In this document: positions 1 through 64,000 of the stretch, piece after piece | Layout: every line of letters starts with the position of its first letter | How positions within the stretch are numbered: the stretch's first letter is position 1 | From: a virus | Taxonomy: Duplodnaviria; Heunggongvirae; Uroviricota; Caudoviricetes | IMG/VR virus record: IMGVR_UViG_3300033069_001204 | Span: 1-64,000 of that record | DNA length: 64,000 nucleotides | Strand: one strand, 5' to 3' | Position numbers and translations under genes: made by a program | Notes under the pieces: generated by a model | Told to the model about the DNA's origin: nothing | The model's input: the letters and a program-made list of their open reading frames with translations, nothing else | Databases searched by the model: none

Positions 1-450
1 GACGCATTTGAGCTCATCCGCTATTGCCACGGACTCTCCAAGGTCCTTAGTGTATCCGGATTTTGGAGACACCGTTATCCAGTAATACATGCCGCAGTCT
101 CTGGCGAACTGCCTGAGCATCTTTGGATTGGTTCCATTGGTCTCCAGGCCGATCCAGACACAGGGCCACGCACCACGAATCGCGTTGATGATCGGGCTCA
201 GATTCTGGATAGTTGGCTCGCCTCCAGTCAGGACAATCATCGGAGGCTCCGACTTCATCGAACTCGGGATCAGGTCCGAGATGGACTTGACCAGATACGC
301 CTCATCGATGGTCAGATTCTTGGAATGATCCGTGTCGCAGAATGGGCACTCCAGATTGCATCCAGCGAAGCGCACAAATATTGCTGGCTTGCCGGAGTTG
401 TGCCCCTCTCCCTGAATGCTATAGAAAATCTCTGACACGTCGTAGATCAT
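1..450 (-). CDS. queE: 7-carboxy-7-deazaguanine synthase QueE (radical SAM), 3' end of gene beyond window start
   Basis: Hand translation of the minus strand from the ATG at 450..448 gives MIYDVSEIFYSIQGEGHNSGKPAIFVRFAGCNLECPFCDT...IVLTGGEPT. The CxxxCxxC cluster and the GGEP motif fit QueE. No stop codon before position 1. The ATG overlaps the queD stop (ATGA). Confidence 0.8.
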   Translation of the reverse strand, partial: MIYDVSEIFYSIQGEGHNSGKPAIFVRFAGCNLECPFCDTDHSKNLTIDEAYLVKSISDLIPSSMKSEPPMIVLTGGEPTIQNLSPIINAIRGAWPCVWIGLETNGTNPKMLRQFARDCGMYYWITVSPKSGYTKDLGESVAIADELKCV

Positions 451-845
451 ATCACATCATCCGTAATTTCCGCATAGCTATCGGAAGTCTCCGACACTCT
501 GACGCGGACCACTTTGCAGAATGGGACCTTGGCTTCGATGATCGCCTTCGTCATCCTGAAGATATGAATGGCCATATTCTCGGCCGTAGGAGCCCAATCC
601 CCTGGCAGGACATCATTCAGAAGGCGATGATCCAATTTGGATAGGACCTCATCCCATACGATCTTATCCAGGACTTTGAAGTCGATGATCATTCCTCCAT
701 TGCCACGTATCGCCTGGATTCCGGCAGTGGAAGCCACTTCGACCTCAACATTGGAGTTATGTCCATGCATATTGGCGCAGGGTCCCTTATAGTCGGGAAG
801 CCAATGGGCATAAGAGAATTCAAACTTGCGGGTTACGGAAATCAT
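447..845 (-). CDS. queD: 6-carboxy-5,6,7,8-tetrahydropterin synthase QueD (6-pyruvoyl-tetrahydropterin synthase family)
   Basis: 132 aa. FEFSYAHWLP...CANMHGHN matches the zinc-binding motifs of QueD/PTPS. Lies immediately upstream of queE, with start and stop overlapping. Confidence 0.85.
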   Translation of the reverse strand: MISVTRKFEFSYAHWLPDYKGPCANMHGHNSNVEVEVASTAGIQAIRGNGGMIIDFKVLDKIVWDEVLSKLDHRLLNDVLPGDWAPTAENMAIHIFRMTKAIIEAKVPFCKVVRVRVSETSDSYAEITDDVI

Positions 846-882
846 CTGCTCCTCCTATTTGTCATATTATACCGCGACTCCT

Positions 883-2499
883 TCACTTCAGATCCTTCCT
901 CTTGAAAGAATTCTGTTTTTTCTTCTTAATTCCCTCCAAATGCCAGAAGGAACTCAGGAAAGGCCGGCCTCTATGGAGGGCCTGGAGGACCTTGACGGAT
1001 TTCGTTCTATCGCATTCTCCATCCCTGACCATGAGCGGGGCCACTCGCATGATGCCCTCCACCTCCTCCCTATCAGTCCGATTCAAAGTCATCACGGCGG
1101 TGGCATGGGCATACTTGCTGGAAGCCTCGGTGAAGTCGCTCCTGTCCTGGAGTTCCTTATCTCCGAACATATTCTTTCCCTGAGTGGCGGTGATCACGCA
1201 GATGTGGCGGTCGAGAGACAGCCTGCGCAAAGCCAGCCACTTCTCATCCTCGCGTTCCCTCTTGTCCTTTCTCATGGTGGACGCCTCATCGGCCAGAATA
1301 TCCGCGTAGTCAATTATTACAATATCTGCGACAAAGTTTCTCGACACCTCCCACTCATCAAGAATGGAGCGAATTCTGCTTATGGATAGCTGCCTGCTGG
1401 CATGGCAGTCCAGCATGATTCTCTTGCCTTTGAATCCGCGATTGAGAGTATTCTGGCAGTCGCGGATCTCCCTCCAAGTCATGGGATCGACTTGCTCAGT
1501 GAGACGCCACCATGCCGCAGGCCTATAGGATTTGGGATAGTGCTTGCGACAGGCAGTGCATGGGACGTATTTGCGATTGCGCTGGACGTATTCTTTCAAT
1601 GGTTCATTGTCCTGTGGCTTGCCGCAACCAAACTCGCATGTCCTGAACTCCTCTCCGCATGAATCGTCCTGGTTGCTCATGCAGTCCATCACCGGCTCAT
1701 ATCTGGGAGAGCAGTATTTCCTCAGATCGGAACGGCCCACCATCCTAATTCCAATGCGTCGGCCCATCTGATTCTTGGACAGGTCTCCGCATTGGAACAA
1801 AGCCACGTTCCTGCGAGCCTTCAGACCCAGGAAGGCCAGCTCCGTCAGCATGAAAGTCTTGCCTGACTTCGGAGGGGCCTGGAATGCCAACAGGCTGTCC
1901 CTGACCAGAAACTCGTTGAGCAGCTCCCCCAGAGCTCCGGACAGCGTCATGAGCGGCTCGCTCTCCTCAGTGAACGCGTCTATGAAGAAGCTTCTATCCT
2001 CCATGATGGAGATGGATGAACTTGTCTCGGCAGCATGTCGGGTGAATGAGGTTATGACGTCCTCAGCCTGTTCTATGTCTCCAGATATGAGATGGCGATC
2101 CAGATCGGACTTGAGGGATTTCACCCTGCAGGTCCGCAAGTAGCTTCTCGCGCCTTCCAGGAAGTGAGCCACATTGAAATGGCCGTCCTCGAATTCAGAA
2201 TCCAGGGACTTCAATTGCTTCAGGATGATGGCGGCATCCTCTTCGGAGATCGCACCATCCTCAGCGGAGGTCATAAGTAGTTCCGAAATATCGGGGCCTG
2301 GGACCTGGCCATAGCGGTCATAGTATTTCAGACACCAGTCCGCCAATATCCTGACATTCTTGGATGGGATCTTGTCCACATCTATGGCATTGCGAATCCC
2401 AATCAGAAATTTCTCGGATGAGATCAGGCCAATTAGAAGCTTGCGTTCCCCGCCACCATCAAACGATACGGTCTTAATTGCCATCAGCGTCGTCTCCAA
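883..2499 (-). CDS. DnaB-like replicative helicase (RecA-fold ATPase) with an inserted Cys-rich segment
   Basis: 538 aa. Walker A APPKSGKTFMLTELA; Walker B-like VIIDYADIL; N-terminal DnaB-like helical domain. The Cys cluster CGEEFRTCEFGCG...CTAC suggests a zinc-binding insertion. Confidence 0.7.
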   Translation of the reverse strand: METTLMAIKTVSFDGGGERKLLIGLISSEKFLIGIRNAIDVDKIPSKNVRILADWCLKYYDRYGQVPGPDISELLMTSAEDGAISEEDAAIILKQLKSLDSEFEDGHFNVAHFLEGARSYLRTCRVKSLKSDLDRHLISGDIEQAEDVITSFTRHAAETSSSISIMEDRSFFIDAFTEESEPLMTLSGALGELLNEFLVRDSLLAFQAPPKSGKTFMLTELAFLGLKARRNVALFQCGDLSKNQMGRRIGIRMVGRSDLRKYCSPRYEPVMDCMSNQDDSCGEEFRTCEFGCGKPQDNEPLKEYVQRNRKYVPCTACRKHYPKSYRPAAWWRLTEQVDPMTWREIRDCQNTLNRGFKGKRIMLDCHASRQLSISRIRSILDEWEVSRNFVADIVIIDYADILADEASTMRKDKREREDEKWLALRRLSLDRHICVITATQGKNMFGDKELQDRSDFTEASSKYAHATAVMTLNRTDREEVEGIMRVAPLMVRDGECDRTKSVKVLQALHRGRPFLSSFWHLEGIKKKKQNSFKRKDLK

Positions 2500-4096
2500 T
2501 CAATCTATCATATTCCTTTTGAACGGCCCCTGACTTCAGCGCCTTGAAGCGGGACTCAAAGAATCCAGGGATGTCCATATTCTCATAATCTATTCTTGCG
2601 CTGGACATTGTCGCCAGGTCATCGAAGAGCTCCACAGTGAGCTTGGCATCCTTGTGGAACATTCCCAAATTGACATGCTCATAATCAAGGCAATTCTCCC
2701 TAATGAATTTGTTGATATATGAGAACGAAGCATCCCTGGCATGGGTCTTGTTGAACTTCCTGCTGCAGCCCTTCCAATATGGGCCTAGCTCATCCCTGAA
2801 CTGGCCAGGACATGCTTTAGGGTCTATGGCAAAACTGCCGTCCTCCTGTTCGCCATACGTGTTCTCATAGAGCAGGTCGATGAATTCCAGGACGCCCCAA
2901 TACCAGGCTCGGAACCCGGCATGGTCCTCCTCATTTCCGGTAATGCCTCCAGCCTTTTCGATTTGTATAGCGATGTTTTCAATCAAGTCCGGTTCCCTCT
3001 CCTGGACGAAGGGGAATGGGGAATCCTCGCTTACCTTTTTGAAGCATTCCAAAACATCCCCATTCCCAGTCCCCTTCCCAAGTCCGGATTTGGAGCGGCT
3101 CGAAACTCTGGGACGATAAAGAGTGGGGATTCCTTTCCCTGTGGAGTATGCTATGGTGGCGAGAATTTCCTCAACGGAGAAATCAGCCAGCCACTCAAGA
3201 ATGAGATTTCCATGGGACTTCAACAAAGCCGCTGTGATGGGGACCTTCCTGGACTTCGGAGCGGACTTATTCAATTCAGCCAATTGTTCAATCCAGTTAG
3301 ACAAAGCCTCTTTGATTTGCGGCCATGCGTCATGCTCTTGAAGCTTCAACGGAGATGCTTCGATTATATCATCCTTGGCATTCTCTCCTGATGGCAGTAT
3401 TCCGAGGCCTGAATTTTTTTCTTTCGAAGATCTTTTTATGTCAATAATATTTCTCGAAGAATGAGAGAATTTATTATTAATCTCTAGGGGGTTATATAAG
3501 GGGGGGACATTTTCAGGGGCCATTTTGGGGGTCTGCTTGTATCGTTTTGTATTCAGCTCCTGATTTCCGAATTTGAAAATTTTAAATTCGACCCCATTTT
3601 CCGAATTTGAAAATTTTAAATTCGACCTCAACTTCTCATCATTGAGAACGCTGGAAATATAATCCTGATTCACGGCTCCCATTCTCTCGTTCAGGACCTT
3701 GAAGTTCACCCTGAACCAAATGGCATTCATCTCGTCCCGCCAGTAGTCCAGAAGGTTTCCCGACACCGTATCTTTGGAGGCCCTGGAGGCTATGGAATGC
3801 AGGACGTTCCTGACCCGATGATATGAGAGATGAAGCTCTCCGCATAGAGTCCCGGCGTCGTGGGGAGTCAGGCCCATGCGAATATGGACAGGGGAGCCTC
3901 CTGTCGATAGGACCCTATTGAGGATGAAGGTCAGAAGGTAGGCCGCCTGGAGATCCCCATCGAGCATGTGGAGAATCAATTGGTCTATGATTATTGGCCT
4001 TCGGAGATTGAATTGCTGGAGAGCATCCATAGCAGCCTCAAAATAAATTCCCTGCTGGCTTCTGGTTGGGGGCCAACCCAATGAGATCCGTGCCAA
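2474..4096 (-). CDS. putative replication initiation / helicase-loading protein with an internal AT-rich iteron region
   Basis: 540 aa. Overlaps the start of the helicase gene. N-terminal wHTH-like region. The central low-complexity linker is encoded by AT-rich DNA carrying two 30-bp direct repeats, an architecture like lambda O with ori-lambda inside it. Confidence 0.4.
   Translation of the reverse strand: MARISLGWPPTRSQQGIYFEAAMDALQQFNLRRPIIIDQLILHMLDGDLQAAYLLTFILNRVLSTGGSPVHIRMGLTPHDAGTLCGELHLSYHRVRNVLHSIASRASKDTVSGNLLDYWRDEMNAIWFRVNFKVLNERMGAVNQDYISSVLNDEKLRSNLKFSNSENGVEFKIFKFGNQELNTKRYKQTPKMAPENVPPLYNPLEINNKFSHSSRNIIDIKRSSKEKNSGLGILPSGENAKDDIIEASPLKLQEHDAWPQIKEALSNWIEQLAELNKSAPKSRKVPITAALLKSHGNLILEWLADFSVEEILATIAYSTGKGIPTLYRPRVSSRSKSGLGKGTGNGDVLECFKKVSEDSPFPFVQEREPDLIENIAIQIEKAGGITGNEEDHAGFRAWYWGVLEFIDLLYENTYGEQEDGSFAIDPKACPGQFRDELGPYWKGCSRKFNKTHARDASFSYINKFIRENCLDYEHVNLGMFHKDAKLTVELFDDLATMSSARIDYENMDIPGFFESRFKALKSGAVQKEYDRLIGDDADGN
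3562..3627. repeat. two perfect ~30-bp direct repeats (tttccgaatttgaaaattttaaattcgacc) spaced 34 bp apart, in an AT-rich tract inside the initiator gene
   Basis: Read directly: 3564-3593 and 3598-3627 are identical. The surrounding 3400-3650 is AT-rich, unlike the ~55% GC of the flanks. Candidate iterons or origin. Confidence 0.7.
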
Positions 4097-4226
4097 ATCT
4101 CAAACCAGAGGCCAGCAGGGAATTCTTTGGATGATATCCATGTGGCGGCACGTTTGTTTCTGGTGGCGAGCCAGGGCCTATATTATGCCATGGACCCTGG
4201 AAGTTTTCAAGCTAGTTCCAAAAAGA

Positions 4227-6809
4227 TTATGGAATCCATAGGACATCGAAATCGGTCCAGCCTATCTCCTTCCCATGCCAGTAGAATCTCTTGGAGCCTT
4301 CGATTGTCATTACGCCACAATGCATGACCTGATATTTCATCAGCCCTATCTTGAATGGGGAATAGCTCACCACGAAGCTACAGGATGCCCCACTCAACTC
4401 CATCTCGCAGCGCTCCCCTGTCTCAGTCCGGATGATCGCCAGAGTCCCAGTAGAAGGCAGAGGCGATAGTTCACAGTATCTAGAACCCGTGATGTAGCCG
4501 ATCTGAGTCCATTTGGAATGTTTGGCATCGGTGGGCACTATGGTGAAGCCACCTAGGGTCTTTGATGTCCGACCCGCCCAATTGCCGGCCAGAGGTCCAT
4601 GCGGAATATGTAGGACTGGAATTTCCAGACATACATGGCTGGCCTTGAATCTGCTGTGAGCAAACTCGAAATCGGAGCCTCCTGCGTTGTGAAATGTCTC
4701 TGAGTAGATTGTCGGCATAGTCAGGCAGTTTGACTCTGTTCTGAACATCTGGAAGTATCCTACTGGATCGCTGTGTAGAAAAGCCACATCGTCTTTGTTC
4801 GATCGATCGTTCGTGTATGTAGCGAGCCATTCCTCCCTCCTATCCTCTGGGATATTGAAACGTCCTGCGAAGTATAGAACGTCCTTGTCATAATGTCGGG
4901 ACTCTAGTGTCTCTCTGAGATCATCAGGGAGGATACAGTCCGCATCAGTGAGAATGATGGTATCGCAGGCGGCCATCCCTCCCCACTCGATTCCGGCATT
5001 GATCATGGCTCCCTTATTGAAGGCGGCCCCATTCTTGTGGATGACTTCCATCCCCACAGGATGAGATATCACTCCCAGCATATTGCAGAGCTGCCGGGTC
5101 TGGGCATCCTCGTAGGAGGTCACGACGACCATCCTATCGAAATGCCTTTTGTTCAGCGGCAGGGTCCAGGCCAGCATGTCGCTATAGCCTGCGCAGACTA
5201 TGACACAGCCCAGGACCCCTAGAGGGTAGATCCCATCTTTTGGGGCTTTGGGCTCCTCCATATCCCTTGGAAGCATGCCATAGCTATAGACATCCAGGCC
5301 TGCCAGATGATAGAAATCAGAGACTCCAAGCACCCGACATTCGGTCTTTTTAGAAGCGAAGGAATTATGGGAGTCATGCCAGGCCCGGACGGATGCCTTC
5401 ATCTTGGCTTCGTGGGCATCCGAGGCGCAGAATATGATGCTGTCCGAGTAGTCGAGGACGTCAATGATGGTCTTGACCGGATGCCCGTCGATCTCCTTGC
5501 ATTTTGGATTGCTGTCCCATATCGCTTTGATATTCTTGGGTTCGGGATTGACTTCCAGCATGGTGCTCAGAAAGCGGCCGGCTCCATAGAGGACCACCGG
5601 CTCTGGCCTGGACTCCAGATCATCCCATATCGCCTTCAAGAATTTCTGGTAGCGTGAAGGTTCGCTATCCTTCCCTGAGTAGTCAAGCGTCACGATCTTA
5701 TCCCCCTCATAGTTATCTGGATATCCTTTGGCCGTAGGATGGATTAGGAACGCATTATCTCCCACAATATATTTGCAGCCAGGATTCAAAATGAGCTCTG
5801 CGACTTTCTTCTTGAGCTCATCTTTCATTGCATCAGTGAGAGCAGAAGACCCTGGCTCTAGCAGCCTCCATCCATAGGACTTGATGCTCTCCTCCGTCCC
5901 CGAGATTCTCACAGAGTTGTCGCCATCCGGGAGATAGGGCTCAATAGTCAGGCCGGGTTCCGGATAATCCTCTTTGCGGTATGCTCCAATTGGAAATACA
6001 CATGCTGCCTTCCTTTTTCGAATACCCATGGACTTGAGCCTGTCGGAATGCCATTTGGACACGTAGTCCATCTTATGGCTAGCCACAGTATGTGGGACCC
6101 TGAGCGGAGCCGAGCATAGCTCACAGAACTGAAGCTGCGCTCCGAATTCCTCCGGAGCCCTTTCCCACCAACCCTTTTCAACCTTCCATGCGACATCTCC
6201 AAATGGGGAGTTGTAGAGGATGTCGAGGGCTCCAGCCACTTCGCAGAAGTATGCTCCCTTCGGAGTGATGCTGGCGCTCCACATGTTCTGAATCCAGCAC
6301 GCGTCCCTGAGAGGAATCCATTCCTCATCGGAGATCCCGAAGTCCTTGCGACATCCCAAGAGCATCTGATGCCTGCCTTCATGGCTGTGGTCATTGATGC
6401 ATTGATATGGGAACACGTCCTGTATGAGTTCGAAGTGCTTCCGATATCCTGGACCTAGCGACGTCCACAGTCCACGTTTGGAAAGCAGGACATCGGAGAG
6501 ATGCTTATTGCGATAGGCCGCAAAGTCCTTGACGGCCTGGCGCATGGGCTTGAATGGAGGAGTATGGATCTTGTCTGCGTAGTATTTGACGAAGCTGTCG
6601 AACTTCGGATGGATGGTAGGCTCGCCTCCCATGATTCCGACCATGCCATGGAATCCCAGCATGGAGTCGACAGCCTTCCTGAACTGGCCCTCCTCAGCGA
6701 AGAATGGCTTCGAGTGCCTGCCACAGAACCTCGTGCAGTTTGAACAGGAGTGGGGACATGCATTTGTGAGTTCAATCTGGATGATCTTCTGCTCAGATGG
6801 AGACTTCAT
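4227..6809 (-). CDS. multidomain enzyme: N-terminal radical SAM domain + Rossmann-like middle domain + GT-A (family 2-like) glycosyltransferase domain + C-terminal domain of unknown function
   Basis: 860 aa. Residues 13-30 ELTNACPHSCSNCTRFCG (CxxxCxxC) and MGGEPT are radical SAM signatures. Mid-region YGAGRF has a Rossmann-like glycine motif. GT2-like VIVCAGYSDM...NKGAMINAGIEW...ILTDADCILPDD contains a DxD motif. Confidence 0.6.
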   Translation of the reverse strand: MKSPSEQKIIQIELTNACPHSCSNCTRFCGRHSKPFFAEEGQFRKAVDSMLGFHGMVGIMGGEPTIHPKFDSFVKYYADKIHTPPFKPMRQAVKDFAAYRNKHLSDVLLSKRGLWTSLGPGYRKHFELIQDVFPYQCINDHSHEGRHQMLLGCRKDFGISDEEWIPLRDACWIQNMWSASITPKGAYFCEVAGALDILYNSPFGDVAWKVEKGWWERAPEEFGAQLQFCELCSAPLRVPHTVASHKMDYVSKWHSDRLKSMGIRKRKAACVFPIGAYRKEDYPEPGLTIEPYLPDGDNSVRISGTEESIKSYGWRLLEPGSSALTDAMKDELKKKVAELILNPGCKYIVGDNAFLIHPTAKGYPDNYEGDKIVTLDYSGKDSEPSRYQKFLKAIWDDLESRPEPVVLYGAGRFLSTMLEVNPEPKNIKAIWDSNPKCKEIDGHPVKTIIDVLDYSDSIIFCASDAHEAKMKASVRAWHDSHNSFASKKTECRVLGVSDFYHLAGLDVYSYGMLPRDMEEPKAPKDGIYPLGVLGCVIVCAGYSDMLAWTLPLNKRHFDRMVVVTSYEDAQTRQLCNMLGVISHPVGMEVIHKNGAAFNKGAMINAGIEWGGMAACDTIILTDADCILPDDLRETLESRHYDKDVLYFAGRFNIPEDRREEWLATYTNDRSNKDDVAFLHSDPVGYFQMFRTESNCLTMPTIYSETFHNAGGSDFEFAHSRFKASHVCLEIPVLHIPHGPLAGNWAGRTSKTLGGFTIVPTDAKHSKWTQIGYITGSRYCELSPLPSTGTLAIIRTETGERCEMELSGASCSFVVSYSPFKIGLMKYQVMHCGVMTIEGSKRFYWHGKEIGWTDFDVLWIP

Positions 6810-6826
6810 TTCTATTATCCTTTCGT

Positions 6827-7747
6827 CTATTGGGGGCTTGGGGGCTTTTGAAGGGCTATAGGAGGATAGGGATCATGGGAGATGATCACTTCACCATATT
6901 TGTCGTTCGCTCCACAGGCTGCCGACTTGTGAGAGTTCCAGTCTATATATTTTATTCTATTCTGAGCAATGCGGACTGCCCATTCTGGAAAATACTCTGG
7001 AATAGGCAGCAACAGATCTGCCCCAATTCCTCGTAGATCGAGAGGCCTGAAACACATGCCATCGATTCCCCACAAAGTCTCAAGCGGCTTCATATCTGCG
7101 CCATTGAATGCCTGATGTAGAGCCAGGGCGACTCCTGGATGCTTGTTCCCTTCTATTGGGGGCCAGCCTTCGTATTCAGCGTTCTTCTCGATTTCCTCAG
7201 CATTCACTCCTGGGTCCGACATCTGGAAGCATAGATCGTCTCCAAGAATGAAGCCATCCACGCGGACCAGAATTTTGGCCATGGCGAGATCGGACAGACA
7301 CATCGAGCATTTGTGGGAGCCATCGATATAGACCAGATTGTAGATATTGCCCTGGAGCAAAGGCAGAGCCGATCTGCTGTCTCCATAGATGGTGGTTACC
7401 ATATCCCAGGCATTGGCCTTGCTGACGTTATATTCGAAGATGTGTCGATAGGCTTTCATCTCCTTGCCTGGAGCCCGATCCGCAATGTCCACGCAGGTGA
7501 GATGGCCATGTCCGTTATTGAACCTGCGGATCATCTCAATCCACATGAGGGCGGAGCCGCCGCCACGAGAGCCCACTTCCAGGATGTTCCAATACTGCCG
7601 CTCTTTCAGCAGTTTAGGGACAATGGAATAGAGCAGGGCATTGCGCTCAGGATTGAGAAGGACATCGAATTCCGAAGGCAGATAGTATCCGCCATTGGAG
7701 ATGACTTCAAGGAAATCATTTAGTATCATGGGAGGTCTCCACAGCAC
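6827..7747 (-). CDS. class I SAM-dependent O-methyltransferase, TylF/MycF (macrocin-O-MTase)-like, with a C-terminal extension
   Basis: 306 aa. ILEVGSRGGGSALMW matches the TylF-family motif E-x-G-V/S-x-x-G-G-S and is followed by an acidic VDIADR motif. Lies immediately downstream of the radical SAM/GT gene. Confidence 0.6.
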   Translation of the reverse strand: MLWRPPMILNDFLEVISNGGYYLPSEFDVLLNPERNALLYSIVPKLLKERQYWNILEVGSRGGGSALMWIEMIRRFNNGHGHLTCVDIADRAPGKEMKAYRHIFEYNVSKANAWDMVTTIYGDSRSALPLLQGNIYNLVYIDGSHKCSMCLSDLAMAKILVRVDGFILGDDLCFQMSDPGVNAEEIEKNAEYEGWPPIEGNKHPGVALALHQAFNGADMKPLETLWGIDGMCFRPLDLRGIGADLLLPIPEYFPEWAVRIAQNRIKYIDWNSHKSAACGANDKYGEVIISHDPYPPIALQKPPSPQ

Positions 7748-8021
7748 GCATAACAGAAGTAGCCAGAAAATGCTTAACGGCTCTCCCTATACGTAATTTA
7801 TCAAATAGTCCAAGGGGGATGTAGACTCTTTCCCAGCAAAGATGGTTCACAATGATCCAATCATCTGTTGAGCACATAAGCTCCATGGGCTTCATCATGT
7901 TCCGATAAAGAATGAGATGGTCCCATGGAAGCATTGGATCTTTACGAATTTCCCATTCAGGGATAGGACTTCTCAATGACTCCACAATGGAGTCGATCAT
8001 CTTTCTTTGAGCGGTTTTCAT
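7716..8021 (-). CDS. hypothetical protein (start adjusted to the internal ATG at 8021, which overlaps the upstream stop as ATGA)
   Basis: The protein-like part of ORF 7716..8210 begins at MKTAQRKMIDSIVESL. The upstream 63 residues are Arg/Ser-rich junk and overlap the neighbouring gene. Confidence 0.45.
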   Translation of the reverse strand: MKTAQRKMIDSIVESLRSPIPEWEIRKDPMLPWDHLILYRNMMKPMELMCSTDDWIIVNHLCWERVYIPLGLFDKLRIGRAVKHFLATSVMRAVETSHDTK

Positions 8022-8353
8022 AGATCTCCATACTGTCTCATGGTTCCCGGTCTCATCTCTGGAGCGGAGTCCGCCTTCGAATGAAGATATGATTCCGCTA
8101 CTTTGACGAGATGTCGATGCATGGCATCGCGAAGCTTCAGGGACTCTGTGAACCTGATTGGAATTCGAGCGCCTCCACAGAAAAGGATGACGTCGAATCC
8201 CGGAATCCATGGATGCTTCTCAAGAGAGATATATCCTCGTTTCAGCAAATATCCATCGTCCCGGATATGCGTATGCATTTTCCACTCTGAAAAATTCTCC
8301 ACCAGGCTCTTGACGGTGGACTCTATGAGCTCTTTGTTGATGGACATGGTCAC
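8018..8353 (-). CDS. hypothetical protein
   Basis: 111-aa ORF, consistent with the minus-strand operon; the stop overlaps the next start. Confidence 0.45.
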   Translation of the reverse strand: MTMSINKELIESTVKSLVENFSEWKMHTHIRDDGYLLKRGYISLEKHPWIPGFDVILFCGGARIPIRFTESLKLRDAMHRHLVKVAESYLHSKADSAPEMRPGTMRQYGDL

Positions 8354-8793
8354 TCCTTTTCCACTGTGTATTGGACTCTACGACGCGCCACCCTCTTCGA
8401 TGCTCTTTTCATGGCTGCCTGCATGAGAGAGATGATGGACGCGGCTCCAGCCTTTTTATGGATGAGCAGCTTTAGGACTGTCCTGGAGTCCTTGGGAAGC
8501 CCCTCCTTTGGAGGCCTCCCCACTTTCCCCGGCTTCTTGGTTTCATAGAAAGTGAGGGTTGGAATATTGAGAGATGGGTGGGTGTCCAGCTTCATGACAG
8601 TCGTCCCCAGTCCAATGTCCAGGTCCTCGCCATCCTCCAGGCATTTGATTCTTCTCTGTTGAGACAGAAGCTCATCCTCCATCTTGGATGCCAGGTCCAG
8701 CAGGGCTTCACGCTCTGTCGAACCCGAACCCTCTATGGGACATGCTCCGCTCTTTGCAGTCCATACTTCCCTTCTGGCGCTTTTTATAGACAT
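8350..8793 (-). CDS. hypothetical protein with a basic GRPPK (AT-hook-like) segment
   Basis: 147-aa ORF in the operon; start and stop overlap the neighbours. Confidence 0.45.
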   Translation of the reverse strand: MSIKSARREVWTAKSGACPIEGSGSTEREALLDLASKMEDELLSQQRRIKCLEDGEDLDIGLGTTVMKLDTHPSLNIPTLTFYETKKPGKVGRPPKEGLPKDSRTVLKLLIHKKAGAASIISLMQAAMKRASKRVARRRVQYTVEKE

Positions 8794-8801
8794 ATTCTAT
8801 T

Positions 8802-9137
8802 TCATCCTTTCAAAGGAATTTTGACATATCCCTCGCCCCACGCATCCTGGCAATCCTGACATAGGACGACCTTGTCGGAAAGACGAATTCCATTCTTGCT
8901 GTCGCATAGATGACAGGGCTCAGATTCCACGCTGTTGATTCGCCCCCACTCCTTCTCGGCCTTCTCCAGCGCCTCCACTCTTGTCGAGCCCACCCCAGTG
9001 GCATACTTGTCGCATGCATAGCAATGTCTGATGGCCATCCAATTATTAGGACGCGCTGGTGAAAAGCTCATGGAGTCATACCAATCAGGACATCCGCATT
9101 CCCGGCACTTCACTTTCTTCTTTTTATTCTTGCCCAT
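8802..9137 (-). CDS. Cys-rich zinc-ribbon protein
   Basis: 111 aa. Lys-rich N-terminus followed by several CxxC pairs (CRECGC, CYAC, CHLC, CQDC). Confidence 0.5.
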   Translation of the reverse strand: MGKNKKKKVKCRECGCPDWYDSMSFSPARPNNWMAIRHCYACDKYATGVGSTRVEALEKAEKEWGRINSVESEPCHLCDSKNGIRLSDKVVLCQDCQDAWGEGYVKIPLKG

Positions 9138-9149
9138 TCCACACCTCTT

Positions 9150-9731
9150 TTATTGTCTAATGAGTTTGAAGTCAGGCAGACGATCATGCTCTGTTAGGAT
9201 GGCATCTATCCTGGAGGTGTCCCACTTATGCTTCTTCATCCAGAGATATGCCTGGGTCGCCGCCCTCTGCATGCTTTCCCAGCCATCAATGTCGCAGTCA
9301 TGAACCAGCATTTGATGATAGGCGGCCTCTGCTAGCCACGGCAGCCACGACATAGCCTCAAGGTATTTCATCCGGTCTGAGTCGTAGGTCAGTGGAGATG
9401 GGCATGCCAGCCCTTTCTCTTTTCCCCATGCCGCGTCAAAGTCTTGAAGAGCTTCGATGACCGTCGGTCCAGACCCATATACTCCTTCCTGTATATTCTC
9501 CCCGAATAGAACGCCCCACTGATCCCCTTCCCGGTAGATCTTCAATGTCGGAGTGTCGTCTTTTGTTTTCATGGACTTCATCAGGCTGGCTGCCGAATCC
9601 TCCACCTCCAGGATCTTGCCATCCTTGGATCGAATGGTGGTAGGCGTTCTGTAGGTGCATTCGCTTATGCTAAGGATTTCGCTCTCCGCCACATGGACCT
9701 TGGATCCGCCTTTCATAGTCACAGCAATCAT
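9150..9731 (-). CDS. hypothetical protein
   Basis: 193-aa ORF in the co-directional operon. Confidence 0.5.
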   Translation of the reverse strand: MIAVTMKGGSKVHVAESEILSISECTYRTPTTIRSKDGKILEVEDSAASLMKSMKTKDDTPTLKIYREGDQWGVLFGENIQEGVYGSGPTVIEALQDFDAAWGKEKGLACPSPLTYDSDRMKYLEAMSWLPWLAEAAYHQMLVHDCDIDGWESMQRAATQAYLWMKKHKWDTSRIDAILTEHDRLPDFKLIRQ

Positions 9732-10066
9732 TTCTTCACCTCCGACTGATATTGGTCTCTTATGGTCACCACCTCGCTTTTGGTGGTGGAGAGCTCATCC
9801 AACGCCTCCGGGATGTGTTTCAGGGATTCCTCCTTCAAGGACTTGATGGCCATTGCCAGGATTGTGGGGAGATTGCTCTGCATGATTTCCATAAAAGTCT
9901 CTATTGGAAAGGAGGTCCCAAAGACGTCACCCTCTTTTCGAAATATCACGTGATTGAATCGCTCATTGATTTCTAGGACGACGCCCTGACATCCCTGCAG
10001 TTCAACAAGACGCTCAATGAGCTCGACCTGTCTTGTCACTCTTCTGACTTCCACCATATCCTTCAT
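9728..10066 (-). CDS. hypothetical protein
   Basis: 112-aa ORF; start and stop overlap the neighbours. Confidence 0.5.
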   Translation of the reverse strand: MKDMVEVRRVTRQVELIERLVELQGCQGVVLEINERFNHVIFRKEGDVFGTSFPIETFMEIMQSNLPTILAMAIKSLKEESLKHIPEALDELSTTKSEVVTIRDQYQSEVKK

Positions 10067-10078
10067 TTCTCTTCCTCC

Positions 10079-10438
10079 TTATAAGGTCTCCACTTCACGT
10101 CGTAGTTCGCTGATGCGGTCGGAGCATGTCTTTCGAATGCCCACCAGAAAGTCGGAAAGCTCAGATCCTGAGACCTTCCCGAAATCCACCAAAGGATGGT
10201 TCTTACTATTGAGGATCATTATCTTTGCCGAGAAGTTAGCCTCCATGGTTTTCCGATCTCCAATTGGATTTGGCTTCTTCGGCCCAATTCGCTCCATATC
10301 GCCTTCCTGATCCTCCTCCCAATCAGAAAGGGAATTGGCCATGTGATCCTCAGCTTTATCCAGCCATGCGAGCTTCTTCTCCAGAGATTCAATGATGGCT
10401 TGGATCTTCGAAGCCCTTGCTAGATTCTTTGCGTCCAT
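10079..10438 (-). CDS. hypothetical protein
   Basis: 119-aa ORF. Confidence 0.5.
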   Translation of the reverse strand: MDAKNLARASKIQAIIESLEKKLAWLDKAEDHMANSLSDWEEDQEGDMERIGPKKPNPIGDRKTMEANFSAKIMILNSKNHPLVDFGKVSGSELSDFLVGIRKTCSDRISELRREVETL

Positions 10439-10439
10439 A

Positions 10440-10901
10440 TCATTCTCCTATTTTGGAATTCTTCAAGACATGCTTGGCAATTTCTGCAAGCCTATCATCG
10501 GTGACAATGACGCTGCCCGTGTGCATATACCCATTGGGCATAGGAGCGCCAGCAAAATATACAATGATGCCATCACTGCATCGGACGATCTCCTCTATCT
10601 CGAAAGAGTTGCCCCGGTAATCCTTGACACGTCTTTCCAGCTCCGTCTCATCTGGCTCGGCTATTGGGGGCGTTATGGCTACCTGCTGCTCTAAGACGAG
10701 CAGGACGTCGTTTGCCCATTTGATGGCGGCTGCCTGAGCTAGGTGGGAGCTCCGCTCGGTCTCCATGCAGGTCTTCAGGGTTTTCACTCTGGACCTGATA
10801 TCAAAACCAAGCTTTATAGGGATGAAGCAGTAGAACTTCTCCGCATTCTTTTTCATCACAGCATCGCATATATTTTCGTGGTAGCATCCGCTGCAATACA
10901 T
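10440..10901 (-). CDS. hypothetical protein
   Basis: 153-aa ORF. Confidence 0.5.
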   Translation of the reverse strand: MYCSGCYHENICDAVMKKNAEKFYCFIPIKLGFDIRSRVKTLKTCMETERSSHLAQAAAIKWANDVLLVLEQQVAITPPIAEPDETELERRVKDYRGNSFEIEEIVRCSDGIIVYFAGAPMPNGYMHTGSVIVTDDRLAEIAKHVLKNSKIGE

Positions 10902-10902
10902 A

Positions 10903-11157
10903 TCATGCCTCCTTTTTCTGGACTGATTTGATGTCGAGCATGCTTAACGTCCTGAGCAGGTGGAGGCCTATGCTGCCATACCTCTTCAGGACTTCGGACT
11001 CCAGGCATTCCACAGAGCAGTCCAGGAAGACCAGGAACCTCTCCAAGTGAAAGCCATTCGCCACTGAGAAGTCATCGAGATTCGCTTTGAAGGTCTGCTG
11101 GAATGCGTCCTTGTGCAGCCTGGCCCTTCTACGATACTCCATCATCACTCTGTCCAT
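10903..11157 (-). CDS. hypothetical protein
   Basis: 84-aa ORF. Confidence 0.4.
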   Translation of the reverse strand: MDRVMMEYRRRARLHKDAFQQTFKANLDDFSVANGFHLERFLVFLDCSVECLESEVLKRYGSIGLHLLRTLSMLDIKSVQKKEA

Positions 11158-12068
11158 TTGCCCCTCTTATTGTTTGAGATTGTGGGTTTCCTGAATCCAA
11201 GTTCGCGCATCATCCCCCTGGCCACATCATCCGACATGCTGCCGGAATCCTTGACGCCGAACTGCGATGGCAGAATCAATTCTGTCTTTCCAGGGAATCC
11301 GGAAAGCATCTCGGCAAGGGACCATGCCCGCATCTGCGCGCTCTCCTCATTATCGAATAGAATATATCTACGTTCCAACCTGGCCAACCGGCCAACCTGC
11401 TTTGGGGTCACCTCGGTCCCGCATGAACACACGCTGCCATATCCAAGACGCCAGACATCCGCCGGACCTTCCACCACGACAGCCATGTCATCTTTAAGGA
11501 AGTCCTCGCCATACAGGCAGTCCTTGATTGGAATGCCGCCTTCGATGTCCGGAGACGATGAGACATAGCGGCGCTCATGGCCGTCCATGCAGAGCCTCGA
11601 CTGGAATGCCACCACCTTGCCCATCCTGGTGACCGGGATGAATATTCCCATCTTGTGGCGGCCAATGTTTGTGAAGGCTTCCAGATTCCAAAAAGCGACA
11701 AGGCTGTCGGAGGAATAGCCCCGGCTCTCCAAATAGTCGCGATGCATCCTCTTCAAAGGGGTCCTCTTTGGAATACGTAGGGGCTTGTATGCCCGGGATT
11801 CCGCCGAACCCTCCCTGGATATGGAAGACGGCCTGAACCGCTTCAACAACTCCACGGCCTGCGAAGGGGACAGCCCTCCCAATTCCAGAAGGACCGAATA
11901 CAGCGAATGGCTGCCGCATCTCCAGCAGGTGCAGACCCCGCTGGTCATATTGATGCCAAGGTGGTCCGACCGGTCATCGCAGAATGGGCAGCGCATATTG
12001 CTCCACCCATTTCTTGGAGCCGGCAATCTCAGGCCGCTCTCTGTGAATATTTCCAATACCCACGCCAT
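11145..12068 (-). CDS. DnaG-like DNA primase (CHC2 zinc finger + TOPRIM)
   Basis: 307 aa. CPFCDD...CWRCG zinc-binding motif. VVVEGPADVW fits the TOPRIM E-G-x-x-D motif; DxD acidic residues follow. Confidence 0.7.
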   Translation of the reverse strand: MAWVLEIFTESGLRLPAPRNGWSNMRCPFCDDRSDHLGINMTSGVCTCWRCGSHSLYSVLLELGGLSPSQAVELLKRFRPSSISREGSAESRAYKPLRIPKRTPLKRMHRDYLESRGYSSDSLVAFWNLEAFTNIGRHKMGIFIPVTRMGKVVAFQSRLCMDGHERRYVSSSPDIEGGIPIKDCLYGEDFLKDDMAVVVEGPADVWRLGYGSVCSCGTEVTPKQVGRLARLERRYILFDNEESAQMRAWSLAEMLSGFPGKTELILPSQFGVKDSGSMSDDVARGMMRELGFRKPTISNNKRGKWTE

Positions 12069-12075
12069 GGCAACC

Positions 12076-13698
12076 TCACAGGCTCGTTAGAATGTCATAG
12101 AGCAGATCGTCGTCGGGGACCTCCTCGCCATTCAGGATGCCGGAGATCGTAAGCCTTCTGCTGTCCATCTTCTGAAGGATGACCTCATCTATGGTATCCT
12201 TGGCGGCGAGCCACCACACGTTCACAGACTCGGCCTGGCCTATGCGGTGGCATCTATCCGTGGCCTGGGCATGTATTCCAGGAGAGGATAAGATTTCAAT
12301 CTTCGCCACATTGGATGCGACTTGGAGATTCAGGCCTTCCCCTTCGCTAATCAGATTTCCAACGAAGAGACGGATGCCTTCCTCATTGGTGAAGCGGTCG
12401 GCGCAGGCCTGCTTGCTTCCCATTACGAGCGGGCATACTGAGAAGTCCTTGAATCTTTCATGGAGACTCTTCACGACATTGCGGTGCCAGCCGAATGCCA
12501 CGAGCTTTGAGCATCCTCCTTCGATGAAGTCCTCCACCCATTCGCATGCCGGTTCGAACTTGCCGCGGATCACGGCCTGCTTCAACATCTCATATCGGAC
12601 AATCGCCTCGGACTTCTTGGCCTTCACAGCCCGCTCGGCCCCCACTCGTTTCACCCAGTCAATGGTTTCGGTCCTAATGCGGTCATACTCCTGGCGATTG
12701 GTTATGTCAAGAGGAATGACCGTATTGACTTTGGGGGGAAGCTCCTGTAGGACATCCCGCTTCAAGCGGCGAAGCATAATAGACTCCGATAGCTTTTCAT
12801 GGAGCTCCCTGGTATTGCTGGAGCCGTTGAAGTCCCAGCCCCAGGGACGATGCCGGGCTTTACAATACCTCTGTGCATACTTCATCATGCTGGGGAACAT
12901 GGCGGGATCGATGAGCTGAATTTGGGAGAACAGCTCTATTGGCCGATTGGGCATTGGAGTTCCGGATAGGATGGAGAAGTGGGGGACTCTCCTCGAAATT
13001 ATCCCAGCGGCCTTTGTCCGATTGGTCTTTGAATTCTTCAGACGATGGCCCTCATCGCAGATCGCTGTCTTGAAGCCATACGAAGCGAAGTCCTCCGATG
13101 CATGGAATTTGCCATCAGTCCCTTTCACGCAGAACCAGGAAGACAGAATGTCATAGTTTATGATATAGACTGAATTCGCTTTCGGCTTCAGGCGGTATGG
13201 GGTGGTCCCTTCCAGAATTTTAGGAACGAGCCGATCGGATGTGGACAGGATTTCCCTGCGCCAGTTCTCCTTCACAGAGGCCGGGCAGATTATCATGGCT
13301 GGCAGAGTATCGGGAGTGTCATGTAGATATGCTATTGTCTGTATGCTTTTGCCGAGACCCTGTTCGTCCCCCAATAAAATACGGCCATTCCGGGCCTTGA
13401 AGAATGCCACGCCGTCCTCCTGGAATGGACGCAGGGTCTTCTTGAGATCCTTGATGGCCTTTCCTTTGATGGCCGCCTTCTTTTCAAAGGATACTCCGAT
13501 ATCCGGGATGGGGAATCCAAGCTCAAGAAGCCTGCGCAGATTGTCTTTGCTTGGATCGCACTCCCAGTTTCCGGATTCCTTATCGAAGAAGCGACCGCTC
13601 AATGCGCTGACCTTCGCGGTCAGGGCTGCGCTATAGGGAAAGCATATTCGAATCTTCCCGCTAGCCAACAGAGTAGTGCTTTTGCCTTTTGGAGACAT
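12076..13698 (-). CDS. SNF2-family helicase with an N-terminal HARP-like domain (SMARCAL1-like annealing helicase)
   Basis: 540 aa. Motif I DEQGLGKS; motif II CDEGHRLKN; helicase C-terminal motifs. The N-terminus FPYSAALTAKVSALSGRFFDKESGNWECD resembles a HARP domain. Confidence 0.75.
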   Translation of the reverse strand: MSPKGKSTTLLASGKIRICFPYSAALTAKVSALSGRFFDKESGNWECDPSKDNLRRLLELGFPIPDIGVSFEKKAAIKGKAIKDLKKTLRPFQEDGVAFFKARNGRILLGDEQGLGKSIQTIAYLHDTPDTLPAMIICPASVKENWRREILSTSDRLVPKILEGTTPYRLKPKANSVYIINYDILSSWFCVKGTDGKFHASEDFASYGFKTAICDEGHRLKNSKTNRTKAAGIISRRVPHFSILSGTPMPNRPIELFSQIQLIDPAMFPSMMKYAQRYCKARHRPWGWDFNGSSNTRELHEKLSESIMLRRLKRDVLQELPPKVNTVIPLDITNRQEYDRIRTETIDWVKRVGAERAVKAKKSEAIVRYEMLKQAVIRGKFEPACEWVEDFIEGGCSKLVAFGWHRNVVKSLHERFKDFSVCPLVMGSKQACADRFTNEEGIRLFVGNLISEGEGLNLQVASNVAKIEILSSPGIHAQATDRCHRIGQAESVNVWWLAAKDTIDEVILQKMDSRRLTISGILNGEEVPDDDLLYDILTSL

Positions 13699-13702
13699 GG
13701 GT

Positions 13703-14317
13703 TCAGCCCCCTACAAATCGGGTGATGTCCTTGAAGGCTCTGGTGCATTTCCTACAGCACCAGCCTTTTTTCATAAGCATCTTCCTGATGCATCCCCGAA
13801 TTTCCTTCTTGCTCATGCGCCCCGAGATGCCGAGGATTTCCGCAGGGGTCCCGAGCACCAGCGCGATGACCTCTCGCGTCTCATCTCCGAGCATCGCGAC
13901 GCGGTCATGGAAGTCCATTGAGATCTCATAGGGCGGCTGTCCCTCGTCCACCGCCTCCACTTCCGATCTGCGTTCCCCCTTCCATTTCCGGATATAGTCC
14001 GACATCTCTTTATTGAGCTTTAAGAATAGCAGGGTCCGGAATGATCCGGCATCCGGATTCCAACGCTTCAAGGCATCCATGAAAATTGAATTGCCTATGG
14101 AGTGGAGCTCGGATAGATCAAAAGAATAGGCACGGTGGAAATGTTCCGCCCGATTGTATATTATGCCAGCGTTCTCTGAGTAGAGTCTACAGGCGGTTGA
14201 CATGGATAAACCTCTCATAATAACACCACAGTTCAATAATGGCAGGGTCCTGCGCTTCGGCAGCCTGGTCATCATCGATGGTTGGTTGAATGCTCGTATA
14301 CGGGCCAACATTGGCAT
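13703..14317 (-). CDS. sigma-70-family RNA polymerase sigma factor (regions 2 and 4); true start probably an internal Met near 14203-14218
   Basis: IYNRAEHFHRAYSFDLSELHSIGNSIFMDALKRWNPDAGSFRTLLFLKLNKEMSDYIRKWK resembles region 2.1-2.4. C-terminal REVIALVLGTPAEILGISGRMSKKEIRGCIRK is a region-4 HTH. Confidence 0.55.
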   Translation of the reverse strand: MPMLARIRAFNQPSMMTRLPKRRTLPLLNCGVIMRGLSMSTACRLYSENAGIIYNRAEHFHRAYSFDLSELHSIGNSIFMDALKRWNPDAGSFRTLLFLKLNKEMSDYIRKWKGERRSEVEAVDEGQPPYEISMDFHDRVAMLGDETREVIALVLGTPAEILGISGRMSKKEIRGCIRKMLMKKGWCCRKCTRAFKDITRFVGG

Positions 14318-14468
14318 TTCCTATCTCGCCAGGATTCTCGGCAAATGCGGAGAGCAGGGGCCTAAAGGAAAGAAGATCTTCTGTCGCGAATTCATCAATC
14401 CGGATAGGATTATCAACTCCAAGACTCGAAGACATGCCTGCGGCAGATTCTGGAAGTTGGCATATCAA
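14187..14468 (-). CDS. hypothetical small acidic protein, upstream of the sigma gene
   Basis: 93-aa ORF whose 3' end overlaps the annotated sigma ORF in another frame. Real only if the sigma gene starts at the internal Met. Confidence 0.3.
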   Translation of the reverse strand: MICQLPESAAGMSSSLGVDNPIRIDEFATEDLLSFRPLLSAFAENPGEIGNANVGPYTSIQPTIDDDQAAEAQDPAIIELWCYYERFIHVNRL

Positions 14469-14544
14469 TGGAGGCTCCCCCTCCCAGAAGGGCTCTATGA
14501 ATACCGAGTCCCATCGAATCCAGAATCCTATCTGACACGGGGGC

Positions 14545-14814
14545 TCATGAAGGACCGCTTCTTTCTCTGGTCTTTCGACGGGAAGCTAGAGGTGATTTCG
14601 TATCTTGAAGCCTGCGTCTGGGTGTCCGGCTATGACTCTTACGCTCTGCCTTCAAACGATCCCGTCGCACGACGTCGAGTTGAATCTCGAGCAGCTCTGT
14701 GGCGAAGTCATGAATTTTCTTACCGGCAGTCTTCGCTTCATCTTTCAGGACTGAATGGACGTCGTCGCGGATGCCAACGAACTTGCCATACTTATACTTT
14801 GAATCGGCTCTCAT
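14545..14814 (-). CDS. ribbon-helix-helix-like DNA-binding protein (start at MRADSKYKYGKF; strong SD aaggaggaagg)
   Basis: KFVGIRDDVHSVLKDEAKTAGKKIHDFATELLEIQL has a beta-strand then helix-helix pattern. Basic C-terminal tail. SD at 14818-14828. Confidence 0.5.
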   Translation of the reverse strand: MRADSKYKYGKFVGIRDDVHSVLKDEAKTAGKKIHDFATELLEIQLDVVRRDRLKAERKSHSRTPRRRLQDTKSPLASRRKTRERSGPS

Positions 14815-14875
14815 TTCCTTCCTCCTATATGGGAGGGGAAGGCCCGGCAAAGGACCTTCCCCTGGCGTCGAACGA

Positions 14876-15370
14876 CTAGGCCCCCTTCACAATGAAGAGC
14901 GGGCTGCTGTTCTCGTTGATCGGCTCGCTGACGTCTCGCGCCACTCCGGTCTTCTGCTCGACCTCCTTCATGGCCTTGAGCTTGGCTTCGGCCTCTATGA
15001 CCGCGCTGCTGTAGGCCCACTTCGTCGGCTTGGTGTATTTCGACACCACCGAGCCCAGGACGATGATCGGCGCGTCCATGCCGTTCAGCAGCTTGAAGGA
15101 CGCATTGGCCTCCATGACATTCGAGGTGAATGCCGCTTCGGAGATCTTCTGGATCTTCTTCATGATGACGGCGGCCTGCAGCGGGCTCACGTCGTTTGAG
15201 CCTGTGCTCATTGCCGCAAGCATCCTCCGTATCGGCTCCCTCAGCCTATCCGCCATGCATTGAGAGTTGACCAGCCTCTCGGTTTCGGCTATGAGCATCT
15301 CCACTCCGAGGAGCTCTGCGCCATCATTCTGTTCGGTAGCCTGTCTCACTAATTTCTTCTTCGTCGCCAT
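14876..15370 (-). CDS. hypothetical protein (start adjusted to MATKKK)
   Basis: The ORF runs 14876..15436; the internal Met at 15370 has an upstream gaagggag SD. Confidence 0.45.
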   Translation of the reverse strand: MATKKKLVRQATEQNDGAELLGVEMLIAETERLVNSQCMADRLREPIRRMLAAMSTGSNDVSPLQAAVIMKKIQKISEAAFTSNVMEANASFKLLNGMDAPIIVLGSVVSKYTKPTKWAYSSAVIEAEAKLKAMKEVEQKTGVARDVSEPINENSSPLFIVKGA

Positions 15371-15383
15371 TTCGTCACTCCCT

Positions 15384-15677
15384 TCAGCCCCGTTCCAGGG
15401 CCTTGTTGTATTTTCGAACTGCTGCGTGGACCACAAGCATCGGGATCTCCGGATACGTGTGCCACATGAATCGTATCAAGGCCTCTTCGTCATACTTAGG
15501 ATTGGCTTTTCTGGCATCATCGATCCGCTTTCCAAGCACTTCCTTATCGGTCGCCTGCTCTTCCAGCTCCATGCGATGTATTTCCAAATCGACCAAAGTC
15601 ACCACCGGCTTCCTAATCCCCGGAGCGCTGATGGTTCCGTTCCCAAGAATGACTGGAGCGCCTTTTAGATCCTTCAT
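15384..15677 (-). CDS. hypothetical protein (start MKDLKG, SD ggagggag). The upstream region carries TATAAT and the ttttcggaaaatt motif
   Basis: ORF 15384..15698; Met8 at 15677 has a well-spaced SD. Confidence 0.45.
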   Translation of the reverse strand: MKDLKGAPVILGNGTISAPGIRKPVVTLVDLEIHRMELEEQATDKEVLGKRIDDARKANPKYDEEALIRFMWHTYPEIPMLVVHAAVRKYNKALERG

Positions 15678-15730
15678 AATGAATCTCCCTCCATTCAATT
15701 ATATTTCATTTTCGGAAAATTCCACCTCCT

Positions 15731-16180
15731 TTAAATGGATTTTCTTAAAATTTTTCCAGGCCAGACGTATTCCAAATCTGGAGGCTCCACCCAACCATAG
15801 CGACTATAGAACGCCGGATCTTTACGAAGAAGATTTGAGCGGTAGCTGGCATGGTATTCAGCATTCCCAAGCCATGACGGCGTGTCGATACGCATTCCAC
15901 GATCCAGCAAAGCATCCTGCTTATCCATGAAAAAGTCCAAGAGAGAATCACGAAATCCCCGCAACCTCCACTCAGCGCATATCCAGATGGCGTATTCGCA
16001 TAGGCTGGCCTCGTATCCTTTCCATTGGAGGACGGCGGGATGGCTCGACCACCCTCTCCGTCCTTCAGATAGAAGCGCTTGAAGGATCTGCTTGCACTCC
16101 ACTCTTTGCTTTCCCAGCCTCTTGTAGTCTAGGCATCTCGCAGTCAGAGCGAAGCATGCATACGGCATGAACGTCTGCAT
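15731..16180 (-). CDS. putative pyrimidine-dimer DNA glycosylase (Pyr_excise / T4 endonuclease V superfamily-like)
   Basis: 149 aa. N-terminal MQTFMPYACFALTARCLDYKRLGKQRVECKQILQAL...HPAVLQW resembles the bacterial MRLWSLHPKYLDxKGLVALWREALLAQ...HPQL family pattern. Recalled from memory, not searched. Confidence 0.4.
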   Translation of the reverse strand: MQTFMPYACFALTARCLDYKRLGKQRVECKQILQALLSEGRRGWSSHPAVLQWKGYEASLCEYAIWICAEWRLRGFRDSLLDFFMDKQDALLDRGMRIDTPSWLGNAEYHASYRSNLLRKDPAFYSRYGWVEPPDLEYVWPGKILRKSI

Positions 16181-17496
16181 TAGACCTCCCTTTGTTTTCC
16201 ATGGACCGCCCTTACAGTGGGGAACCGCAGGCTGATTTTCCCATCGGCATCCGTCGACTCCTCAAAGTAGGAGACGGTGATTGTCTTGCCAATGATCTCC
16301 TTTGGATTCTTCCTATACCTGAGCCTTTGCTGATCGGTCCAGCCGGAACCCACGCCCACCAAGTTGCCCTTGTGTCGTATCTCCGCCCTGGCCATGACCT
16401 CCTGCTCTTCCATAAGCTCGGTGTTGGGGTCCATGATGTGCTTGGTCCCAAGCTGAATGCCTTCCACGACATACTCAGCCTCATGAAACTTCTTGACCTT
16501 GAGCATGTCCTTGCTCCGCTTCCCGACGTATGGGACATCCCTGCGGAGGATGAGGCCTTCCCACCCATTGACTTCGCTCTCCTTGAGCAAGGCGGCATAG
16601 GATTCCTCAGTCACAGGAGTCTGCTCAAGGACTTCAATGCATCCAGATGGATCGACGATATCCTTCAGATTTTCCAGCCTTTTGGAAAGCGGACGTCGAT
16701 CGCTCCCACGCCCTGCCATGAATTCCTTCATGGTCAGAATATCAAAGACCTTGTATCTGGGATGGGCGATGATGAAGTTGTTCCTCCGGATCTGGGACAC
16801 TGCCTCTCTGAAGTCCTCCTTCCCATCCCGCATGATGCACATCTCACCATCAAGGACGTAGCCGGATAGGTCGACCGGCAGCGCATCGATTGATGCCTTC
16901 AGGACCTTCAAGCTTTTGAACTCCTGGCCTTTTCTCGACATGAATCTGACTTTGTCATCTATCAGGGCCAAGACCCTGACGCCGTCCAGCTTCCTGCTGG
17001 CGAACCAGGAGCCATCGAAGATATTGACGTTAGGGCAGTCGTTGAGAGATTCAGCAAGAGCCACATCGAATGTGGGAATGAGCCCTGGGAATACCTTGTT
17101 GATGATCTTCACATCGATGCGACACTTCAGGTCGCGGTCGATGATATTCCAGAACACGTCTTGGATCTTCGGGGGAAGGCTCTCAGCGAAGCGGCGGCAA
17201 TGGGCTCTCGCAATGTCCCCGGTGATCTCCCTAGTCCTCAGATGCTCGAGCAGTTGAACCAGGCTGTGCATCTCATCGTCAGCAATGTCCTTCCACATGT
17301 CGCCTTTTGCGCAGGAGGCCGATGTGACTCCGTATTGATAGAAGCTGTTGTAGGCATAGAATAGCAAAGCCTTGCAATCAGTATGCCTCCTCAAGATGGC
17401 TTCTTTCTCGGTTCTTGAGTTTGTGCCTCGGAGACTCGACACTAGAACATAGAGCTCGTTCAGTTCCTTCACAGAAATCACCTCGCATTGTCGCAT
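16180..17496 (-). CDS. ATP-dependent DNA ligase
   Basis: 438 aa. Motif I KLDGVR (SRKLDGVRVLALI) plus nucleotidyltransferase and OB-fold motifs. The N-terminus parallels the T4 ligase N-terminus. Confidence 0.9.
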   Translation of the reverse strand: MRQCEVISVKELNELYVLVSSLRGTNSRTEKEAILRRHTDCKALLFYAYNSFYQYGVTSASCAKGDMWKDIADDEMHSLVQLLEHLRTREITGDIARAHCRRFAESLPPKIQDVFWNIIDRDLKCRIDVKIINKVFPGLIPTFDVALAESLNDCPNVNIFDGSWFASRKLDGVRVLALIDDKVRFMSRKGQEFKSLKVLKASIDALPVDLSGYVLDGEMCIMRDGKEDFREAVSQIRRNNFIIAHPRYKVFDILTMKEFMAGRGSDRRPLSKRLENLKDIVDPSGCIEVLEQTPVTEESYAALLKESEVNGWEGLILRRDVPYVGKRSKDMLKVKKFHEAEYVVEGIQLGTKHIMDPNTELMEEQEVMARAEIRHKGNLVGVGSGWTDQQRLRYRKNPKEIIGKTITVSYFEESTDADGKISLRFPTVRAVHGKQREV

Positions 17497-17902
17497 TGGT
17501 CCATAGTATTCGTTCCGGAATCATCCAAGGGACCATCACGGATGATACCGGGCTTCTAAGCGTCCTGACGCTTTTAGGCGGGTCTTTGATGGTGGACAGA
17601 AGGCCGGCAATATCCACCTCCGCTATGCCCAATGGAAGCAGCGGCAATCTTGCCGGACACTTCTTGATAGGGCCATGACTGCATTCCAGAATGGAGGAGC
17701 TTGTCATGCGGTTGGCATAGGCCAGAGCCGCTTCCAAGTCCATAAAGCCGAATAGCGGGGACCCATCCAGTCCATAGACTTTCTTTCCAATCTCATATCG
17801 GACGCACATCGGATTGATTGTCTTCTCGCACCAAATGAATCTCGATACATGTCTGGAATACATTCCGCCCATTCCGCAATCAAGCACGACCTTTAGGATC
17901 AT
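17378..17902 (-). CDS. hypothetical protein; 3' ~118 nt overlap the ligase start
   Basis: 174-aa ORF. The N-terminal two-thirds look protein-like; the C-terminal tail in the overlap is low quality, so there may be a frameshift or the true stop lies earlier. Confidence 0.4.
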   Translation of the reverse strand: MILKVVLDCGMGGMYSRHVSRFIWCEKTINPMCVRYEIGKKVYGLDGSPLFGFMDLEAALAYANRMTSSSILECSHGPIKKCPARLPLLPLGIAEVDIAGLLSTIKDPPKSVRTLRSPVSSVMVPWMIPERILWTNATMRGDFCEGTERALCSSVESPRHKLKNRERSHLEEAY

Positions 17903-17975
17903 CTGACCACTCCATGATCATTAGCAATATGAGCGCTAGAATGATCACTCCTGGCATTATAGTATTCATGGCGGA

Positions 17976-18395
17976 TTACTGATGCCAGAGATTTGCTGAA
18001 AGCTCACAGGCTCGCAGCATATTCACGACTTCCTCTCCGAGATGGACCGGGGTATCGTCGTCCTTCAACCAGGCCATACGAAGCACCGCCAGGGCAATGA
18101 CTCCTAAATGTGAGGTGTCGACTTCCCACATCCAATTGGTCTCCACGGTCGCTGCCATTTCATAGTCATCGTGGCCATCGTCCCATGCTGAATGCAATTG
18201 GACGACTCCATGATGGATGGCCGAGAATGTCATGGATGCCAGAGCGACTCCTTTGTTCTCAAGGGTAAGTCCTTTTTCGCCTCCTTCATTTATTCTGGTC
18301 AGAATGAGATGGCCATGCTTTGTGGCCTCATCCCTGGCGAAAGGCCGTAGAAGGCCCTCCGCCAGAGTCACCATATCATCTATTTTGGTTGTCAT
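17976..18395 (-). CDS. hypothetical protein
   Basis: 139-aa ORF. Confidence 0.5.
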   Translation of the reverse strand: MTTKIDDMVTLAEGLLRPFARDEATKHGHLILTRINEGGEKGLTLENKGVALASMTFSAIHHGVVQLHSAWDDGHDDYEMAATVETNWMWEVDTSHLGVIALAVLRMAWLKDDDTPVHLGEEVVNMLRACELSANLWHQ

Positions 18396-18398
18396 TGC

Positions 18399-19220
18399 CT
18401 ACCTGATTGGAATCATGGCCGATGGATTGTTTCCCAGCAGGAGAGTCTGCGGAGCTTGTCCATTCCACTTACGAATGGCCTCCAAGAGGATCATTGATTG
18501 TGACTGCTTCAAGGCTTCGCTCTGAATTCTCAGCGCTTCGGCCTCGCCCTTTGCTTTCGCTATCGTGGCTTCGGCTTCCTGCTGCGCCTTCTCCACAGCA
18601 TACTTGGCCGCCAGGGCCTCCTGTTCCTTCACCGTCTTTTGCTCTATTGCCTTCTCCAGGGCGTCTGTAAAATCGATGTTGGTTATGTTGACGTCAGAGA
18701 TATTAAGGATGTCGCCAACCGCTTTCTTCAGGCTAGACATTGCTGCTGCCCGGACTTCGTCGCGCTTCTTTACAATCTGATCGGCGCGATACTGGGAAGT
18801 AATCTGCTTTAAAGCCTCCTGCATTCTGGGCGATACCAAAGTCTTGAATACGCTATCTCCGGTATTGTATTCCCGGAACATGGAACATACTCGATTTTCA
18901 GGTATCGACATCAGGACGTTGTAGGAGATCTTCACAACCTGGGCGTCAGCCGTAAAGCATTCTGTGGAGTCAGACTGCATCCCGCTCTTGATGGAGACAT
19001 GATAGATTGTGGTCCAGGGAAGGGCGAAGCCAAAGCCTTCCCCAATTGCCCGGTCATCCATCTTGCCTAGGGTCACGGCTATCCCGCGTTCGCCGGGCTG
19101 GATGGTGTAGAACATCGAACAGCCTCCAATTAGGAGGAACAGGCCGATGACGAAGATGGCGATTATTGCTGAGATGGCGATTATTGCTGAGACTGATTTC
19201 ATGTTGAGTCCTTTATCCAT
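18399..19220 (-). CDS. SPFH/band-7 (prohibitin/HflC-like) membrane protein
   Basis: 273 aa. N-terminal TM helix, GERGIAVTLGK band-7 signature, C-terminal Ala/Glu/Lys coiled coil. Contains an 18-bp tandem duplication encoding AIIAISAIIAI. Confidence 0.7.
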   Translation of the reverse strand: MDKGLNMKSVSAIIAISAIIAIFVIGLFLLIGGCSMFYTIQPGERGIAVTLGKMDDRAIGEGFGFALPWTTIYHVSIKSGMQSDSTECFTADAQVVKISYNVLMSIPENRVCSMFREYNTGDSVFKTLVSPRMQEALKQITSQYRADQIVKKRDEVRAAAMSSLKKAVGDILNISDVNITNIDFTDALEKAIEQKTVKEQEALAAKYAVEKAQQEAEATIAKAKGEAEALRIQSEALKQSQSMILLEAIRKWNGQAPQTLLLGNNPSAMIPIR

Positions 19221-19563
19221 GTTTTACGCATTCTGAAAGCATGGATGCCACCTTGTCTTTTCCAAAGTGGCCGCAGAGGACTCCGAGGTCCTCCGCCACT
19301 GCGCTGTCTGGATCTGTGCTGATCTCCATGAATGTCCTGATGGAGTCCATTGGATCTTCCCGCTCGTCCAAGACCTCGCAGAATTCGCGGGCCTCTATTG
19401 CCGTCCTGAATAGGCACAGAGCCCGATCGATTTCCTCATCCTCCTTGTCTACGTCATCCTGGTCCTCCTCTTCCATGTCGGTGTCGTCATCCTCTGGCTC
19501 CAGGTATCTGTCTGCCAGACTATCCAATTCCCTGCCACTGTAATCCGAAAGCATCCTTCCCAT
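19213..19563 (-). CDS. highly acidic hypothetical protein
   Basis: 116 aa, Asp/Glu-rich (EPEDDDTDMEEEDQDDVDKEDEE). Confidence 0.45.
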   Translation of the reverse strand: MGRMLSDYSGRELDSLADRYLEPEDDDTDMEEEDQDDVDKEDEEIDRALCLFRTAIEAREFCEVLDEREDPMDSIRTFMEISTDPDSAVAEDLGVLCGHFGKDKVASMLSECVKHG

Positions 19564-19576
19564 CTCGCATCCTCCT

Positions 19577-19855
19577 TTAGTTTAGATATCCTGCTATGAA
19601 GCAGTGTCCTAAGTTGTCATGTCTTGGCACCAGCCGATTGATCAGGACCTTCCAGCCAGGCGGAGGGTCTTCGATAGTGATCGAATCCTGGATTAGGACG
19701 ATCGCCGCTCCCTCATCGGACAGGACTTTTAGCAGGCTCGCCGATGCCTCCGTTGAGTTCTTCTCCGCCTTTGATAGCGTCTCTATGAACTCTCTGCCCA
19801 CAGCCGTATACGGCGGACAGCTCATATTGCAGCGCGTCGTCAATTGAATATACAT
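19577..19855 (-). CDS. hypothetical protein
   Basis: 92-aa ORF. Confidence 0.4.
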   Translation of the reverse strand: MYIQLTTRCNMSCPPYTAVGREFIETLSKAEKNSTEASASLLKVLSDEGAAIVLIQDSITIEDPPPGWKVLINRLVPRHDNLGHCFIAGYLN

Positions 19856-20250
19856 GGCGTCACTCCTCTATGAAAACGCTCTACTCGAATCGGAGTCAAG
19901 GACGGACATGCCACTGTCCCTTCTGGCGCTTCGGCATCCCCTTGAAGATCCTTCCAGAATGTCCAGTCCAGACTGAATGATACGGTCTCCAATTTATCCG
20001 CCTTTTTGGCGAGACATAGGAGGACCGCATATGACCACAGATTGATGGATCGGCTTAGCCGTATGAACTCATCGCAGGACCCCAACGAGTCGAAGGCGAA
20101 AAGCTTAGAGCATGGAACCCTTGGACGCGTGATGGCATTCATCTGATAGGTGAGACTGTCCCTACGATCGAACTTGGTGGCTCGATAGCTCATGTAGACA
20201 TCCTCTCCACAGCGGCCCTCCCATACGCTGCAGATCTTATGGACTAGCAC
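19840..20250 (-). CDS. hypothetical protein
   Basis: 136-aa ORF. Confidence 0.45.
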   Translation of the reverse strand: MLVHKICSVWEGRCGEDVYMSYRATKFDRRDSLTYQMNAITRPRVPCSKLFAFDSLGSCDEFIRLSRSINLWSYAVLLCLAKKADKLETVSFSLDWTFWKDLQGDAEAPEGTVACPSLTPIRVERFHRGVTPCIFN

Positions 20251-20533
20251 GGCTCTTCCTCCTGTGCTTCATGCCTTGTATCTGAATCTTTCCAGGAAGG
20301 GTCACCCAGACGATTATCCGAAACTGCGGCTTATTCCTTAGCATCGCATTCAGCCCTGTTCCAAAAGTCCGGACGCCATCTTCATCAATGGATGAGAAGT
20401 CCGTCCGTGGACCTCTCATACAGACCCCTATCTCCAGTTTATTCACGAGATGATCGAGCGCCTCTTCTGCCAGCATGCCTTTTGGCAGCCGGCCCTTCCA
20501 GAGCTTCCCATCGGAGATGATGTGATACAGCAT
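20237..20533 (-). CDS. hypothetical protein
   Basis: 98-aa ORF. Confidence 0.4.
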   Translation of the reverse strand: MLYHIISDGKLWKGRLPKGMLAEEALDHLVNKLEIGVCMRGPRTDFSSIDEDGVRTFGTGLNAMLRNKPQFRIIVWVTLPGKIQIQGMKHRRKSRASP

Positions 20534-20544
20534 AGAATATTCTC

Positions 20545-21300
20545 CTATCCCACGTAGACAAGGCCATCGTCGCCAACGTATAGGTCCTGGGCATTGAAAG
20601 ACCTGGCAAGCTTAGTTAGGCTATCGGCCCGCGAGCCAATCCAGCATTTCTGATTATCCCAGAAACCCGTGCCATGTCCATTGCGGGCCAGCCAGAAGTC
20701 GTGGCCTGCCATGTCCAGTTCAGAGTCTGTGAATCCGTGGCGACGCAGAAAGTCGATGCAGTCCCGTTCGATCGTCTCCTTGGCCTGTTCCGATAGTTCA
20801 AGGTCGGCGCTAAGCTCAGAAGACCAGAGGGCCGTTTCGATATAGGACCGCATGAGAGTCGCCACCTGACGATCGTAGCATCTCCAGCAGTCATCCTTTG
20901 TCTTGAACTTCTCGCAGTCCGTATAGCTTAGACCTGCCATCATGGTTGCTGGGCACCATGCCGAAAGCTCATAAGACCACCGTGCCGGACAGCAGAATTT
21001 CCTCATCTCGGACCCACGGACAAACTTATGCCCCTCAAGCCAATTAGCTATGGGCATTCCCCCGAAGTCTTCGGGGACATATCCATTTCCGCGTCCGGCT
21101 TTGATCCCGGGATTGCGCTCAAGAACCCTGGCAATTCCAGATGGAGCGGGCTGTCTCAGCGTGAAAGGTTCATATCTTATAGAGACGCAGCCGGTCCCAT
21201 GACAGCGGGAGCACACAATGGCAATCTCGGGACTCTCACAACATCCCGAGTATAAGCCGGTTCCTCCGCACTGCTCACAAAATGCCTTGACTTCTATCAT
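20545..21300 (-). CDS. hypothetical protein with an N-terminal DnaJ-type CxxCxGxG zinc finger
   Basis: 251 aa. CEQCGGTG and CSRCHGTG repeats. Confidence 0.5.
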   Translation of the reverse strand: MIEVKAFCEQCGGTGLYSGCCESPEIAIVCSRCHGTGCVSIRYEPFTLRQPAPSGIARVLERNPGIKAGRGNGYVPEDFGGMPIANWLEGHKFVRGSEMRKFCCPARWSYELSAWCPATMMAGLSYTDCEKFKTKDDCWRCYDRQVATLMRSYIETALWSSELSADLELSEQAKETIERDCIDFLRRHGFTDSELDMAGHDFWLARNGHGTGFWDNQKCWIGSRADSLTKLARSFNAQDLYVGDDGLVYVG

Positions 21301-21309
21301 GACCCACTC

Positions 21310-21621
21310 CTACAGCTTCTTGATTTGGGCTTCGAGTCTCGCGATCTTGCAGCCGATGCTTCTTCTAGCTGCGTCCTCCATGGCTAGAAGTATCTCCTCA
21401 TCCTCGATACCGATGGAATTAGGCAGATCCGGTTTTGGAACGGCTACGCGACTCCCGTCATCTGAACGATACGTGGGAGGTCGATCGTCTGGGCAATCAT
21501 CTCGGATGGAGTATAAAGGGATCAGCTCATATTTCCCGCTCGCAAGCCGGTCGCGCAGCAGAATCAGGTCTAGGTATTCAGAGCAGATCTCTTTCGCCTT
21601 GTTCACATTTGCCAGTTTCAT
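21310..21621 (-). CDS. hypothetical protein
   Basis: 103-aa ORF. Confidence 0.45.
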   Translation of the reverse strand: MKLANVNKAKEICSEYLDLILLRDRLASGKYELIPLYSIRDDCPDDRPPTYRSDDGSRVAVPKPDLPNSIGIEDEEILLAMEDAARRSIGCKIARLEAQIKKL

Positions 21622-21827
21622 GACATGGCCTCAGATGTTGCTGTTGGAGAAGCGGTAGTTCCTGGCATGGCGCTTGAGATTGCGCTCCCTATTATGGCCA
21701 AGCGCCTCTCGATAGGCCTTCTTGCGATTGCTCTTGATCCAGTTGCCGCCCCTGTTGTGGTGTCTGAGGTCTGGCGGATTGGCGGTTCCCGTAAATTTGG
21801 TTTTGCTCATGGCAGCATCCTTGATTA

Positions 21828-21865
21828 TGATTGAAGAAAAAGAGGTCCCCCACGTTCGGGGGACC
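21828..21865 (-). terminator. rho-independent terminator (ggtccccc-acgttc-gggggacc followed by a T-tract on the minus strand)
   Basis: 8-bp GC stem at 21844-21851 / 21858-21865. On the minus strand it is followed by ctctttttcttc. Lies downstream of gene 21883..22230. Confidence 0.6.
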
Positions 21866-21882
21866 CCCAGGAAAAGGCGAGC

Positions 21883-22230
21883 TTATCCTTCGCTTGAGGC
21901 GTCAGCCTTGCCGGCTTTGGCGGGGCCGCCCTTTATTTTGGCCACCACGTCCGGATCATTGTCGATGGCGTATTGGGCGGCCCTTACTTCGACCTCTCCA
22001 ATGTCTGTGGACGCGTCGAAGATGAACTCAGCGGAGTCCTTGTCTGGATCGGCAAAAGCCTTGAGCTCTTCAACCCGGGACTGGAGATAGATGGGCAGGG
22101 CCGCTTGTCTCTGTAGCGCCTCAAGTTCTGTCTGGCGGCATTTCTGGAATAGGAAGTTCGCCGCTTGCGGGTGCTTGGCAATGAACTCCATCCAGTCCTT
22201 GTTGCTGAGATATCTGATTGAGATTTTCAT
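21883..22230 (-). CDS. hypothetical protein
   Basis: 115-aa ORF. Confidence 0.45.
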   Translation of the reverse strand: MKISIRYLSNKDWMEFIAKHPQAANFLFQKCRQTELEALQRQAALPIYLQSRVEELKAFADPDKDSAEFIFDASTDIGEVEVRAAQYAIDNDPDVVAKIKGGPAKAGKADASSEG

Positions 22231-22787
22231 GACATCATCCTTTCTGTTTTGATGGATTCATGATCTTTTCCAACTCTCGTGAATAATGCGGTTCCTTCAT
22301 GACAATCGGCTCCAGGTCCGAATTCTGGGTGCCAGCTGAAGTATGAATGGTCTCCATAGGAAATAGACTCCAGCGCGTAGTCCCCATAGCTAGACAGCCA
22401 CTCCTCAATAAGATGACGATCCTCGGCCCACAGGCCGCCATCCACTCCATACTCCAGATACGATTGCGCCCAGTCCGGGATGTCTAGATTCCTGACGATC
22501 TTATGGTCGGGGTCGTCCTGCACATTGAATGCCATGTAGAAGATTAGGCCATCGTCTATGATGTGGAGCTCCGGGATGTCGCCTATTTCCAGATCCAGGA
22601 AGGCGCGCTCGAGCAGCAGGAGCAACTCCTCCTTGGCATACTCCACTACGTCATTGGCATCCCAAAGCTCATTGGCTTCGATTCTGACGACGCACTCACG
22701 CTCGATTTCCGGCTCAAGGCCTGGAAGGCTCGGCGACTTTTCGGGGACCGGACCCCGGACGAATATCAGATTCCTGACCCATTTCAT
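22227..22787 (-). CDS. hypothetical protein
   Basis: 186-aa ORF. Confidence 0.5.
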   Translation of the reverse strand: MKWVRNLIFVRGPVPEKSPSLPGLEPEIERECVVRIEANELWDANDVVEYAKEELLLLLERAFLDLEIGDIPELHIIDDGLIFYMAFNVQDDPDHKIVRNLDIPDWAQSYLEYGVDGGLWAEDRHLIEEWLSSYGDYALESISYGDHSYFSWHPEFGPGADCHEGTALFTRVGKDHESIKTERMMS

Positions 22788-23197
22788 TTCTTGGCCCTTT
22801 CATATCTGACGATGGCCTGGCGGATCATCTCTGAACATTCCCTGAATGACGACTCCATGTATTGCTGCGCATCAGGAAACTGGGCGTTGCTGGCTTGCAT
22901 TGCGGCCACATCCGCATTGATTGCGGACACCTCGGCGAATAGCAGCAACGCGGCATTTCCTGGATCTCCGGCAAGGGATGGCTGCGGCAGGCTAGGATCT
23001 TCAGGAGGCAGGAATCTCGATATGGCGGGCCGGACCCGCTGCACCCATACCGCCCCATTGATTCCTTTGGTCTTGCCGCTCAGCCAAAAGATGATGGTGC
23101 TATGAGCGAGGCCGAGGCTCTTGGCGAATTGGGTCAAATTGCCCTTGGCTTCGATGGCCTGCTGTATTGCCTTCTTGATTTGTGGGGTGATTCGCAT
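22784..23197 (-). CDS. HTH (XRE/Cro-like) DNA-binding protein
   Basis: 137 aa. NLTQFAKSLGLAHSTIIFWLSGKTKG fits the helix-turn-helix pattern. Confidence 0.5.
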   Translation of the reverse strand: MRITPQIKKAIQQAIEAKGNLTQFAKSLGLAHSTIIFWLSGKTKGINGAVWVQRVRPAISRFLPPEDPSLPQPSLAGDPGNAALLLFAEVSAINADVAAMQASNAQFPDAQQYMESSFRECSEMIRQAIVRYERAKK

Positions 23198-23299
23198 CGG
23201 AGGCTCCTATATTAGGAAGGCCGCCACAAGGCAGCCCATGCATAGCATGACATAGACGGCGCATAATGCCATATCGATTATGTCCGACATTGTGGCCTC

Positions 23300-23998
23300 C
23301 TACTTTTTGACGGGCTCCTTTGCCCAGCCTTTGGCCTTGTAGAGGTCGTCGAGGCTTTTCTGGATCGTCTTCAGATTGATCTCGAACGCGCCATCTCCGC
23401 CCTGTGCCTTGTCATGTGTCAGGAAGTCGGCCACGATGATGCAACGCTTCACGTATTCCAAGCTGAATGTCGGAGCCTCAGCGCCTTCGATGTCGAAGCC
23501 GTAGCGCTCCTTGGCGATGCTGCGGAACCTCTCGATGTAGACCGACTTGCGGCCCTTGGATTCCAGGGCCTTCAACTTGGCCTGGGTCTCATCCAGGCTT
23601 TTCTGCATTCCGGCGTTGCGGGCCTCGCTCTCGGCGAGCCTCTTCTGAAGCTCGGCCACCGTCATTTCCTTCGACGCTCCCATTTCTTGATCTCCTGTAT
23701 TGGCGGGCTCTTGGAGCCCTGTTGTTGAAAGAAATTCATCCACCTTATGAAGCAGACCGAACTCGGCATCCGTGATGAAATCGAAGTCCGGATCGCCGAG
23801 CTTGCGATTCCTGCATTTCCTGGCATTGTCCTCTGCATGATTCCAGACAAACAGCGAAAGCTCATCCTCGTAGCAGAGATCGATTATCGCGGTCTTTCCG
23901 AATCCGACGAAGATGAGCTCGGGATTCTCCGATTCGATCTCGGTCCAGCCTTTGAACTTCGCCCTTATGGATTCCATGACTTTTTCGATTTCCATCTC
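23300..23998 (-). CDS. hypothetical protein (start MEIEKVMESI with a caggagg SD)
   Basis: ORF 23300..24064; internal Met at 23998 has a good SD. C-terminal coiled coil. Confidence 0.5.
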   Translation of the reverse strand, partial: EMEIEKVMESIRAKFKGWTEIESENPELIFVGFGKTAIIDLCYEDELSLFVWNHAEDNARKCRNRKLGDPDFDFITDAEFGLLHKVDEFLSTTGLQEPANTGDQEMGASKEMTVAELQKRLAESEARNAGMQKSLDETQAKLKALESKGRKSVYIERFRSIAKERYGFDIEGAEAPTFSLEYVKRCIIVADFLTHDKAQGGDGAFEINLKTIQKSLDDLYKAKGWAKEPVKK

Positions 23999-24079
23999 AA
24001 GGCCTCCTGTTTGTTGTCTGGAATTATACGACAGGCGGGGCTCCCATGCACCGGCCTGCCGCATTTATTTTCCGAAAAT

Positions 24080-24397
24080 TCAATAGCCGTTCACAATGGC
24101 CCATAGATTTTCGCGAGACTGCCAAGCATCGGGGTCTCGCATTGTCTTCACTTGCTCGGATATGGAGCGGCACTCATCGCAGAGCCTCTGATCCTTTTGC
24201 GGGGTCAGAGCCCTGCGTTTGCCGCATATTGAGCACTTCCCCCTGTCTCGTTTCGGTTTCATGTCCAGGCCTTTCAAATTGCCCAATAGAACCCATAGAA
24301 TAGCAGGGCGCATTCCGTCGCGAATAGGACCATTAGCAGAACATCCTTGGCGGTAATGCGGTCTGCATTGACATCGGCGACCAGCGCCTGTCTCCAT
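24080..24397 (-). CDS. small zinc-ribbon protein (likely MKPKRDRGKCSICGKRR...CDEC; real start internal)
   Basis: Two CxxC pairs. The ORF's N-terminal extension is doubtful. A separate ~44-aa membrane peptide (MPYRW...LLFYGFYWAI) probably lies at 24274..24408. Confidence 0.35.
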   Translation of the reverse strand: METGAGRRCQCRPHYRQGCSANGPIRDGMRPAILWVLLGNLKGLDMKPKRDRGKCSICGKRRALTPQKDQRLCDECRSISEQVKTMRDPDAWQSRENLWAIVNGY

Positions 24398-24410
24398 CTA
24401 TAGGGCATTG

Positions 24411-24851
24411 TCAACCCTCCTTTGCAGCCCGCTCGACAGGGGCTGGATACTGGTTCAGCATTACGGCGACTGTTGGGTAGACGCGGTTCGCCAGATCTTT
24501 GTGGGCGGCCGTATTCATGCACTCATGACGTATGGAAAAGTGCCGGCAGAAAAGGCCTTTTGCAGGCTGAGAGCCATGTGAGCATGCACTTTGAATGTCG
24601 GGATTCTCGGTGGTGCAGAAGAACCCAGGGATGAGCCGTTCGATCTGGTCGCTTTCAAAAAGCCTGATGCCGCACAGATTGACCTGAAGCGCGCCATGCT
24701 CGTCCCTGGCGGCTTGAAGATGCTGCATAGCCTTATTGAGTGCGGACCTGGTGGCGACGTCCTGTTCTGAGTCCTTGCTGAACTCATCCAAGGCATCATT
24801 CGTCCTGGCTATGGCGTCATTCAGAAGCTCTAGTCTTTCAAAGCTGTTCAT
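24411..24851 (-). CDS. hypothetical protein
   Basis: 146-aa ORF. Confidence 0.45.
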   Translation of the reverse strand: MNSFERLELLNDAIARTNDALDEFSKDSEQDVATRSALNKAMQHLQAARDEHGALQVNLCGIRLFESDQIERLIPGFFCTTENPDIQSACSHGSQPAKGLFCRHFSIRHECMNTAAHKDLANRVYPTVAVMLNQYPAPVERAAKEG

Positions 24852-24854
24852 GCG

Positions 24855-25250
24855 TTAGCCGCCTTTCGTTATGGCCTGGGCCTCCTGAATGGAGAACAGG
24901 CCGACGTTCATTATTAACGCGCGTAGCGGAGCCACCCTTGAGCAGAACACTGTCCTGCCAAGAAGCTCGCGCAATTCAGGAGTTCCAGGAAACGCGAAGC
25001 GGTCGAAGCATCCCAGCCGGGGCGCCTCAATTGCATCGCATTCCAGGATGACATGGCCGGTTCCAGGAGCCCCGCATAGCCGCAGGAACTCCTTGGCATC
25101 CTCCAATGTCCTGAAGCCCAGCAGGGGATTCTCAGCATTCTCCTGCTCTGTCGTGGCTCCTAGCTCATACTGGCGATATGCCATCCAGCCGACGAACTTG
25201 CCGTCATTCTCGGCCCCTGGGATTCTATGGACGGCCTTGTATATCTTCAT
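24855..25250 (-). CDS. hypothetical protein, a divergent member of the MK(I/V)YKAV paralog family
   Basis: 131 aa. Starts MKIYKAV like 26429..26866 and 27271..27684, with a shared G(L/F)xxxTxEDAKE/DAEAA segment. Confidence 0.45.
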   Translation of the reverse strand: MKIYKAVHRIPGAENDGKFVGWMAYRQYELGATTEQENAENPLLGFRTLEDAKEFLRLCGAPGTGHVILECDAIEAPRLGCFDRFAFPGTPELRELLGRTVFCSRVAPLRALIMNVGLFSIQEAQAITKGG

Positions 25251-25969
25251 TCCTTATCCTCCTTTTCGTTTTGCAGGGCTCCAAGCTCGCGGAGATTCCG
25301 GATCAGACGGCCCCATGTCCGGCCCCACATCATCTGCGCCTCTTTCTTGGCATCCTCGATGCTGCCACGGAATGGCTCAACGAAGCCGCCTCTCGTATGG
25401 AAGTGAAGCCATGCCGGATATGCCGCCACTATCTCCAGCCTGCCGCGCCTCCTGTATGGATCGGGCCGGATTATGAACAGAGGCCAGATATCCGGATTGT
25501 CGGGAATCCTACCATACGTCTTGCCATTCTTCGGGGCCTCATCCCATTTCAGACGCGGAACTACGAACTTCATTCCCTGGCCCTCCTTTTCGACCTGGCT
25601 CCGCCATCCTGCTCCCAAGGCCTCCTGTTCATGGAGCCGCGCGTGGGCGACAATATGACGCCTGTGATGACGTTGAGGCCCCTTGGCGTCTTGCAGATGC
25701 TTTGGATGCTCTTGCCGGCCCACTCGCCGCTTGTCGGCTTTCAGGGTTGGCCTGCATCTCCTGCTGAACATCCCCTTGTATCCATCCTTCAAGAAGCTTG
25801 GCAGGAGGGCATAGACGGCATAGGCGCCATCGGATGGATGGATCTCGACCATGACAATCGGGCCATCCGGGGACTTTATTCGACCCCGCCAGATTGAGAT
25901 GCTCTCATTGACCTTGACCTCCTCCCATCTCAGCCTTGGAATCTTGATCTCAATCATGGCGGTCCTCAT
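25247..25969 (-). CDS. hypothetical protein with an internal duplication (PRLRWEEV / PRLKWDEA)
   Basis: Start adjusted to MRTAMIEIKIPRLRWEEV (ATGA overlap with the upstream stop). Confidence 0.45.
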   Translation of the reverse strand: MRTAMIEIKIPRLRWEEVKVNESISIWRGRIKSPDGPIVMVEIHPSDGAYAVYALLPSFLKDGYKGMFSRRCRPTLKADKRRVGRQEHPKHLQDAKGPQRHHRRHIVAHARLHEQEALGAGWRSQVEKEGQGMKFVVPRLKWDEAPKNGKTYGRIPDNPDIWPLFIIRPDPYRRRGRLEIVAAYPAWLHFHTRGGFVEPFRGSIEDAKKEAQMMWGRTWGRLIRNLRELGALQNEKEDKE

Positions 25970-26223
25970 CTCAATGCGTTCAGGATTTCCAGCATGCCAC
26001 GCCTTAAATCCTCCTGGGCGGCGCGGCATCTGCAGGATTTGGAATCCGGGCCGCTATGCGCGCAGATCGTGTCGTCTGGCGTCAACGGCGAGTAGAACTG
26101 GCAGCTCTCCAGCTTGTCGGGCTCCGGAGAGCAGAGCCATACGGGACGTTCCATTCCTGATTCCTGGTCGACCTCTGTAACGACCCTGCAGTGATTGGTT
26201 TTCATTTCCTGGCCTCCTTTCAT
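25966..26223 (-). CDS. hypothetical Cys-containing small protein
   Basis: 85-aa ORF. Confidence 0.35.
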   Translation of the reverse strand: MKGGQEMKTNHCRVVTEVDQESGMERPVWLCSPEPDKLESCQFYSPLTPDDTICAHSGPDSKSCRCRAAQEDLRRGMLEILNALR

Positions 26224-26234
26224 GTTTGTGGTAT

Positions 26235-26471
26235 TCAGCTTTCATCCAGGTTCAGCTCGTCTACGACTTGCTGGGCTCCGGCATCATAGGCCGCCCGCAG
26301 CGCCTTTTCAATTTCCTGCTCCTCAAGCTCGAAGGTCCACGAGCAGCAGTTCGATTTTTTCGGATACAGGTCGATTCCAAGATGCTTCTTGGCGATGGCC
26401 TTGAGCGCCTTCTTGATTGTGGCGTCCTTCACCTTATCCTCCTGCTCAGCGTTATGGAACTGCAAAGACAT
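26235..26471 (-). CDS. hypothetical protein (start MSLQFHNAEQED)
   Basis: The C-terminal 78 aa of ORF 26235..26633 look protein-like; the upstream part overlaps the paralog gene. Confidence 0.4.
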   Translation of the reverse strand: MSLQFHNAEQEDKVKDATIKKALKAIAKKHLGIDLYPKKSNCCSWTFELEEQEIEKALRAAYDAGAQQVVDELNLDES

Positions 26472-26866
26472 GCCGATTTCGATCCGGGCTGCGGCGACCC
26501 GGATACGTGAAGCGGCGTGCGCTCCCAGAACACCCGGATGGGAAACACGAACTGGTATGGCACATATGTCCCTAAGCCATACCCTGCACAAGGATGTGAG
26601 ATCCAGCCTAGGAAGTCCGCATCGGCTTCCCATATCTCCGCCATGCCCTCCTTCGAGCAGGCCAGAGCTTCAGCCGCTTCAGCATCTGTGAAAGCATACA
26701 GGCCAGATCCGGCTATTGTCGGCTTCGTCGCAACTCCAGGCTCATATAGAAGCGACAGCTCGCCATCTCCTATGTAGGCGTTTCCTCCTCCGCCCCCCGG
26801 CTCACGTATTACACCCCAGCTGTAGAGCCGGCCGCCATAAGGTGTGACCGCCTTGTAGACTTTCAT
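26429..26866 (-). CDS. hypothetical protein, MKVYKAV paralog family
   Basis: 145 aa. Paralog of 27271..27684: LLYEPGVATKPTIAGSGLYAFTDAEAA versus LLYRPGVATKPVIPNSGLYAFTDRDAA. Both end with GLCSSIT. Confidence 0.55.
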   Translation of the reverse strand: MKVYKAVTPYGGRLYSWGVIREPGGGGGNAYIGDGELSLLYEPGVATKPTIAGSGLYAFTDAEAAEALACSKEGMAEIWEADADFLGWISHPCAGYGLGTYVPYQFVFPIRVFWERTPLHVSGSPQPGSKSACLCSSITLSRRIR

Positions 26867-26869
26867 AGC

Positions 26870-27157
26870 TCAGCCCTTCCTTATTTTGGCGAACCTGGGG
26901 ACGAAGCAGTTCTCAAGCTTGCCAGTATCTCGATTGATGTTGGCGTTGATTCCCATCACGTCATGGATCAAGTCCTGCGGACGGGCCGTGGCCATTCTTG
27001 GCAGATCCAATGGGCAGCCATTGCAGTGGCAGGCTTCGAGATCCATTCGGGTGTCCAGCCAGTTCTGCTGAATTCCATACTGCTTGGCGAAGTCGCCGAA
27101 TCTGGTCGCTATGGCGGCAATCAGATTATTCTCATCCTTCGTGGCATTCCAGTTCAT
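26870..27157 (-). CDS. hypothetical protein (CHCNGCP motif)
   Basis: 95 aa. The C-terminal tail FAKIRKG and the junction DNA are duplicated at 27157-27190. Confidence 0.45.
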   Translation of the reverse strand: MNWNATKDENNLIAAIATRFGDFAKQYGIQQNWLDTRMDLEACHCNGCPLDLPRMATARPQDLIHDVMGINANINRDTGKLENCFVPRFAKIRKG

Positions 27158-27270
27158 TGCTCAACCCTTCCTTATCTTGGCCAGCCTCACCCTCCCGGTG
27201 TAGCTGTAGTTGTCTGCATCCCTGCGGTTCCGGCCTGCCAGCGTCAGCAATGCCCATTTAATATAGGCCA

Positions 27271-27684
27271 TCAGGCCACCCTATGCTTAGGAGTTATTGA
27301 GCTGCAAAGGCCGGCGGATTCGGAACCCGAGCATTCCACCGGATAGAGCTCTAGCGGGGTTTCCGCCCAGAACTTGATGTGGTCGGCATGGCTGCATATC
27401 CATTGGGCTCCGGCGCGCGGGTGGCTGATATAGCCCAGGAACTCCGCCTCGCATTCCCAGACTTGCATGCATGGATACCTGTCTGAAAACGCAACTGCGG
27501 CATCCCTGTCCGTGAAGGCGTATAGGCCTGAATTGGGAATGACAGGCTTCGTCGCAACTCCAGGCCTGTAGAGCAGCGAAACAACGCCGTCCCCTAGCCC
27601 GGCAAGGCCTGCAGCATTTTTACAGGTCACGTTGAAGCTGTGGAGCTGGCTGCCCGATGCATACAAGACTTTGTAGACTTTCAT
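27271..27684 (-). CDS. hypothetical protein, MKVYKAV paralog family
   Basis: 137 aa; see 26429..26866. Confidence 0.55.
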   Translation of the reverse strand: MKVYKVLYASGSQLHSFNVTCKNAAGLAGLGDGVVSLLYRPGVATKPVIPNSGLYAFTDRDAAVAFSDRYPCMQVWECEAEFLGYISHPRAGAQWICSHADHIKFWAETPLELYPVECSGSESAGLCSSITPKHRVA

Positions 27685-27687
27685 TGT

Positions 27688-27876
27688 TCAGGCTCCTTTC
27701 ATGACCTCCGTGACATAGCCCTCGACCAGTTCCCAGTTCATGCCGATTGAGGCGTCGAAGCGGGCCTCCATCATGTCGAGAACCTGATTGGCCTGATCGG
27801 CATCCAGCGTGACTTCCAGGTTCTCCGCGGCCTGATGGACGTCCTCGATTGTCCAGTAGCATACCTTCCTGTCCAT
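27688..27876 (-). CDS. small acidic hypothetical protein
   Basis: 62-aa ORF. Confidence 0.35.
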   Translation of the reverse strand: MDRKVCYWTIEDVHQAAENLEVTLDADQANQVLDMMEARFDASIGMNWELVEGYVTEVMKGA

Positions 27877-27888
27877 GTCCTGATCTCC

Positions 27889-28305
27889 TTATTGAATTAT
27901 TCCGAATTCCATATAGCCGCGGATTCCCGTTATCATCTTGGCGAGGTCGGGATACTCCTTTTCCTGCTCTGGCACGAACTCGCCTTCCACTCTGTCAAAG
28001 AAGGCGCGGTTGCCTACGATCCGGGCTCCGCGCTCCGGCCCGAATACCATGACGTAGCCGGCGATGTCCAGCATTTCCAGGACTTCCCTATGCTTGATGA
28101 TGTCCTTGGCACCCTGACGAAAGCCCAGCTTGAAGCAGGTCGATCCGCGCAGGACGATGATGTCAGGATTCCCGGCCCTCCAGCCATTGGAGAAGCCCCG
28201 CTCGAATTCCAGGCGCTCGTCCTCGGTCAGCATAGGCTTTTTGCGGGCTAGGGCCTCAGAGGCTCTTGCGCTGGCCACGTCGAAGACGTCGTTGTTCGGA
28301 TTCAT
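27889..28305 (-). CDS. hypothetical protein (start MNPNNDVFDV; SD aagggaaggag)
   Basis: ORF 27889..28341 with an internal Met and a strong SD. Confidence 0.5.
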   Translation of the reverse strand: MNPNNDVFDVASARASEALARKKPMLTEDERLEFERGFSNGWRAGNPDIIVLRGSTCFKLGFRQGAKDIIKHREVLEMLDIAGYVMVFGPERGARIVGNRAFFDRVEGEFVPEQEKEYPDLAKMITGIRGYMEFGIIQ

Positions 28306-28341
28306 TTCCTGATCTCCTTCCCTTTGGTTGGGCATTCCCAT

Positions 28342-29692
28342 TATAAGCCTCTATTCACTTAGGCCCATAATGGGAATGGGCCGGAACTCCGGTATGGAGA
28401 ACCGGCCAGCTTCCCGTCTTCAATTTCCCGGACTTGGCGCCCTTCAGCTATTCGCCTATCGCGCTGGCTATTCGAATTCCTTGCGGCCCTTCGCTCCCTA
28501 GCTACCGCCGCCTATCCATTCGCATGCCCGGCAAAGCCCAGCCATTCCTATGATGGAGAATGGCCGTCCTTCACCTTCGTCTCGTTGACTATTGTCGTCC
28601 CGTCCAACCCCTTTATGGGAGCCTTGGCATCTGGAGCCCTTTAGCCCGAATAGGCCCTTGATTATTTAATTGGCCTATGGAATTCATCTCCAGCCCTTTT
28701 GCGGCTTCCCAATATTCGATTGGGGGATTTCCTCCTTGAGGGAATTCTGATTCCCTTGGATCTTTCAATGAGCACCGGAGCCTCTAGCGCTCCTTCAATG
28801 ATTCCATTATAGAATGGGATTGCAGAATAGGCAATAGCTTTTTCCGAAAATTTTCGGAAAATAATGGAGACCCTGGAATTGTCCCTGTGGAGCCTGCATC
28901 CCTGGGCGCAGGGTCGAGCCTAATGAGTCCTTAGAGTGGAGTCCTTAAGGCCAATATAGGCTCTTTTTCAGGGCCGGAATCCCAGGGATTCCCTATTCCT
29001 TATTATATAAAGGGAATTTCAGGGGCCAAAACCACGGCCATGGAATCCGGCCATTCCAGCAAAACACGAATCCCATGATGCCATAGGACTATGATATGGG
29101 GAATCCCATGATGTGGGAATACGGGCCATGCAATGCCAGACAGGGAATGACGCCATCCCTGGGAGCCGGGCCGGGCGGGGACGGGGATGGCCCTTATATG
29201 GGAAAGAGGGGAGGGGAGGCGGGACGGAATCCCAGGGGCCTGGGGGCCGGCCGGGCCGCGCGCCGGGGGAGGCTCCCCTCCTCGTGACATTCTCTCGTGA
29301 CATTCTCTCACGACATTCTTTCCATGGCATCAGGCCCATTCCCGGTCTCTTTCCATGGCATCAGGCCCATTCCCTATTCGCCATCCAATCCTCTCCCCTT
29401 ATGGCCTTCCCTATATGCCTTCATCATATCTTTCCCCACATATCCCTCCCATGCCTTTCCTCTATGGGAATATTATGGCCTTCCCTATATCTCTCCATTA
29501 TAATATATAGTTCTCCATATAGGCCTGTCTCCATATATCCATGGTCTCCCCTATTATATTCCCATAGCCATAGTCTCCGGATTTCTCCCCCCGGAAAATT
29601 ATGTCTTCCGTGACAGACATGAAAACCGGCTGTTGGTCTTTTCCTGTATTCCCTATATATTATCCTAGCCAAACCAATAAGGAGTCCATCCA
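28342..29692. promoter_or_regulatory. 1.35 kb non-coding divergent region packed with iterons and palindromes (candidate origin, pac site or regulatory switch)
   Basis: - Only compositionally biased short ORFs.
- Contains: an 8-bp inverted repeat at 28338-28374; a 20-bp perfect palindrome tttccgaaaattttcggaaa at 28841-28860; GGAATCCC(A) at 28976 (itself palindromic), 29068, 29101 and 29226; three tandem 13-bp units at 29283-29321; a 24-bp repeat ttccatggcatcaggcccattccc at 29320-29343 and 29351-29374; atggccttccctatat at 29401 and 29476; a G-run tract at 29160-29280.
- Plus-strand composition switches from C-rich to G-rich across it. Confidence 0.7.
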
Positions 29693-29965
29693 ATGTTCAG
29701 CAATCCGTTCCGTGTCCTTCTGAGGACAGCCCTTAGATTCTTCAGCGCTTCCGGCCTCCTCAACGGGGATAGGGTGCGCAGGACAGAGGATCTATGCAGC
29801 CGCCTTTGTAGATACGGAGATGTCGGATATTCCGAATATCGTGATGAGATCGGAATCGTCGAGCCGAATCCTGATTTTCCCCATGCTTTGGTGAATGTGC
29901 GCTGGATCGGGTCGGGGAAAGTGGATGTCATAAATCCGGAGAACCTTGAATTGGTGGAGCCATGA
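29693..29965 (+). CDS. hypothetical protein (SD aaggag)
   Basis: 90 aa. First gene of the rightward operon. Confidence 0.5.
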   Translation: MFSNPFRVLLRTALRFFSASGLLNGDRVRRTEDLCSRLCRYGDVGYSEYRDEIGIVEPNPDFPHALVNVRWIGSGKVDVINPENLELVEP

Positions 29966-30837
29966 ACATCCTCTACAGGCATCGCAGATTCGGACAACGG
30001 GCATTGCGGACAATCGGGCTGGCCAATGAGATCATTTCCGAGTATCAGGATCAAGGCTTCTCCCTGACCTTGCGCCAGCTCTATTATCAATTCGTGGCCA
30101 GGGGGCTCATTCCGAATTCCCAGCGGGAATACAAGAACCTGGGTTCCGTAGTGGACGATGCCCGCATGGCCGGCCTCATTGACTGGCTGGCCATAGAGGA
30201 TCGCACCAGGAATCTCAGGACCCTGCCTTGCTGGAAATCGCCAAAGGACATAATGTCCGCTGTCGTCGGCCAATACCGCACCGATCCCTGGCTTCTGCAG
30301 TCCAGCCATGTGGAGGTCTGGATTGAGAAGGATGCCCTTGTCGGAGTCATTGAACGCGTCTGCAATAAATGGCGGGTCCCCTTCTTCGCATGTCGCGGCT
30401 ACAACTCCCAGTCCGAACAATGGGCTGCCGGCCGTCGCATGCTGGACGCCTCTGTCGCCGGATATGAGCCCATTGTCCTGCATCTTGGCGATCATGATCC
30501 ATCCGGGATAGATATGACCAGGGACAATGAGGAGCGCCTGTCTTTATTTGCGGAGGGTCCGGTGGAGGTCCGGCGGCTCGCCCTGAACATCAATCAGGTC
30601 AGGAAGCATAATCCTCCTCCCAATCCCGCCAAGGAGACTGATTCGCGCTGCAGTTCCTATGTAAGCCGCTTTGGAAATTCAAGCTGGGAGCTGGATGCCT
30701 TGGATCCCAGAATAATAGAATCCCTGATTGATTCCGAGATACAGTCCATCATAAGTCCATCCAAGTGGAAGGAGGCCATGGCCAATGAGGAATCGGGACG
30801 GGATGCTCTAATTGCCGCTATGGAGGACATGGAATGA
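29962..30837 (+). CDS. compact Spo11/topoisomerase VI subunit A-like protein (CAP/wHTH with a YY motif + TOPRIM)
   Basis: 291 aa. SLTLRQLYYQFVARGLIPN is like the catalytic-tyrosine region RxxYY of Top6A/Spo11. VEVWIEKDALVGVI supplies the TOPRIM Glu (EKD). LHLGDHDPSGIDM matches the TOPRIM DxDxxG motif of Top6A (DADPYGIEI). Confidence 0.55.
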   Translation: MNILYRHRRFGQRALRTIGLANEIISEYQDQGFSLTLRQLYYQFVARGLIPNSQREYKNLGSVVDDARMAGLIDWLAIEDRTRNLRTLPCWKSPKDIMSAVVGQYRTDPWLLQSSHVEVWIEKDALVGVIERVCNKWRVPFFACRGYNSQSEQWAAGRRMLDASVAGYEPIVLHLGDHDPSGIDMTRDNEERLSLFAEGPVEVRRLALNINQVRKHNPPPNPAKETDSRCSSYVSRFGNSSWELDALDPRIIESLIDSEIQSIISPSKWKEAMANEESGRDALIAAMEDME

Positions 30838-31127
30838 TAGTCGTGGAATCGGGCTTTGTCACGATGACATGCCAGACAGTCCTTGAAGGAGGCCTCGGCC
30901 CTGAAGGCGAGTTGTTCTGTCGCCTTATGGATATCTCCGGAATTCTGGAGGTTGGCGGCGTATTCGATATCTGCTTCTATGAATCATGCCGCCTCATTAG
31001 CCGCAGGGTCAGCCCTGAGGATGCCGAGGTCCTCCGGAATATTCTGAAGTCCGGGAGGCCAATGACAATGAAAGGATACGACCATGGCATGCGTGATCAT
31101 ATGGGAATGTGGAAGCGAAACACATAA
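30834..31127 (+). CDS. hypothetical protein
   Basis: 97-aa ORF. Confidence 0.4.
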   Translation: MIVVESGFVTMTCQTVLEGGLGPEGELFCRLMDISGILEVGGVFDICFYESCRLISRRVSPEDAEVLRNILKSGRPMTMKGYDHGMRDHMGMWKRNT

Positions 31128-31256
31128 GTCAAGAGCAGACGCTGAATGCATTTCCAATAGAGGCCACATTAATCTCTCAAATGGAATTCAACGAAATATT
31201 GGAAATTCATTCAATGGAACATTATATTCTTGGAGAATATATAATGGAGAGGACTA

Positions 31257-31574
31257 ATGCGCATAACGATATCTAAAGATTTTACAGATGCTCCAGGAGG
31301 AAGATATATTAAAAATGGTGATTTTTCTGGAGAGTATTTTAGAGAAAAACATTTGGTTCCTGCATTTGACAGGCTCTCTAAAGGAGAAAAACTTATCGTA
31401 AATCTTGATGGTTGTTTTGGATTTGTGACAAGTTTCCTTGAGGAGGCCTTTGGAGGGCTTGCTAGGGAAAAAGGGACAAATGTCGTTCTAGAAAGAATTG
31501 AAATAGAAGATACTGAACAGCCAGAGCGCATAGAGTTGATCAAGTCGTATATTAAGAATGCAAATAACAAATGA
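31257..31574 (+). CDS. STAS-like (DUF4325-type) small protein in an AT-rich moron
   Basis: 105 aa. KLIVNLDGCFGFVTSFLEEAFGGL resembles the DUF4325/STAS pattern (xDFxGVxxISSSFxDEaFG). Local GC is much lower than the flanks. Confidence 0.4.
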   Translation: MRITISKDFTDAPGGRYIKNGDFSGEYFREKHLVPAFDRLSKGEKLIVNLDGCFGFVTSFLEEAFGGLAREKGTNVVLERIEIEDTEQPERIELIKSYIKNANNK

Positions 31575-31583
31575 AGGCTTTAA

Positions 31584-31829
31584 ATGTTAATGGCAATTGA
31601 ACTTATTAAATTGTTGGTGCAAATAGGCCTTGCGACTGCCATTTGTTATCTTGGATATAAACTTTCTGCTTTTAGAGCTGCAAATGAGAAGAAAATAGAG
31701 GTTTGCCTTAAGATTTATGATGAGCTCATATGTGCATTTAATAATGAAGAAGAATTTATAAGAAGTGCAGAAAAAACTGGCCGTAAAGATGAGGTTGTTA
31801 AGCTTGTATTCTCAGGGACAAGGCACTAG
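31584..31829 (+). CDS. small membrane protein (N-terminal TM helix) in the AT-rich moron
   Basis: 81 aa. LLVQIGLATAICYLGY is a hydrophobic helix. Co-directional with the STAS-like gene, 10 nt downstream of it. Confidence 0.45.
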   Translation: MLMAIELIKLLVQIGLATAICYLGYKLSAFRAANEKKIEVCLKIYDELICAFNNEEEFIRSAEKTGRKDEVVKLVFSGTRH

Positions 31830-31888
31830 AAACTTGGAATTACTGGCACGCAGCTGATACTCAAAAACATCAATAGGAGGACATCATA

Positions 31889-32137
31889 ATGGATTTCAGC
31901 GACGCGTTACTACATCTCAAAGCTGGAAGCAAGATTCGCAGAGAGGGATGGAATGGCAAAGGGATCTTCGTAGGAATGGCCGAACCCGGACCCAGCCCGG
32001 ATCTATTCACTGCTCGATGCCTATACATTGACACTACGGGGCTCCGGACCAAAAACAAGAAAGCCCCCAAGTGTCGGGTTCCATGGCTGCCAAGCCATAC
32101 GGATATTCTAGCGGAGGATTGGGAGCTGCTCAAATGA
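31889..32137 (+). CDS. DUF2829-family protein (Thoeris anti-defence Tad2-like)
   Basis: 82 aa. MDFSDALLHLKAGSKIRREGWNGKGIFVGM matches the DUF2829 N-terminal signature ALxxLKxGxKxxRxGWNGKGxF. SD aggagg. Confidence 0.5.
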   Translation: MDFSDALLHLKAGSKIRREGWNGKGIFVGMAEPGPSPDLFTARCLYIDTTGLRTKNKKAPKCRVPWLPSHTDILAEDWELLK

Positions 32138-32526
32138 TCATCCATTATGAATTGACTGGTCTTCCTGCTGAGATCCTGGGATACAGCCTGATAGCGGCCG
32201 CCATTGTCGTAGTCGCTGTGGCGACCATAATTGCCGTTCCATTTCTTGGAGCATTTGCTGAGGGCTTCGGTGATTTGTTTCGAGAATCCAGAATGGCGTA
32301 TCGCCTCACTGTCTTTACGGCGTATCGAATATGCAAAGCAGCCAAACGCCCATTCAGCAGGAAACGCGCATGGCAGACATTTTTTAGAATCAACACCAAT
32401 GCCGCCGCTCGGAGCAGGAATAGACTGTTAGTTCTGAATAAGATTGTCGAGACTATGAATGGCGATATGCAGGATTCCGACAAGCTTGAATGCGTAGCCG
32501 ACATTTTGAACGCTTACAAGGAATAA
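32134..32526 (+). CDS. membrane protein (single TM), start MIIHYE overlapping the upstream stop (ATGA)
   Basis: ORF 32071..32526; the ATG at 32134 is in the ATGA overlap. Hydrophobic stretch AAAIVVVAVATIIAVPFLGAF. Confidence 0.4.
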   Translation: MIIHYELTGLPAEILGYSLIAAAIVVVAVATIIAVPFLGAFAEGFGDLFRESRMAYRLTVFTAYRICKAAKRPFSRKRAWQTFFRINTNAAARSRNRLLVLNKIVETMNGDMQDSDKLECVADILNAYKE

Positions 32527-32607
32527 CGCAATGAAACGCGGAACTCCATTAATTCATCATAGCTGGTGTCCATGCTGCGATAGGGCTATGGCATCTCCTG
32601 GAAGGAA

Positions 32608-33318
32608 GTGTGGAGCCTGCGGACGGAAAGTCAGAAGAATAGGAAACCAAGGAAGGCGCAGATGCCAAAACCTAAATTGAAGCTACAGCCATCCAAGCCC
32701 AAGGCCAAGCCCAGGACGGCGAAGGTCAAGGAGGCCGACGACATTGCCTTGGAGCCGGTCGTCCAGGCCTTCTTCGATAAGCTGCCGGCAAGCCATCAGG
32801 TCAAACCCTCCAGCATGCCTTTGGCTCTAGGCCCGGAGGGCGTGGACTCATGGCTTGCCGGCAGCCCCCAGAAGTTGAAGGATGCCTGCGACGCATACTT
32901 CGAGTCCGTGGATATGCGGAACCTCGCCTTCCAGGACAACAACCCGAAGGCCGAGACGAAGATACCATACACGCATCAAGGCCTATGTCTGTTCCTTGGC
33001 CTGCTCGATCGTTCCAATCTCATCACCCTCCTGAAGTCGGATCCCCATAAGCCGATCATGGCCACAGCCATTCTCCGCATCGAACAGGATATTGTGGAGG
33101 GGACGCTGATGGGAGCATTCAATCCCAAGATGTCCAGCATGTATCTCACGCAATGTCTGGCCTGGCTCGATGGCCGGGGTTCGAAAGGCGGCGGCCCGCG
33201 CTCCGTGGAAGGCTCTGGCGTCCAAATCAACTTCGTGAGTGTGGAGTCCCCGGAGGATTTGAAACGGCTCAATGAGGCCAGGAAGCAGCCCGTCCTTGAC
33301 GTGGGCCAGGAGGACTAG
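32608..33318 (+). CDS. putative terminase small subunit (alternative start ATG 32662, MPKPKLK, with SD aaggaagg)
   Basis: Basic N-terminus followed by a helical domain. Lies immediately upstream of, and nearly abutting, the TerL gene. Confidence 0.5.
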   Translation: MWSLRTESQKNRKPRKAQMPKPKLKLQPSKPKAKPRTAKVKEADDIALEPVVQAFFDKLPASHQVKPSSMPLALGPEGVDSWLAGSPQKLKDACDAYFESVDMRNLAFQDNNPKAETKIPYTHQGLCLFLGLLDRSNLITLLKSDPHKPIMATAILRIEQDIVEGTLMGAFNPKMSSMYLTQCLAWLDGRGSKGGGPRSVEGSGVQINFVSVESPEDLKRLNEARKQPVLDVGQED

Positions 33319-33321
33319 ACC

Positions 33322-34773
33322 ATGGGTTCCGGAACCATTATTCTAAATGTCCTGACGTCCAAAGTCTTCCGTAAGATAAAGGAGGCGGCCGGTCCCTATT
33401 TGACTGAGGAGGAACGCAACGCCAGGATAGCCAGGGGCGAGACGATGTCCGAAGTCCGACACATTGTGCTGTCTGGCTCCAGCCGCTCAACAAAGACCTA
33501 TAGCGCGCTGCAGTTCATAATAAGCTGTTGCCTTGCGAATCCCGGACTTCAATGCGCCATCATAAGGGCCAAGCTGACCTGGCTCCGCAAGACAGTCTTC
33601 AAGGATTTCGTCAAGATCATGCACATGGCAGGGCTCTGGGATCCCTCCAGGATGAACAGGTCCGAGTGGGAATACACTTTCGACAACGGCTCCCAGATCT
33701 CATTCATAGGAATGGACCAGGATGCCGGCTTCGCAAAGGTCCACGGCATGAAGACCGACCTGGCCTTCTATAATGAAATAACGGAGCTCAGCTATGACCA
33801 CGTCCGTCAGGTCGATATCCGAAATACCTGGCTCCAGATCTACGACTTCAACCCGAACTGTCCGGAGCGTTACTGGATCTATGAACGCATCCTGTCCCAG
33901 ACCGGGAAGGCCGTCCACATCCATTCTACATATAAGGACAATCCATTCCTGGAGCGTCGCGTCGTGGAGAGCATCGAAGCCTATGAGCCGACCCCTGCCA
34001 ACATAGCGAGAGGGACCGCCGACAAGACATTCTGGGATATCTATGGCCTGGGCGTCCGCGGCACCATCTCCGGGCTGGTGTTCACCAATTGGAGGATGGT
34101 CAAGGACCTGCCGGATAAGCTGGACAAGCCTGGATATGGAATGGACTTCGGATTCACAAACGACCCCACCACCTTGACATTCTGCGGGCAGACCCCCGGA
34201 GAGATCTGGGTGGATGAGCTCATATATGAACGGGACCTCGTCAATCTATGCGTGCCGAACAATCCGGGCATCCGAAGCATAGAGGGCGAGATGCTCAGGC
34301 TCAAGGTCAAGAAGACCCTGCCGATGTATTGCGAGTCGGCCGAACCCAAGACGGTCAGGGATATGCAGAATGCCGGCTTCAATGCCATTCCGGTCGTGAA
34401 GGGTCCGGGCAGCGTGGTGGCCGGCATCACAGGCATGAAGCGATTCAGGCTGAATGTCACGGAGCGTAGCATCCATATCATAGCCGAGCTCGGCAACTAT
34501 AAGTGGAAGGATCAGAAAGGGTCCCTAGGGGAGGCGTTCGTCAATGAGCCCGTGGACGCCTGGAACCATTGCCTGGACGGCATACGCTACTACGTGATGT
34601 CCTGCGAACCTGGAAGCTGCATGGTGGAGCAGGGCAGGACCGAGATGCTGCCAATAAGAGTGGGACGCGGAGTGGCCAGCCGCAAATATGACATGTATCA
34701 GGGTCCCGATAATGAAGAGGGACAGGAGGCCCATCGCAGATGGCTGGATGCCGTATCCCAGCGAAGTCAGTGA
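33322..34773 (+). CDS. terminase large subunit (ATPase + RNase H-like nuclease)
   Basis: 483 aa. Walker A VLSGSSRSTKTY; nuclease motifs GMDFGFTNDPTTL and DAWNHCLDGIRYYV. Confidence 0.9.
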   Translation: MGSGTIILNVLTSKVFRKIKEAAGPYLTEEERNARIARGETMSEVRHIVLSGSSRSTKTYSALQFIISCCLANPGLQCAIIRAKLTWLRKTVFKDFVKIMHMAGLWDPSRMNRSEWEYTFDNGSQISFIGMDQDAGFAKVHGMKTDLAFYNEITELSYDHVRQVDIRNTWLQIYDFNPNCPERYWIYERILSQTGKAVHIHSTYKDNPFLERRVVESIEAYEPTPANIARGTADKTFWDIYGLGVRGTISGLVFTNWRMVKDLPDKLDKPGYGMDFGFTNDPTTLTFCGQTPGEIWVDELIYERDLVNLCVPNNPGIRSIEGEMLRLKVKKTLPMYCESAEPKTVRDMQNAGFNAIPVVKGPGSVVAGITGMKRFRLNVTERSIHIIAELGNYKWKDQKGSLGEAFVNEPVDAWNHCLDGIRYYVMSCEPGSCMVEQGRTEMLPIRVGRGVASRKYDMYQGPDNEEGQEAHRRWLDAVSQRSQ

Positions 34774-34836
34774 TTTTTGAGAATATCAACGTATAGTATC
34801 CTTGGTTTCCGGAAAACAACCAATTGGAGGAATACA

Positions 34837-35271
34837 ATGGACAAGAAGCCGGCAGACAGCAAGAAGACCGTCGCGTTCAGCGACAGCATGCGCAGAGGCG
34901 CTCGTCAGATGGGATTCGCGGACGACAACGACAGTCTCGCAGCCCTCCTCGCAGGGACCCCCAGCGCTCCGGCGGCGGACGAGACTCCGGCCGCTCCTGC
35001 GGACCAGGCGGCCCACGAAGCCGCAGAGACTCCCGAAAAGGAGGCCATGGAGGAGAAGGGCGTCAAGGAGAATCCCAAGACCCTCATGGACGACATCAAG
35101 AAGGTCCTCGCCAACAAGGACATAGCCAAGGAAGTCAAGGACAAGGGCGAGGCGGTCCTGACCAAGCTGGAAGAGCTTGACAAGAGCGTCGAAGACGCCA
35201 AGACCTTCCTGGCCGAGAACAAGCCGGCGGCCCCAGAGGAAATGGCTGCGGCGGCCCCAGAGGCCAAGTAA
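34837..35271 (+). CDS. Ala/Glu/Lys-rich disordered protein (start MDKKPADSKK; SD ggagg)
   Basis: ORF 34777..35271 with an internal Met and SD. Followed by a strong terminator. Confidence 0.5.
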   Translation: MDKKPADSKKTVAFSDSMRRGARQMGFADDNDSLAALLAGTPSAPAADETPAAPADQAAHEAAETPEKEAMEEKGVKENPKTLMDDIKKVLANKDIAKEVKDKGEAVLTKLEELDKSVEDAKTFLAENKPAAPEEMAAAAPEAK

Positions 35272-35289
35272 GTTCTGACACCCTCCTGT

Positions 35290-35334
35290 AAGGCCGGTTG
35301 ATGCCCACCACGTCAACCGGCCTTCTTATTTTTC
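35290..35334 (+). terminator. rho-independent terminator (11-bp stem aaggccggttg / caaccggcctt + cttatttttc)
   Basis: Read directly: stem at 35290-35300 / 35314-35324, a 13-nt loop, and a T-tract at 35325-35334. Confidence 0.8.
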
Positions 35335-35397
35335 GTGATACGTGATCCTTGATCCTATATATTTCACATAACCCAAGAACAAAAAGGAGAATGGGTC

Positions 35398-36153
35398 ATG
35401 GCGAAGAAGGCATTGGTCAAGAGAGAGGACGCGAAGAGCAACCCTCCAGAGGATCAACCCGTGAAGGATCTCGCAGACGCCCAGGCGGATGAAGCCGCAC
35501 GTGAGGAGTCCGAGAAGGATGACGTAGTCCCCAAAGCCGCAGTGGAGCATGCCGGAGCACATCACAGGCCTCTCGGCAAGTGCCCGCAGTGCAAGCAGTT
35601 CATGCTCAGGCCCCAGCATGGCGACGACTATTGTCCGGCGTGCAATCCCCCAGTCCCCAAAGTCGACATGGTCCCCATTCCAGGCAAGAGGCCGGTCCGC
35701 ATAGAGAATCAGGAGAAGCTGGCCGAGCTCACCAGGCCCAAGGTCATAGAGAGCAAGACAGCAGGCCCATTCACGGCATACCATGGCTTCAATATGTTCC
35801 TGCCGAAAGAGACAAGCCTGGGGACGTGGGCTGTCCGCAGCAGGGAACTGATGGTTGGCGGCTCATGGCACAAAGGAGCCGTGCTTCCAAGGGACACTCA
35901 AGTCCTGGTGAGGACAGGCATAGCATACGATGCGGCATTCAACACGCCATACATCGTAAGAGGCCTGACCACTTTGGATCTGGGAGGCGAACCCTCCTTC
36001 GTATCTACGAAGCATGAAGCCTACTTCAACAGCAACGTAATCGATGTGGATGGCGAGCTGTGTCTGGCATTCCATCTGCATGGCGACAGGGCGCATATCA
36101 AGCCTGGCGACTTCATAGCCGAGCTGCTCCCAGTGGCAATCAACAAGGCCTAA
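35398..36153 (+). CDS. zinc-ribbon + dUTPase-fold (dUTPase / dCTP-deaminase-like) protein
   Basis: 251 aa. CPQC...CPAC zinc ribbon. C-terminal SNVIDVDGELCLAF and IKPGDFIAELL resemble dUTPase motifs III and IV (GxIDxDYRGe, GDRIAQL). Motifs I and II are not clear. Confidence 0.4.
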   Translation: MAKKALVKREDAKSNPPEDQPVKDLADAQADEAAREESEKDDVVPKAAVEHAGAHHRPLGKCPQCKQFMLRPQHGDDYCPACNPPVPKVDMVPIPGKRPVRIENQEKLAELTRPKVIESKTAGPFTAYHGFNMFLPKETSLGTWAVRSRELMVGGSWHKGAVLPRDTQVLVRTGIAYDAAFNTPYIVRGLTTLDLGGEPSFVSTKHEAYFNSNVIDVDGELCLAFHLHGDRAHIKPGDFIAELLPVAINKA

Positions 36154-36157
36154 GACA

Positions 36158-36487
36158 ATGAGAACCCCAATAGAGTGTAGGAACGATGTGGATCTCGCAG
36201 GCAATCCCACGGGCGGCTTCGCCAGGGGGACGGGCTTCGATATCTCATGGCAGAATGGCCCATTGGGGCGAGGGGAGGAACGGAAGGAACCTAACGGGGC
36301 CTTCGTGGAGAACATCATAGCGGCGGCCCTCCAACGTCTGGAGTTCTATCAGACGGCCAGCTTCGGAAGATTCAAATGCAGGGAGAATGCAATTGCAATC
36401 ACGAAGCTGGAGGAGGCGCTCCTATGGTTGGATAAACGGACTCGCGACCGCGAAGAACGACAAGTAGAAGGGACCCACAAGGTCTAA
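36158..36487 (+). CDS. conserved phage protein of unknown function
   Basis: 109 aa. GTGFDISWQNGPLGRGEE...PNGAFVENIIAAALQRLEFYQ...CRENAIAITKLEEALLWLDKRTRDREERQVEGT resembles a family widespread in phages. Recalled from memory, not searched. Confidence 0.5.
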   Translation: MRTPIECRNDVDLAGNPTGGFARGTGFDISWQNGPLGRGEERKEPNGAFVENIIAAALQRLEFYQTASFGRFKCRENAIAITKLEEALLWLDKRTRDREERQVEGTHKV

Positions 36488-36505
36488 TAACCAAAGGAGA
36501 GCATT

Positions 36506-36889
36506 ATGTCCACGAAGACAAACGCCGTCGAGCTGGTCAGAGTCCAGGCTCGCTACGCCAGCAACGACCCAACCTACATCAGCTATGCCAGCGGCACGTA
36601 TGATGCCAACATGAAGTCAGTCATGGAGGCCGCAGGCTTCCCGGCCATCGTGAACATCGGTTCCATCTATGGAATCAATGACGATAGCCTCACAGTCATT
36701 CCCGGCAAGATGGCGGAGTCCAACAACGACTATGCCCAGGGCTTGTATTTCGACGTGGCCACAGAGGCCGCCATGCTCGCATTGAGCACGGCCAGGGTCG
36801 GAGCCCGCTGCGCCAGGACGGATGTCGACAAGGTCTTCGTCCTCAGCGCATTGCCAGCCAGCACCCTAGGCAACTGGTCGGAGGAGTAG
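36506..36889 (+). CDS. hypothetical protein (SD aaaggagag)
   Basis: 127-aa ORF with a strong RBS. Confidence 0.5.
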   Translation: MSTKTNAVELVRVQARYASNDPTYISYASGTYDANMKSVMEAAGFPAIVNIGSIYGINDDSLTVIPGKMAESNNDYAQGLYFDVATEAAMLALSTARVGARCARTDVDKVFVLSALPASTLGNWSEE

Positions 36890-36893
36890 TCCC

Positions 36894-37028
36894 ATGCCTG
36901 CCAACATAGTCAAGACCCGCAAGGATGAAAGGCTGTGGAGGCGGGCCAAAGCCCTTGCCAGGCGACAGGGAAAGGCTGGGGACTTCGCCTACGTGACCGG
37001 CATCTTTGAGAAGCTGAAAGGAAAATAA
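36894..37028 (+). CDS. small basic protein (44 aa, MPANIVKTRKDERLWRRAKALARRQGKAGDFAYVTGIFEKLKGK)
   Basis: Hand-translated from the ATG at 36894. SD gaggag lies 9 nt upstream. A terminator-like hairpin lies downstream. Confidence 0.35.
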   Translation: MPANIVKTRKDERLWRRAKALARRQGKAGDFAYVTGIFEKLKGK

Positions 37029-37055
37029 TCAGGAAATTTTCAGGGTTTCAGCGAA

Positions 37056-37095
37056 TGCCCGGATCTCTGACGAAGGGGTCCGGGTATTTTATTTA
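37056..37095 (+). terminator. possible rho-independent terminator (cccgga / tccggg stem + tattttatttat)
   Basis: 6-bp GC stem with a long 15-nt loop, then a T-rich tract. Weaker than the others. Confidence 0.4.
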
Positions 37096-37118
37096 TAGCA
37101 AGTTCAAGGAGGAGAACA

Positions 37119-38360
37119 ATGGAACGCATTCTAATCATTGCCTATCGACGGGAGCCGGCCAGCGTCTTCGGCGCGCTCTATCTTCCCAACCTTCTATGGC
37201 GTCTCGATAAGGTCAGGAAGGAGGCCGGAGGAGTCAGCGTGTGGGAAGGCGACATGCGGAAGTATGCCATCGATACAGTCCTGATAGATCCCAAGGATGG
37301 CAGTATCAGAGAAGACATGTTCAAGGAATATCTCCACAAGAATCCCGTGGATATCGTGGTCTCCATCAACCTTCCCAGATTCTGTTTCGGTCCGGAGTTC
37401 GGCAGGGTTCCGACATTCATCACGTGGGTCCAGGACTGGTGCTCCTGGATGACGCAAGAGAATGCCGGGAAGTGGAAGGAGATGATCCACTTCGGATACA
37501 ATGATTGGATGCTGGGACATGTTGGCAACTGTCCGATGTTCGCCCAGGAGCGTCTTATCGAGTGCCCATTCTTGATGCCTCATCCCATGGACATGCCTGA
37601 TAGGATAGAGGAGACGCTGGACATCGTGGCTCCAATGAACAAGGGCGGAGGCTGGGAGCAGTGGTGGGACGGCGACAGCTGCCAGAACTTCTTGAAAGAT
37701 AGGAAGGCCGACGTCCAGATAGGCAAGATGCTCATGAACCAGGTTGAGATGCTCGTATCCTCTGGGCAGGGTGGAATGGGGGGTTGGCAGGAGAAGATGC
37801 TGGAGACGCTTGGCGAGCCTTTGAATAGGTGGCTGAAGTCCCTGGGCGACAACCGGGACTTGTTCCAGAATGTCATATTGGAGAACGGCATATTGTCCTC
37901 CATGCTGAGGGGAGCCGCTGTGGAGAGGATGCTCAAGGCGGCCTCAAGGGGGGACATGTCCTTCTTCGTGGCGGGATTCGGATGGCCTCCGGAAATCGGA
38001 GGGGAATTCATAAGCCCGCAGAACCTCATGGCATTCATGAAGTCAGGACGATACGTCCTGCATGTGTCCAATATATGGAGATCCCATCACCGAATCGACC
38101 TTGCCCAGATGTTGGGGAGGACCCCGCTCGTCCTATCCATCTGCAACACCAATGCAACATATCGCGATCCCATGAAGTATTTCGATGCGCAGCAGGATCT
38201 TCTAAGGGCAATCATGCACTGGTGTCCGAAGGGGGAGAGACCCATATATAAAGAATACCGCTCCATTGATTTGGGACTCCCGGCGACAATAACGCTTGAC
38301 GGCCTTGAGAACTTCATGGACTGGCAGGCCCAATACGGAGAACGCGTATGCGAACTCTAA
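37119..38360 (+). CDS. Trp-rich hypothetical protein, possibly a degenerate GT-B-like fold
   Basis: 413 aa. N-terminal ILIIAYRREPASVFGALYLPNL (Rossmann-like beta-alpha) and C-terminal FFVAGFGWPPE...RIDLAQMLGRTPLVL are faintly GT-B-like. Confidence 0.4.
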   Translation: MERILIIAYRREPASVFGALYLPNLLWRLDKVRKEAGGVSVWEGDMRKYAIDTVLIDPKDGSIREDMFKEYLHKNPVDIVVSINLPRFCFGPEFGRVPTFITWVQDWCSWMTQENAGKWKEMIHFGYNDWMLGHVGNCPMFAQERLIECPFLMPHPMDMPDRIEETLDIVAPMNKGGGWEQWWDGDSCQNFLKDRKADVQIGKMLMNQVEMLVSSGQGGMGGWQEKMLETLGEPLNRWLKSLGDNRDLFQNVILENGILSSMLRGAAVERMLKAASRGDMSFFVAGFGWPPEIGGEFISPQNLMAFMKSGRYVLHVSNIWRSHHRIDLAQMLGRTPLVLSICNTNATYRDPMKYFDAQQDLLRAIMHWCPKGERPIYKEYRSIDLGLPATITLDGLENFMDWQAQYGERVCEL

Positions 38361-38764
38361 TAACCATTATGGTTCTGCTGTCATGCATTGCCGCCATGGC
38401 ATGGTATCGCAGCTCTCCGGGGACTCGGGTCATAAAGGTCGGCAGGGAGATATACACCGATGCCAGATTCGATCTCACTACGGCAGGGCTCGGCGTCGAG
38501 AATGCCAAGGGCTGGTGGCCCATTAAGAACCCCATGCTGCTCCCCAAGGAGGACATCTTCATGTTCCTGCCAATGGACTTCACGGACGCCAAGGGCAGGT
38601 TCCACAAGTGCTGCCAGGTCTCCAGGATTGGATTCTATGAGGTGGAGTTCACATCCGTCGGCGCGATGCATGCCCGGTCATTCAAGCTGGGCGTCATGGA
38701 TCTCCCCAAGAGGATGCGGGATGGCTTCGGGCTCTTCGATAATCCATATACGGTGAAATGGTGA
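38348..38764 (+). CDS. secreted or membrane-anchored hypothetical protein (N-terminal signal/TM)
   Basis: 138 aa. LITIMVLLSCIAAMAW is a hydrophobic N-terminus. Confidence 0.45.
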   Translation: MRTLITIMVLLSCIAAMAWYRSSPGTRVIKVGREIYTDARFDLTTAGLGVENAKGWWPIKNPMLLPKEDIFMFLPMDFTDAKGRFHKCCQVSRIGFYEVEFTSVGAMHARSFKLGVMDLPKRMRDGFGLFDNPYTVKW

Positions 38765-39159
38765 ACTACGAACTGGAATGCAATCGCAGATGGGATCTGG
38801 GAACCCGGCTCATTCAGGGCGGAGGCCCGGCCATGCCGACAAAGCTGTGGTCTTCAGAGTTCAACATGGTCTATCTGGTCATTCTCAATCAGATGTTCGA
38901 AGATCGGGATCGCTGGGACTACTCCAACGGAATGTTCAAGGTGGGAATTCCATGCTTGTTCTGCTCTTCGGATATCCCCATGCATCTCAAGATAGACGCG
39001 AAGAAGGGCCTAGTGGTGGAATACGCGTGCCAGGAATGTGGAGGGGTCCAGGGAGAGGGCGAGATATCCGGAGGCTGGGGAGACTATGCATTATCGGCCG
39101 GACACTATACGCGGGCGTTCTTCAGGGGGAAGGCGATAGCCCAGCATCCATCGATCTGA
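38758..39159 (+). CDS. hypothetical Cys-containing protein
   Basis: 133 aa. Last gene of the rightward block; convergent overlap with 39122..39661. Confidence 0.4.
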   Translation: MVNYELECNRRWDLGTRLIQGGGPAMPTKLWSSEFNMVYLVILNQMFEDRDRWDYSNGMFKVGIPCLFCSSDIPMHLKIDAKKGLVVEYACQECGGVQGEGEISGGWGDYALSAGHYTRAFFRGKAIAQHPSI

Positions 39160-39661
39160 ATATTCTTTCCTGGGCCAGAGCCAATTGATGGGCCTCTTCA
39201 TATCCCAGGCCGGGCCTCGTCAGAAGATACAGGACCTCCATGATCTCATGGAACGCCTTATACTTCCGCTGGCATGGAGCCAGGTTGGCATCAATCCAAA
39301 TCTGGAATTCAGGACAATAGGCATTGTGTCTAAGATAGTTAGCCCCCTCCGCGAAGTCCATATCATGGAGCAGCTTGACCTTGCCGCCATCAACCAGGCC
39401 TACCATATGGGGCTTTCCGAGAAGGGTGAAGTCCATTCTGGACGTGCCCGGATCGTCGAAGCTCCTCACACGCTCCACGATCTTCGGAGCTATTGGATTC
39501 CCAAATCCTTGGAAAGCTGTGCTAACATCCCCTGGACGGAACGACCCCGTTGCGACCTGCGGGGAGGGAGAAGATCCAGGGGATGTTAGCGCAACATTCA
39601 TAGCTGTCCTCCAATAGAAGTCTTGATGCCAAAGAAGGTGAGCACGGCTCCAGCCACCCAC
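39122..39661 (-). CDS. hypothetical protein
   Basis: 179-aa ORF; the probable start is the internal MNVALTSP. Confidence 0.4.
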   Translation of the reverse strand: MGGWSRAHLLWHQDFYWRTAMNVALTSPGSSPSPQVATGSFRPGDVSTAFQGFGNPIAPKIVERVRSFDDPGTSRMDFTLLGKPHMVGLVDGGKVKLLHDMDFAEGANYLRHNAYCPEFQIWIDANLAPCQRKYKAFHEIMEVLYLLTRPGLGYEEAHQLALAQERIFRSMDAGLSPSP

Positions 39662-40017
39662 AAAGCCACCTTCAGCACTATTTTCCAGTCCATGTCCATC
39701 CTTGGGACATTGATCACCATTGCCGGACCCTGGCTTTGCTTCTTCTCGTTCGTGACTCCGCAGTCAAGATCATTGATGCGATCCCTGCGGCAGGCATGGA
39801 ATTCATCTGCGAGGGCTTTCATGTTGCCATCAAGGCTCAGGATGCTGTCGTTGATCTTCTTGAATTCGGCCTTGCCCTCTGTAAGCTGGCTGCCGTGTTC
39901 AATTATCAATTTCGAAAATGGACTGACCACATCGTCGAGCATTCTTATCTTGGCTGATAACTCGCCAAGGAAGAACTCTTGAGTCTTGGTGATATCCCTG
40001 GGCTCTCTATCTGGCAT
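39598..40017 (-). CDS. C-terminally membrane-anchored protein (holin- or spanin-like candidate)
   Basis: 139 aa. Soluble, partly coiled N-terminus and a C-terminal TM helix IVLKVALWVAGAVLTFFGI. Confidence 0.4.
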   Translation of the reverse strand: MPDREPRDITKTQEFFLGELSAKIRMLDDVVSPFSKLIIEHGSQLTEGKAEFKKINDSILSLDGNMKALADEFHACRRDRINDLDCGVTNEKKQSQGPAMVINVPRMDMDWKIVLKVALWVAGAVLTFFGIKTSIGGQL

Positions 40018-40087
40018 GGCTTCCCTCGTGGTGTGTTTTGGGTCCCCATATCATTATACCCCCGACAAGGTCATTTTTCAATTCGAA

Positions 40088-40948
40088 TCACGTGCTGGAT
40101 AGGAATCCCATCAAAGCCTTATCGAAGGACGGCTGGGCCTGCACAGCCAGCGTGGCCACCTCCTGAAGTATGGAGGTGTCATCCATTTCCCATTTGGGGC
40201 TGAGCTCGACCTCATCCCAACGCGTATACTTGCGGAGCGGGAGCTGCGACGCTATGAAATCCATTCCCTTGACGGAGCCGCCATCCAGCATATACTCAAT
40301 GAGAGGCTTCGCCCATCGGATTAGCGACCATGAATTGGCTCCAGACACATCCATCGTATCGTCCTTGACGTGCCCGGTCCCAACGCTGAATACCGCGATG
40401 TCCTTCATTTCCATGCTGAATGTCTTGGAGAGCCCGGCAGCCAGGACCGCCGAAGGACAGTTGGCCCACAGGCCGCCATCGGCGTAGCCATTGCATATTG
40501 GGAAATAGGTGGGAGCGCTGACGCTATATAGGATGGCATCGCGAATTAGGACGTCGCCATCCTGGTCGCCTGTGGACGAGAATACTTTGGGTTTCTTATT
40601 GGCGAGATCGGAGGCCGTTATGTAGAGCGGCTTCTGGACATGCTTCATTGGCATGTCGCCGAATACTTTGACCAGGAACTTGATCAAGGCATCATTGGGA
40701 TACTTTGAGCAGCATGGATTCATATTGCGATACCATGGAGCGTGGAATATGTCTGGCAGATAGTCCATGAGGAGGGCCGGCAGCTTGGCAGGGTCCTCGC
40801 CTATGGCATAGTATGCCGCTATGGGAGCGAATATGGAAGTGGCCCCGAAGGCATCGAATATTGAATATGGACTGTAATTTGCAAAGGCAATGGCAGGGAT
40901 CAGTCCGAAGATCCCGCCTCCGTCTCCAGCTAACGCCCGTTTGATCAT
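40088..40948 (-). CDS. patatin-like phospholipase with a non-canonical nucleophile elbow
   Basis: 286 aa. GDGGGIFGLIPA matches the patatin DGGGIRG oxyanion motif. YADGGLWANCP matches the catalytic Asp motif DGGxxxNNP. The expected GxSxG instead reads FGATSIF. Confidence 0.65.
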   Translation of the reverse strand: MIKRALAGDGGGIFGLIPAIAFANYSPYSIFDAFGATSIFAPIAAYYAIGEDPAKLPALLMDYLPDIFHAPWYRNMNPCCSKYPNDALIKFLVKVFGDMPMKHVQKPLYITASDLANKKPKVFSSTGDQDGDVLIRDAILYSVSAPTYFPICNGYADGGLWANCPSAVLAAGLSKTFSMEMKDIAVFSVGTGHVKDDTMDVSGANSWSLIRWAKPLIEYMLDGGSVKGMDFIASQLPLRKYTRWDEVELSPKWEMDDTSILQEVATLAVQAQPSFDKALMGFLSST

Positions 40949-41205
40949 TTTGGAATTCCTTTGGTGTGTTTGAATGACAGCCCTGTGAGGGATTCAACGT
41001 CCTCAATTGGCCGCCTGTATTCATCAGTCTTGTGGTTCTGGCCTGCTGAATTGGGGAAAATCCAGGCTCTAGGCTCCTTATCCGGACAATAGGCCAGCTT
41101 GAAGAATGCCTCCGGGACATCAACTTGATTGTCCAATGAACGGCTCCCTGGCGAATAGATGGGTCCGCAGACTATGACCATCCAATAAGGCTTGGCGTGC
41201 CCCAT
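40945..41205 (-). CDS. hypothetical protein
   Basis: 86-aa ORF with a weak SD (aagagg). Confidence 0.35.
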   Translation of the reverse strand: MGHAKPYWMVIVCGPIYSPGSRSLDNQVDVPEAFFKLAYCPDKEPRAWIFPNSAGQNHKTDEYRRPIEDVESLTGLSFKHTKGIPK

Positions 41206-41252
41206 TGCCTCTTTATAGAGCTCGCCCTCAAGCTCTTTCCAATCTCCCCGGT

Positions 41253-41618
41253 TCAGGCTGGGCTCCTGCGGACAGCAGTTCGTTGTGTGGAATGTGGAGA
41301 GCAGGATATCCCTGCTGCTGGCATAGAGGGCAGGGAACTATGGCCCAAGTCTTCCTTGGAGCCTGAGTATGGCCTGGCGGTAGGGCTGCCTGATACTTCG
41401 GGATCATGCTTGAAGACGAGCCCTTCCCTGCTTGGGGATTGCGGCTGCCCGGCATGGATTACGCCTACGACATAGCGAGGCGTCCCCCTGGAAGGATCGA
41501 AGCTGGCCGCGAACGCTCCATATTCCTTTATGGAGTCCTGGGGCATGAAGTCCCTGAGCTCCTGGGCTCCAGCGGCCCAGGATATCAGGACGCATAGGAT
41601 GGATAGAAAGAACTTCAT
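41253..41618 (-). CDS. putative secreted protein (signal peptide MKFFLSILCVLISWAAGAQE); C-terminal part doubtful, possibly frameshifted
   Basis: The N-terminal 70 aa look protein-like. The remainder is Pro/Ser-rich, and several ORFs in all frames overlap 41197-41620. Confidence 0.35.
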   Translation of the reverse strand: MKFFLSILCVLISWAAGAQELRDFMPQDSIKEYGAFAASFDPSRGTPRYVVGVIHAGQPQSPSREGLVFKHDPEVSGSPTARPYSGSKEDLGHSSLPSMPAAGISCSPHSTQRTAVRRSPA

Positions 41619-42028
41619 TTCGTCCCAGAGTCTACGGTGGTGTCAGCTGATATATTAACCGTATTTGATCCGCTGACTACTTTCAGGCCGGGCAGGTCAA
41701 TTACTGTATTTGGAGGAACAGTTACGCTGCCTTTTACGCCCGAGCCTATGTAGACGTATGTGGTGGTCTTGGCTTCGGCATTGAAGGTCGCGGAGGTCTG
41801 CTTGTAATAGACCAGCTCCGGAGCGTCCTTGGGATGATCCAAGAATAGAAGATTGAACATGCCAAGCCACACAGATGGAGCCGGGGTTCCGGACGACACA
41901 TCAGCCACTGTGGAGGCTTTGATGCCTACGCCATCGCCTTCTATAATAACATCCTTCTCTTTTAGCTCGGCGCAGCCCAGCAATAGGGCAGACAGCATTG
42001 CGGCCAACAGAACTAGCATCGTTTTCAT
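41615..42028 (-). CDS. lipoprotein (lipobox LLGC)
   Basis: Start adjusted to MKTMLVLLAAMLSALLLGCAE with SD aaggag. The mature part is a Thr/Val-rich beta protein. Confidence 0.6.
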   Translation of the reverse strand: MKTMLVLLAAMLSALLLGCAELKEKDVIIEGDGVGIKASTVADVSSGTPAPSVWLGMFNLLFLDHPKDAPELVYYKQTSATFNAEAKTTTYVYIGSGVKGSVTVPPNTVIDLPGLKVVSGSNTVNISADTTVDSGTK

Positions 42029-42039
42029 CTTCGATCTCC

Positions 42040-42441
42040 TTAAGCTAATATTTGATTTTTGCGTTCTTCTGTAATGACTCCAGCGGAGACTAGATACGCC
42101 ATCGCCATCAGACATTCCTCGGAGTCAGGCCGCACGACTTGGTAAAGCTGCATGTCGCGGACAAACTCCTGGATGATGGCGTCCGTGGATGAGACTAGCG
42201 CGGCCTTTTCTAGCGATGTGAGCTTTTGATAGAACTCGTATGGCGTCCAAGTCCGCTCTGGCGTCCTGTCTAGCGGAGCCTCGGCAGCATCGAAAACCGA
42301 CTGCGCCGCCGTCTTCTGGTCATCCGTAGCGCCTTCTGGAAACGCTAGGCTCCATGTGCTTTTATCGTCTGGTTTGCCAACTGTGAGCATGAATCCCTGG
42401 CAAGCCGCTTCGAGCTTCTGAATTAGCAAATAGTATTTCAT
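42040..42441 (-). CDS. hypothetical protein (possible tail-fibre assembly or chaperone)
   Basis: 133 aa. Lies immediately downstream of the tail-fibre genes. Confidence 0.4.
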   Translation of the reverse strand: MKYYLLIQKLEAACQGFMLTVGKPDDKSTWSLAFPEGATDDQKTAAQSVFDAAEAPLDRTPERTWTPYEFYQKLTSLEKAALVSSTDAIIQEFVRDMQLYQVVRPDSEECLMAMAYLVSAGVITEERKNQILA

Positions 42442-42450
42442 ATCTTCCTC

Positions 42451-43431
42451 CTAAAACCACCATGATATAGTCATTCCAGACCACGGAACAGACTCACCAC
42501 CATCGCCATACCATGTCGTCGTTCCTGAAGCGGCCGACTTCTCAACCTCTGCGAAATAATGATATCCCGCTGCAGGCATCCCTTTATATGATGCTGGAAT
42601 GCCGGCATAGGGCGTTGTTTCATTGGTCGATCCTTTTATAGAAGACGTGCTGGCGTTGTTAGTCACATCATATCCTATTCCATTTTGCCTCTGCACTCCC
42701 GATGTCGAATTAGCGGAAATGGCTACGGCTTCTATCGTTATGGATTCACGCCCTATTCCGTTCACGAAATCGAACTTATTTGATGTGCTGTTGTTCTTCT
42801 GCCTCCAGGTATTAGTGGTGTATGTCCAGGAATCAGTGGAATCAAAGCAAGAGAACGTGGCCATAATCCTGTTTCGATAATTCCATAAAAGACAGCGAGG
42901 ATAGCTGCCTCCGCTTGCTGCGGTCTTTCCAAAAGAGACTTCGCATTTGCCTGTTGTTCCGGTTGTGCGGATAGTCCCTAAATAGTTATAGTTCGTGGCT
43001 CCGGTAAGCACGTGGACGCCATCTTGCACATACAACGCCGTTGCTCTAGATGTTGCGGAAGCCCATGCGACGGCATATAGAGCGAATGTCCCGGAACTGT
43101 CGTATATGAAAATATCATAATTAGTATCGGCTGTCAGTACCGATATGTCTAAAGATACTTCACTGAAAGTCCTCAAAGACCATGACGATCCATCATAATA
43201 TGCAATTCGCGATCCGGTGTATGGAGTGAAGTAAAGCGTCGAGGCTGCCGTGGTGTCTGTTGGAGGAAATGGATTGCCGGATACGAGCGTCAATCGGCCA
43301 TTGTTGATGCTGTAATCTGGAACATAGACGCCATCTATGCTCGCCCAAGCCGCATTGTGGCGGACATACACGTCGCCATCGCTGGGGGCATCAGCCATAA
43401 ACATTGTGGTGCTTATCGCGCTATTTGCCAT
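42451..43431 (-). CDS. tail fibre / receptor-binding protein
   Basis: 326 aa. Ser/Thr/Gly/Asn/Tyr-rich beta-rich composition typical of fibre distal domains. Confidence 0.55.
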   Translation of the reverse strand: MANSAISTTMFMADAPSDGDVYVRHNAAWASIDGVYVPDYSINNGRLTLVSGNPFPPTDTTAASTLYFTPYTGSRIAYYDGSSWSLRTFSEVSLDISVLTADTNYDIFIYDSSGTFALYAVAWASATSRATALYVQDGVHVLTGATNYNYLGTIRTTGTTGKCEVSFGKTAASGGSYPRCLLWNYRNRIMATFSCFDSTDSWTYTTNTWRQKNNSTSNKFDFVNGIGRESITIEAVAISANSTSGVQRQNGIGYDVTNNASTSSIKGSTNETTPYAGIPASYKGMPAAGYHYFAEVEKSAASGTTTWYGDGGESVPWSGMTISWWF

Positions 43432-43447
43432 AACAGGTCTCCGTTGA

Positions 43448-43882
43448 TTACTCGTCTATCATTTCTTGGACTGGATATGGTATATCGCCGTGGCCGGAAA
43501 AATCCAGACTGATAGAGTCTCCGGATGCTAGCGCTTTCTTTCGAATGTTGTAGTCGCTCCACAGCTCCTGCCACCAATTCTTATTAGCCGTGGCTTTGAC
43601 ATAGGTGACTCCGGCAACGCTCCCCAACATAAGCTTTCCTATTGTGGCGGAGACTCCATTTGCGTCCAAACGTTCATTTTGATAATTTGTGCATGCTTGC
43701 CAAAGCATATCCACAGTAACAATTTTTGCCTCATCTAAAGGCGTGTTGCCCTCAGTTAGCCATGCTTGGTATTCCTGCCAGGCTTCGCTATTTGATTCGG
43801 CAGGAATGAATGTGCGATATTCTCCATCATCGAAACGAAGAACACCATTTCCAATTTGAGGAATCTTATATAATGTTGACAT
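43448..43882 (-). CDS. hypothetical tail-associated protein
   Basis: 144-aa ORF between the two fibre genes. Confidence 0.4.
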   Translation of the reverse strand: MSTLYKIPQIGNGVLRFDDGEYRTFIPAESNSEAWQEYQAWLTEGNTPLDEAKIVTVDMLWQACTNYQNERLDANGVSATIGKLMLGSVAGVTYVKATANKNWWQELWSDYNIRKKALASGDSISLDFSGHGDIPYPVQEMIDE

Positions 43883-43883
43883 G

Positions 43884-46800
43884 TCAAAGCTCCGCTGTTA
43901 AGTCTATATATGTTGTGGCATCCAAAGTGGAAAAATAGAAATTGCCTGCTGCTGTAACTGTCGCATAGATATTAACTGAATTGTCTCCAGTAGTTCCTAC
44001 TGAGGGTTGGCCGCAATTACTTACACTCCAAGTTCCTGTTTTAGTCGCAGTAGGAGCTGCTCGCATCTTAGGAAACGCCATTGAAAAGCCAGATATTCCT
44101 GAAGATGATCCATAGCCTCTTAACCAAACATTAGCCAGACGATTAAAATACCGCCTACATTGTTGCGTATCTATGTCGGGATCGCATGGTATGAATTGCG
44201 TCGCGGTCTGGCCTTTCTCCAGCTTGACATTTGCTACGTAGAAAGTATTGGACGTCGAGTCCATGGCGTTGACTTGATTTGCAGTTCCATAAATTGCCGC
44301 TGCAGCAGTTGTCCAGGCATCGAGTGTGGATGTCTGGAAGTTGCTGCCGCATGCCAGGACAAAATTGACTCGTAAAGATACTGTGTTGTCCGTAGAAAAT
44401 GTTGGGCCGGACACATCAAGCGTTACGGGGAATGAGAAATACGTCCAAGTATTGGCGTCCGTTATCTCGCATTCATGCACAAAACTATAGCTGTTTCCGA
44501 CGTCAGCTAGGACAGCACAATAGGTTCCTACTTTGGACGCCCGAAGCCAAAACGACAAGGTCACATAGCCACCAAGGAATGGAGATATAATTGTGCCCTC
44601 AATACGTTGCTGCACTCGATAGACATCTGTCGAGGCTATTGACGTGTCAGCAGTAGTCACGCTGACCTCAAGTGATGTGGTGGAGGATACTCTGGCTTCT
44701 GTATAAGATGGGACGGTGGTGCTTTGCGATAGCGTCACTAGTCCTGCCCCTACATATGTCCACTGCCAACAATCCAACGCATACTGGTTATTGGCTGTTA
44801 TGGCTGTGGAAGTCCCACGCTGGGCTATTCTAAAACTCCCGTTCCTCATGATATTGTCATTAATGACGGACAAGTCCAGCGGAGTGACATACTCTACAGC
44901 AGGGCGGTCGATGATCAATAATGTATTGGCGTCAAGAACTATGGCAATAGGCTTGAGATAGTGCCCCTCAGTCGTGGTTCCAGTCTCTGTCATATCTCCT
45001 GCAGACGTATCGGATACATACAGCACAGGACCCGTGAATCCATGGGACGTATAGGTGTAGCGGCCGATTGGGCAGAATACAAAATTATTGGCATCCACAA
45101 CAGAGGACACCAGACCCACAGACTCGACAGATTCTATGCTGTCGGCCTGCGCCAGCGCGTAGCTGCCATCTGCCAGTTTAGCCACAGCTTGATTGACAGA
45201 AAAACCATGGCTTGTGGAAGCGACTGCAACGGCTAAGGTATCCCCGCTTGCGCCTGCGTTATCGTCCACATACTTCTTGTTCGCCGCTTGATAGTCTGTA
45301 GTAGGCGCAGAACTTGGCGTGATGGGGAAGCTTGAGAACGTCTTGATGCCACCCACAGTCTCATCGCCGGAAGTAGCAACTGCGCCAGCTTGAGCCGCCG
45401 TTACGCTATGCGGATTCGATGTGCTGGAAATATGGTTTTGAATATTTGCATTAGCGGGTTCGTAGACGCCGCTATGCGTATGGTTTCCCGCTGCTGCTTG
45501 CGCTGAACCTGTCCCCAATGTATGATGTAGAGAGCTTGCGCTTGAATCAGTATCGGGACTCTCATGCGTGTTGGCTTGCACCAGCTTGTTCGAGCTATGG
45601 TCATGATCTAGCGGCGTCCTAGCGTCGCTGTTGCGGGAATCATTGTCAGTTACATATTTATTGGATGATGATGGCGTTCCGCTTGTCCCTGCCAATGCGG
45701 CTTTTTCATCGCTGCTTGGAATGTTGCCATGTGCATAAGTTGATTCATGCGTAGAGACGGCGCTGGAAGCTGCCCCGCTTGCATCTGCTCCAACATCGGA
45801 AGCAGATAATGTAATATCGCTGGAAAGAGCCTTACTATTGATTGTCCGTGTGCTTGGGACTATGCCGCCGTGGGCTGTCGTGGTGTAGCCCGTGTGGGTA
45901 TTGAGATTGCCTTGGACAGTGGCGGCGGCTCCGCTGGCGTCTGCGCCTACGTCGGAGTAGGTCAAAGCTATTCCATCGATCTTATAGCTCTGTCCGCTCG
46001 GGATATTGACAGAGCCTGAATCATCCGCAGTAACCAGGGAGTTCTGTATAAGCTTCCCTGTGGTGGAATCGAAGCGGACTATGGCATTATCAGTAGAAGA
46101 CGCAGGTCCGGAAACATCGCCTAATCCCGATACGGAATCGTCCACATACTTCTTTGTAGAAGCCTGATAGTCTGTAGTCGGAGTGGGGACCAGCGGAGAG
46201 CTGCTGAATGTCTTTATTCCAGCTATTGTCTCATTGCCGCTAGTAGCCACAGCCCCAACGTCAGATGCGGCTAATGTGATGTCGCTAGACAGAGCCTTGC
46301 TATTGACTGTGCGGCTAGTAGGGACCGCTCCAGCCTGCGCCGCTGTCACGCTATGTGGATTGCTTGTGTTGTTTATATGGGTGGTAAGATTGCTCTGGAC
46401 TGCGGAGGCCGCTCCAGCTGCGTCGAAGCTCGCGCTAGACAGACCGCCGTCCTTGATAAGCTTTCCTGTTATACCGTCGAATTGGACTAGGTTACCATCG
46501 GTGGAGTTTGCAGGTCCATACACGTCTCCGGTCCCTGCCGGCATATCGTAGCTGAAGTTGCCAGCACCGTCATTCTTAAGGTAGCCTACGGCATCTGCGA
46601 TATTGGCGACGTCGCCAGTTTTCTGGAAGACTGAAGAAACCGCTCCGCCATTTTCATCCACATACTTCTTTGTGGCCACCTGATAGTCAGTTGTTGGCGT
46701 AGGGACTATAGGAGAGCTAGAAAAGGTCTTTATGCCAGCAACGGTCTCATTGCCCGTTGTAGCCACTGCTCCAGCCTGCGCGGCAGTCACTTCATGCGGA

Positions 46801-47072
46801 TTGGCGACATCACTGAGGTGAATGGTCAGATTGGACTGGACGGTTGCTGCGGCTCCACTGACATCAAAACTAGATGGCGAGTATCCTGAGTCTTTTAGCG
46901 CTTTGCCAGTGGTCCCGCTGAAGGATACAAAGTTCCCATCTACGGAACTTGCCGGACCGATGACTGTTCCATTAGAGAGGCCTATCAGAGTGGTCTGGAT
47001 GACTGCCACAGGTCCCATCGAAGCAGACTGGATGACTGTGACTGGATTTAGAGTCATGGTGAGCTCAGGCAC
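43884..47072 (-). CDS. long tail fibre protein with three copies of the phage tail-fibre repeat
   Basis: 1062 aa. The repeat (V/L)TAAQAGAV(A/P)T-GNETVAGIKTFSSSPIVPTPTTDYQVATKKYVD occurs three times, each followed by DSG/GASG. Ser/Thr/Ala-rich. C-terminal globular domain. Confidence 0.8.
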   Translation of the reverse strand: MPELTMTLNPVTVIQSASMGPVAVIQTTLIGLSNGTVIGPASSVDGNFVSFSGTTGKALKDSGYSPSSFDVSGAAATVQSNLTIHLSDVANPHEVTAAQAGAVATTGNETVAGIKTFSSSPIVPTPTTDYQVATKKYVDENGGAVSSVFQKTGDVANIADAVGYLKNDGAGNFSYDMPAGTGDVYGPANSTDGNLVQFDGITGKLIKDGGLSSASFDAAGAASAVQSNLTTHINNTSNPHSVTAAQAGAVPTSRTVNSKALSSDITLAASDVGAVATSGNETIAGIKTFSSSPLVPTPTTDYQASTKKYVDDSVSGLGDVSGPASSTDNAIVRFDSTTGKLIQNSLVTADDSGSVNIPSGQSYKIDGIALTYSDVGADASGAAATVQGNLNTHTGYTTTAHGGIVPSTRTINSKALSSDITLSASDVGADASGAASSAVSTHESTYAHGNIPSSDEKAALAGTSGTPSSSNKYVTDNDSRNSDARTPLDHDHSSNKLVQANTHESPDTDSSASSLHHTLGTGSAQAAAGNHTHSGVYEPANANIQNHISSTSNPHSVTAAQAGAVATSGDETVGGIKTFSSFPITPSSAPTTDYQAANKKYVDDNAGASGDTLAVAVASTSHGFSVNQAVAKLADGSYALAQADSIESVESVGLVSSVVDANNFVFCPIGRYTYTSHGFTGPVLYVSDTSAGDMTETGTTTEGHYLKPIAIVLDANTLLIIDRPAVEYVTPLDLSVINDNIMRNGSFRIAQRGTSTAITANNQYALDCWQWTYVGAGLVTLSQSTTVPSYTEARVSSTTSLEVSVTTADTSIASTDVYRVQQRIEGTIISPFLGGYVTLSFWLRASKVGTYCAVLADVGNSYSFVHECEITDANTWTYFSFPVTLDVSGPTFSTDNTVSLRVNFVLACGSNFQTSTLDAWTTAAAAIYGTANQVNAMDSTSNTFYVANVKLEKGQTATQFIPCDPDIDTQQCRRYFNRLANVWLRGYGSSSGISGFSMAFPKMRAAPTATKTGTWSVSNCGQPSVGTTGDNSVNIYATVTAAGNFYFSTLDATTYIDLTAEL

Positions 47073-47440
47073 TAGGACCCCCTTCTCACGACCTCAGAGG
47101 CTAGGAAGAGCTGGTTCACTCCAAGAGTATACCGCTTCCCAGCAGAGGATATGAGTTTAACGCCTATGGCATAGGTATGATTCGCTTCCAGACTCTCAGT
47201 ATCCGTTGGAATGAAAGATACGGACTGGACTCCGGAAGTGGGATCATCTGTGCATGCCTGGGTCTTCGAAATGAGAGCATTGGACTCGTTCGCTGTAGCC
47301 GCGTTGTCTATGGAATCCTTGACATCGATAAGAAGAGTGCAGTCGGTCAGATCAAATGGATCTCCAGCAGAGTCCAGGACTGTGATGGCGATTTCGAAGT
47401 CATCTCCACGGTATGCTTGGATATCCATGATGGACCTCAA
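47072..47440 (-). CDS. hypothetical tail protein (Ig-like or distal tail candidate)
   Basis: 122-aa ORF immediately upstream of the fibre gene. Confidence 0.4.
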   Translation of the reverse strand: MRSIMDIQAYRGDDFEIAITVLDSAGDPFDLTDCTLLIDVKDSIDNAATANESNALISKTQACTDDPTSGVQSVSFIPTDTESLEANHTYAIGVKLISSAGKRYTLGVNQLFLASEVVRRGS

Positions 47441-47673
47441 TCATTTATGGGAACGTATGTCGCCGTGGCCCTGGCGGACCAGAGTGTCTTCTGGACCTTC
47501 TCGATTGTCGTGGTTCCGCCGGCTACGGTATCCCTGCGTATGAGTCCTGGGACAGTCGAGAGATTCTCGTAGCAGTAGTAGGTCACGTCGCCATCCACCA
47601 GTTTGATGTAGGGAATAGTCTGGTTGGTGATCTGGACGCCCTTAGAAGTGATGCCTATTGAGGGAATTTGCAT
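47437..47673 (-). CDS. hypothetical protein
   Basis: 78-aa ORF. Confidence 0.4.
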   Translation of the reverse strand: MQIPSIGITSKGVQITNQTIPYIKLVDGDVTYYCYENLSTVPGLIRRDTVAGGTTTIEKVQKTLWSARATATYVPIND

Positions 47674-47724
47674 GTCTGGGACTCCTTTTCTATTCGTTGG
47701 AATATAGCATTTTTACGACAAAAT

Positions 47725-49140
47725 TCAAGCCGATGGGACCTGGAACCGGAATCCATTGTCCACGTCCATTTGCATGATATAGACGTTGTTGAATGGGTAG
47801 CCGCCTGAGAATGAAGCATCGGAATTGGGATCCGTAGGTCCGCTAGAAGGATATGGAGGATCTGGAAATATCCGAGCAAGAATTTCGGTGTCAGGGTCGG
47901 AATCTTTTGCGACAATTATTGGATCGACCTTGGTGTATTGCGAAGACGTGAATCCTGCATCCTGCCAAGGGACTGTTCCGAAATTAGTGTTAGAAGCTGC
48001 GGACATGTAAATATATGGTGTCACATTGAAGGCATAGCGCGAAGCCCAAGCTCCGACTATTTTAGCGTCTACATATTGCTTATAGTCTGTGAAATAGATG
48101 CTCGCCGCTTTTGACCATGGATCTCCAGAAGGCTCTCTGGTATAGGAGAGTCTGCATAGCTCAGTTTTTGGAGAGCGGCCTTTGTCATCCACACTGCTTG
48201 ATGTGATCCACTTGTCTGGGAATTTCTTATGCAGATCTGCCCAAATTCCCCAACCCCGAAGACCTACGTAGTCCCCCGCCGAAAGCGTAAGATCTACTTC
48301 ATACACTCCATCTGCTATGACGGTATTGGATCCACCATTGACGCTATATGCCAATGACTGATCCGGATCAGGGTTGTCCAATTCTCGATTATAGACCACA
48401 ATGCGATAGTCGCCATCGGAATCGGCATACAGCGATTCTGTGTATCCGTAGGCCGTCATGACAAAGCTTTTGTAGTATCGAAAATGGGCCTCGATAAGAG
48501 ATTTTGCCCATCCCCATACATCATTGTTGTAGATGTCAGGATCTGTCGAACTGTAGGAATAGTGACCACCAGCAACATGGGAGAATATCCCTCCCCATCT
48601 GTCTCTTGATGATCCAAATGCAGCCGTTATGTTAGTGCCCGGTGTGGTCCCCCATCCGGAATACCACAGAGCTGCAGTTGCAGTAAATTTTTTCCAGCAG
48701 CATAGATCAAGCATTCTTTTTTGCTGCCTTAGAAACGCCGACTGGTCATATCCGTTCGCCAGTGGAACAATATAGGGTTCATCCATATATGAAAGTAATT
48801 TAGCTAACGTCCAAGCGGGAGCTACATCACCTTCTGTAGTTTTTCCAGACCAGTCTCCTCCAGAGTCTGATATGTCTACAAACTTAGTGACTATAGTGGT
48901 TCGAAAGTTGTCTGATAGTCCTTTGGCGTAGGTATAGGAAGCCATGCGATCCGGGACGAAGTAAATGGTGTTGGTGGTCGGATTGCTGACATAGCCGGGC
49001 GCGTAGGCCAAATCCCAGCGTTCATTTATTGCGAGCTGAAGAGCCACCCAATATTTGGCCTGATAGGGATCGGGATTGTCCCAATCCATATCCAGATCGT
49101 CCCATGATGTTGGGAATACGAAATCATCCATGTGGCTCAT
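47725..49140 (-). CDS. hypothetical tail or baseplate structural protein
   Basis: 471 aa, Tyr/Trp/Asp-rich, within the tail module. Confidence 0.5.
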   Translation of the reverse strand: MSHMDDFVFPTSWDDLDMDWDNPDPYQAKYWVALQLAINERWDLAYAPGYVSNPTTNTIYFVPDRMASYTYAKGLSDNFRTTIVTKFVDISDSGGDWSGKTTEGDVAPAWTLAKLLSYMDEPYIVPLANGYDQSAFLRQQKRMLDLCCWKKFTATAALWYSGWGTTPGTNITAAFGSSRDRWGGIFSHVAGGHYSYSSTDPDIYNNDVWGWAKSLIEAHFRYYKSFVMTAYGYTESLYADSDGDYRIVVYNRELDNPDPDQSLAYSVNGGSNTVIADGVYEVDLTLSAGDYVGLRGWGIWADLHKKFPDKWITSSSVDDKGRSPKTELCRLSYTREPSGDPWSKAASIYFTDYKQYVDAKIVGAWASRYAFNVTPYIYMSAASNTNFGTVPWQDAGFTSSQYTKVDPIIVAKDSDPDTEILARIFPDPPYPSSGPTDPNSDASFSGGYPFNNVYIMQMDVDNGFRFQVPSA

Positions 49141-49973
49141 AAAAACCTCGGAGCATCCCCAGTATAGATGTCGTATTTATTATCTCCCAGAACATAGGTG
49201 CTGAGAGTGATTGTCAAGTCTCCAGATGCTGGACTATGGGCGGTGAATGTGACAGAAGACGTCTTGGATGGCTCATCATCAGAGTCCCACCAACCTTCTG
49301 ACGATCCATAGGTCCCTATGACCCATTTCGAATTTGAACTATCATAATAGATATCGCCATAAGTAAAATGGCCACTGACCTGCGCCAGGCTCCGCGTGTA
49401 AGTAGTGCTGCCATCCGTCCACTGGGGAAGGCCAAAATACTTGGTGCCAGTAGCTGATCCCCTAGCGGTATATGCCGCCAACTTTGTAGACGAATCCCAG
49501 CGGTCGAATAAGACAGCCAGAGTTTTGGTGGCTCCTCCATGCAGCGCCCCACGAGGAGTCAGCGTCAGTGTTCCGGTCTCTCCTAAAGTGGATATAGCAC
49601 TAGGCACGGTATAGAAATTATCTCCATAGTAGGTTCCCGATACGGTGTATTCCACAGGCTCACGGCCTAGTGGATAACTGGAGCTCAGAACCACCCATCC
49701 GAAACCTGCAGTATTGTAGAGCTTCCACGACGCGCTAGAAAATCCCATATATCCACTATAGAAACCAGCTTGCGTATAGGGGACCAGCGGACTAGCAGTA
49801 GCGCCATCAACCACATAGGAGTATCCAAACGTAGTTGCGATGTTGTATTTGGATTTGAAATAATAGAGGTAGTATCCCGCATCATTTCCCAATCCTAAAT
49901 AGATCGGGTCGCTAATGGCGCCAGCAGGATGCGTAGGCATGCGGAACGCCGTCTGTTTTAATCTCCATGTCAT
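49137..49973 (-). CDS. hypothetical tail structural protein (start adjusted to MTWRLKQ)
   Basis: ORF 49137..50060; its N-terminal extension overlaps the upstream gene. Confidence 0.45.
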   Translation of the reverse strand: MTWRLKQTAFRMPTHPAGAISDPIYLGLGNDAGYYLYYFKSKYNIATTFGYSYVVDGATASPLVPYTQAGFYSGYMGFSSASWKLYNTAGFGWVVLSSSYPLGREPVEYTVSGTYYGDNFYTVPSAISTLGETGTLTLTPRGALHGGATKTLAVLFDRWDSSTKLAAYTARGSATGTKYFGLPQWTDGSTTYTRSLAQVSGHFTYGDIYYDSSNSKWVIGTYGSSEGWWDSDDEPSKTSSVTFTAHSPASGDLTITLSTYVLGDNKYDIYTGDAPRFL

Positions 49974-50386
49974 TCGGTGCCTCCAGTATAGGTTATCTGA
50001 AGCGCATGCGCCACTCCCCAAGTCCCAACCGGAAGATCTGAGACCCAGGCCATATCGCATACCTCCAGAGTCCCAGTCCCAGTAGATGCCTGATCCCTCC
50101 CATTGCCATAAAGAGCCACGGAATATCCCGCAGCCGTAGATCCTCCAGTAGTCTTATAGATGATTGTGGAGGCATCGCTGCTTCCTCCAGACCCCGGATC
50201 GGTTATCTTCTCCACCGCATGCAGGCGGATTCCGGCTCCGGTATTCTCCGTCCTAATGGTAGGACTGTCGAGAACCCTTGATCTCTTGTTCAGCTCATTC
50301 TGTCTCTGGACCCATTCCCGAATATGCATATCACCACGTCCATTCTCCGCCATTCTTATCTGGATCCCAATACATCCGGACCTCAT
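49970..50386 (-). CDS. hypothetical structural protein
   Basis: 138-aa ORF; Gly/Thr-rich C-terminus. Confidence 0.4.
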   Translation of the reverse strand: MRSGCIGIQIRMAENGRGDMHIREWVQRQNELNKRSRVLDSPTIRTENTGAGIRLHAVEKITDPGSGGSSDASTIIYKTTGGSTAAGYSVALYGNGRDQASTGTGTLEVCDMAWVSDLPVGTWGVAHALQITYTGGTE

Positions 50387-51137
50387 CCGGCCCCACCTTG
50401 GGGGCCTTCAGCATGGAGCGTTTGATGGTCTTCTTCAGGACTCCGGCCTCCATATAGCGGCTGGCCATGGCCTCTTTCGCCAGCCACAGTCCATCAGTGC
50501 TCTGCTTAGGAGCGCATCCCGAACCGAAGCTGCCATTGACGCCATACCAGTCCTCCATGTCGGTATCGTTCACAGTGGAGGGATATGTCACTATGTATAT
50601 GACCGAACTGACGGCATGCCGCAATGCTCCAGTCACAACGTCCTGGAGCGGGGCTCCTCCGCTCTCAAAAGCCGCAGCCATTGAAGTCGAGGTGAAGGGG
50701 CTCTCATTGTAGACCATGCTGCCCAGGGAGGATGTCGTGGCGTTGTTGCAGACCCAGGAGCCTTGCTTGCAGGCCGCTCCATAGATGTCAAAGATGCCGG
50801 CCACCTCATCATAGGCATTGGCAAGACGAATTCCGAACCACTCTGGCAGGAACATGACCTCGGCGCTATTGTAGTTCTTAATGATGGTGCCGTTGCTGAA
50901 GGAGCCGGAGTATGGATTGTTCGAAGCCTCTGCATAAATGAGCCAATGCTGGGCCTCTCTCTTGGAGACACATCCCGTCACGAAGGTCCCGGCCACTCCG
51001 GTCCATGATGACGCATCGTCCTTATAGTCGAAGAGATAGGACGCCTCGCTGCCATCAGGGACGAACCATCCTATCCTGTAGAGCCGGCCATCCTTATTGG
51101 TCTCTATGGTCAGCTTCTTGATTATCTTGACTGCCAT
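50331..51137 (-). CDS. hypothetical structural protein
   Basis: 268 aa. Confidence 0.5.
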   Translation of the reverse strand: MAVKIIKKLTIETNKDGRLYRIGWFVPDGSEASYLFDYKDDASSWTGVAGTFVTGCVSKREAQHWLIYAEASNNPYSGSFSNGTIIKNYNSAEVMFLPEWFGIRLANAYDEVAGIFDIYGAACKQGSWVCNNATTSSLGSMVYNESPFTSTSMAAAFESGGAPLQDVVTGALRHAVSSVIYIVTYPSTVNDTDMEDWYGVNGSFGSGCAPKQSTDGLWLAKEAMASRYMEAGVLKKTIKRSMLKAPKVGPDEVRMYWDPDKNGGEWTW

Positions 51138-51430
51138 TATCTGCCTCCCTGTGGTTCGAACTCATCGACCTGCAATAGATCCCCTGAGTCCAGCGAACTA
51201 ACTGCCAACTTGGTCTCAGCGTCCTCCAGCCTTGCCTCCCGTATGGAGTCCTCCAGAGTCTCAATTGTCGTCTTCAGTTCGAGGATCTCGGAATCCCTCG
51301 ACTTGAGCTGGGCCTCCAGCGCCTTGTTGCGGTCCTGGAGCTCCTTCACAGTGGCTGCGGTCCGGCTCTTCAACGCCTCGACGGAGGACTCCAGCTTGGC
51401 AAACTGCTCCTTAGTGATGAAGTCAGGCAT
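51137..51430 (-). CDS. coiled-coil protein
   Basis: 97 aa with a heptad-like Leu/Glu/Lys pattern. Confidence 0.45.
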   Translation of the reverse strand: MPDFITKEQFAKLESSVEALKSRTAATVKELQDRNKALEAQLKSRDSEILELKTTIETLEDSIREARLEDAETKLAVSSLDSGDLLQVDEFEPQGGR

Positions 51431-51431
51431 G

Positions 51432-51869
51432 TTAGTTGTCCTCTATGGAAAGCCTCAGCTTCGTAGCCACCACTCCGCTCCAACGATCCAATGGGAATCC
51501 CTTGGAGTCCCTGAACTTGTAGAGGACATTGTGGTCTATCTGGAAATCGAAAAGGGTCAGTATGGCCTCCTCCATAGTCTGGAGAGCCGACACATTGGCT
51601 GTAATGGTGGTCAGCTTCCTGGTGAATGGGACCAGGGTGGCGACGCCCATGCGGTCCATCTGATCCACCGGACCCGCTGCACATTCATCCGTTATGAGCA
51701 GGACTCCAGGAGGCTGGACGGTGTCGAGAATCCTGAAGACCTTATCGAGGTCCTGCTCGCATGCCACAACCCGGGTGGACCACGTGCTCTGCGTGGCTAG
51801 CTGAGTCTGGAGATAGGCCAGGATATTAGCCAGGCCATATCGAGTCCGGCTATAGTCCGTCATATCCAA
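51432..51869 (-). CDS. hypothetical head-tail joining region protein
   Basis: 145 aa. Confidence 0.45.
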   Translation of the reverse strand: MDMTDYSRTRYGLANILAYLQTQLATQSTWSTRVVACEQDLDKVFRILDTVQPPGVLLITDECAAGPVDQMDRMGVATLVPFTRKLTTITANVSALQTMEEAILTLFDFQIDHNVLYKFRDSKGFPLDRWSGVVATKLRLSIEDN

Positions 51870-52327
51870 ATCCCCTGGACGAGATCCTGCTTGGGAACAT
51901 AGAAGGCGTTCTCAGAGAAGATCGGCGTGTCGCTATCGACCTGCAAGCTGAGTCCGACCTCCTGGCGGAGTTGGATGGCTCCATCAATGGCCATCTTGCC
52001 ATCCAAGAATAGCTGGAGCTCCTTCAATGCCTCCTCGTAGGAATACTTATACTTGGTCGGGACGTCGTCGCCAATGCCCCTCTTGTAGAGATCATACTCC
52101 ACAATTCGGTAGCACCACTCCTGGACGATGGGGCTGTTCGGAAGCGGAGTGGCATAGTAGCGGCTGGCCATGGAGTTGATATAGCCCTCAGCCCTAGTGA
52201 CCACATCAGTGAGAAGGATGTTGCGTTCCGCTGAAGACAGGGCCGTTCCGCCATCGGTGCAGAGCTCGGCCAGCTTGGCCTCGGTCATCCTTTTGGAGAG
52301 ACTCGCTACGCTGATATATGCGCCCAT
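51860..52327 (-). CDS. Mu gp36-like (DUF1320) head-tail connector protein
   Basis: 155 aa. N-terminal YISVASLSKRMTEAKLAELCTDGG...LLTDVVTRAEGYINSMASRYYATPL matches the DUF1320 pattern (YisvxdLxxrlxexxlxqLtdd...AxxxidsylxxRYxlPl). Confidence 0.55.
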   Translation of the reverse strand: MGAYISVASLSKRMTEAKLAELCTDGGTALSSAERNILLTDVVTRAEGYINSMASRYYATPLPNSPIVQEWCYRIVEYDLYKRGIGDDVPTKYKYSYEEALKELQLFLDGKMAIDGAIQLRQEVGLSLQVDSDTPIFSENAFYVPKQDLVQGIWI

Positions 52328-52422
52328 GGAAACCTCCTTGATGTTTGAGCTACATCCCCGATGTCCTGGAATCCTGGGCTCCGGGGATGGGGCTCCTGTG
52401 AGAGGCGCGCATTCTTTCGTGT

Positions 52423-52460
52423 CTAAAAAGAGAGGGCGGCGGTTCTGATTCCGCCGCCCT
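52423..52460 (-). terminator. rho-independent terminator downstream of the capsid gene (agggcggcgg / ccgccgccct stem; T-tract on the minus strand)
   Basis: 10-bp GC stem at 52433-52442 / 52451-52460, an 8-nt loop, and a minus-strand ctctttttag after the hairpin. Confidence 0.75.
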
Positions 52461-52487
52461 CAAGCCAACTCAATAAGGCAGGAACTG

Positions 52488-53411
52488 TTAGGCCACCCCG
52501 GTGCTTCCTATTGCGAAGAACGGGAAGGTCGGGAGTCCGGCTCCACGGGCCTCAACGCCCCAGATCAGGGAGTTGTAGGTGAACGCGCGGTCGGAGTTGA
52601 ACGGAGTCAAGGCGATCATCTCCGGGGCTTTCCTCTTCTGATACAGCGTGGGCTTGATGCCGCCGCCGATGTTGAAGAGATACCAAGCCGTCTCGGAGTA
52701 GCCGTCGAGCCACGGATTGACAACCAGCTGGGCGCTGCCTTCGTATTGGTTTGTCGCTCCGAAGTTGTTGAACTCGTTCTCGACGATGGCCTGTCCGGCG
52801 TTCTCAAGGGTCGTGGGGACCATGAGAACGAGCTTGGGAGTCGTGTTGACCGGAATGGCCGGGCTATCCTTGTCAGCCTGGACCCTGAACCCCTTCATGG
52901 CGGACTTGGCCTCGCCGAAGTTGGCGGGAGTCAGAGCGCCGGTCCTGAGGTTGTCGATCGTGGAAAGGCCGATGGTGTGGGTGTCGGCAAACCAAGCGAG
53001 CCCGTCGTAGGTCTTGGTTGTGGTGAACCCGTTGCCAAGGATCTCCGCCATGATCTGGTCGGGGAGCAACTCGGCATTGCGGCCCATCATGGACGCCAGC
53101 ATGGAATACTGGCTGATCTGCTCGTCTTCGAACTTGATCCTGGGGATCTCGATGGTGTCCTCGTAGGTGTCGTTCGCGACGGCGACGTCCTGTGTCTGGA
53201 CGTTCCTGAACAGCCTCGGACTGTTGATGACCAGCTTCCTCATCGCGGGGATGAAGCTCAGCCACGAGTATACGTTCTGGTAGCTGACGGACGGGACTTC
53301 CTCGTAGATGTCCTTGAAGGCTCCGGGACCTGCGGACTTGATGCCGTCCTGGAACTTGGTCAGAAGACCAGAGTTGACTATGTCGTAGTCACCCCTATTG
53401 TGAATATCCAT
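52488..53411 (-). CDS. major capsid protein, Mu gpT-like
   Basis: 307 aa. N-terminal LLTKFQDGIKSAGPGAFKDIYEEVPSVSYQNVYSWLSFIPAMRKLVINSPR parallels the Mu major head subunit N-terminus. Strong terminator downstream. Confidence 0.65.
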   Translation of the reverse strand: MDIHNRGDYDIVNSGLLTKFQDGIKSAGPGAFKDIYEEVPSVSYQNVYSWLSFIPAMRKLVINSPRLFRNVQTQDVAVANDTYEDTIEIPRIKFEDEQISQYSMLASMMGRNAELLPDQIMAEILGNGFTTTKTYDGLAWFADTHTIGLSTIDNLRTGALTPANFGEAKSAMKGFRVQADKDSPAIPVNTTPKLVLMVPTTLENAGQAIVENEFNNFGATNQYEGSAQLVVNPWLDGYSETAWYLFNIGGGIKPTLYQKRKAPEMIALTPFNSDRAFTYNSLIWGVEARGAGLPTFPFFAIGSTGVA

Positions 53412-53441
53412 TTCCTATCTCCTTTTGGTGGTTATTTGGTA

Positions 53442-53849
53442 TTAGGCCACAGGAGCCTTGACGCCGACCCACACCATGACGCCGAGAGAATCGACGCTCA
53501 TGACCGTGCCTGCGACGATGCTGTTCGTGCCGGCATGTGCGACTGTCGAAGCATCTTCGACGTAGCAGACCTTGCCAGTATCAGCCGCCACAACGGGGGA
53601 AGACGTGCTGTTCGTGATTCTGTAGACGCCCTTCTTTGCGAAGGCCGTGCCAGCAGAGGCTACCTTGTCGAAGCAAACTCCGACAACCTGATGTGTCGAC
53701 ACGCTCGCGTCCGCCTCATAGCCCTTGCCATCGGCGGTATCCACGGCGATCATCACGCCGTTGGAAGACGAGTTGCCGGAAGTGCTGTTGATTGCCTCGC
53801 CGGTGACGACAAAGCTACCCAGTCCAGCCTGTTCTGCGCTAATGCTCAT
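53442..53849 (-). CDS. DUF2190-like head decoration protein
   Basis: 135 aa. Gly/Val/Ala-rich beta pattern GVCFDKVASAGTAFAKKGVYRI...VAGTVMSVDSLGVMVWVG. Lies between the protease/scaffold and the capsid gene. Confidence 0.5.
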   Translation of the reverse strand: MSISAEQAGLGSFVVTGEAINSTSGNSSSNGVMIAVDTADGKGYEADASVSTHQVVGVCFDKVASAGTAFAKKGVYRITNSTSSPVVAADTGKVCYVEDASTVAHAGTNSIVAGTVMSVDSLGVMVWVGVKAPVA

Positions 53850-53868
53850 CTCAAATCCTCCTTTAGGA

Positions 53869-55362
53869 TTAGTGTTGCATTTTTATATCTGAGAACGAAT
53901 TGAAGCCCATCATCCTTGCCTTGCGTTCCAGTTCGGGATCGTTGACCGTGATTGTCTTGGGATCGGTCGTCCCTACTGCAAGGCCCTTCAAGATGTCGTC
54001 TGAAAGGCCGCGCATCACTGGAAGAGTCTCCACGAGATCGCTGAATGCCTTGGGAGAGCTCATTGCCAGGTTCTCCATTGTCGTCCTTTGGACTTCCAGG
54101 ATGCGATCATCATCCAGAAGCTTTTGAACTTTGATCCTGGCGCTCTCCTTCTCCGCTCCAGCCTTCAATTTCTTGATCTCGTCATTGAACTGTATCTGCA
54201 TATCCTCCATCTTCTTTGAAAGATCGGAGAAGGACTTTACATTGTGCGACTTAAAGAACCTATCGGCGTCATCCCTGAATACCTTTAAGGCGCTGGTCGC
54301 CACCGTCATGGCCTTGGTGTCGGTGAATGACTTGATGTTCAGGCACTTCGCCATATCGGACAGAGCCATCATTGGAATAGTGGCCTGATCGGCCACCGCT
54401 CCATAGCCGCCCATCTCATTCCTCTTCTTGAGCATCTCGACGGTGCGCTCATTGCCAGAGGTGAAGCCCGCATCCCACAACTCAGGGAACTGCGACTTGA
54501 AGGCATTGAGCCTGTCCATCTCCGCCATCACGGCGTTACGCTCCACATCGGAAAGCGCCTCTTTGGACTTCGAATCGAGCCAGGCGAGCATCTGCGGACC
54601 CGTCATTGAGTCCCTCTTGTCGAAGATCTCCACCTGCATATCCGCAAATGAGCGATACTGCCTTCCTATAACCGAGTCGCTGAACGATCTCATCGACTTG
54701 ATAAGGGACTCATCGCCTTTGCAGAAGTCATCATACTGACGAAGGGTCTCCAGCATGAGGTCGTTGAGCTCTCGCGCGCCCTTATCGATCTCCACGATAG
54801 CGTCCTGATACTGCTTGGCCATCATCTGCTTGGCGCTGGGATCATCATTGGCGGCCATCAGGGCTTCGGGATTATGGAACGACGGCTTGTTGGTGATCGC
54901 CACTGAGTGGACCTGATCTGGACGATCATTGTCATCGAAATGAAGCACTGGGCTGGTGTAGCGAATCTCTTTGTTCCTGAGCCTATCCGCAGCCTTTGGC
55001 GTCCATGAGCTGACCTTGCCATAGAGCCCTTTGCCTGGGACCATCTGGAGTTCCTTGATCCAACCTGCGGCTGGGGAATCTCCACTGGACCCAGAAGACT
55101 TATCGAGCGAATTGTGCTCATAGTCAACTGTCAGATCCTTGCCACGTGTCTTGAAATCCTCCAGGATCTTTGCAAGGTCCTCTTCGTTCGCATCGAACGA
55201 TCCGCGTTCTCCGCCCTTGGTGAAGTTGTTCGTGCCAAGTCGGATGAGCAGGATGGTCTGCGGGAGATCTTCCATCGAATCGGCGGCTTCCTGCTGCGGA
55301 GCGACGTTCTGTGGAATCACCAGTTCATCCATATCGGAAAGGTATACGAGCTTCGACATCAT
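53869..55362 (-). CDS. Mu gpI-like prohead protease fused to a scaffold-like C-terminal coiled coil
   Basis: 497 aa. DLTVDYEHNSLDKSSG...SPAAGWIKELQMVPGKGLYGKVSSWTPKAADRLRNKEIRYTSPV matches the Mu protease I family signature (IDYEHxx...PAAGWI...EYRYxSPV). Confidence 0.65.
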   Translation of the reverse strand: MMSKLVYLSDMDELVIPQNVAPQQEAADSMEDLPQTILLIRLGTNNFTKGGERGSFDANEEDLAKILEDFKTRGKDLTVDYEHNSLDKSSGSSGDSPAAGWIKELQMVPGKGLYGKVSSWTPKAADRLRNKEIRYTSPVLHFDDNDRPDQVHSVAITNKPSFHNPEALMAANDDPSAKQMMAKQYQDAIVEIDKGARELNDLMLETLRQYDDFCKGDESLIKSMRSFSDSVIGRQYRSFADMQVEIFDKRDSMTGPQMLAWLDSKSKEALSDVERNAVMAEMDRLNAFKSQFPELWDAGFTSGNERTVEMLKKRNEMGGYGAVADQATIPMMALSDMAKCLNIKSFTDTKAMTVATSALKVFRDDADRFFKSHNVKSFSDLSKKMEDMQIQFNDEIKKLKAGAEKESARIKVQKLLDDDRILEVQRTTMENLAMSSPKAFSDLVETLPVMRGLSDDILKGLAVGTTDPKTITVNDPELERKARMMGFNSFSDIKMQH

Positions 55363-55415
55363 TCATTCTCCTGCTTTTCGCTGATTACCATAGTTCATGT
55401 TCACACAAAATCAAC

Positions 55416-57881
55416 TTATGCAGCCACGCCCAGGCCTTGGAGACTGGCGGCGATGGTCTGCAACTGGGCCTGCAGCGTGGACTTGGTTGCCGGATCTTGT
55501 TCGTTATCCATCTGATTCTGGAGATCAGCCTGCTGCTTGAGAAGGTCCTCCTTCTGCTTCTGCCTGGATATCGCGAACTCGGATATCTCGTTGTTGATTC
55601 GCGCTTCGTCCCCACTATGCTCCCTCATCGACTGAATCATGTCTGGGGACATCCCGACATTGGCAGCCCTGGATTCCCAGCCCTGCGGACCTTTGGCCTT
55701 GGAGAAGTCAGCTATCTCGGCATTGAGCCTCTCAGCGTCATTGCCGTGCTGCGCCAGGGTCTGTATCTGCTCTGAGGACATCCCGGCATCCTGGGCCTTC
55801 TTCACCCAGTCAGGGATGGCGGGCTTCTGGTCCAGGGCCGCCATCTCTGTCTTGCCGGCCTCCGCCTTCCTGTCCTTGATCTCCTCTATCTTGGATAGGA
55901 TGACGTCCTTCTCCGCCTGGGTCTTCGCTTTGCCCAGCGAGTCATAGGCGGCATTGAGCTCGTTGTTGATTTGGGCCGATGCCGGAACTGCTGCGCCATG
56001 GGGATTGGGGACGACTCCGCTTGCGGACTTTATGGTCGCCAGAGCCGTGGCCATGTCCATTGCCCCCGATGCCACCTTATCCTTGACTCCAGCCATGACC
56101 GATTCATCGACGCCATACTTGGAAGCCAGATTCTTGACGGTATCGACCTGGATGGACTTGAACTTCGCGATGTCCTCAACAGCCTTTCCGGCATCCGGAG
56201 ACGGCTTCTGATTGAGCTCTCCACGAGCCAGGGAGGCAGCCGCATTGTCTTTCATGTGCTGGGACTCGGCATCCTTGGAAGCCTTGGCCTCTGCATCCTT
56301 CTGCATGGCGGCAACCATCATTGGATCCTCAGCCAGGGATGGGTTTTCAGCAAGCAAGTCCGCTCTGGCCTTCTGCTCCTTCTCGGAGAGGATGGCCCTG
56401 TCCTTCTTGGCCGCCGCCAGCTTTCCACTGAGGGTGGACATCTCCGCGACCCTCTTCAGGTATGCCGGAGACTTCTGATCCTTCCCAGTGGACTTGTCAT
56501 ATAGGCTTGGGCTCACGCCTTTGCTGTAGGGCTTCTCGACATTCTTCAGCTCATTGAGCCTGGCCTCCATCGTCTTGATGCTGGCATCCGCGGCATCGAG
56601 GGCGGTCCTGGAATTCCTCCAGGATGTGGAACCCTCTGATTGGGCCTCAAGGGCCTGGACGGCACGAGATCTCGCATCGATCTCGTGCTTGGCTATGAGC
56701 ATCTTCTTGGGATCATCGATGGTCTTGGTCTCTTCAATCAGGTTCTCCAGATCCCTTCTGGCCTGGGACGCCTTGAAGTCGGCAGCCAGCATGGCGGGCA
56801 GCTTGTCCTTGGAGACCTTTCCATACCGGTCGACCTTGGAGTCCCATCCCGAACGTGGGGTATAAGCCAGGACCCTTCCAAGATTGGGATCATTCGTCTT
56901 CGCAGCGGCATCGACGATATCCCCCACTCTGGCATCGAAGGCATCCTTCCCTATGGTCTGGGCTCTCGACTTCAGAAGCTCAGTCTTGACAAGCTCCTGC
57001 TGCCAGGGCTGCAGCGACTTCATGGCATTGCCGAGAAGCTCGCCTCTCCTCTCCTGGATATCCGCAGGGGACTTAGGATTCATGGCTGCGGAGATCATGG
57101 CGGCCGGGCCTGCGGCCTTCAAGCTTTCCATGGTCTGGCCCTGGGATTCCTTCTTGCCAGTGGCATCCAGCGGAGCATCGAGCTCCTTGAGCCTGGCTTT
57201 GACAGCGGCAATATCCGCCACGGAGGACTTCCCAGATTCCAGAGCCTTGGCATCTTGCTGGATGGCCTCAAATGCTTTCCGGATGTCCCCGGCGTTGGGG
57301 GCCTTCCTCTCCTCCGCCACCTTGACACGTCCAGCCATATCGGCCAGGCCCTCCATCAAAGCGGAATGGGCCTTGACGCTCTCATCCTGGACCCTCTCCT
57401 CTTTCTTGGAGGCGAGATTGTCCTTGCGCTCTTGCTCCTTCTGGACCTTCTCCTTCTCCTTCTCCTGGACTTCGGAGAGCCGTTTCTCCTCAGCCTCGGC
57501 CTCCCTCGTGATTATTGGCATGATGGTCCGCTTCCAGGCCACCGCCTCGAAACCTTCGTTGGCTCCTGGACCAGCCTCTGACATATACATGGAGGCGTCA
57601 TGCTTGACCTTGAGGTCCTTGATCTGGCCCCGCATCTCCTTAATATGGTTCATCATGTCCAGACGCTGCTGCGGGGTCCCCACGATCATATCGGAAGACT
57701 TCTGGAGCTTCTCTATCCTAGAGGACAGGTCGGACATCTGCTTCGCATAGCCCTCCATGTCCTTCTTGGCGGCGTCCTTCGCCTTTTCAATCTCGGGCTT
57801 GAGCCTGGAGGTCAACTCCTTCAAGGCCTCCTCTGATTCGCCGCCATGCAGATACTCGTATGCCAGCTTTGAGAGTTCCAT
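55416..57881 (-). CDS. 821-aa Ala/Lys/Glu-rich coiled-coil protein (head-associated; scaffold or internal-protein candidate)
   Basis: Long low-complexity helical sequence with no enzymatic motifs seen. Lies between the giant gene and the protease. Confidence 0.5.
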   Translation of the reverse strand: MELSKLAYEYLHGGESEEALKELTSRLKPEIEKAKDAAKKDMEGYAKQMSDLSSRIEKLQKSSDMIVGTPQQRLDMMNHIKEMRGQIKDLKVKHDASMYMSEAGPGANEGFEAVAWKRTIMPIITREAEAEEKRLSEVQEKEKEKVQKEQERKDNLASKKEERVQDESVKAHSALMEGLADMAGRVKVAEERKAPNAGDIRKAFEAIQQDAKALESGKSSVADIAAVKARLKELDAPLDATGKKESQGQTMESLKAAGPAAMISAAMNPKSPADIQERRGELLGNAMKSLQPWQQELVKTELLKSRAQTIGKDAFDARVGDIVDAAAKTNDPNLGRVLAYTPRSGWDSKVDRYGKVSKDKLPAMLAADFKASQARRDLENLIEETKTIDDPKKMLIAKHEIDARSRAVQALEAQSEGSTSWRNSRTALDAADASIKTMEARLNELKNVEKPYSKGVSPSLYDKSTGKDQKSPAYLKRVAEMSTLSGKLAAAKKDRAILSEKEQKARADLLAENPSLAEDPMMVAAMQKDAEAKASKDAESQHMKDNAAASLARGELNQKPSPDAGKAVEDIAKFKSIQVDTVKNLASKYGVDESVMAGVKDKVASGAMDMATALATIKSASGVVPNPHGAAVPASAQINNELNAAYDSLGKAKTQAEKDVILSKIEEIKDRKAEAGKTEMAALDQKPAIPDWVKKAQDAGMSSEQIQTLAQHGNDAERLNAEIADFSKAKGPQGWESRAANVGMSPDMIQSMREHSGDEARINNEISEFAISRQKQKEDLLKQQADLQNQMDNEQDPATKSTLQAQLQTIAASLQGLGVAA

Positions 57882-57883
57882 GA

Positions 57884-60800
57884 TTATGCCTCCTTCTTTG
57901 TCTCAGTCTTGGTTTCGGTCTTGGCTGGCGGGGCCTGCTTGGCTCCTCCCTGATACTGCTTGACCACCTTCAGATATGGAGCGTTGTATTTCTTCTCGCC
58001 CACGCTATCCACTGCGGCCCTGGCCCCTTCTGGAGTCATCTTGAACTTCTCCACCAGGAACTTGATGATGCCGTCCTTGCTGAATGTCAGGCCTTCGGAG
58101 CCTTCGACATACACTATGGCGGCATCGTCGACCTCGATGGGTCCTTTCGCGGCCTCAGGCATTAGGCTGTCGATCAGCGACACCCTGGCATGCTTCAGCT
58201 TATCAAGGGCGTCAGTGACCTTGACCATTTTCTCCGCTTGAGCCCTGACCTCTGGGGACAAATCCGACATGGCCATAAAATCATCTCCTATGTTATCATT
58301 GAAACCTTCTGTAGAGCCATCCTCATCCACGATGTCATATTCCTGATCCTGGGGAGCCGCAATAGGGCCTACGATTATTTGACGATTCCCATCCTTATCC
58401 ACCACCACGCGCCGTCTGGACTTGATCTCTTCCAGAGCCTTCTTGCGCAAATCAGCCAAAGCCCTTTTATAGACATCTATTTGTTCTGGGGTGAGAGGGT
58501 TGTCTTTGAAGTCATTGGGGGCATAGGCCTCTATCAGCCCGGCCTTCTCACCCTCTGGAATATCCTCGCTATCCTCAATCTCCTTGCGTAGCGCCTTCAT
58601 GGCTGAAGGCTCCCGGACCGCCCTGCGGAATCCATCCGCGACCATGGCATCCATTATTAGCAGATCATCGGAGTCAAGCTGGATGACTTCCTGCTTGCCA
58701 TCCTGCATCCTGATCTTGATGCTCTTGGAGGCCATCATAGGATGCCAGGCGCTTTCCGGGTGGTCTGAATTATACCTGACCAGAGCTGCATCGAAGTCAG
58801 GGACCGGAGCGCCTATGGCCATGGAGGCCGCGCGGCTGTCGTAGAGGTCCAATTGATATGGAGACCAGATGTAGGATCTCCAGTCTCCGGAAGCCCTGAT
58901 GGCATCCCTGTTCTTGAAGTATTGCAGGATCTGGCCTATTGGAAGTCCGAAGGTTTCCGCAATGGCCCTGACGGGATGATCGACTATGTCGGACAAAGCC
59001 CTGAGCTGTGGAGGCACTATCTGCCATTCCCACGAAGCCTCTCTAAGCTTCTCAGCCTTGACCTTGGCGTCCTTGGACATCATCGCCCAGGCGTAGGATA
59101 TCAGGCCATTGGCGGCTTCGCCCAGGAGCGGAATGCCGCCTAGGACCTGCTGGGCCATTTGCTTGACGAGGTCGTCCGTCCTGGAGAAGTAGGCGAAGCT
59201 TCCTGTGGTGGCGGCGAAGCTTACGAGAGCCGGAGCCACGACATAGAATCCCAGGCCGCTTCCTATCTCCTTGATGCGTTCATACGCCGAAGCATCCCGC
59301 ATATCCGGGCTATAGAGTCCGCGATAGGCCGACTCGAATAGTGCATTCATCTGGCGGTTGAGCGGACCTTTGAACATAGTGAGAAGCTTCCAGGCTCCCG
59401 GCTCACGGAATAGCGTGGGGAGATATCTCCAGTCACCAAGGCTCTGGGTCTTCCTCACCACCTCATCCGCTATTCTGGCAGCGGCCTCCGGACCTTTGGT
59501 CTCGGAGTGCGTGAGATAATGCGCGAGCCAGACATGAACGGCGACTCCCTGGTCCACTTTGGATATTGGAATCATGGAAGTCTGGACGAACCATCTAATG
59601 GATGGCTTGGGCATGTTCTTGACAAGGCCCTCCGGAACTCCAGCCCAAATCATGATTGAGCCTATGGCCTCTCTGGAAGCTCCAGCCGGGATTCCCATGG
59701 CCTCCCTGAGCGACTCCTCGCTGGCGGCCTCTATGCGCTCCGCCAATTCCCTCTGAAGGTTGTGCGGGCGATTCTTCATGAAGGGGCTGGCTTCGTAGAT
59801 CATATTCAAAGTCTTGCCGACCCTGAACACGTCCTGAGGTCCGGGGGAGAGCAAGTATGCCGCCCGTATGGCCGCCGTCGGGCTGCTACCTTTCATTCCA
59901 ACTGGAAGCGAGGAAAGCTGATTGAGCACGGACACCACGCGGAATCCCAAAGAGGATACAGCCATTGAATTCCTGAAGTAGTCCAGGACTCCATCATTAT
60001 TGTTACGATTCCTGCCAAATGCCACGTCCTCAAGCCATTTGCTGACTTGGCGATAAGCCTCTTCGGATCGTAGTTTCATGGCCCTGCTTATGGCCTTGTC
60101 GTTGAGATAGGATGCCGCATGGGTCAAGGCTTCATTGCTGGACACATACCAAGCGGTATCCAGCATATTCCTATTGACTGTCCCGAAATAGCTCAACCGA
60201 TCAAAGCCCTGCTGCCCTCCAGTCCTCTCCTTCGTGCTGGAAGTCCTGGCATTCGGGTTCTGGCGGTAGAGGAGCCTGGCCTTCATGTCGGAGAGGATGC
60301 CGTCCTTTGCGGAATACGAGTCATGGTCCAGGTTCCTGATTGGGAAATAGCCATCGATCTTCTCCATGTCGATGCCATGCTCCCTACGGAACTCCTTATT
60401 GACCATTCCCCATTGGGTATCGGAATACCACTGGATCTGTCTATCGATGGCATCCTTCAGGCTCTGTGGCAGTATCCTCTCCGTCTCGCTTATGACATCG
60501 TGGATGGTGCCCTCCAGGAAGGTCCCGGCAAGATGCTGGATGTTATCCGGATTCTTCGAGTTGGCATATATGAACATCAGGTTGTCCAGAGACATCGGAC
60601 CCAGGTCAATATTCCTGCCACGGACATCCTTGACATGGAGGGTGTGTTGTTTCTTGGAGAGCCCGCCTTTCATGTCCTCCCAGGCCAGTTCATGGTTGGC
60701 TATGGTGGCCTTGCTCATGGCCTCCGATACTTTGAAGTTCTCATTGATGGCGTCGTTGACGACGTCGAACACGTTCCTCTTGAGAGCGGAGTCCTTCACC

Positions 60801-63800
60801 ATGCCCGTGAACCAGTCAATAATGGTCTCCGGAGCCAACATGCCCCAGCCGCCATTCTTAATGGCCAGGCCCATGTCCTGAAGCCTATTGAGGAAGGACC
60901 GGCTGTAGCCGCGCTCGGAAGCCATTCTGGTATTGAAGTCGCGGACCCAGTCGGGCTTTTCCGGATTGGGGAGGGACATCGCCCTGCCCATCTGGGTCAC
61001 GCCTTCCTGGACCTCAAAGGAGAACGCGGAGGTCTCCAGCCGCTTCAAGAGGTCATGCTTGGTCTCGCCTATGGAGCGGAGCATATAGATATCATCAACG
61101 ATGCTCTGCAAGCTGGAGGTGGGAAGGTCCTCAAGCCTTACTGCGCTATTCCTGCGAAGGTATTGAGCCATCTCCTTGGCCAGGTAGTCAGGGATGAATG
61201 CCTGCCTCTGCTGCGCATCCAATTCCCTCCTCAGATCATTGAGCCTGGAAAGCTGCTCATCGGAAAGCAAAGCGCCATCAGCTGTGAGCATACCTTCAGG
61301 ATTTCCGGTGATGTCCTCAATCTCGGCGGTAAGCTCCGACTGTCTCTGATTGACCTTCTCGAAGTGGTCCACCGTCTTCTGGATGGCTTCATCATTCCTT
61401 GCCGGGACTTCATTCAGGCTGTCAAGATACTCGGCCAGCTTCACGTTATTCTCATAAGGCATCGTGGCCTCATTCGGGGCTGACTGAAGCCTCTTCAAAT
61501 AGGCCCTGGAGGACGAGATGGCATCCTTCGCCAGATTGAGAGCCACGGCATGGCGTTCCTCCCTGGCCTGGCCCATCACATCATCCAAGACATTGAACAT
61601 CTTCTGGGTGGCCAGATCGGGATTTTTGAGATCCCTGATTTCCAGGAGCCGGGACTTGGCCTTCTCCTTGGCGAGCTGAGGCACGTCTTCGGAGCGAATG
61701 GCATCCATGATGATGCTCTCATACGCTGAGCGATACTGTGCCGGGACCATGTCGGAGCGAATGGCATCGTCGGCAATCTCCTTGACCATGGCCGACTGAT
61801 TCCTGGAGGAGTCCACCGCCTCATTCCAGTTGGCGCGCTCCTCCTCTGACAGAAGCCTCCAAGGCATCTTATAGCCAGAGGCATCCGCTGGGACCACTCG
61901 ATTGTAGAAGGTCTCTCCGCTGGTCAGGATGACGTCCCCTGTCGGATCATGTCCCCATTCCCCGGTATAGAGCGGAGGCATCCCGGCATCCTTCCCCGCT
62001 CCTTTGGCCTTGGCGTATTCAAGGATTCTTCTATAATAGGAATTGACTGCGATATCATTCCTGCGCTTCTCGAATTCCGAGGGCAGGTCGTCGCAGATCT
62101 TAATGACGCGCTCCGCAAATGCGTTCCAATTCCTGGAGGTCTTCCCCGCCTGGACCACGGCCTTCTTGAGCTTGGCGGCATCCTCAGGGTCTCCAACCAC
62201 GTTGTCGATATATTCTCCAGCCGCCTCTATGGCCTCCGCCATATTCTTGCGGCCCAGGGCATCGCCCACACTGATCCATTTCTGGAATGCGGGAATCTCG
62301 TCCGGGGACACGCCGCCCTTTTTGCCGATTCTGGTGATGACCTTATTGGCTATCTTGATATCGCGATCCTTCGTGCTGATGGAGGCGAAGGATTCCGAAT
62401 CATGGTGGTTGGCTGAGAGGACCAGCTTCAGAAGATCGGGATGGGCCTTCAGCATGTCTTCCGATATCTTGGAGATAAGCGGATCATTGGGAACGAACTC
62501 GTCCCTGGAATCCCTGAAGATATTCGCTCCGGAGAGGTCGGCCACGAAGTATGCCTTGCCATCGACCTCCGTCACGAATACGTGGTCCGCCAATGGAAGC
62601 TCGGCGGCCCTATTGGAGAACAGGCTCGTGGCATCCTTGAGGTTGTGCTTCTCAAGCATCTGATTGAACTTCACAGCGAAGTCCGAATCGGTCTCCTTGG
62701 CGAAGGACTTCTTGCTCCTGAATGGCTGGGCCGTTATGGCTCCGCCTTCGGAGTCGAGGCCGATGAAGCGTATCGGAGAGAATCCCATGGCGTTGGCCAC
62801 TTCCAACCGAGTCAGGAGATCGCCAAGCGATGAGCCCCAACCACGGGCCGGGAGCAATTTGCCTGATGGCGTGTGGTAGGTGTAGATCTTCATGCCATAG
62901 CCTTCTTTGGCATCGACATGATGCCCAGCCACCCAGCGGTCTTGCAATGGCCACGACTTGAATATCGTGTGTGAGTAGTCAGGGAGCGTGAATAGGACGC
63001 CTTCGGAGCCGGAGGATACTATCTTGGCCGGGCTTCCCTTCTTCTGGACATAGGAGGCGCCATCCCAATTCATCAGGGTAGAGAGATCTATGGTCGGATC
63101 TCCCAGGGCCGAATTGATCAGGACTGCGTATTGGCTCCCTTTGCCTCTTGCGATTGGGAGCTCCGTCGCCTTTTCTCCTGCCTTGTCCAGGAGCGTTGTA
63201 TGGCTTCGCGCATTCTCGTCTTTCCAAGTCTTTTGTCCCTCTTCGAGTCCCACAGACTCGAATACTCGTCCTTTTCCACCGAGCGCATCTGTAGCCTCCT
63301 TTGCTGTTTTTGTCGGCTCGCTTGAGAGCAGCCTTTTGAATCTATTCGTCTTGTCCGTCGAGGCGGCGAACTGGGAGCCGAAGTCATCGAGATTCAGGCC
63401 ATAATTCGCAAGCTCCTCATTCATGGAGCGGCGCATCTCGAAATCGGAAAGCAGGGCCGGATCGTCCATGCGCTTCAGAATGGACTGCGCTACGGGCTCT
63501 GGAACCTTGGCGGCGCTGAGCCTGACCTTTGGCGGGACATTCCTGCGATCAGGCTCGCCCTGGGCTTCAGGAGTCCCCTGGTAGCTTTTGAATAGGTCGG
63601 AGATTGTCCCGGCCACATCGGCGTCGCTAGCCTCCCCGAAGATGCCGGGGAATACCCTCTTGAACCATACCATGATATTGTGGACGAACTGGCCAAGCTG
63701 TCCTTTGCCTTCCATATCCCTAAAGGCTCCGGACTCCATGAACTTCGCCACCTTCTCCATTGCCAGGAGCTTGCCGATCTGTTCAGGGGTCTTCCCCTGT

Positions 63801-64000
63801 CTTTCGCCAATGGAGCGATACTGGTCCTCGACGTCCTGGGACCAGAAACCATTGCCTTCCTTGGATGCCAGATCGGAGACGAGCGACTCGAACTTCTCAA
63901 CCCTGGCCTCCGGAATGGCGGCTCCATGCCCATAAAGGAACCTATGCGTAAAGTCCTCATGGCCCAGAAGGTCATGCAGCTCCCTGACATCCGTTATCTT
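57884..64000 (-). CDS. giant virion-module protein (>2000 aa), 5' end beyond the window
   Basis: The track ORF is 1958 aa from the Met at 63760. Hand translation of 63761-64000 in the same frame has no stop or Met and reads as protein, so the gene continues past the window end. Confidence 0.6.
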   Translation of the reverse strand, partial: KITDVRELHDLLGHEDFTHRFLYGHGAAIPEARVEKFESLVSDLASKEGNGFWSQDVEDQYRSIGERQGKTPEQIGKLLAMEKVAKFMESGAFRDMEGKGQLGQFVHNIMVWFKRVFPGIFGEASDADVAGTISDLFKSYQGTPEAQGEPDRRNVPPKVRLSAAKVPEPVAQSILKRMDDPALLSDFEMRRSMNEELANYGLNLDDFGSQFAASTDKTNRFKRLLSSEPTKTAKEATDALGGKGRVFESVGLEEGQKTWKDENARSHTTLLDKAGEKATELPIARGKGSQYAVLINSALGDPTIDLSTLMNWDGASYVQKKGSPAKIVSSGSEGVLFTLPDYSHTIFKSWPLQDRWVAGHHVDAKEGYGMKIYTYHTPSGKLLPARGWGSSLGDLLTRLEVANAMGFSPIRFIGLDSEGGAITAQPFRSKKSFAKETDSDFAVKFNQMLEKHNLKDATSLFSNRAAELPLADHVFVTEVDGKAYFVADLSGANIFRDSRDEFVPNDPLISKISEDMLKAHPDLLKLVLSANHHDSESFASISTKDRDIKIANKVITRIGKKGGVSPDEIPAFQKWISVGDALGRKNMAEAIEAAGEYIDNVVGDPEDAAKLKKAVVQAGKTSRNWNAFAERVIKICDDLPSEFEKRRNDIAVNSYYRRILEYAKAKGAGKDAGMPPLYTGEWGHDPTGDVILTSGETFYNRVVPADASGYKMPWRLLSEEERANWNEAVDSSRNQSAMVKEIADDAIRSDMVPAQYRSAYESIIMDAIRSEDVPQLAKEKAKSRLLEIRDLKNPDLATQKMFNVLDDVMGQAREERHAVALNLAKDAISSSRAYLKRLQSAPNEATMPYENNVKLAEYLDSLNEVPARNDEAIQKTVDHFEKVNQRQSELTAEIEDITGNPEGMLTADGALLSDEQLSRLNDLRRELDAQQRQAFIPDYLAKEMAQYLRRNSAVRLEDLPTSSLQSIVDDIYMLRSIGETKHDLLKRLETSAFSFEVQEGVTQMGRAMSLPNPEKPDWVRDFNTRMASERGYSRSFLNRLQDMGLAIKNGGWGMLAPETIIDWFTGMVKDSALKRNVFDVVNDAINENFKVSEAMSKATIANHELAWEDMKGGLSKKQHTLHVKDVRGRNIDLGPMSLDNLMFIYANSKNPDNIQHLAGTFLEGTIHDVISETERILPQSLKDAIDRQIQWYSDTQWGMVNKEFRREHGIDMEKIDGYFPIRNLDHDSYSAKDGILSDMKARLLYRQNPNARTSSTKERTGGQQGFDRLSYFGTVNRNMLDTAWYVSSNEALTHAASYLNDKAISRAMKLRSEEAYRQVSKWLEDVAFGRNRNNNDGVLDYFRNSMAVSSLGFRVVSVLNQLSSLPVGMKGSSPTAAIRAAYLLSPGPQDVFRVGKTLNMIYEASPFMKNRPHNLQRELAERIEAASEESLREAMGIPAGASREAIGSIMIWAGVPEGLVKNMPKPSIRWFVQTSMIPISKVDQGVAVHVWLAHYLTHSETKGPEAAARIADEVVRKTQSLGDWRYLPTLFREPGAWKLLTMFKGPLNRQMNALFESAYRGLYSPDMRDASAYERIKEIGSGLGFYVVAPALVSFAATTGSFAYFSRTDDLVKQMAQQVLGGIPLLGEAANGLISYAWAMMSKDAKVKAEKLREASWEWQIVPPQLRALSDIVDHPVRAIAETFGLPIGQILQYFKNRDAIRASGDWRSYIWSPYQLDLYDSRAASMAIGAPVPDFDAALVRYNSDHPESAWHPMMASKSIKIRMQDGKQEVIQLDSDDLLIMDAMVADGFRRAVREPSAMKALRKEIEDSEDIPEGEKAGLIEAYAPNDFKDNPLTPEQIDVYKRALADLRKKALEEIKSRRRVVVDKDGNRQIIVGPIAAPQDQEYDIVDEDGSTEGFNDNIGDDFMAMSDLSPEVRAQAEKMVKVTDALDKLKHARVSLIDSLMPEAAKGPIEVDDAAIVYVEGSEGLTFSKDGIIKFLVEKFKMTPEGARAAVDSVGEKKYNAPYLKVVKQYQGGAKQAPPAKTETKTETKKEA

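Follow-up and report, generated by a model that had tools for sequence, protein, structure and literature searches.

The Initiator-Like Gene and Its Replication Neighbourhood

A DnaB-like replicative helicase gene and, upstream of it, an open reading frame of 518 codons form the locus described here (Table 1). The window, that is, the whole stretch of phage DNA that was analysed, comprises 64 kb, and over 14,030 nt it is 100% identical to a second assembly (Logan SRR32380203). The sequence-only reading had placed a putative replication-initiator gene directly upstream of the helicase; indeed, the last 11 nt of this gene are shared with the start of the helicase gene, so that the two may be translationally coupled. 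A start of the initiator-like gene at TTG 4096, giving 540 aa, is less likely than ATG 4030, which both the JGI gene call and the alignment with relatives favour. The same block contains primase, SNF2 helicase, ligase and topoisomerase genes. Among the 99 helicase homologues collected, several carry PF03796. Among more distant phages whose helicase is homologous, some have before it a gene that matches O-like or DnaD-like initiator families weakly, and others an HTH_36 gene plus a DnaC-like loader.

Table 1. Features of the locus and of the equivalent loci in two related phages (positions are those of the window unless codons are given).
Feature	Position	Strand	Details
DnaB-like replicative helicase gene	883..2484	minus	phrog_19, E 3e-17; TIGR03600 phage_DnaB, weak; JGI/Logan gene calls
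Initiator-like gene	2474..4030	minus	518 aa from ATG 4030; ORF list and JGI gene call P0001
Initiator-like protein			N-terminal domain (~134 aa), low-complexity linker, conserved C-terminal domain (~290 aa)
AT-rich tract, proposed DNA unwinding element	3400..3486		GC 0.29
C-run/TATATA/C-run box	3480..3506	minus	CCCCCCCTTATATAACCCCCTAGAGAT; between repeats and AT tract; once in window
Repeat copy 2 (identical 30-mer)	3564..3593		dyad 3568-3590; translated VEFKIFKFG
Repeat copy 1 (first in gene sense)	3598..3627		dyad 3602-3624, A4T4 centre; translated RSNLKFSNSE; proposed initiator-binding site
Y-shaped (three-way junction) leader structure	4044..4126	minus	followed by T-run, GAGG ribosome-binding site and ATG 4030
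Sigma-70-like promoter candidate, initiator-helicase operon	4182..4210	minus	TTGAAA-17-CATAAT, extended TG
Primase gene	11145-12068
Window repeats	codons 135-156
L002 repeats	codons 133-146		2 copies, AGACC-AAAA-GGTCT
L007 repeats	codons 138-164		3 copies, AAATTCAAA-ACC-TTTGAATT

The initiator-like protein has no match in Pfam, PHROG, NCBIfam or a PDB profile search, and even at E values up to 10 Pfam gives no match to the full protein or to either domain in any of the three family members. A tblastn search against 50,697 phage records gave nothing, a word-indexed search of 5.8 billion proteins returned the query itself as sole match, and an exhaustive HMMER search of 1.84 billion representatives returned only P0002 and the fragment P0003. 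Scans of viral, metagenome and genome contigs with protein patterns brought up no further loci. In total, searches of about 15 billion proteins yielded three full-length members of the family: the window protein and its relatives at the loci L002 and L007, the latter of which was reached indirectly, via helicase homologues. Identity to the window protein over full-length alignments is 32-35% (L002, 35% by phmmer; L007, 33%). Both relatives have the same arrangement of initiator-like gene and helicase, and Que (7-deazaguanine) genes are present at those loci of the family for which sequence downstream of the helicase is available. AlphaFold models are of too low confidence to reveal the fold (pLDDT 41.5 for the full-length protein and 46.8 for the N-terminal domain). 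From its position, its domain layout and the repeats it carries, rather than from homology, we infer that the 518-aa protein is a replication initiator.

Tandem Dyads in the Linker-Coding Sequence

The repeats and the AT-rich tract of the window both fall within the part of the gene that encodes the linker. The 30-bp sequence TTTCCGAATTTGAAAATTTTAAATTCGACC is present there in two perfect copies with a 34-nt period, as had been read from the letters, and is absent from the rest of the window. Each copy contains a dyad, CGAATTT-GAAAATTTT-AAATTCG (CGAATTT-N9-AAATTCG), centred on A4T4. When the 29-mer core is sought with up to three mismatches, the two known copies are the only matches in 64 kb, and none of 100 shuffles produces a match; likewise, RAATTY-N9-RAATTY occurs twice in 64 kb, both times here, against 0.06 expected. 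Neither the repeat nor its dyad nor its half-sites recur elsewhere in the 64 kb, no further degenerate iterons or half-sites turned up when the surroundings of the repeats were searched, and the exact dyad has no match among viral contigs. The 34-nt repeat, unlisted by Tandem Repeats Finder, was found by a direct-repeat finder and by our own census, which counts three tandem repeats in the window, the other two being at 19153 and 29316.

The repeat had also been proposed to share a TTCCGAA core with a motif recurring elsewhere in the window. This core is indeed over-represented (18 occurrences versus 8.6 ± 2.8 expected), but the true recurring element is a different one, TTTTCCGAAAA, which adjoins TATAAT boxes at 15709, 24068 and 28840/28851. 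The tie between the repeat and the TTCCGAA motif elsewhere is a weak one.

The two 34-nt units differ at two positions, both inside the 4-nt spacer, an outcome with a chance of about 0.01 by our own arithmetic if the differences were randomly placed. Moreover, the 34-nt period is not divisible by three, so that the second copy is translated in another frame than the first. The use of two frames, together with the confinement of the differences to the spacer, is evidence that selection acts on the DNA of the repeats rather than on the peptide.

The AT-Rich Tract and the Conserved Box

The sharply AT-rich character noted for this segment is borne out: between 3353 and 3678 the GC content drops to 0.29-0.33, compared to a mean of 0.53 for the window as a whole. 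Among 250-nt stretches of the window, the segment ranks third-lowest in GC, and of the three lowest it alone lies in a long open reading frame. Duplex-stability minima were used as a thermodynamic proxy for unwinding. In this nearest-neighbour prediction, 3427-3486 is the least stable 60 bp in 64 kb (dG -1.082 versus a mean of -1.438, sd 0.08; z about +4.4), and in gene sense it comes 78-137 nt after the repeats. On the other hand, GC skew, which had been suggested as a further check, tracks gene orientation and does not mark the site of the repeats and AT tract.

The low-complexity linker peptide (...RSNLKFSNSENGVEFKIFKFGNQ...) is translated as first given. The initiator frame stays open across the AT tract, as happens in only 0.1% of shuffles, while the other five frames have two to eight stops. 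The trough was also considered as the junction of two mis-fused genes, and this was ruled out, as the frame is open in all three related phages and their alignment is collinear across the trough.

Between the repeats and the AT tract lies a 27-nt C-run/TATATA box that has 23 of 27 positions identical, without gaps, to L002 10472-10498. The codon phases of the two boxes differ: window position 3506 is a codon position 3, and L002 position 10472 is a codon position 1. The local alignment of the box between window and L002 scores 36, compared to 18.6 ± 2.6 for shuffles, none of 300 of which reach 36. Its conservation in L007 is weaker than in L002. The box was also examined as a recurrent promoter motif and rejected as such, there being one occurrence per locus (window, L002). 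A scan of viral contigs with the 27-nt box pattern gave two matches (L004, L005), both intergenic, which by our own estimate is about the number expected by chance.

Conservation of the Layout in Related Phages

The idea of iterons within the gene had turned on whether related phages keep the protein and lose the repeats. Instead, L002 and L007 both carry tandem palindromes at equivalent codons. Repeat sequence and copy number vary across the three phages and position is kept, the pattern RAATTY-N9-RAATTY being common to window and L007; in all three the repeats are internally palindromic with an A-tract centre, and in L002 and L007 the linker repeat is the sole tandem repeat that the census found in the locus. 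At about one repeat per 16 kb, three such coincidences in a linker of ~150 nt would have a chance near 1e-6 by our own estimate. The locus-wide stability minimum lies 43-137 nt after the repeats in the window, L002 and L007, with the least stable 60 bp that follow the repeats having a z of 3.6 in L002, 2.9 in L007 and 2.6 in lambda. In lambda, used as a control with the same script, the iterons were located at O codons 117-145, each of them a dyad around an A4 tract, with the stability minimum directly after iteron 4. A more distant syntenic phage (L012) has a linker with palindromes and G-runs and no long tandem repeat.

Two rival explanations can be weighed against these observations. In the first, the repeats would be recent tandem duplications produced by neutral slippage and tolerated in a disordered low-complexity linker, with the AT richness reflecting relaxed constraint. 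The linker is poorly conserved and of variable length in the alignment of relatives, the window copies are perfect, as expected of a recent duplication, and the tandem repeats at 19153 and 29316 indicate that such repeats arise elsewhere in the window. However, slippage does not predict that three diverged phages would each hold a tandem repeat of their own at equivalent codons, always internally palindromic and with an A-tract centre, nor that differences between copies would be restricted to the spacer. The two different frames in which the copies are read are both open, as is the frame through the AT tract, with its 0.1% frequency in shuffles, and the box is kept as DNA across a frame shift. 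Taken together, these observations make neutral slippage improbable.

In the second, the element would act at the RNA level, with mRNA hairpins that pause ribosomes or direct RNase processing, either between the two domains or before the helicase cistron. The two units can pair with each other (-15.1 kcal/mol, z -4.75, folded as single-stranded DNA), and hairpins are possible at this place in all three related phages. Nevertheless, such folding is common to any dyad binding site and is not specific evidence; the hairpins are A/U-rich, weak and not followed by a T-run, and the adjoining stability minimum and the frame-shifted box would be left unexplained. In addition, a search of Rfam over 3300-4300, which covers repeats and leader, gave sub-threshold miRNA noise only, with no family at gathering score. 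We regard an RNA-level role of the repeats as very improbable.

Control of the Operon and Other Repeat-Bearing Regions

Upstream of the initiator-like gene, the sigma-70-like promoter candidate has its TTGAAA hexamer at an equivalent place in L002 and L007, as read by eye. It is followed by a Y-shaped leader with a minimum free energy of -53 kcal/mol (z -5.2) and compensatory changes in 23 of its 37 pairs across three loci. This leader looks like a terminator or attenuator and would belong to the control region of the operon, not to the origin core. It is well supported by compensatory changes, and it may be a more original lead than the origin itself.

The elaborate leader and the promoter-like site suggest that the operon is under tight control, which also lends itself to a reading of the repeats as intragenic operators. 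They would then bind the product of the gene itself or another phage DNA-binding protein; acting as a transcriptional roadblock or as an autoregulator, this protein would adjust how strongly the C-terminal half and the helicase gene behind it are expressed, and no replication would start there. Dyad-symmetric sites 21-34 bp apart are typical of operators, and the start of the repeat, TTTCCGAA, partly resembles the promoter-associated TTTTCCGAAAA. This resemblance, however, extends to just 8 of 11 positions, and the motif is absent from the loci of the relatives. The repeats have no promoter-like site nearby, and operators would leave unexplained why, in the three phages as well as in lambda, the repeats are succeeded by the locus-wide stability minimum. 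In lambda, as in SPP1, binding of the initiator inside its own gene is itself origin function. A purely regulatory role is, on balance, rather unlikely.

Elsewhere in the window, positions 28342-29690 form a 1.35-kb non-coding, repeat-dense region, which could be an alternative or second origin. The terminase genes are found 29 kb from the repeats of the initiator-like gene, beside another repeat-rich region.

It could also be argued that the repeats serve a different cis-acting function and lie in this gene by chance, for instance in partition, as a centromere, or in packaging, as a recognition site, given that centromere and pac sites can be intragenic palindromic repeats (N15 sopC; P22 and SPP1 pac). 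Yet the open reading frames scanned include no ParA/ParB-like gene, the distance to the terminase genes and their association with a different set of repeats speak against packaging, and replication genes adjoin the repeats in all three loci, so that a function of this kind appears extremely doubtful.

A Putative Origin Within the Initiator Gene

The interpretation that we favour, with a probability of roughly 0.65, is that this segment is a replication origin embedded in its own initiator gene, of the type represented by lambda ori and SPP1 oriL. The lambda-type arrangement suggested at the outset has gained support, as the relatives share the layout and lambda O/ori gives the same signature. 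In terms of sequence, the locus shows what characterises this class of origins: tandem dyads after the N-terminal domain, an adjoining downstream AT element and a helicase gene as neighbour.

In the mechanism proposed for such an origin, dimers of the N-terminal domain (~134 aa, assumed to be DNA-binding) would bind the 30-bp repeats, one dimer per dyad (GAATTT-N9-AAATTC), at sites whose A4T4 centre may be intrinsically bent. The initiator-repeat complex would then melt the AT tract at ~3427-3486, the near edge of which may be marked by the C-run/TATATA box, aided by supercoiling and by the passage of transcription through the gene. The C-terminal domain would recruit the phage DnaB-like helicase, encoded immediately downstream and putatively coupled in translation, and the phage primase and the rest of the replisome would come next.

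A more ambitious and more tentative proposal, doubtful as a whole, is that the protein represents an unrecognised initiator family acting on a three-part origin (dyad iterons, the 27-nt box kept at the DNA level and the AT unwinding element), in an operon gated by the three-way-junction leader. Under this proposal the box would be recognised by the C-terminal domain, the helicase or a host factor, not by the variable N-terminal domain, and might serve as a helicase-loading or melting nucleation site, the iterons being lineage-specific.

Whether simple or three-part, an origin at this place would provide an uncultivated phage of ~89 kb with a testable origin, in which a pair of 30-bp sites, the 27-nt box and an unwinding element of 60-90 bp are combined, and an orphan protein family devoid of annotation with a probable role. 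Furthermore, tandem dyads and a stability minimum in the gene that precedes the helicase are a possible homology-free signature of initiators and origins, which may be used for metagenomic phages; lambda ori was recovered with it as a control. The accepted working of such origins would remain unchanged. The design is a known one, in a protein family that is unclassified.

Comparison with Known Replication Origins

Iteron plasmids such as pPS10, RK2 and R6K resemble the window in their general logic, in which repeated sites for the initiator adjoin an unwinding element that is rich in AT (PMC4980987). Their iterons, however, are usually intergenic, direct, more numerous and bound by Rep monomers, dyads being the operator form, whereas the sites in the window are dyads within coding sequence and the protein matches no Rep_3 or WH-type family.

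A closer parallel is oriL of SPP1 in gene 38, where initiator-binding repeats and an AT-rich unwinding element also lie inside the initiator gene (PMC5737612). Like the phage studied here, SPP1 has a DnaB-type helicase of its own, encoded together with the initiator in one operon, where G38P is the organiser, G39P the loader and G40P the DnaB-type helicase, and its initiator likewise has no AAA+ domain (PMC5737612). In contrast to G38P, which belongs to pfam09524 (PMC5737612), the window protein has no Pfam or PHROG match, and no second set of binding sites equivalent to oriR was found in the 64 kb of the window. The window also differs from SPP1 in that no separate loader gene stands between initiator and helicase; the two genes overlap, and the large C-terminal domain may therefore act as the loader.

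The parallel with lambda is one of layout, not of sequence. The window protein has no detectable sequence similarity to lambda O, no match to Pfam Phage_rep_O or to the PHROG 'replication initiation O-like', and an hhalign probability of 0.1 when the alignment of the family's N-terminal domains is compared with lambda O; it is also larger (518 aa, compared to 299 aa for O). Lambda has four 18-bp sites at 20-24 bp and Stx phages have six iterons, while the window has two 30-bp sites at a 34-bp period, with the 27-nt conserved box as an extra element between repeats and AT tract. The next gene serves the helicase step in both phages, although in lambda it encodes a P-type loader that hijacks the host DnaB and in the window the phage DnaB-like helicase itself. 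In both, the known or, for the window, proposed origin occupies the central part of the initiator gene, where a linker succeeds an N-terminal domain of some 115-135 aa, the linker peptide is of low complexity and rich in K, E, N and S, and the sequence of the repeats varies among relatives while their position is kept. In both, tandem dyads with an A-tract centre are followed, in gene sense, by an AT-rich local stability minimum (PMC7466680). According to the account given in PMC7466680, citing Dodson 1986 and Wickner & McKenney 1987, two iterons and the AT tract of lambda are enough for unwinding and in vitro replication.

Repeats and an unstable tract within the initiator-like gene

The sequence-only reading of the window drew attention to a 30-mer occurring twice with a 34-nt period in the gene preceding the DnaB-like helicase gene. 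Both copies are present (see table), and the observation is confirmed and far from chance. A third copy of the 29-nt core (up to 3 mismatches) was found nowhere else in the 64 kb, shuffles likewise gave 0 matches, and no degenerate additional copies were detected near the 30-mers. The 34-nt units differ at 2 positions, both within the 4-nt spacer, and each contains the dyad CGAATTT-GAAAATTTT-AAATTCG, with perfect 7-nt arms and an A4T4 centre. The pattern RAATTY-N9-RAATTY occurs at 2 places in the window, both of them the repeats, where 0.06 are expected; likewise, four of the seven CGAATTT half-sites lie in the repeats. Because 34 is not divisible by 3, the copies are translated in different frames (RSNLKFSNSE versus VEFKIFKFG), so that they are identical as DNA and not as peptide. 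The window sequence is matched by a second assembly, Logan SRR32380203, at 100% over 14,030 nt.

The segment described as AT-rich has a GC content of 0.29-0.33, against a window mean of 0.53, and nearest-neighbour energies place there the least stable 60-bp duplex of the whole window (-1.082 versus -1.438 +/- 0.08 kcal/mol per step). Over 260 nt of AT-rich DNA the reading frame is free of stops, as in just 0.1% of its shuffles, and the remaining five frames hold 2-8 stops. The segment therefore belongs to one protein with a low-complexity linker, as had been proposed, and does not divide two genes.

Coordinates of the features discussed (L002 and L007 are the loci of the two full-length relatives)
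Feature	Position	Strand	Description
Initiator-like gene	window, start ATG 4030	minus	518 aa; JGI call and alignment with relatives
DnaB-like helicase gene	start overlapped 11 nt by end of initiator-like gene		phrog_19, E 3e-17
30-mer TTTCCGAATTTGAAAATTTTAAATTCGACC	window 3564-3593 and 3598-3627		inside initiator-like gene
Window repeats	codons 135-156		2 x 30-mer, dyad CGAATTT-N9-AAATTCG, period 34 nt
L002 repeats	codons 133-146		2 x AGACCAAAAGGTCTT[G/T]CCC, dyad AGACC-AAAA-GGTCT, period 21 nt
L007 repeats	codons 138-164		3 x AAATTCAAAACCTTTGAATT[C/T], dyad with 8-nt arms, periods 33 and 24 nt
27-nt box	window 3506→3480	minus	CCCCCCCTTATATAACCCCCTAGAGAT; between repeats and AT tract
27-nt box	L002 10472-10498		CCCCCTCTTATATATCTCCCTAAAGAT
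Stability minimum	window 3427-3486		z 4.4
Stability minimum	L002 10479-10538		z 3.6
Stability minimum	L007 986-1045		z 2.9
Y-shaped leader	window 4044-4126	minus	
Y-shaped leader	L002 9897-9985		
Y-shaped leader	L007 336-421		
CTCGTGACATTCT x3	window 29281-29319		in 28342-29690 region
Perfect 27-mer x2	window 29317-29374		spaced 31 nt; in 28342-29690 region
30-mer x2	window 29399-29502		87% identity; in 28342-29690 region
GAATCCCATGATG x2			in 28342-29690 region

Repeats and stability minima in relatives

Among 1.84 billion representatives scanned exhaustively with HMMER, one full-length relative (P0002, from L002, 35% identity) and one fragment were found, and a third full-length member, from L007 (515 aa, 33% identity, E 3e-68), was reached via helicase homologues. 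In all three members the gene lies directly upstream of the helicase. For the sequence-only reading, relatives that keep the protein and lack the repeats would have counted against the origin; L002 and L007 both carry repeats. The half-site design RAATTY-N9-RAATTY is common to the window and L007, whereas that of L002 differs. When tandem repeats of 18 nt or more, with no more than 1 mismatch and a spacing of 10-40, were counted, the 12.5 kb of L002 and the 4 kb of L007 each had 1, in the linker, and the 64-kb window had 3, of which one falls in the linker. At about 1 per 16 kb, three repeats would fall by chance in the same 150-nt linker with a probability that we estimate at ~1e-6. The view that the repeats are products of neutral slippage in a floppy linker is contradicted by the recurrence of different, always palindromic units at the same codons, and by copies that are frame-independent and differ only in the spacer. 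Inside ORF 18399-19220, which matches phrog_200 (annotated 'lipoprotein'), 2.2 copies of a perfect 18-nt unit (AGATGGCGATTATTGCTG) stand in tandem at 19154-19192.

At all three loci the least stable 60 bp of the available sequence is located 43-137 nt past the last repeat in the gene sense. It is possible that the repeats act as intragenic operators or as a transcriptional roadblock, but this leaves the stability minimum conserved beside them unexplained, and no promoter is found near the repeats. A role as mRNA hairpins is unlikely, as the hairpins are weak and A/U-rich and any dyad site folds likewise; the proposal of partition or packaging sites finds no supporting genes nearby.

In L012, a more distant syntenic phage (helicase 34% identical), the 412-aa pre-helicase protein matches the initiator-like family marginally, around the PLKLxEH motif (hhalign E 0.028). 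The linker of this protein (2590-2740) is more GC-rich than its surroundings (phage GC ~0.33) and contains runs of 6-7 G, GGTACC-TTTA-GGTACC and a perfect palindrome, TCGCGAATTCGCGA; no long tandem repeat was found in it. This ambiguous case may represent the same module built in another way.

A conserved 27-nt box

One copy per locus of a 27-nt box is present in the window and L002, identical at 23/27 positions without gaps, and it is the sole blastn-detectable stretch within the initiator gene between them. It falls where the protein is conserved least, and the two loci read it in different codon phases, with window 3506 at a third position and L002 10472 at a first. The post-repeat linkers of both loci align locally with a score of 36, against 18.6 +/- 2.6 for dinucleotide shuffles (0/300 reach it); alignments with L007 are weaker, at 27 (3/300 shuffles) and 26 (11/300). 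Among 2.9 million viral contigs the box pattern has 2 matches, about the chance level by our estimate. The box is likely a cis element of the repeat/AT-tract module, a view held with less confidence than that of the repeats and AT tract themselves. The 2 contig matches, boxes of the CCCCCTTATATA[AT]CCCCCTA type, lie in AT-rich intergenic DNA of two unrelated viral contigs (L004 300-319 and L005 2712-2731), adjoining recombination and replication genes.

The protein and its neighbourhood

A start at TTG 4096, given by the mechanical ORF, is probably too long, judging by the JGI call and the alignment of relatives. The same gene block encodes a primase, SNF2 helicase, sigma-like factor, ligase and topoisomerase, and the window, which also carries both small and large terminase subunits, major head protein, protease and tail fibre genes, is as a whole a tailed phage. 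Whole or by domain, the initiator-like protein gave 0 matches in Pfam, PHROGs, NCBIfam and the PDB sequence profile, and 0 against 50,697 phage records; its N-domain aligned with lambda O at an hhalign probability of 0.1, and its AlphaFold models (pLDDT 41.5 and 46.8) were unusable. As homology searches were empty and models unusable, the label 'initiator' rests on position and architecture. Supporting context comes from phages whose helicase is 36% identical to that of the window: the gene before the helicase in L009 weakly matches 'replication initiation O-like', DnaD-like and 'replication initiation protein' families, and in L010 an HTH_36 protein and a DnaC-like loader lie upstream of the helicase.

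A 7-deazaguanine gene set flanks the replication genes, with QueD at 447-845 and QueE-like, QueC and FolE (GTP cyclohydrolase I) genes just past the window start (13186-16593 of L001, a locus reaching beyond it). In L006, L008 (QueD only) and L012, the helicase is likewise followed by Que genes. Together with an 860-aa protein (4227-6809; weak matches to radical-SAM and glycosyltransferase-2) and a Methyltransf_24 protein, the set in the window and just past its start suggests modified DNA.

The leader of the initiator-helicase operon forms a Y-shaped, three-way junction conserved in three loci, followed by a T-run, ribosome-binding site and start codon. Its RNA folds at -53, -65 and -52 kcal/mol (window, L002, L007; z -5 to -10), and at 23 of 37 consensus pairs both bases have changed in a compensatory way between the three loci. 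A TTGAAA -35-like hexamer lies upstream in each; no Rfam family matched. The structure resembles a branched terminator or attenuator that would gate the replication operon.

Other elements of the window

It had been remarked that the repeat shares a TTCCGAA core with a motif recurring elsewhere. This held in part: TTCCGAA is about twofold enriched in the window, but the coherent recurring element is a different one, the near-palindromic TTTTCCGAAAA (9 strand-hits versus 0.6 expected), at 15709-15719, 24068-24078 and as a back-to-back pair at 28840-28861. A minus-strand TATAAT is found 8-45 nt downstream of every site, and the element is probably an operator or activator site associated with promoters; the loci of the relatives lack it. 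It agrees with the iteron at only 8/11 positions, and the two are treated as separate elements.

A repeat-dense region of ~1.35 kb (28342-29690) without a credible ORF separates the early minus-strand genes from those for topoisomerase and terminase; in it, a GC-rich block precedes TATAT-rich DNA of low stability. The region holds no copy of the iteron dyad. It may be a second or main origin, or may serve packaging or regulation upstream of the terminase genes. The most AT-rich island (31124-31836, GC ~0.30), at a gene-orientation switch, carries small plus-strand ORFs, one resembling by eye a STAS/DUF4325-type protein, and looks like acquired cargo and not non-coding DNA.

A candidate origin and its known counterparts

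The comparison of relatives and a lambda positive control support the proposal of a lambda-type origin embedded in the putative initiator gene, to which we give a probability of roughly two in three. In such an origin, N-domain dimers would bind the two dyads, the bent A4T4 centres and the protein complex would strain the DNA, and the adjoining AT tract would melt, beginning at the TATATA box. The conserved C-domain would recruit the co-translated helicase and, being large, may itself be the loader, since no separate loader gene lies between the initiator-like and helicase genes; primase and replisome would come next. Transcription through the gene from a promoter-like site (4210→4182) may help, as transcription assists the origin in lambda. 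The design itself is already well known. The novelty lies in a putative initiator family that shows no detectable homology to initiators already known and has extremely few members in current databases; the additional conserved box and the structured leader are new as well.

In the lambda record, four 18-nt iterons are annotated at 39034-39118, within the O gene (codons 117-145 of 299), and every one of them forms a dyad about an A-tract (e.g., TCCCTC-AAAAC-GAGGGA). With the same script, the stability minimum of the O-P locus falls at 39122-39181, directly after iteron 4; because this control gives the same order of repeats and minimum, the window geometry is that of lambda. N-domain, dyad repeats, AT tract, C-domain and helicase-related gene follow in the same order in both. 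The lambda ori lies in the middle of O, and two iterons plus the AT tract are reported to be enough for unwinding and in vitro replication (PMC7466680). Similarly, SPP1 oriL is embedded in gene 38, comprises repeats and an unwinding element, and operates with a phage DnaB-type helicase (PMC5737612).

Follow-up and report, generated by a model that had tools for sequence, protein, structure and literature searches.

What is the short palindrome that recurs at leftward gene junctions of this phage, and what reads it? The initial annotation described a motif recurring at four places, more often than chance would allow, and offered two functions for it: a binding site for a phage regulator of the HTH or RHH type, or a −35-like element for a phage-encoded sigma factor. 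The window (the whole 64-kb stretch of DNA analyzed here) is a segment of a phage genome that carries a large terminase gene (33322-34773) and also encodes an SNF2 helicase, an ATP-dependent ligase, a topoisomerase-like protein, Mu-type head genes, and a DnaB-like helicase. Genes of the 7-deazaguanine pathway are also present, and most early genes are ORFans. Leftward genes, running from ~28.3 kb to 0.4 kb, comprise the early and replication genes, and rightward genes begin at ~29.7 kb, with a noncoding region of 1.35 kb separating both arms. Neither the 64 kb nor the adjoining 7 kb on the left showed any sign of an integrase or immunity module. All copies of the box lie in the early and middle regions, none in the structural modules, and the 7 kb to the left holds no further copy.

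The unit of the box is an odd palindrome of 13 bases arranged as 6+1+6, ATTTTC-S-GAAAAT, which can also be written (A/T)TTTTC-C/G-GAAAA(A/T). Exact copies of the 11-mer TTTCCGAAAAT are found at 15708-15718 (minus strand; site A), 24069-24079 (plus; site B), and 28841-28851 (plus) and 28850-28860 (minus), the last two forming site C. These four matches compare with 0.03 expected from dinucleotide shuffles, and none of 100 shuffles reached four, so that the recurrence originally reported, and its improbability by chance, withstands comparison with shuffled sequence, in which the motif would be far rarer. The 13-mer with up to one mismatch gives five matches (0.05 expected), and ATTTTCGGAAAA/TTTTCCGAAAAT is the only 12-mer present at four or more copies in the 64 kb in an unbiased k-mer count of both strands. 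Relaxing the 11-mer to two mismatches yields 22 matches in total against 10.9 expected, which, besides the four perfect copies, is approximately background; intermediate variants of the box are almost absent from the window. Arm spacing is strict. ATTTT and AAAAT separated by three bases (N3) occur four times (0.04 expected), one match being a fifth, degenerate box at 15739-15751, and the same arms at N1, N2, or N4 spacing have no match in the window. The central base is C or G, with either orientation at equivalent positions (C at window site A and G in the proximal box of the related GROS21 phage described below). Sequences flanking the copies are unrelated, with nothing common to the four window boxes beyond the 13-mer; the common element is therefore the 13-mer itself and not a duplicated segment. 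The overlapping copies at site C do form a palindrome, as had been noticed for 28841-28860, and it extends to a perfect 22 bp (28840-28861). The exact 22-mer is absent from IMG/VR.

Two other loci had been counted in the same family, and their membership is not supported. The first comprises the iteron-like repeats at 3564-3627, which have only TT(T)CCGAA and GAAAATTTT in common with the box and are a 34-bp unit tandemly duplicated inside ORF 2474-4030, the frame of which scores best throughout as coding sequence. Such repeats raise the possibility that the boxes act in replication origin or recombination, as iterons or module boundaries related to 3564-3627. The shared sequence, the adjoining DnaB-like helicase gene, the tandem iteron-like arrays of TTTTCSGAAAA in other phages, and the capacity of single-stranded site C to form a 9-bp hairpin (−8.3 kcal/mol, z = −3.1) would all agree with this. 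Nevertheless, the 7- to 9-mers common to repeats and box trace to one duplicated unit and are within chance, the boxes are dispersed at three promoters 8 to 13 kb apart rather than clustered as direct repeats near replication genes, and their conservation in relatives tracks promoter geometry and not any origin; an origin or recombination function for the boxes is extremely improbable. The 3564-3627 repeats themselves may be an origin inside a gene. A hairpin or cruciform reading of the boxes was also rejected: only site C can fold, as a trivial consequence of its palindrome, and a single box cannot form a hairpin because its loop would be 1 nt.

The second locus, TTTCCGGAAA at 34806, upstream of the 34837 start, is an even palindrome with a different spacing and is not conserved at this junction in either relative, both of which have a conventional TTGACA/T-16-TATAGT/TATGGT promoter there. 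This sequence and ATTTTTGAGAAT at 34773 were rejected as boxes, as they lie within or beside a conventional promoter and relatives have no box at that place.

The genuine copies adjoin −10 hexamers. Exact TATAAT occurs 14 times on the minus strand of the 64 kb, and three of these occurrences are just downstream of box loci; the probability of three chance coincidences within 45 nt is estimated at ~1e-6. Center positions given here take the −10 hexamer as −12 to −7. At site A, the proximal box (15708-15720; ATTTTCCGAAAAT along leftward transcription) lies 4 nt upstream of the −10, with its center at ~−23. The TATAAT mentioned in the initial annotation beside 15709-15721 is real and is this −10 (15703 to 15698, minus strand); a short leader and then the ATG of gene 15384-15677 follow it. 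This promoter heads a conserved module that includes a sigma-like gene and extends to the SNF2 helicase and a primase. The distal box of site A is the degenerate copy (15739-15751; ATTTTAAGAAAAT along transcription), with intact arms and a changed center; it falls within the 3′-terminal part of the Pyr_excise gene (15731-16180) and is centered at ~−54, with 35 nt between it and the −10 downstream and 31 bp between its center and that of the proximal box.

Site B has one box (24067-24079; ATTTTCGGAAAAT along transcription), which abuts the stop codon of gene 24080-24397 and lies 38 nt upstream of a minus-strand TATAAT (24023-24028), with its center at ~−57. A short leader then precedes gene 23300-23995, the first of a four-gene operon continuing with an HTH gene (22784-23197), 22227-22787, and 21883-22230 and ending at a strong terminator (21841-21868). 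Site C belongs to the main leftward early promoter (28806-28834, minus strand), TTGCCT-17 nt-TATAAT, with the −10 at 28811 to 28806. Its proximal box (28839-28851; ATTTTCGGAAAAA along transcription) lies upstream of both hexamers, separated by 4 nt from the −35 and by 27 nt from the −10, and is centered at ~−46, and its distal box (28850-28862; again ATTTTCCGAAAAT along transcription) is 38 nt upstream of the −10 and centered at ~−57, so that the two centers are 11 bp apart. Neighboring box centers in the window are separated by 11 or 31 bp, i.e., roughly one or three helical turns. At sites A and B the −35 region is poor and the −10 is not TG extended.

Association with −10 hexamers bears on the second proposed function, a −35-like element read by a phage sigma factor. 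The sigma factor itself exists: gene 13703-14203 (minus strand), within the operon that follows the site A promoter, encodes a diverged, ECF-like sigma-70 family protein that matches PHROG sigma families (E 5e-6) and TIGR02937 (E 2e-7, below cut-off). Its AF2 model matches the sigma-2 domain of SigE (rmsd 2.4 Å) and also SigW and SigL, and the homologue in the relative L169 also matches sigma models. Conservation of this protein, the position of its gene downstream of site A (ECF sigma factors often autoregulate), and the near-fixed 4 to 6 nt between proximal boxes and −10 hexamers in three phages are all compatible with the proposal. A −35 element, however, is asymmetric and fixed at ~16 to 18 bp from its cognate −10, whereas the box is palindromic, occurs in both orientations, and lies 4, 27, 35, or 38 nt from the −10, compared with ~17 bp (16 to 18 bp) in sigma-70 family geometry. 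The hexamers next to the boxes are the housekeeping TATAAT or TGnTATAAT and not of ECF type, and site C has a −35 of its own, TTGCCT, and has to be active before any phage protein is made. Symmetry, variable distance, and a housekeeping −10 thus rule against the box as the −35 element of this factor, a reading that we regard as very improbable.

Relatives of the phage are few. A sequence identical to the window is present in the Logan assembly of SRR32380203, and megablast and blastn searches of INPHARED with the window returned no close relative. The best TerL relatives in IMG/VR are ≤40% identical, and only two with >50% identity were found among 5.8 billion proteins searched. One (P0002; 65% identical) comes from ENA GROS21-1 assemblies (L082 and L083), on a contig that stops just upstream of TerS and is therefore without the early and control region; the other (P0003; 53% identical) lies on a 34-kb JGI contig (L084, L169). 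The lineage comparison thus comprises three phages: that of the window, the GROS21 phage, and L084/L169. Structural and replication modules are syntenic between the window and its relatives, and similarity of the promoter-proximal early genes is not detectable. More distant candidates (L165 to L168; TerL 45 to 48% identical) were not useful as comparison genomes, being a phage with a GC content of 39% and a satellite-like island. A TerL profile scan of genome contigs returned only prophages with ≤38% identity, mostly from Bacteroidota, and no host was assigned; searches with the major capsid protein, for tRNAs (no tRNA), and against Rfam (no match) gave no host clue.

The box is conserved in both relatives, at the same promoter positions, as would be expected of a functional site, but its form depends on the lineage. 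Contigs L170 to L172 of the GROS21 phage encode a ligase 56% identical to that of the window, and the arrangement TTTTTCCGAAAAA-19 nt-TTTTTCGGAAAAT-CTGA-TATAAT directly follows the ligase stop codon. This cassette has the window-type box, 4 nt from the −10 as at site A, with a second box 32 bp upstream, in an orthologous position, site A being the window site that the GROS21 contigs cover. L084/L169 has no window-type (N3) box. It carries instead 13 exact ATTTTYRAAAAT boxes (ATTTTTGAAAAT/ATTTTCAAAAAT; 0.14 expected), built as ATTTT-YR-AAAAT with N2 spacing only, and two further copies that deviate at one position; every copy lies in the early region. The window has N3 only, without mixing. These boxes form six cassettes of a distal box, 9 to 22 nt, a proximal box, 4 to 6 nt, and (TGA)TATAAT, in which the boxes are identical and the spacers differ in length and sequence. 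One cassette follows the ligase module, and another, homologous to the main leftward promoter, has its box in the spacer of TTGCCT-17-TATAAT. Box centers in L084/L169 fall at ~−23/−24.5, −46, and −54 to −57, and neighboring centers in the relatives are 22 to 23 or 30 to 34 bp apart. Nine of 10 −10 hexamers are exactly TATAAT, and most of those in the relatives are TG extended.

The boxes have several properties of operators recognized by HTH proteins: a 6+1+6 palindrome within the usual 12 to 18 bp of dyad symmetry, a promoter location with multiple, helically phased copies, and conservation in relatives, the position being kept in three phages while the box type differs by lineage. The short dyad, its invariance amid drifting surroundings, its placement on one face of promoters, the position kept in three phages, and the lineage-specific half-site spacing together argue for a protein operator rather than generic promoter DNA. 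With moderate confidence, and judging from sequence comparison, we favor reading the boxes as operators to which a dimeric regulator would bind sequence-specifically at leftward early and middle promoters of the sigma-A/sigma-70 type; such a regulator would most likely be encoded by the phage and act as a repressor. The first function proposed in the initial annotation, a regulator binding site, is to that extent supported in kind, given the dyad, the restriction to promoters, the helical phasing, and the conservation of the box between diverged flanks.

Each promoter presents one or two boxes on one helix face, one position being in the spacer just upstream of the −10 (~−23) and the others at ~−46 and ~−54 to −57, and two dimers would probably bind cooperatively. 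A dimer at −23 would occlude RNA polymerase, and dimers at −46 or −57 could block upstream (UP-like) contacts. The consensus −10 hexamers, mostly TG extended in the relatives, suggest that the promoters are intrinsically strong and need no activator; combined with a repressing position at −23 and a possible block at −46/−57, they favor repression or timing control of strong promoters as the probable net effect. For promoters A and B of the window, with their poor −35 regions and −10 hexamers lacking a TG extension, boxes at −54 or −57 might conceivably activate instead. The change of the box from N3 to N2 between sister phages leads us to infer that the regulator is phage-encoded.

It could instead be that the boxes are intrinsic promoter DNA without a dedicated regulator: upstream copies would serve as an UP element or phased A-tract bend contacted by the alpha subunit of RNA polymerase, and proximal copies as AT-rich spacer. 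Site C gives this some substance: AAAATTTT at ~−55 to −48 and AAAAA at ~−44 to −40 agree with the UP consensus, reportedly that of Estrem et al. in 1998, at ~11 of the 15 positions that it specifies. GAAAATTTTC is a classic bent A4T4 sequence, and the box centers are in helical phase. Pairs of TTTTCSGAAAA also occur in ~31 unrelated viral contig families, about twice as often as a composition-matched control. UP elements and bends, however, tolerate variation and need no dyad, whereas here 12 to 13 positions, including the G/C center, are invariant between unrelated flanks, and the arm spacing is strictly N3 or N2 in each phage, unmixed. Furthermore, an A/T-rich segment at ~−38 to −59 is present at site C and in part at site B, but the proximal boxes of site A, GROS21, and L084 lie at −23 within the −35/−10 spacer, where the alpha subunit cannot act. 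Intrinsic promoter DNA is on balance quite an improbable explanation. Site C boxes do occupy the place of an UP element, an observation that counts against an operator there.

The database pairs merit description in their own right. Pairs of TTTTCSGAAAA within 30 nt are found in 109 IMG/VR stretches, ~70 of them in one prophage family with a GC content of 33%; none of the 109 is related to the window phage. The control palindrome is found in 17 stretches, and a W-centered CodY core is found in at least 120. An excess of about twofold over that control does not suffice to argue for a shared or universal factor. A metagenome scan for box-N38-TATAAT gave, among the matches listed, unrelated contigs with a median GC content of 40% and none related to the window. 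An unrelated phage with a GC content of 57% (L237/L279) carries, ahead of its terminase genes, a pair of identical 13-mers spaced by 24 bp and followed 10 nt downstream by TTGACT.

If the boxes are operators of a phage regulator, the only visible candidate for the binder is the product of 22784-23197 (minus strand), the second gene of the site B operon, and the assignment is a conjecture drawn from gene position and a modeled fold. This protein of 137 amino acids is a predicted HTH protein of the XRE/Cro-CI type, and its Pfam matches (HTH_3, E 0.004; YdaS, E 8.5e-4) are both below cut-off. A single-sequence AF2 model, with pLDDT values of 76 to 89 for blocks 1 to 40 and 68 to 80 for blocks 41 to 60, has two long C-terminal helices and an N-terminal domain that superposes on the DNA-binding domain of SinR (rmsd 2.1 to 2.3 Å) and also on C.BclI, C.AhdI, and P22 c2; the Foldseek E values are weak (0.2 to 1). 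Its place in the site B operon would make autoregulation possible. The search of 5.8 billion proteins, including the box-carrying GROS21 samples, found only the protein itself, and its link to the box is conjectural for lack of a homologue. A predicted HTH protein of the kind invoked in the initial annotation is present, with nothing linking it to the box, and the RHH alternative was not detected: when 79 window proteins were searched against Pfam and PHROG, no match to an HTH, RHH, or sigma family was significant at standard thresholds, and Pfam searches of ten early L084 proteins gave no HTH family.

CodY is a nutrient sensor of Firmicutes and Synergistetes that responds to GTP and branched-chain amino acids, and boxes read by a CodY-type global regulator of the host would tie early and middle phage transcription to host physiology. 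Window boxes match the CodY consensus AATTTTCWGAAAATT (PMC5314169) at 12 to 13 of 15 positions, with two mismatches each at 15707-15721, 24066-24080, and 28849-28863 and three at 28838-28852, and GATTTTCTTAAAATT at 15738-15752 has two. Functional CodY motifs of Bacillus subtilis have three to five mismatches, keep G9 and A10, and can overlap by 4 bp (PMC4608796), as the site C boxes do; at braB, motifs 3 and 4 overlap with centers 11 bp apart, again as at site C (PMC4608796). The boxes have both arms and G9/A10 in common with the CodY box, fall well within the limit of about five mismatches over 15 bp, and, on comparison of letters, are a better match to the consensus than most functional B. 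subtilis sites. Moreover, 15738-15752 is nearly identical to the Synergistes/Cloacibacillus CodY box, AATTTTCTTAAAATT (PMC9318921). A Firmicute-like host would fit the TG-extended −10s, the strong GGAGG ribosome sites, and the SigI/ECF-like sigma matches.

Other features of the boxes are not those of CodY sites. The central base (position 8) is A or T in CodY boxes and S in the exact copies, four in the window and two in GROS21, only the degenerate box at 15739-15751 having T. The copies are invariant rather than scattered around the CodY consensus. In L084 the box is a 12-mer, identical in all 13 copies and one base shorter between its arms, and N3 spacing is absent; the ATTTT-N2-AAAAT box of L084/L169, aligned without gaps, has four mismatches to the CodY consensus, and GROS21 keeps the window box. 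A phage factor that co-evolves with its site accounts for a box shortened by one base more readily than a highly conserved host regulator does. No literature linking CodY boxes to lytic phage promoters was found. A CodY-type regulator is thus unlikely, if still a serious contender. A fuller version, rather unlikely as it stands, would be that a CodY-type sensor came to control the early and middle promoters of a virulent phage with modified DNA through near-consensus, S-centered boxes at −23, −46, and −57, so that host GTP and branched-chain amino acids would gate phage development, and that a sister lineage retuned the box by one base pair.

With either binder, the boxes furnish a first regulatory map for an unannotated phage lineage of three known members, consisting of three host-type promoters, each with a compact putative operator. 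Between the sister phages the arm spacing shifts by one base (N3 to N2) on an otherwise unchanged promoter geometry; this clean natural example of divergence in a putative operator should point to the cognate regulator once more genomes exist. If the binder were host CodY, a lytic phage would sense the nutrition of its host through a global regulator, in a CodY counterpart of phi29 and Spo0A; otherwise the box would be an ordinary phage operator.

As a putative protein operator, the box is best explained as a further example of a well-known kind of element, and it can be set beside several established systems, of which the MotA, phi29 Spo0A/p4, L5 stoperator, and UP element features are given from general knowledge. 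(i) The gp71 stoperators of mycobacteriophage L5 are likewise a 13-bp motif repeated at gene junctions of the early region, but they are asymmetric, have one orientation and ~30 copies, and are not tied to a −10, whereas the window has five symmetric boxes, with both orientations of the central base, all at promoters and adjoining −10 hexamers. (ii) The UP element (−59 to −38) coincides with exactly the interval that site C fills upstream of TTGCCT, and the A/T tracts match its proximal and distal subsites; the window box differs in occurring also within the spacer and in being invariant and dyad symmetric. (iii) The T4 MotA box is specific to its phage and, in promoters of replication genes, stands in for a poor −35 ahead of a sigma-70-type −10, as the window box may do, but it is asymmetric and centered at −30, 11 to 13 bp from the −10, compared with a dyad at ~−23 and extra copies at −46 and −57. 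(iv) In phi29, a virulent phage that uses host sigma-A polymerase, host Spo0A boxes lie in early promoters at core-overlapping and upstream positions, and Spo0A and p4 sites are in this respect regulator sites embedded in early promoters as proposed for the window; the 0A box (TGTCGAA) is a 7-mer without symmetry, p4 recognizes inverted repeats spaced by 15 bp, and neither has sequence similarity to the window box. (v) The operators of XRE/Cro-CI proteins (OR and OL of lambda, 434, and P22, SinR sites, and the C-boxes of C proteins) belong to one switch region, whereas the window boxes are spread over 13 kb at three promoters, have arms that are pure A/T tracts, and are accompanied by a candidate regulator only, with no integrase or immunity module seen. 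With these operators the window boxes nevertheless share the form of short dyads of 12 to 18 bp, at least two per promoter and on one helix face, that overlap or flank the core promoter, differ between related phages, and have an XRE-fold protein encoded nearby.

The non-coding control region (1.35 kb, window 28342-29692) has a very GC-rich core at roughly 29140-29270. It also contains a 13-bp repeat in three tandem copies (CTCGTGACATTCT; 29281-29319) and a 27-bp repeat in two copies (TCTTTCCATGGCATCAGGCCCATTCCC; 29317-29374). The layout is matched in a relative phage, whose TerL is 53% identical to that of the window (L084), where TTTCCATGACATTTCC occurs twice (at about 8970-9030) after a GC-rich block. 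The repeats and GC-rich core could correspond to an origin, a pac site or elements of late promoters. Words resembling GGGAATCCC, including the palindrome GGAATCCCAGGGATTCC (28976-28992), are clustered in the control region at 28165-29233, and similar words are plentiful in the control region of the relative. Across the genome there are 48 such words versus 33 expected, without significant enrichment. They may represent a second type of operator.

A second TATAAT (28345..28340) lies ∼30 nt ahead of the first early gene and is overlapped by an inverted repeat (28333-28378; 18 nt, 89% complementary, with a 10-nt gap). Starting from the main leftward early promoter at 28811, the leader would otherwise be ∼490 nt long.

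Sequences resembling the 13-bp palindromic box are also found in other viral contigs. An unrelated viral contig with a GC content of 57% (L237 10075-10111; L279 378-414) carries ATTTTCGGAAAAT and ATTTTCCGAAAAT, separated by 11 nt and identical to 13-mers of the window; TTGACT lies 10 nt downstream of the pair, which is located in a divergent region ahead of the terminase genes. Among the IMG/VR stretches with TTTTCSGAAAA pairs, about 70 prophage contigs (within L174 to L280; GC content of 33 to 35%, about 43 kb) belong to a single family with a conserved 41-nt unit, TTTTCGGAAAA-N19-TTTTCGGAAAA, followed by CGGAAAA repeats; the unit may serve as an origin or be a repeat within coding sequence.

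An island within a bacterial contig (L167 4488-11275; L168) encodes, in this order, an integrase, HTH_17, PrimPol, TerS and a TerL with 48% identity to that of the window. It has the appearance of a phage satellite, not of a phage.

A diverged ECF-like sigma-70 family protein is encoded at 13703-14203 (−) and is retained in the relative with the 53% identical TerL (L169 13576-14085). The late genes may depend on this sigma factor. At the right end of the window, the 1,958-amino-acid ORF at 57884-63760 (−) is a piece of a virion gene of far greater length: on an overlapping Logan contig (L577 3-9458), its reading frame comprises at least 3,151 amino acids and runs past the contig end.

Genes of the preQ0/7-deazaguanine pathway span the left end of the window, with queD at 447-845 (PTPS match, E = 4e-31) and genes for a QueE-like protein, QueC and GTP cyclohydrolase I directly past that end (L319 10396-13408, a contig extending the window). 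Modification of the phage DNA with 7-deazaguanine is therefore suggested. Candidate antidefense genes encode a Tad2-like protein (31889-32137; E = 6e-20), a DUF4325 STAS-like protein (31257-31574) and an early protein with an Acb2/Tad1 hairpin-domain match (E = 1e-4).

In the relative phage, ∼15 tandem 18-bp repeats resembling CCTGCTTYGATGTAGTAG (L084 3431-3690) lie within an early gene of 225 amino acids and would encode a hexapeptide repeat. In the window, two tandem 34-bp repeats (3564-3627) are located within the ORF at 2474-4030, which has a coding signal over its full length, has no family match and immediately precedes the gene for the DnaB-like helicase (883-2484). These repeats may constitute an origin within an initiator gene and, if so, would resemble lambda O, in which the origin lies inside the initiator gene.

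Follow-up and report, generated by a model that had tools for sequence, protein, structure and literature searches.

Phage T7 has an early region of tandem strong host-type promoters, with about 0.9 kb of non-coding DNA and a long hairpin before the first early gene; at its left end, the R0.3 RNase III site lies between promoters A1–A3 and gene 0.3. The non-coding region of phage c2 is about 0.5 kb in length. In c2, bIL67 and 923 (Ceduovirus), the replication origin is non-coding DNA lying between the divergent early and late gene blocks, with the first two early promoters at its edges; neither an ORF nor a ribosome-binding site follows the first promoter, and the sequence is highly variable, the subgroups being mutually dissimilar (PMC7150918). 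In phi29, one short switch region contains the late promoter A3 together with the two early ones, A2c and A2b; there, repeated regulator sites overlap the promoters and early transcription is repressed and late transcription activated (PMC3100819). The phi29 early promoters also bear boxes for the host regulator Spo0A, a precedent for host control (PMC2731898).

The locus described here is a gap of 1.39 kb at positions 28306–29692 of a 64-kb window (the whole stretch of DNA that was analysed). It is the longest intergenic interval within the window, and the ranking of all gaps bears out the initial annotation on this point, as it does the location between leftward and rightward gene blocks: the minus-strand genes end at 28305 and the plus-strand genes start at 29693. 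The region is gene-free as claimed, but its left edge, formerly placed at 28342, moves to 28306, where the gap adjoins a minus-strand gene of 138 aa with an AGGAG ribosome-binding site and its ATG at 28305. A codon log-likelihood model finds coding signal absent from all six frames across 28300–29690. The 161/166-aa ORF at 29113–29613 in the JGI gene call has a negative codon score, and a search of 5.8 billion proteins for homologues of the 166-aa form matched itself alone; the codon scores and the absence of homologues thus rule out a hidden gene. The sole positive codon score, that of a small ORF at 29498–29620 on the minus strand, was also discounted: the ORF has no Shine–Dalgarno (SD) sequence and four SNPs fall at its codon positions 1 or 2. 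No Rfam family matched the gap at the gathering score, and no tRNA was found in it. In direct- and inverted-repeat coverage the gap ranks first among ~310 overlapping 1.4-kb slices, and its tetranucleotide signature is unlike that of either arm (r about 0.5–0.6). That the interval is non-coding, that two blocks read away from it and that its repeats lie far above chance can be read directly from the DNA. On balance, we take the gap to be the phage's main divergent transcription-control region, with promoters and operators assigned by consensus matching. Its features are as follows.

28306–29692, no strand: control region as a whole, bounded by the start codons of the leftward gene (ATG at 28305) and of the rightward gene (ATG at 29693) (codon, repeat, Rfam and tRNA scans)
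28340–28367, minus strand: P_L0, candidate promoter TGGGCC-16-TATAAT (relaxed scan)
28806–28834, minus strand: P_L1, candidate promoter TTGCCT-17-TATAAT (10/12), predicted start near 28799
29002–29029, minus strand: P_L2, candidate promoter TTGGCC-16-TATAAT (10/12), predicted start near 28995
29119–29091, minus strand: weaker leftward promoter-like site TTCCCA-17-TATCAT, overlapping two GAATCCCATGATG units
28333–28378, no strand: inverted repeat CATTCCCATTATAAGCCT / AGGCCCATAATGGGAATG around P_L0, 10-nt spacer, candidate operator
28379–28407, minus strand: second leader hairpin GGCCGGUUCUCCAUACCGGAGUUCCGGCC, adjoining the first hairpin
28976–28992, no strand: palindrome GGAATCCCAGGGATTCC (7-3-7), candidate operator covering about +4 to +20 of P_L2
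28840–28861, no strand: perfect 22-bp palindrome TTTTCCGAAAATTTTCGGAAAA, candidate site for a regulator, about −41 to −62 relative to P_L1
29068–29113, plus strand: two exact GAATCCCATGATG units, 33 nt apart (repeat scan)
29140–29280, plus strand: purine-/G-rich block that includes two canonical G4 motifs, GC about 0.70 (composition, G4 scan)
29281–29319, plus strand: three tandem 13-nt units CTCGTGACATTCT (repeat scan)
29317–29374, plus strand: direct repeat of 27 nt in two exact copies TCTTTCCATGGCATCAGGCCCATTCCC, recurring after 31 nt, or about 3 turns of the helix
29399–29502, plus strand: direct repeat of 30 nt in two copies with 87% identity, offset by 74 nt, or about 7 turns
29462–29567, no strand: AT-rich, easily melted segment with a 15-nt inverted repeat on both sides (29462–29476 / 29553–29567)
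29633–29661, plus strand: sole rightward promoter-like site TTGGTC-17-TATATT (8/12, weak; relaxed scan)

As in phi29, leftward early and rightward late promoters (candidates here) would share a common non-coding region, but that of phi29 is about 0.2 kb with four p4 sites, CTTTTT-15-AAAATG, to which the site sequences in the gap are unrelated; no p4 or p6 homologue was found in this phage. The layout of the c2-type origin is also seen, with divergent blocks, the first two early promoters (predicted) and no ORF or ribosome-binding site after the first. The gap differs from c2 in being about 2–3 times longer and in its three candidate promoters, its G4-prone block and its switch between purines and pyrimidines, and this phage differs in also having a lambda/SPP1-like origin candidate near its helicase gene. 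A blastn search in distant mode over 50,697 phage records gave no similarity to the c2, bIL67 or 923 origins. With T7 the gap shares tandem host-type promoters (candidates here) and then a hairpin directly before the first early gene, whereas the T7 region lies at the genome end by the terminal repeat and is read one way, the gap being internal in the contig and divergent. Current understanding is not overturned, since repeat-rich early/late control regions are known from c2-type and phi29-type phages.

Promoters were scored against a sigma70/sigmaA-like consensus, which was assumed and may not be that of the host; scanning for host-type promoters is reasonable because SD use is strong (71% of genes vs 22% by chance). 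Consensus matching gave seven sigma70-like sites in the scanned stretch, compared with 2.5 ± 1.5 expected. Six such sites lie inside the gap, split 6:0 in favour of the leftward strand, and three have a perfect TATAAT. Sites scoring at least 10/12 with a perfect TATAAT number five in the window, two of them in the gap; P_L0, at 9/12, is the third perfect TATAAT there. The density of promoter-like sites (6 per 1.39 kb) only ties with that of other window slices. Across the left 720 nt (28306–29030), P_L2, P_L1 and P_L0 would fire leftward as tandem host-type promoters, their transcripts running first through small orphan genes of the kind usual in phage early regions, then into the replication genes. 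P_L2 is 195 nt from P_L1, and downstream there is neither an SD sequence nor an ORF having coding signal; transcripts from these two promoters would carry an untranslated leader of 0.5–0.7 kb with two stable hairpins at its end, 5′ of the first ribosome-binding site. From P_L0, with a predicted start near 28333, the leader before the ATG at 28305 would be 28 nt. The inverted repeat around P_L0, noted previously at 28338–28374, has 18-nt arms at 28333–28350 and 28361–28378 that are 89% complementary, and in transcripts from the upstream promoters it would fold, immediately 5′ of the ribosome-binding site, into a hairpin of 18 bp. The minus-strand fold of 28290–28430 has a z of −4.8, and none of 200 shuffles folds equally well. 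It is plausible that the leader hairpins are a processing or stabilising signal.

At the sequence level, each of the three candidate promoters has a dyad where a regulator site might be placed. In the gating that we propose, GGAATCCCAGGGATTCC would lie over P_L2 from +4 to +20, TTTTCCGAAAATTTTCGGAAAA (−41 to −62) would abut the −35 box of P_L1, and the repeat with 18-nt arms would enclose P_L0. The second of these, initially described as a perfect 20-bp palindrome at 28841–28860, is really 22 bp; no perfect palindrome in the window is longer, those next in length having 14 bp, and it is built from two 11-bp TTTTCSGAAAA units. This unit is found four times in the window, where 0.00 are expected, each time in intergenic DNA of the leftward block. 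The copies beyond the gap are at 15709 and 24068, both intergenic; that at 15709 falls in the spacer of a GTGGAA-16-TATAAT site, and the 22-bp palindrome has 16 nt identical with the 24065 site. A regulator binding TTTTCSGAAAA would thus also act at 15709/15738 and 24068, making up a small regulon. The sites are similar to the 15-bp CodY box AATTTTCWGAAAATT of Firmicutes, the consensus of which is confirmed by PMC5314169 and PMC9318921: six matches to the box are found in the window compared with 1.3 expected, and five sites, at 15707, 15738, 24066, 28838 and 28849, have 2–3 mismatches. The centre of the site is S at 15707, 24066, 28838 and 28849 instead of the W of the consensus, which is kept at 15738, and the phage GC content of 52–55% is atypical for low-GC Firmicutes. 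A phage-encoded regulator with a CodY-like site is at least as likely as host CodY.

The right 660 nt (29040–29692) contains no good host-type rightward promoter, and the rightward operon, which comprises a 90-aa gene, a TopoVI-A-like gene, an anti-defence islet and terS/terL, is therefore probably turned on later via a phage factor. The weak site at 29633–29661 is overlapped by ATTCCCTATAT (29648–29658) and followed by an AAGGAG ribosome-binding site (29679–29684) and then the ATG at 29693. Such a factor may bind the direct repeats and the ATTCCC-type sites upstream of this promoter, with the G4-prone block and the AT-rich, easily melted one as possible modulators of local DNA topology. The repeats fall into several unrelated families of 2–3 copies each (3 × 13, 2 × 27, 2 × 30 and 2 × 13 nt), not a single array of initiator sites, and 'iterons', as they had been called, is too strong a label. 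The individual repeats reported earlier are nevertheless present. The three tandem 13-bp units claimed at 29283–29321 are at 29281–29319, with no further good copy of the unit elsewhere in the window. The two repeats at 29320–29374 are not 24 bp but exact 27-nt copies at 29317–29343 and 29348–29374. The ggccttccctatat repeat at 29401 and 29476 extends to 30 nt, 87% identical, at 29399 and 29473; the first 18 nt, TTATGGCCTTCCCTATAT, are identical, and the pair lies within the most pyrimidine-rich DNA of the window.

The G-run tract recorded at 29160–29280 as compatible with G-quadruplex formation was supported by G4 prediction, which places two canonical motifs (four runs of at least 3 G, loops of 1–7 nt) at 29161–29180 and 29200–29223. 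Only three such motifs are predicted in the 64 kb, and the G4Hunter maximum of the window (2.16) and its densest G-run cluster both fall in this G block; the 29140–29280 block also includes the most stable duplex of the gap. At the other extreme, the duplex at 29462–29521 (dG −67.9) ranks for instability at the 99.94th percentile of the window; the fold of 29462–29567 has a z of only −1.8. Strand composition is C-rich at 28300–28700, G-rich at 28700–29300 and strongly C-rich at 29300–29600, that is, the change from C-rich to G-rich seen initially is real but is one of two flips. Both window extremes of purine content are in the gap (maximum 0.71 at 29173, minimum 0.21 at 29366). A long purine/pyrimidine hairpin or cruciform over 29130–29470 was ruled out (z −0.2 and +1.1).

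Three proposals had been made for this layout, and the divergent early/late promoter and operator hub is the one that we favour, given the gene divergence, the six leftward sites, the dyads and the recurring TTTTCSGAAAA element. Against it, 1.39 kb exceeds what a control region needs, and no role falls to the G4 block, the 27-nt repeats, the 13-nt tandem or, among the 29 ATTCCC-type sites, 25. Replication-origin function may overlap the control function of the right half. That the gap is an origin, alone or overlapping the promoters, is possible though rather unlikely; it would be either of the c2 type, in which the non-coding transcript of the first early promoter primes replication, helped by the R-loop/G4-prone block and AT-rich unwinding, or of the iteron type with a phage initiator. 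The layout of the gap matches the description of the c2-type origin (PMC7150918), the direct repeats are near integral helical spacing (31, 33 and 74 nt), and a 60-mer at 29462 that melts readily, at a distance of 250 nt from the G4-prone block of highest stability, has the character of the AT-rich unwinding element of an iteron origin (29462–29521). SPP1 has two origins about 13 kb apart in one phage (PMC6316719). However, an iteron-type array of at least three copies of one 17–22-bp site is absent from the gap, as is a position by initiator or helicase genes, which is found instead at 3400–3640. This better candidate lies within the gene immediately upstream of that for the DnaB-like helicase and has two tandem 34-nt units, each with a 23-nt palindrome, by the least stable duplex of the window. 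It is like the lambda origin in gene O and SPP1 oriL in gene 38, where dyad-symmetric repeats and AT-rich unwinding DNA lie inside the gene preceding the helicase gene (PMC6316719), whereas the gap has heterogeneous repeats and no adjoining replication gene. The repeat families of the gap have no unit in common with the 3.5-kb site, the replication genes are 16–27 kb away (DnaB-like helicase 883–2499, primase 11145–12068), and blastn against the phage collection found no DNA similarity to known phage origins. Nor is the cumulative GC-skew minimum at 29764 independent evidence for an origin, because skew tracks the coding strand window-wide, including the minus block at 48–60 kb. The original proposal of a replication origin has the c2-type layout in its favour but gains no independent support, as the skew follows the genes and 3400–3640 is better placed. 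A 518/540-aa protein considered as the initiator has a single homologue, 34% identical and unannotated, and was set aside. As a long shot, the gap might be a dual element combining a transcription-primed second origin (R-loop, G4 block) with host-metabolism, CodY-like gating of the early and two internal promoters. A non-coding early transcript would form an R-loop over the G4-prone purine block, the adjacent AT-rich segment would open, and contig ends at 29016–29037 could mark a DNA end there, linked to replication or to packaging; early transcription and the start of replication would then be tied to the metabolic state of the host.

The same contig ends raise the question whether the DNA near 29016–29037 is a signal for packaging or a physical end of the genome (cos, pac or the boundary of a terminal repeat), for which we see little likelihood. 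The only related contigs recovered, the near-identical L027, L108 and L109, come from two independent samples and give three ends in a span of 21 nt: L109 stops at 29016 and L108 at 29033, and the first position of L027 is 29037, without overlap. By a rough estimate, the chance of an end in the second sample falling within ±20 nt of the break in the first is about 0.03. Long repeat-rich non-coding DNA is typical of phage termini, as in T7 and N4. Nevertheless, the window's own contig spans 29016–29037, the three ends are not coincident, and a strain-variant junction or coverage hole explains the break equally well, because L108 is 100% and L027 99.84% identical to the window. The suggestion of a pac site next to terS also fails, as terS (32608–33318) is 2.9 kb and eight called genes from the gap. 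A P22 gp3-like TerS and a Terminase_3-type TerL fit headful packaging with pac in or at terS, for which SPP1 is a precedent (PMC6316719); the gap is not within or immediately upstream of terS, where pac lies in P22 and SPP1. In addition, terS holds its own palindrome with 31-nt arms (32781–32865, z −5.7), a better pac candidate than the gap. The untranslated 0.5–0.7 kb downstream of P_L1 and P_L2 and the strong hairpins at 28333–28407 might instead mean that the gap encodes non-coding RNA. This could be an sRNA, a long leader with secondary structure, or a decoy against host defence of the solitary-repeat anti-CRISPR kind, phage RNA anti-CRISPRs being known (PMC10651486). The 30-nt repeat, 44-nt spacer and 30-nt repeat at 29399–29502 are loosely like a mini-array, and the anti-defence islet is 1.5 kb from the gap. 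We think this improbable, since Rfam gave no match even at E ≤ 1, folding outside 28260–28420 does not surpass that of shuffles (z −0.2 and +1.1 for 29130–29470), and the 30-nt repeats are not palindromic and have a spacing unlike CRISPR arrays. It is very improbable that the gap is largely non-functional filler, whether a recombination scar, a mosaic joint or decayed DNA with repeats made by slippage. Conservation was found nowhere in the collections searched, four of the six differences between L027 and the window lie within 37 nt of gap, the tetranucleotide signature differs from both arms and contigs break here. Yet phage genomes seldom retain 1.4 kb of junk, the 22-bp palindrome and the exact copies at two more intergenic sites argue for selection, the promoter-like sites have their 6:0 strand bias, and L108 and L109 are 100% identical to the window across their gap portions.

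Two other explanations of the structure were rejected. A chimeric or wrap-around assembly is ruled out, as the tetranucleotide signatures of the arms agree (r about 0.9) and a long self-repeat is absent; an invertible segment between the 16-nt inverted repeats at 29002–29017 and 29648–29663 is contradicted by L027, which crosses the right arm uninterrupted.

The phage is very novel. The gap gave no match by blastn against the phage collection, and among 5.8 billion proteins the flanking 138-aa protein matches only itself. For the TopoVI-A-like neighbour of the gap, identity is no higher than 64% in viral contigs and 59% in metagenome contigs, neither synteny nor a DNA match being seen, and scans of viral and genome contigs for TerL gave at most 40% identity. 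The flanking proteins did not lead to the regulator: they are orphans with AF2 models of pLDDT 55 and 44, no family match and no usable match in PDB sequence searches. The HTH protein at 22784–23197 is weakly supported, and the sigma-like call at 13703–14317 comes from a PHROGs match alone, with no support from Pfam or PDB. In the search for a host, the best protein matches were no more than 34–56% identical and scattered over many phyla; the strong SD use argues against a Bacteroidota host. If the map of the control region is right, the promoters, operators and small regulon that it proposes can be tested in a phage lineage whose proteins are nearly all orphans, and it offers an entry point to the early/late switch and to the regulator of the 22-bp palindrome. 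Three signals that are often merged would now be separate, with control in the gap, an origin candidate upstream of the helicase and a pac candidate in terS.

Several short words are enriched in the gap. The word GGAATCCC, credited with at least four sites by the initial annotation, has exact copies at 28976 (+), 28985 (−), 29100 (+) and 29226 (+), the supposed copy at 29068 being only GAATCCCA (7/8). It occurs 15 times in the window compared with 5.4 expected and 4 times in the gap compared with 0.25, and TTCCCTAT is found 5 times in the gap (0.08 expected). The 11-mer CGGCCAGCTTC, with five copies, was dismissed as a chance coding word because the copies have no shared context. The strongest enriched word of the gap, absent from the earlier list, is ATTCCC/GGGAAT (13 vs 1.3 expected). 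Single-subunit RNA-polymerase promoters (ATATAGGGAA, resembling the T7-type TATAGGGAGA) were rejected, the motif being confined to the gap with no such polymerase among the scanned proteins, as were ECF-sigma promoters with GGGAAT as the −35 box, for which a conserved −10 downstream is absent. The degenerate family ATTCCCWWTAT has 11 sites in the gap, in both orientations and with irregular spacing, and is borderline against a composition-matched null, with 1 of 30 simulations reaching the observed 11. Of the 29 ATTCCC-type words in the gap, 4 precede a −10 box by 2–4 nt, compared with 4 of 223 elsewhere; the cases in the gap include the rightward site, P_L1, where AATCCC sits 4 nt upstream of the −10 box, and P_L2, where ATTCCC is at the same distance.

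The longest intergenic stretch of the window, here called the gap, spans 28306-29692. The left border was moved from the 28342 of the initial annotation since the left-hand gene (138 aa, with an AGGAG ribosome-binding site) starts at 28305. With 21 confident genes as its training set, a codon model gave no positive coding frame anywhere in the gap, in keeping with its earlier description as gene-free, and scored the flanking genes at +0.1 to +0.3 per codon. The JGI-called ORF 29128-29613 was rejected as a gene, having a negative codon score and no homologue in 5.8 billion proteins. The window itself comes from an 88,985-bp JGI metagenome contig and represents part of a phage or prophage-like genome (~52-55% GC); its genes make strong use of Shine-Dalgarno sequences (71% of them versus 22% by chance).

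Gene blocks around the gap
447 to 28305, minus: replication genes and many small orphan genes adjoining the gap; also SNF2 helicase, ATP-dependent ligase, methyltransferase and HTH protein
883-2499, minus: DnaB-like helicase
11145-12068, minus: primase
13703-14317, minus: sigma-like protein (weak call)
29693 to ~39589, plus: first genes a 90-aa orphan and a TopoVI-A-like protein (phrog_6247); later a low-GC islet (DUF4325, Tad2-like genes), then terS and terL
32608-33318, plus: terS, P22 gp3-like
33322-34773, plus: terL
39598-63760, minus: second minus block, with Mu-like capsid and protease genes and large orphan proteins

Exact direct repeats cover 171 nt of the gap and inverted repeats 70 nt, both ranking first among all 1.4-kb slices (95th percentiles 61 and 39 nt). 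Every repeat listed previously was found, with slightly corrected coordinates; the perfect palindrome reported as 20 bp at 28841-28860 is in fact 22 bp at 28840-28861, the longest in the 64 kb (runners-up, 14 bp). G4 prediction bore out the suggested quadruplex-compatible G tract, with two of the window's three canonical motifs and the top G4Hunter score falling in the gap, which also contains both the maximum and the minimum of purine content. The strongest word, ATTCCC/GGGAAT, had been overlooked (13 copies versus 1.3 expected). TTCCCTAT occurs 5 times versus 0.08 expected, always on the same strand, and ATTCCCTATAT sites (≤2 mismatches) are 24-fold denser than elsewhere; this degenerate family is borderline against a composition-matched null. 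The unusual character of the gap is confirmed, well beyond chance.

Right half of the gap (29040 to 29692), in order
two GAATCCCATGATG units
purine-/G-rich block of 140 nt, holding the G4 motifs
sharp switch at 29280 to the window's most pyrimidine-rich DNA
13-nt unit in three tandem copies
27-nt repeat, two exact copies, period 31
two 30-nt repeats, 74 nt apart
29462-29521: AT-rich, easily melted segment
29633-29661, plus: weak rightward promoter-like site, overlapped by ATTCCCTATAT

The stretch 27800-30200 has 7 sigma70-like sites where 2.5 ± 1.5 would be expected, every one on the minus strand and six of them within the gap. The three leftward sites P_L0, P_L1 and P_L2, predicted by consensus matching, are each associated with a dyad-symmetric element.

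Leftward promoter-like sites and adjoining elements
29029..29002, minus: P_L2, 10/12, perfect TATAAT
28834..28806, minus: P_L1, 10/12, perfect TATAAT
28367..28340, minus: P_L0, from a relaxed scan, perfect TATAAT
~+4 to +20 of P_L2: GGAATCCCAGGGATTCC
~-41 to -62 of P_L1: the 22-bp palindrome
enclosing P_L0: inverted repeat with 18-nt arms

Of the 29 ATTCCC-type words in the gap, 4 stand 2-4 nt upstream of a -10 box, versus 4 of 223 elsewhere; these four accompany P_L1, P_L2, the rightward site and one weaker leftward one. In the leftward RNA from P_L1/P_L2, two leader hairpins (28333-28407; z -4.8) would stand directly 5' of the ribosome-binding site. TTTTCSGAAAA (S = C or G), the 11-bp unit of the 22-bp palindrome, occurs 4 times in the window versus 0.00 expected. 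Outside the gap it has two copies, each at an intergenic position within the leftward block. The first, at 15.7 kb, falls within the spacer of a GTGGAA-16-TATAAT promoter-like site, over which two CodY-box-like sites lie 31 nt apart (15707-15752); the other, at 24065-24080, is an exact 16-nt match to the gap's palindrome, between two genes. It is this recurrence that argues most strongly for at least one gap element being a regulator site common to a small regulon. The unit resembles the CodY box (consensus in PMC5314169), but we do not assign it to CodY.

Because of the promoter-like sites, the dyads and the recurring TTTTCSGAAAA, we favour the promoter/operator hub among the three readings originally offered. 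That the gap is a divergent early/late transcription-control region, in which dyad operators would gate three tandem leftward promoters, seems to us somewhat better than an even call. Phage phi29 provides a precedent, with early and late promoters and repeated regulator sites together in one short region (PMC3100819); its early promoters also carry host-regulator boxes (PMC2731898). The gap would then be a sequence-unique example of an already-known type of phage element, of value chiefly for the phage's novelty and for a testable operator regulon.

The main reading and its rivals are not all mutually exclusive. An overlapping replication origin in the gap is unlikely, though the most plausible of the rivals. 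The layout is that of a c2-type origin (PMC7150918), non-coding between divergent blocks, with the first two early promoters as its borders and neither an ORF nor a ribosome-binding site following the first of them; and SPP1, with two origins (PMC6316719), makes a second origin here compatible with precedent. However, the GC-skew minimum at 29764 follows gene orientation, and a better candidate lies at 3400-3640, inside ORF 2474-4096 (minus), directly upstream of the DnaB-like helicase. Two 34-nt tandem units there (3564-3597 and 3598-3631; 94% identical) each contain a 23-nt palindrome, CGAATTTGAAAATTTTAAATTCG, beside the window's least stable 60-nt duplex (3427) and G-runs at 3480-3524. This reading frame remains open and its codon score is positive; since 34 cannot be divided by 3, the repeat is kept at the DNA level. 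The arrangement is the same as in lambda O and SPP1 gene 38 (PMC6316719), making this a candidate lambda/SPP1-like origin.

A pac site next to terS was misplaced, as the gap ends at 29692 and terS occupies 32608-33318. P22/SPP1-type pac sites lie in terS (PMC6316719), and the 5' third of the gene holds a candidate, an inverted repeat at 32781-32865 with 31-nt arms (84% complementary, 23-nt spacer, DNA fold z -5.7). We consider a packaging site or terminus within the gap improbable, and a non-coding RNA equally so: the purine and pyrimidine blocks fold no better than shuffles on either strand, and the gap matches no Rfam family. Filler is slightly less probable again.

Three ends of near-identical metagenome contigs, from two independent samples, fall within 21 nt of each other at 29016-29037.

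Contig ends in the gap
29016: L109 (SRR32380198) ends
29033: L108 (JGI 3300020576; 100% identical to the window) ends
29037: L027 (same sample as L108; 99.84% identical) starts, without overlap

Their opposite ends do not coincide, and by our own rough estimate the chance of the coincidence is ~0.03. Possible explanations are a physical end of the DNA, a joint that varies between strains, or a hole in coverage; a chimeric contig was ruled out, both arms having one tetranucleotide signature. Four of the six differences between L027 and the window lie within 37 nt of the gap (29562-29598; three C>A and one A>C).

No DNA match to the gap was found among 50,697 phage records, and scans of viral, metagenome and genome collections seeded with the TopoVI-A-like protein and TerL returned distant relatives only (≤64% and ≤40%), lacking synteny or similar DNA. 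What we say of the gap's function we infer from one sequence. The flanking 138-aa gene and the 540-aa protein of ORF 2474-4096 are orphans among 5.8 billion proteins; an exhaustive HMMER scan gave the latter one 34% homologue. The phage is extremely isolated and present in only two or three samples: none of the 138-aa, 518/540-aa, 821-aa and 1958-aa proteins matches a family, and the capsid and TerL are ≤34% and ≤40% identical to anything searched.

The product of the second rightward gene (29962-30837) is a lone protein of TopoVI-A/Spo11-like type (phrog_6247, E 3e-110); it shares 56% identity with Pseudanabaena phage Pam3 gp41 and occurs widely among phages that are otherwise unrelated. Beyond it, a low-GC islet at 31100-31900 (0.33-0.37 versus ~0.54 around) with a DUF4325 gene is followed by a Tad2-like gene (31889-32137; anti-Thoeris sponge family). 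This islet, which separates the control region from terS, was probably acquired and would serve anti-defence. To the left of the gap, the small paralogous genes 26429-26866 (145 aa) and 27271-27684 (137 aa) both start MKVYK and are 72% identical at the DNA level over 88 nt, a local duplication. Three internal DNA repeats of ~120-160 nt, 70-78% identical, at 45259-46802 within a 1062-aa BppL_N-containing protein suggest a repeated domain of a baseplate or fibre protein.
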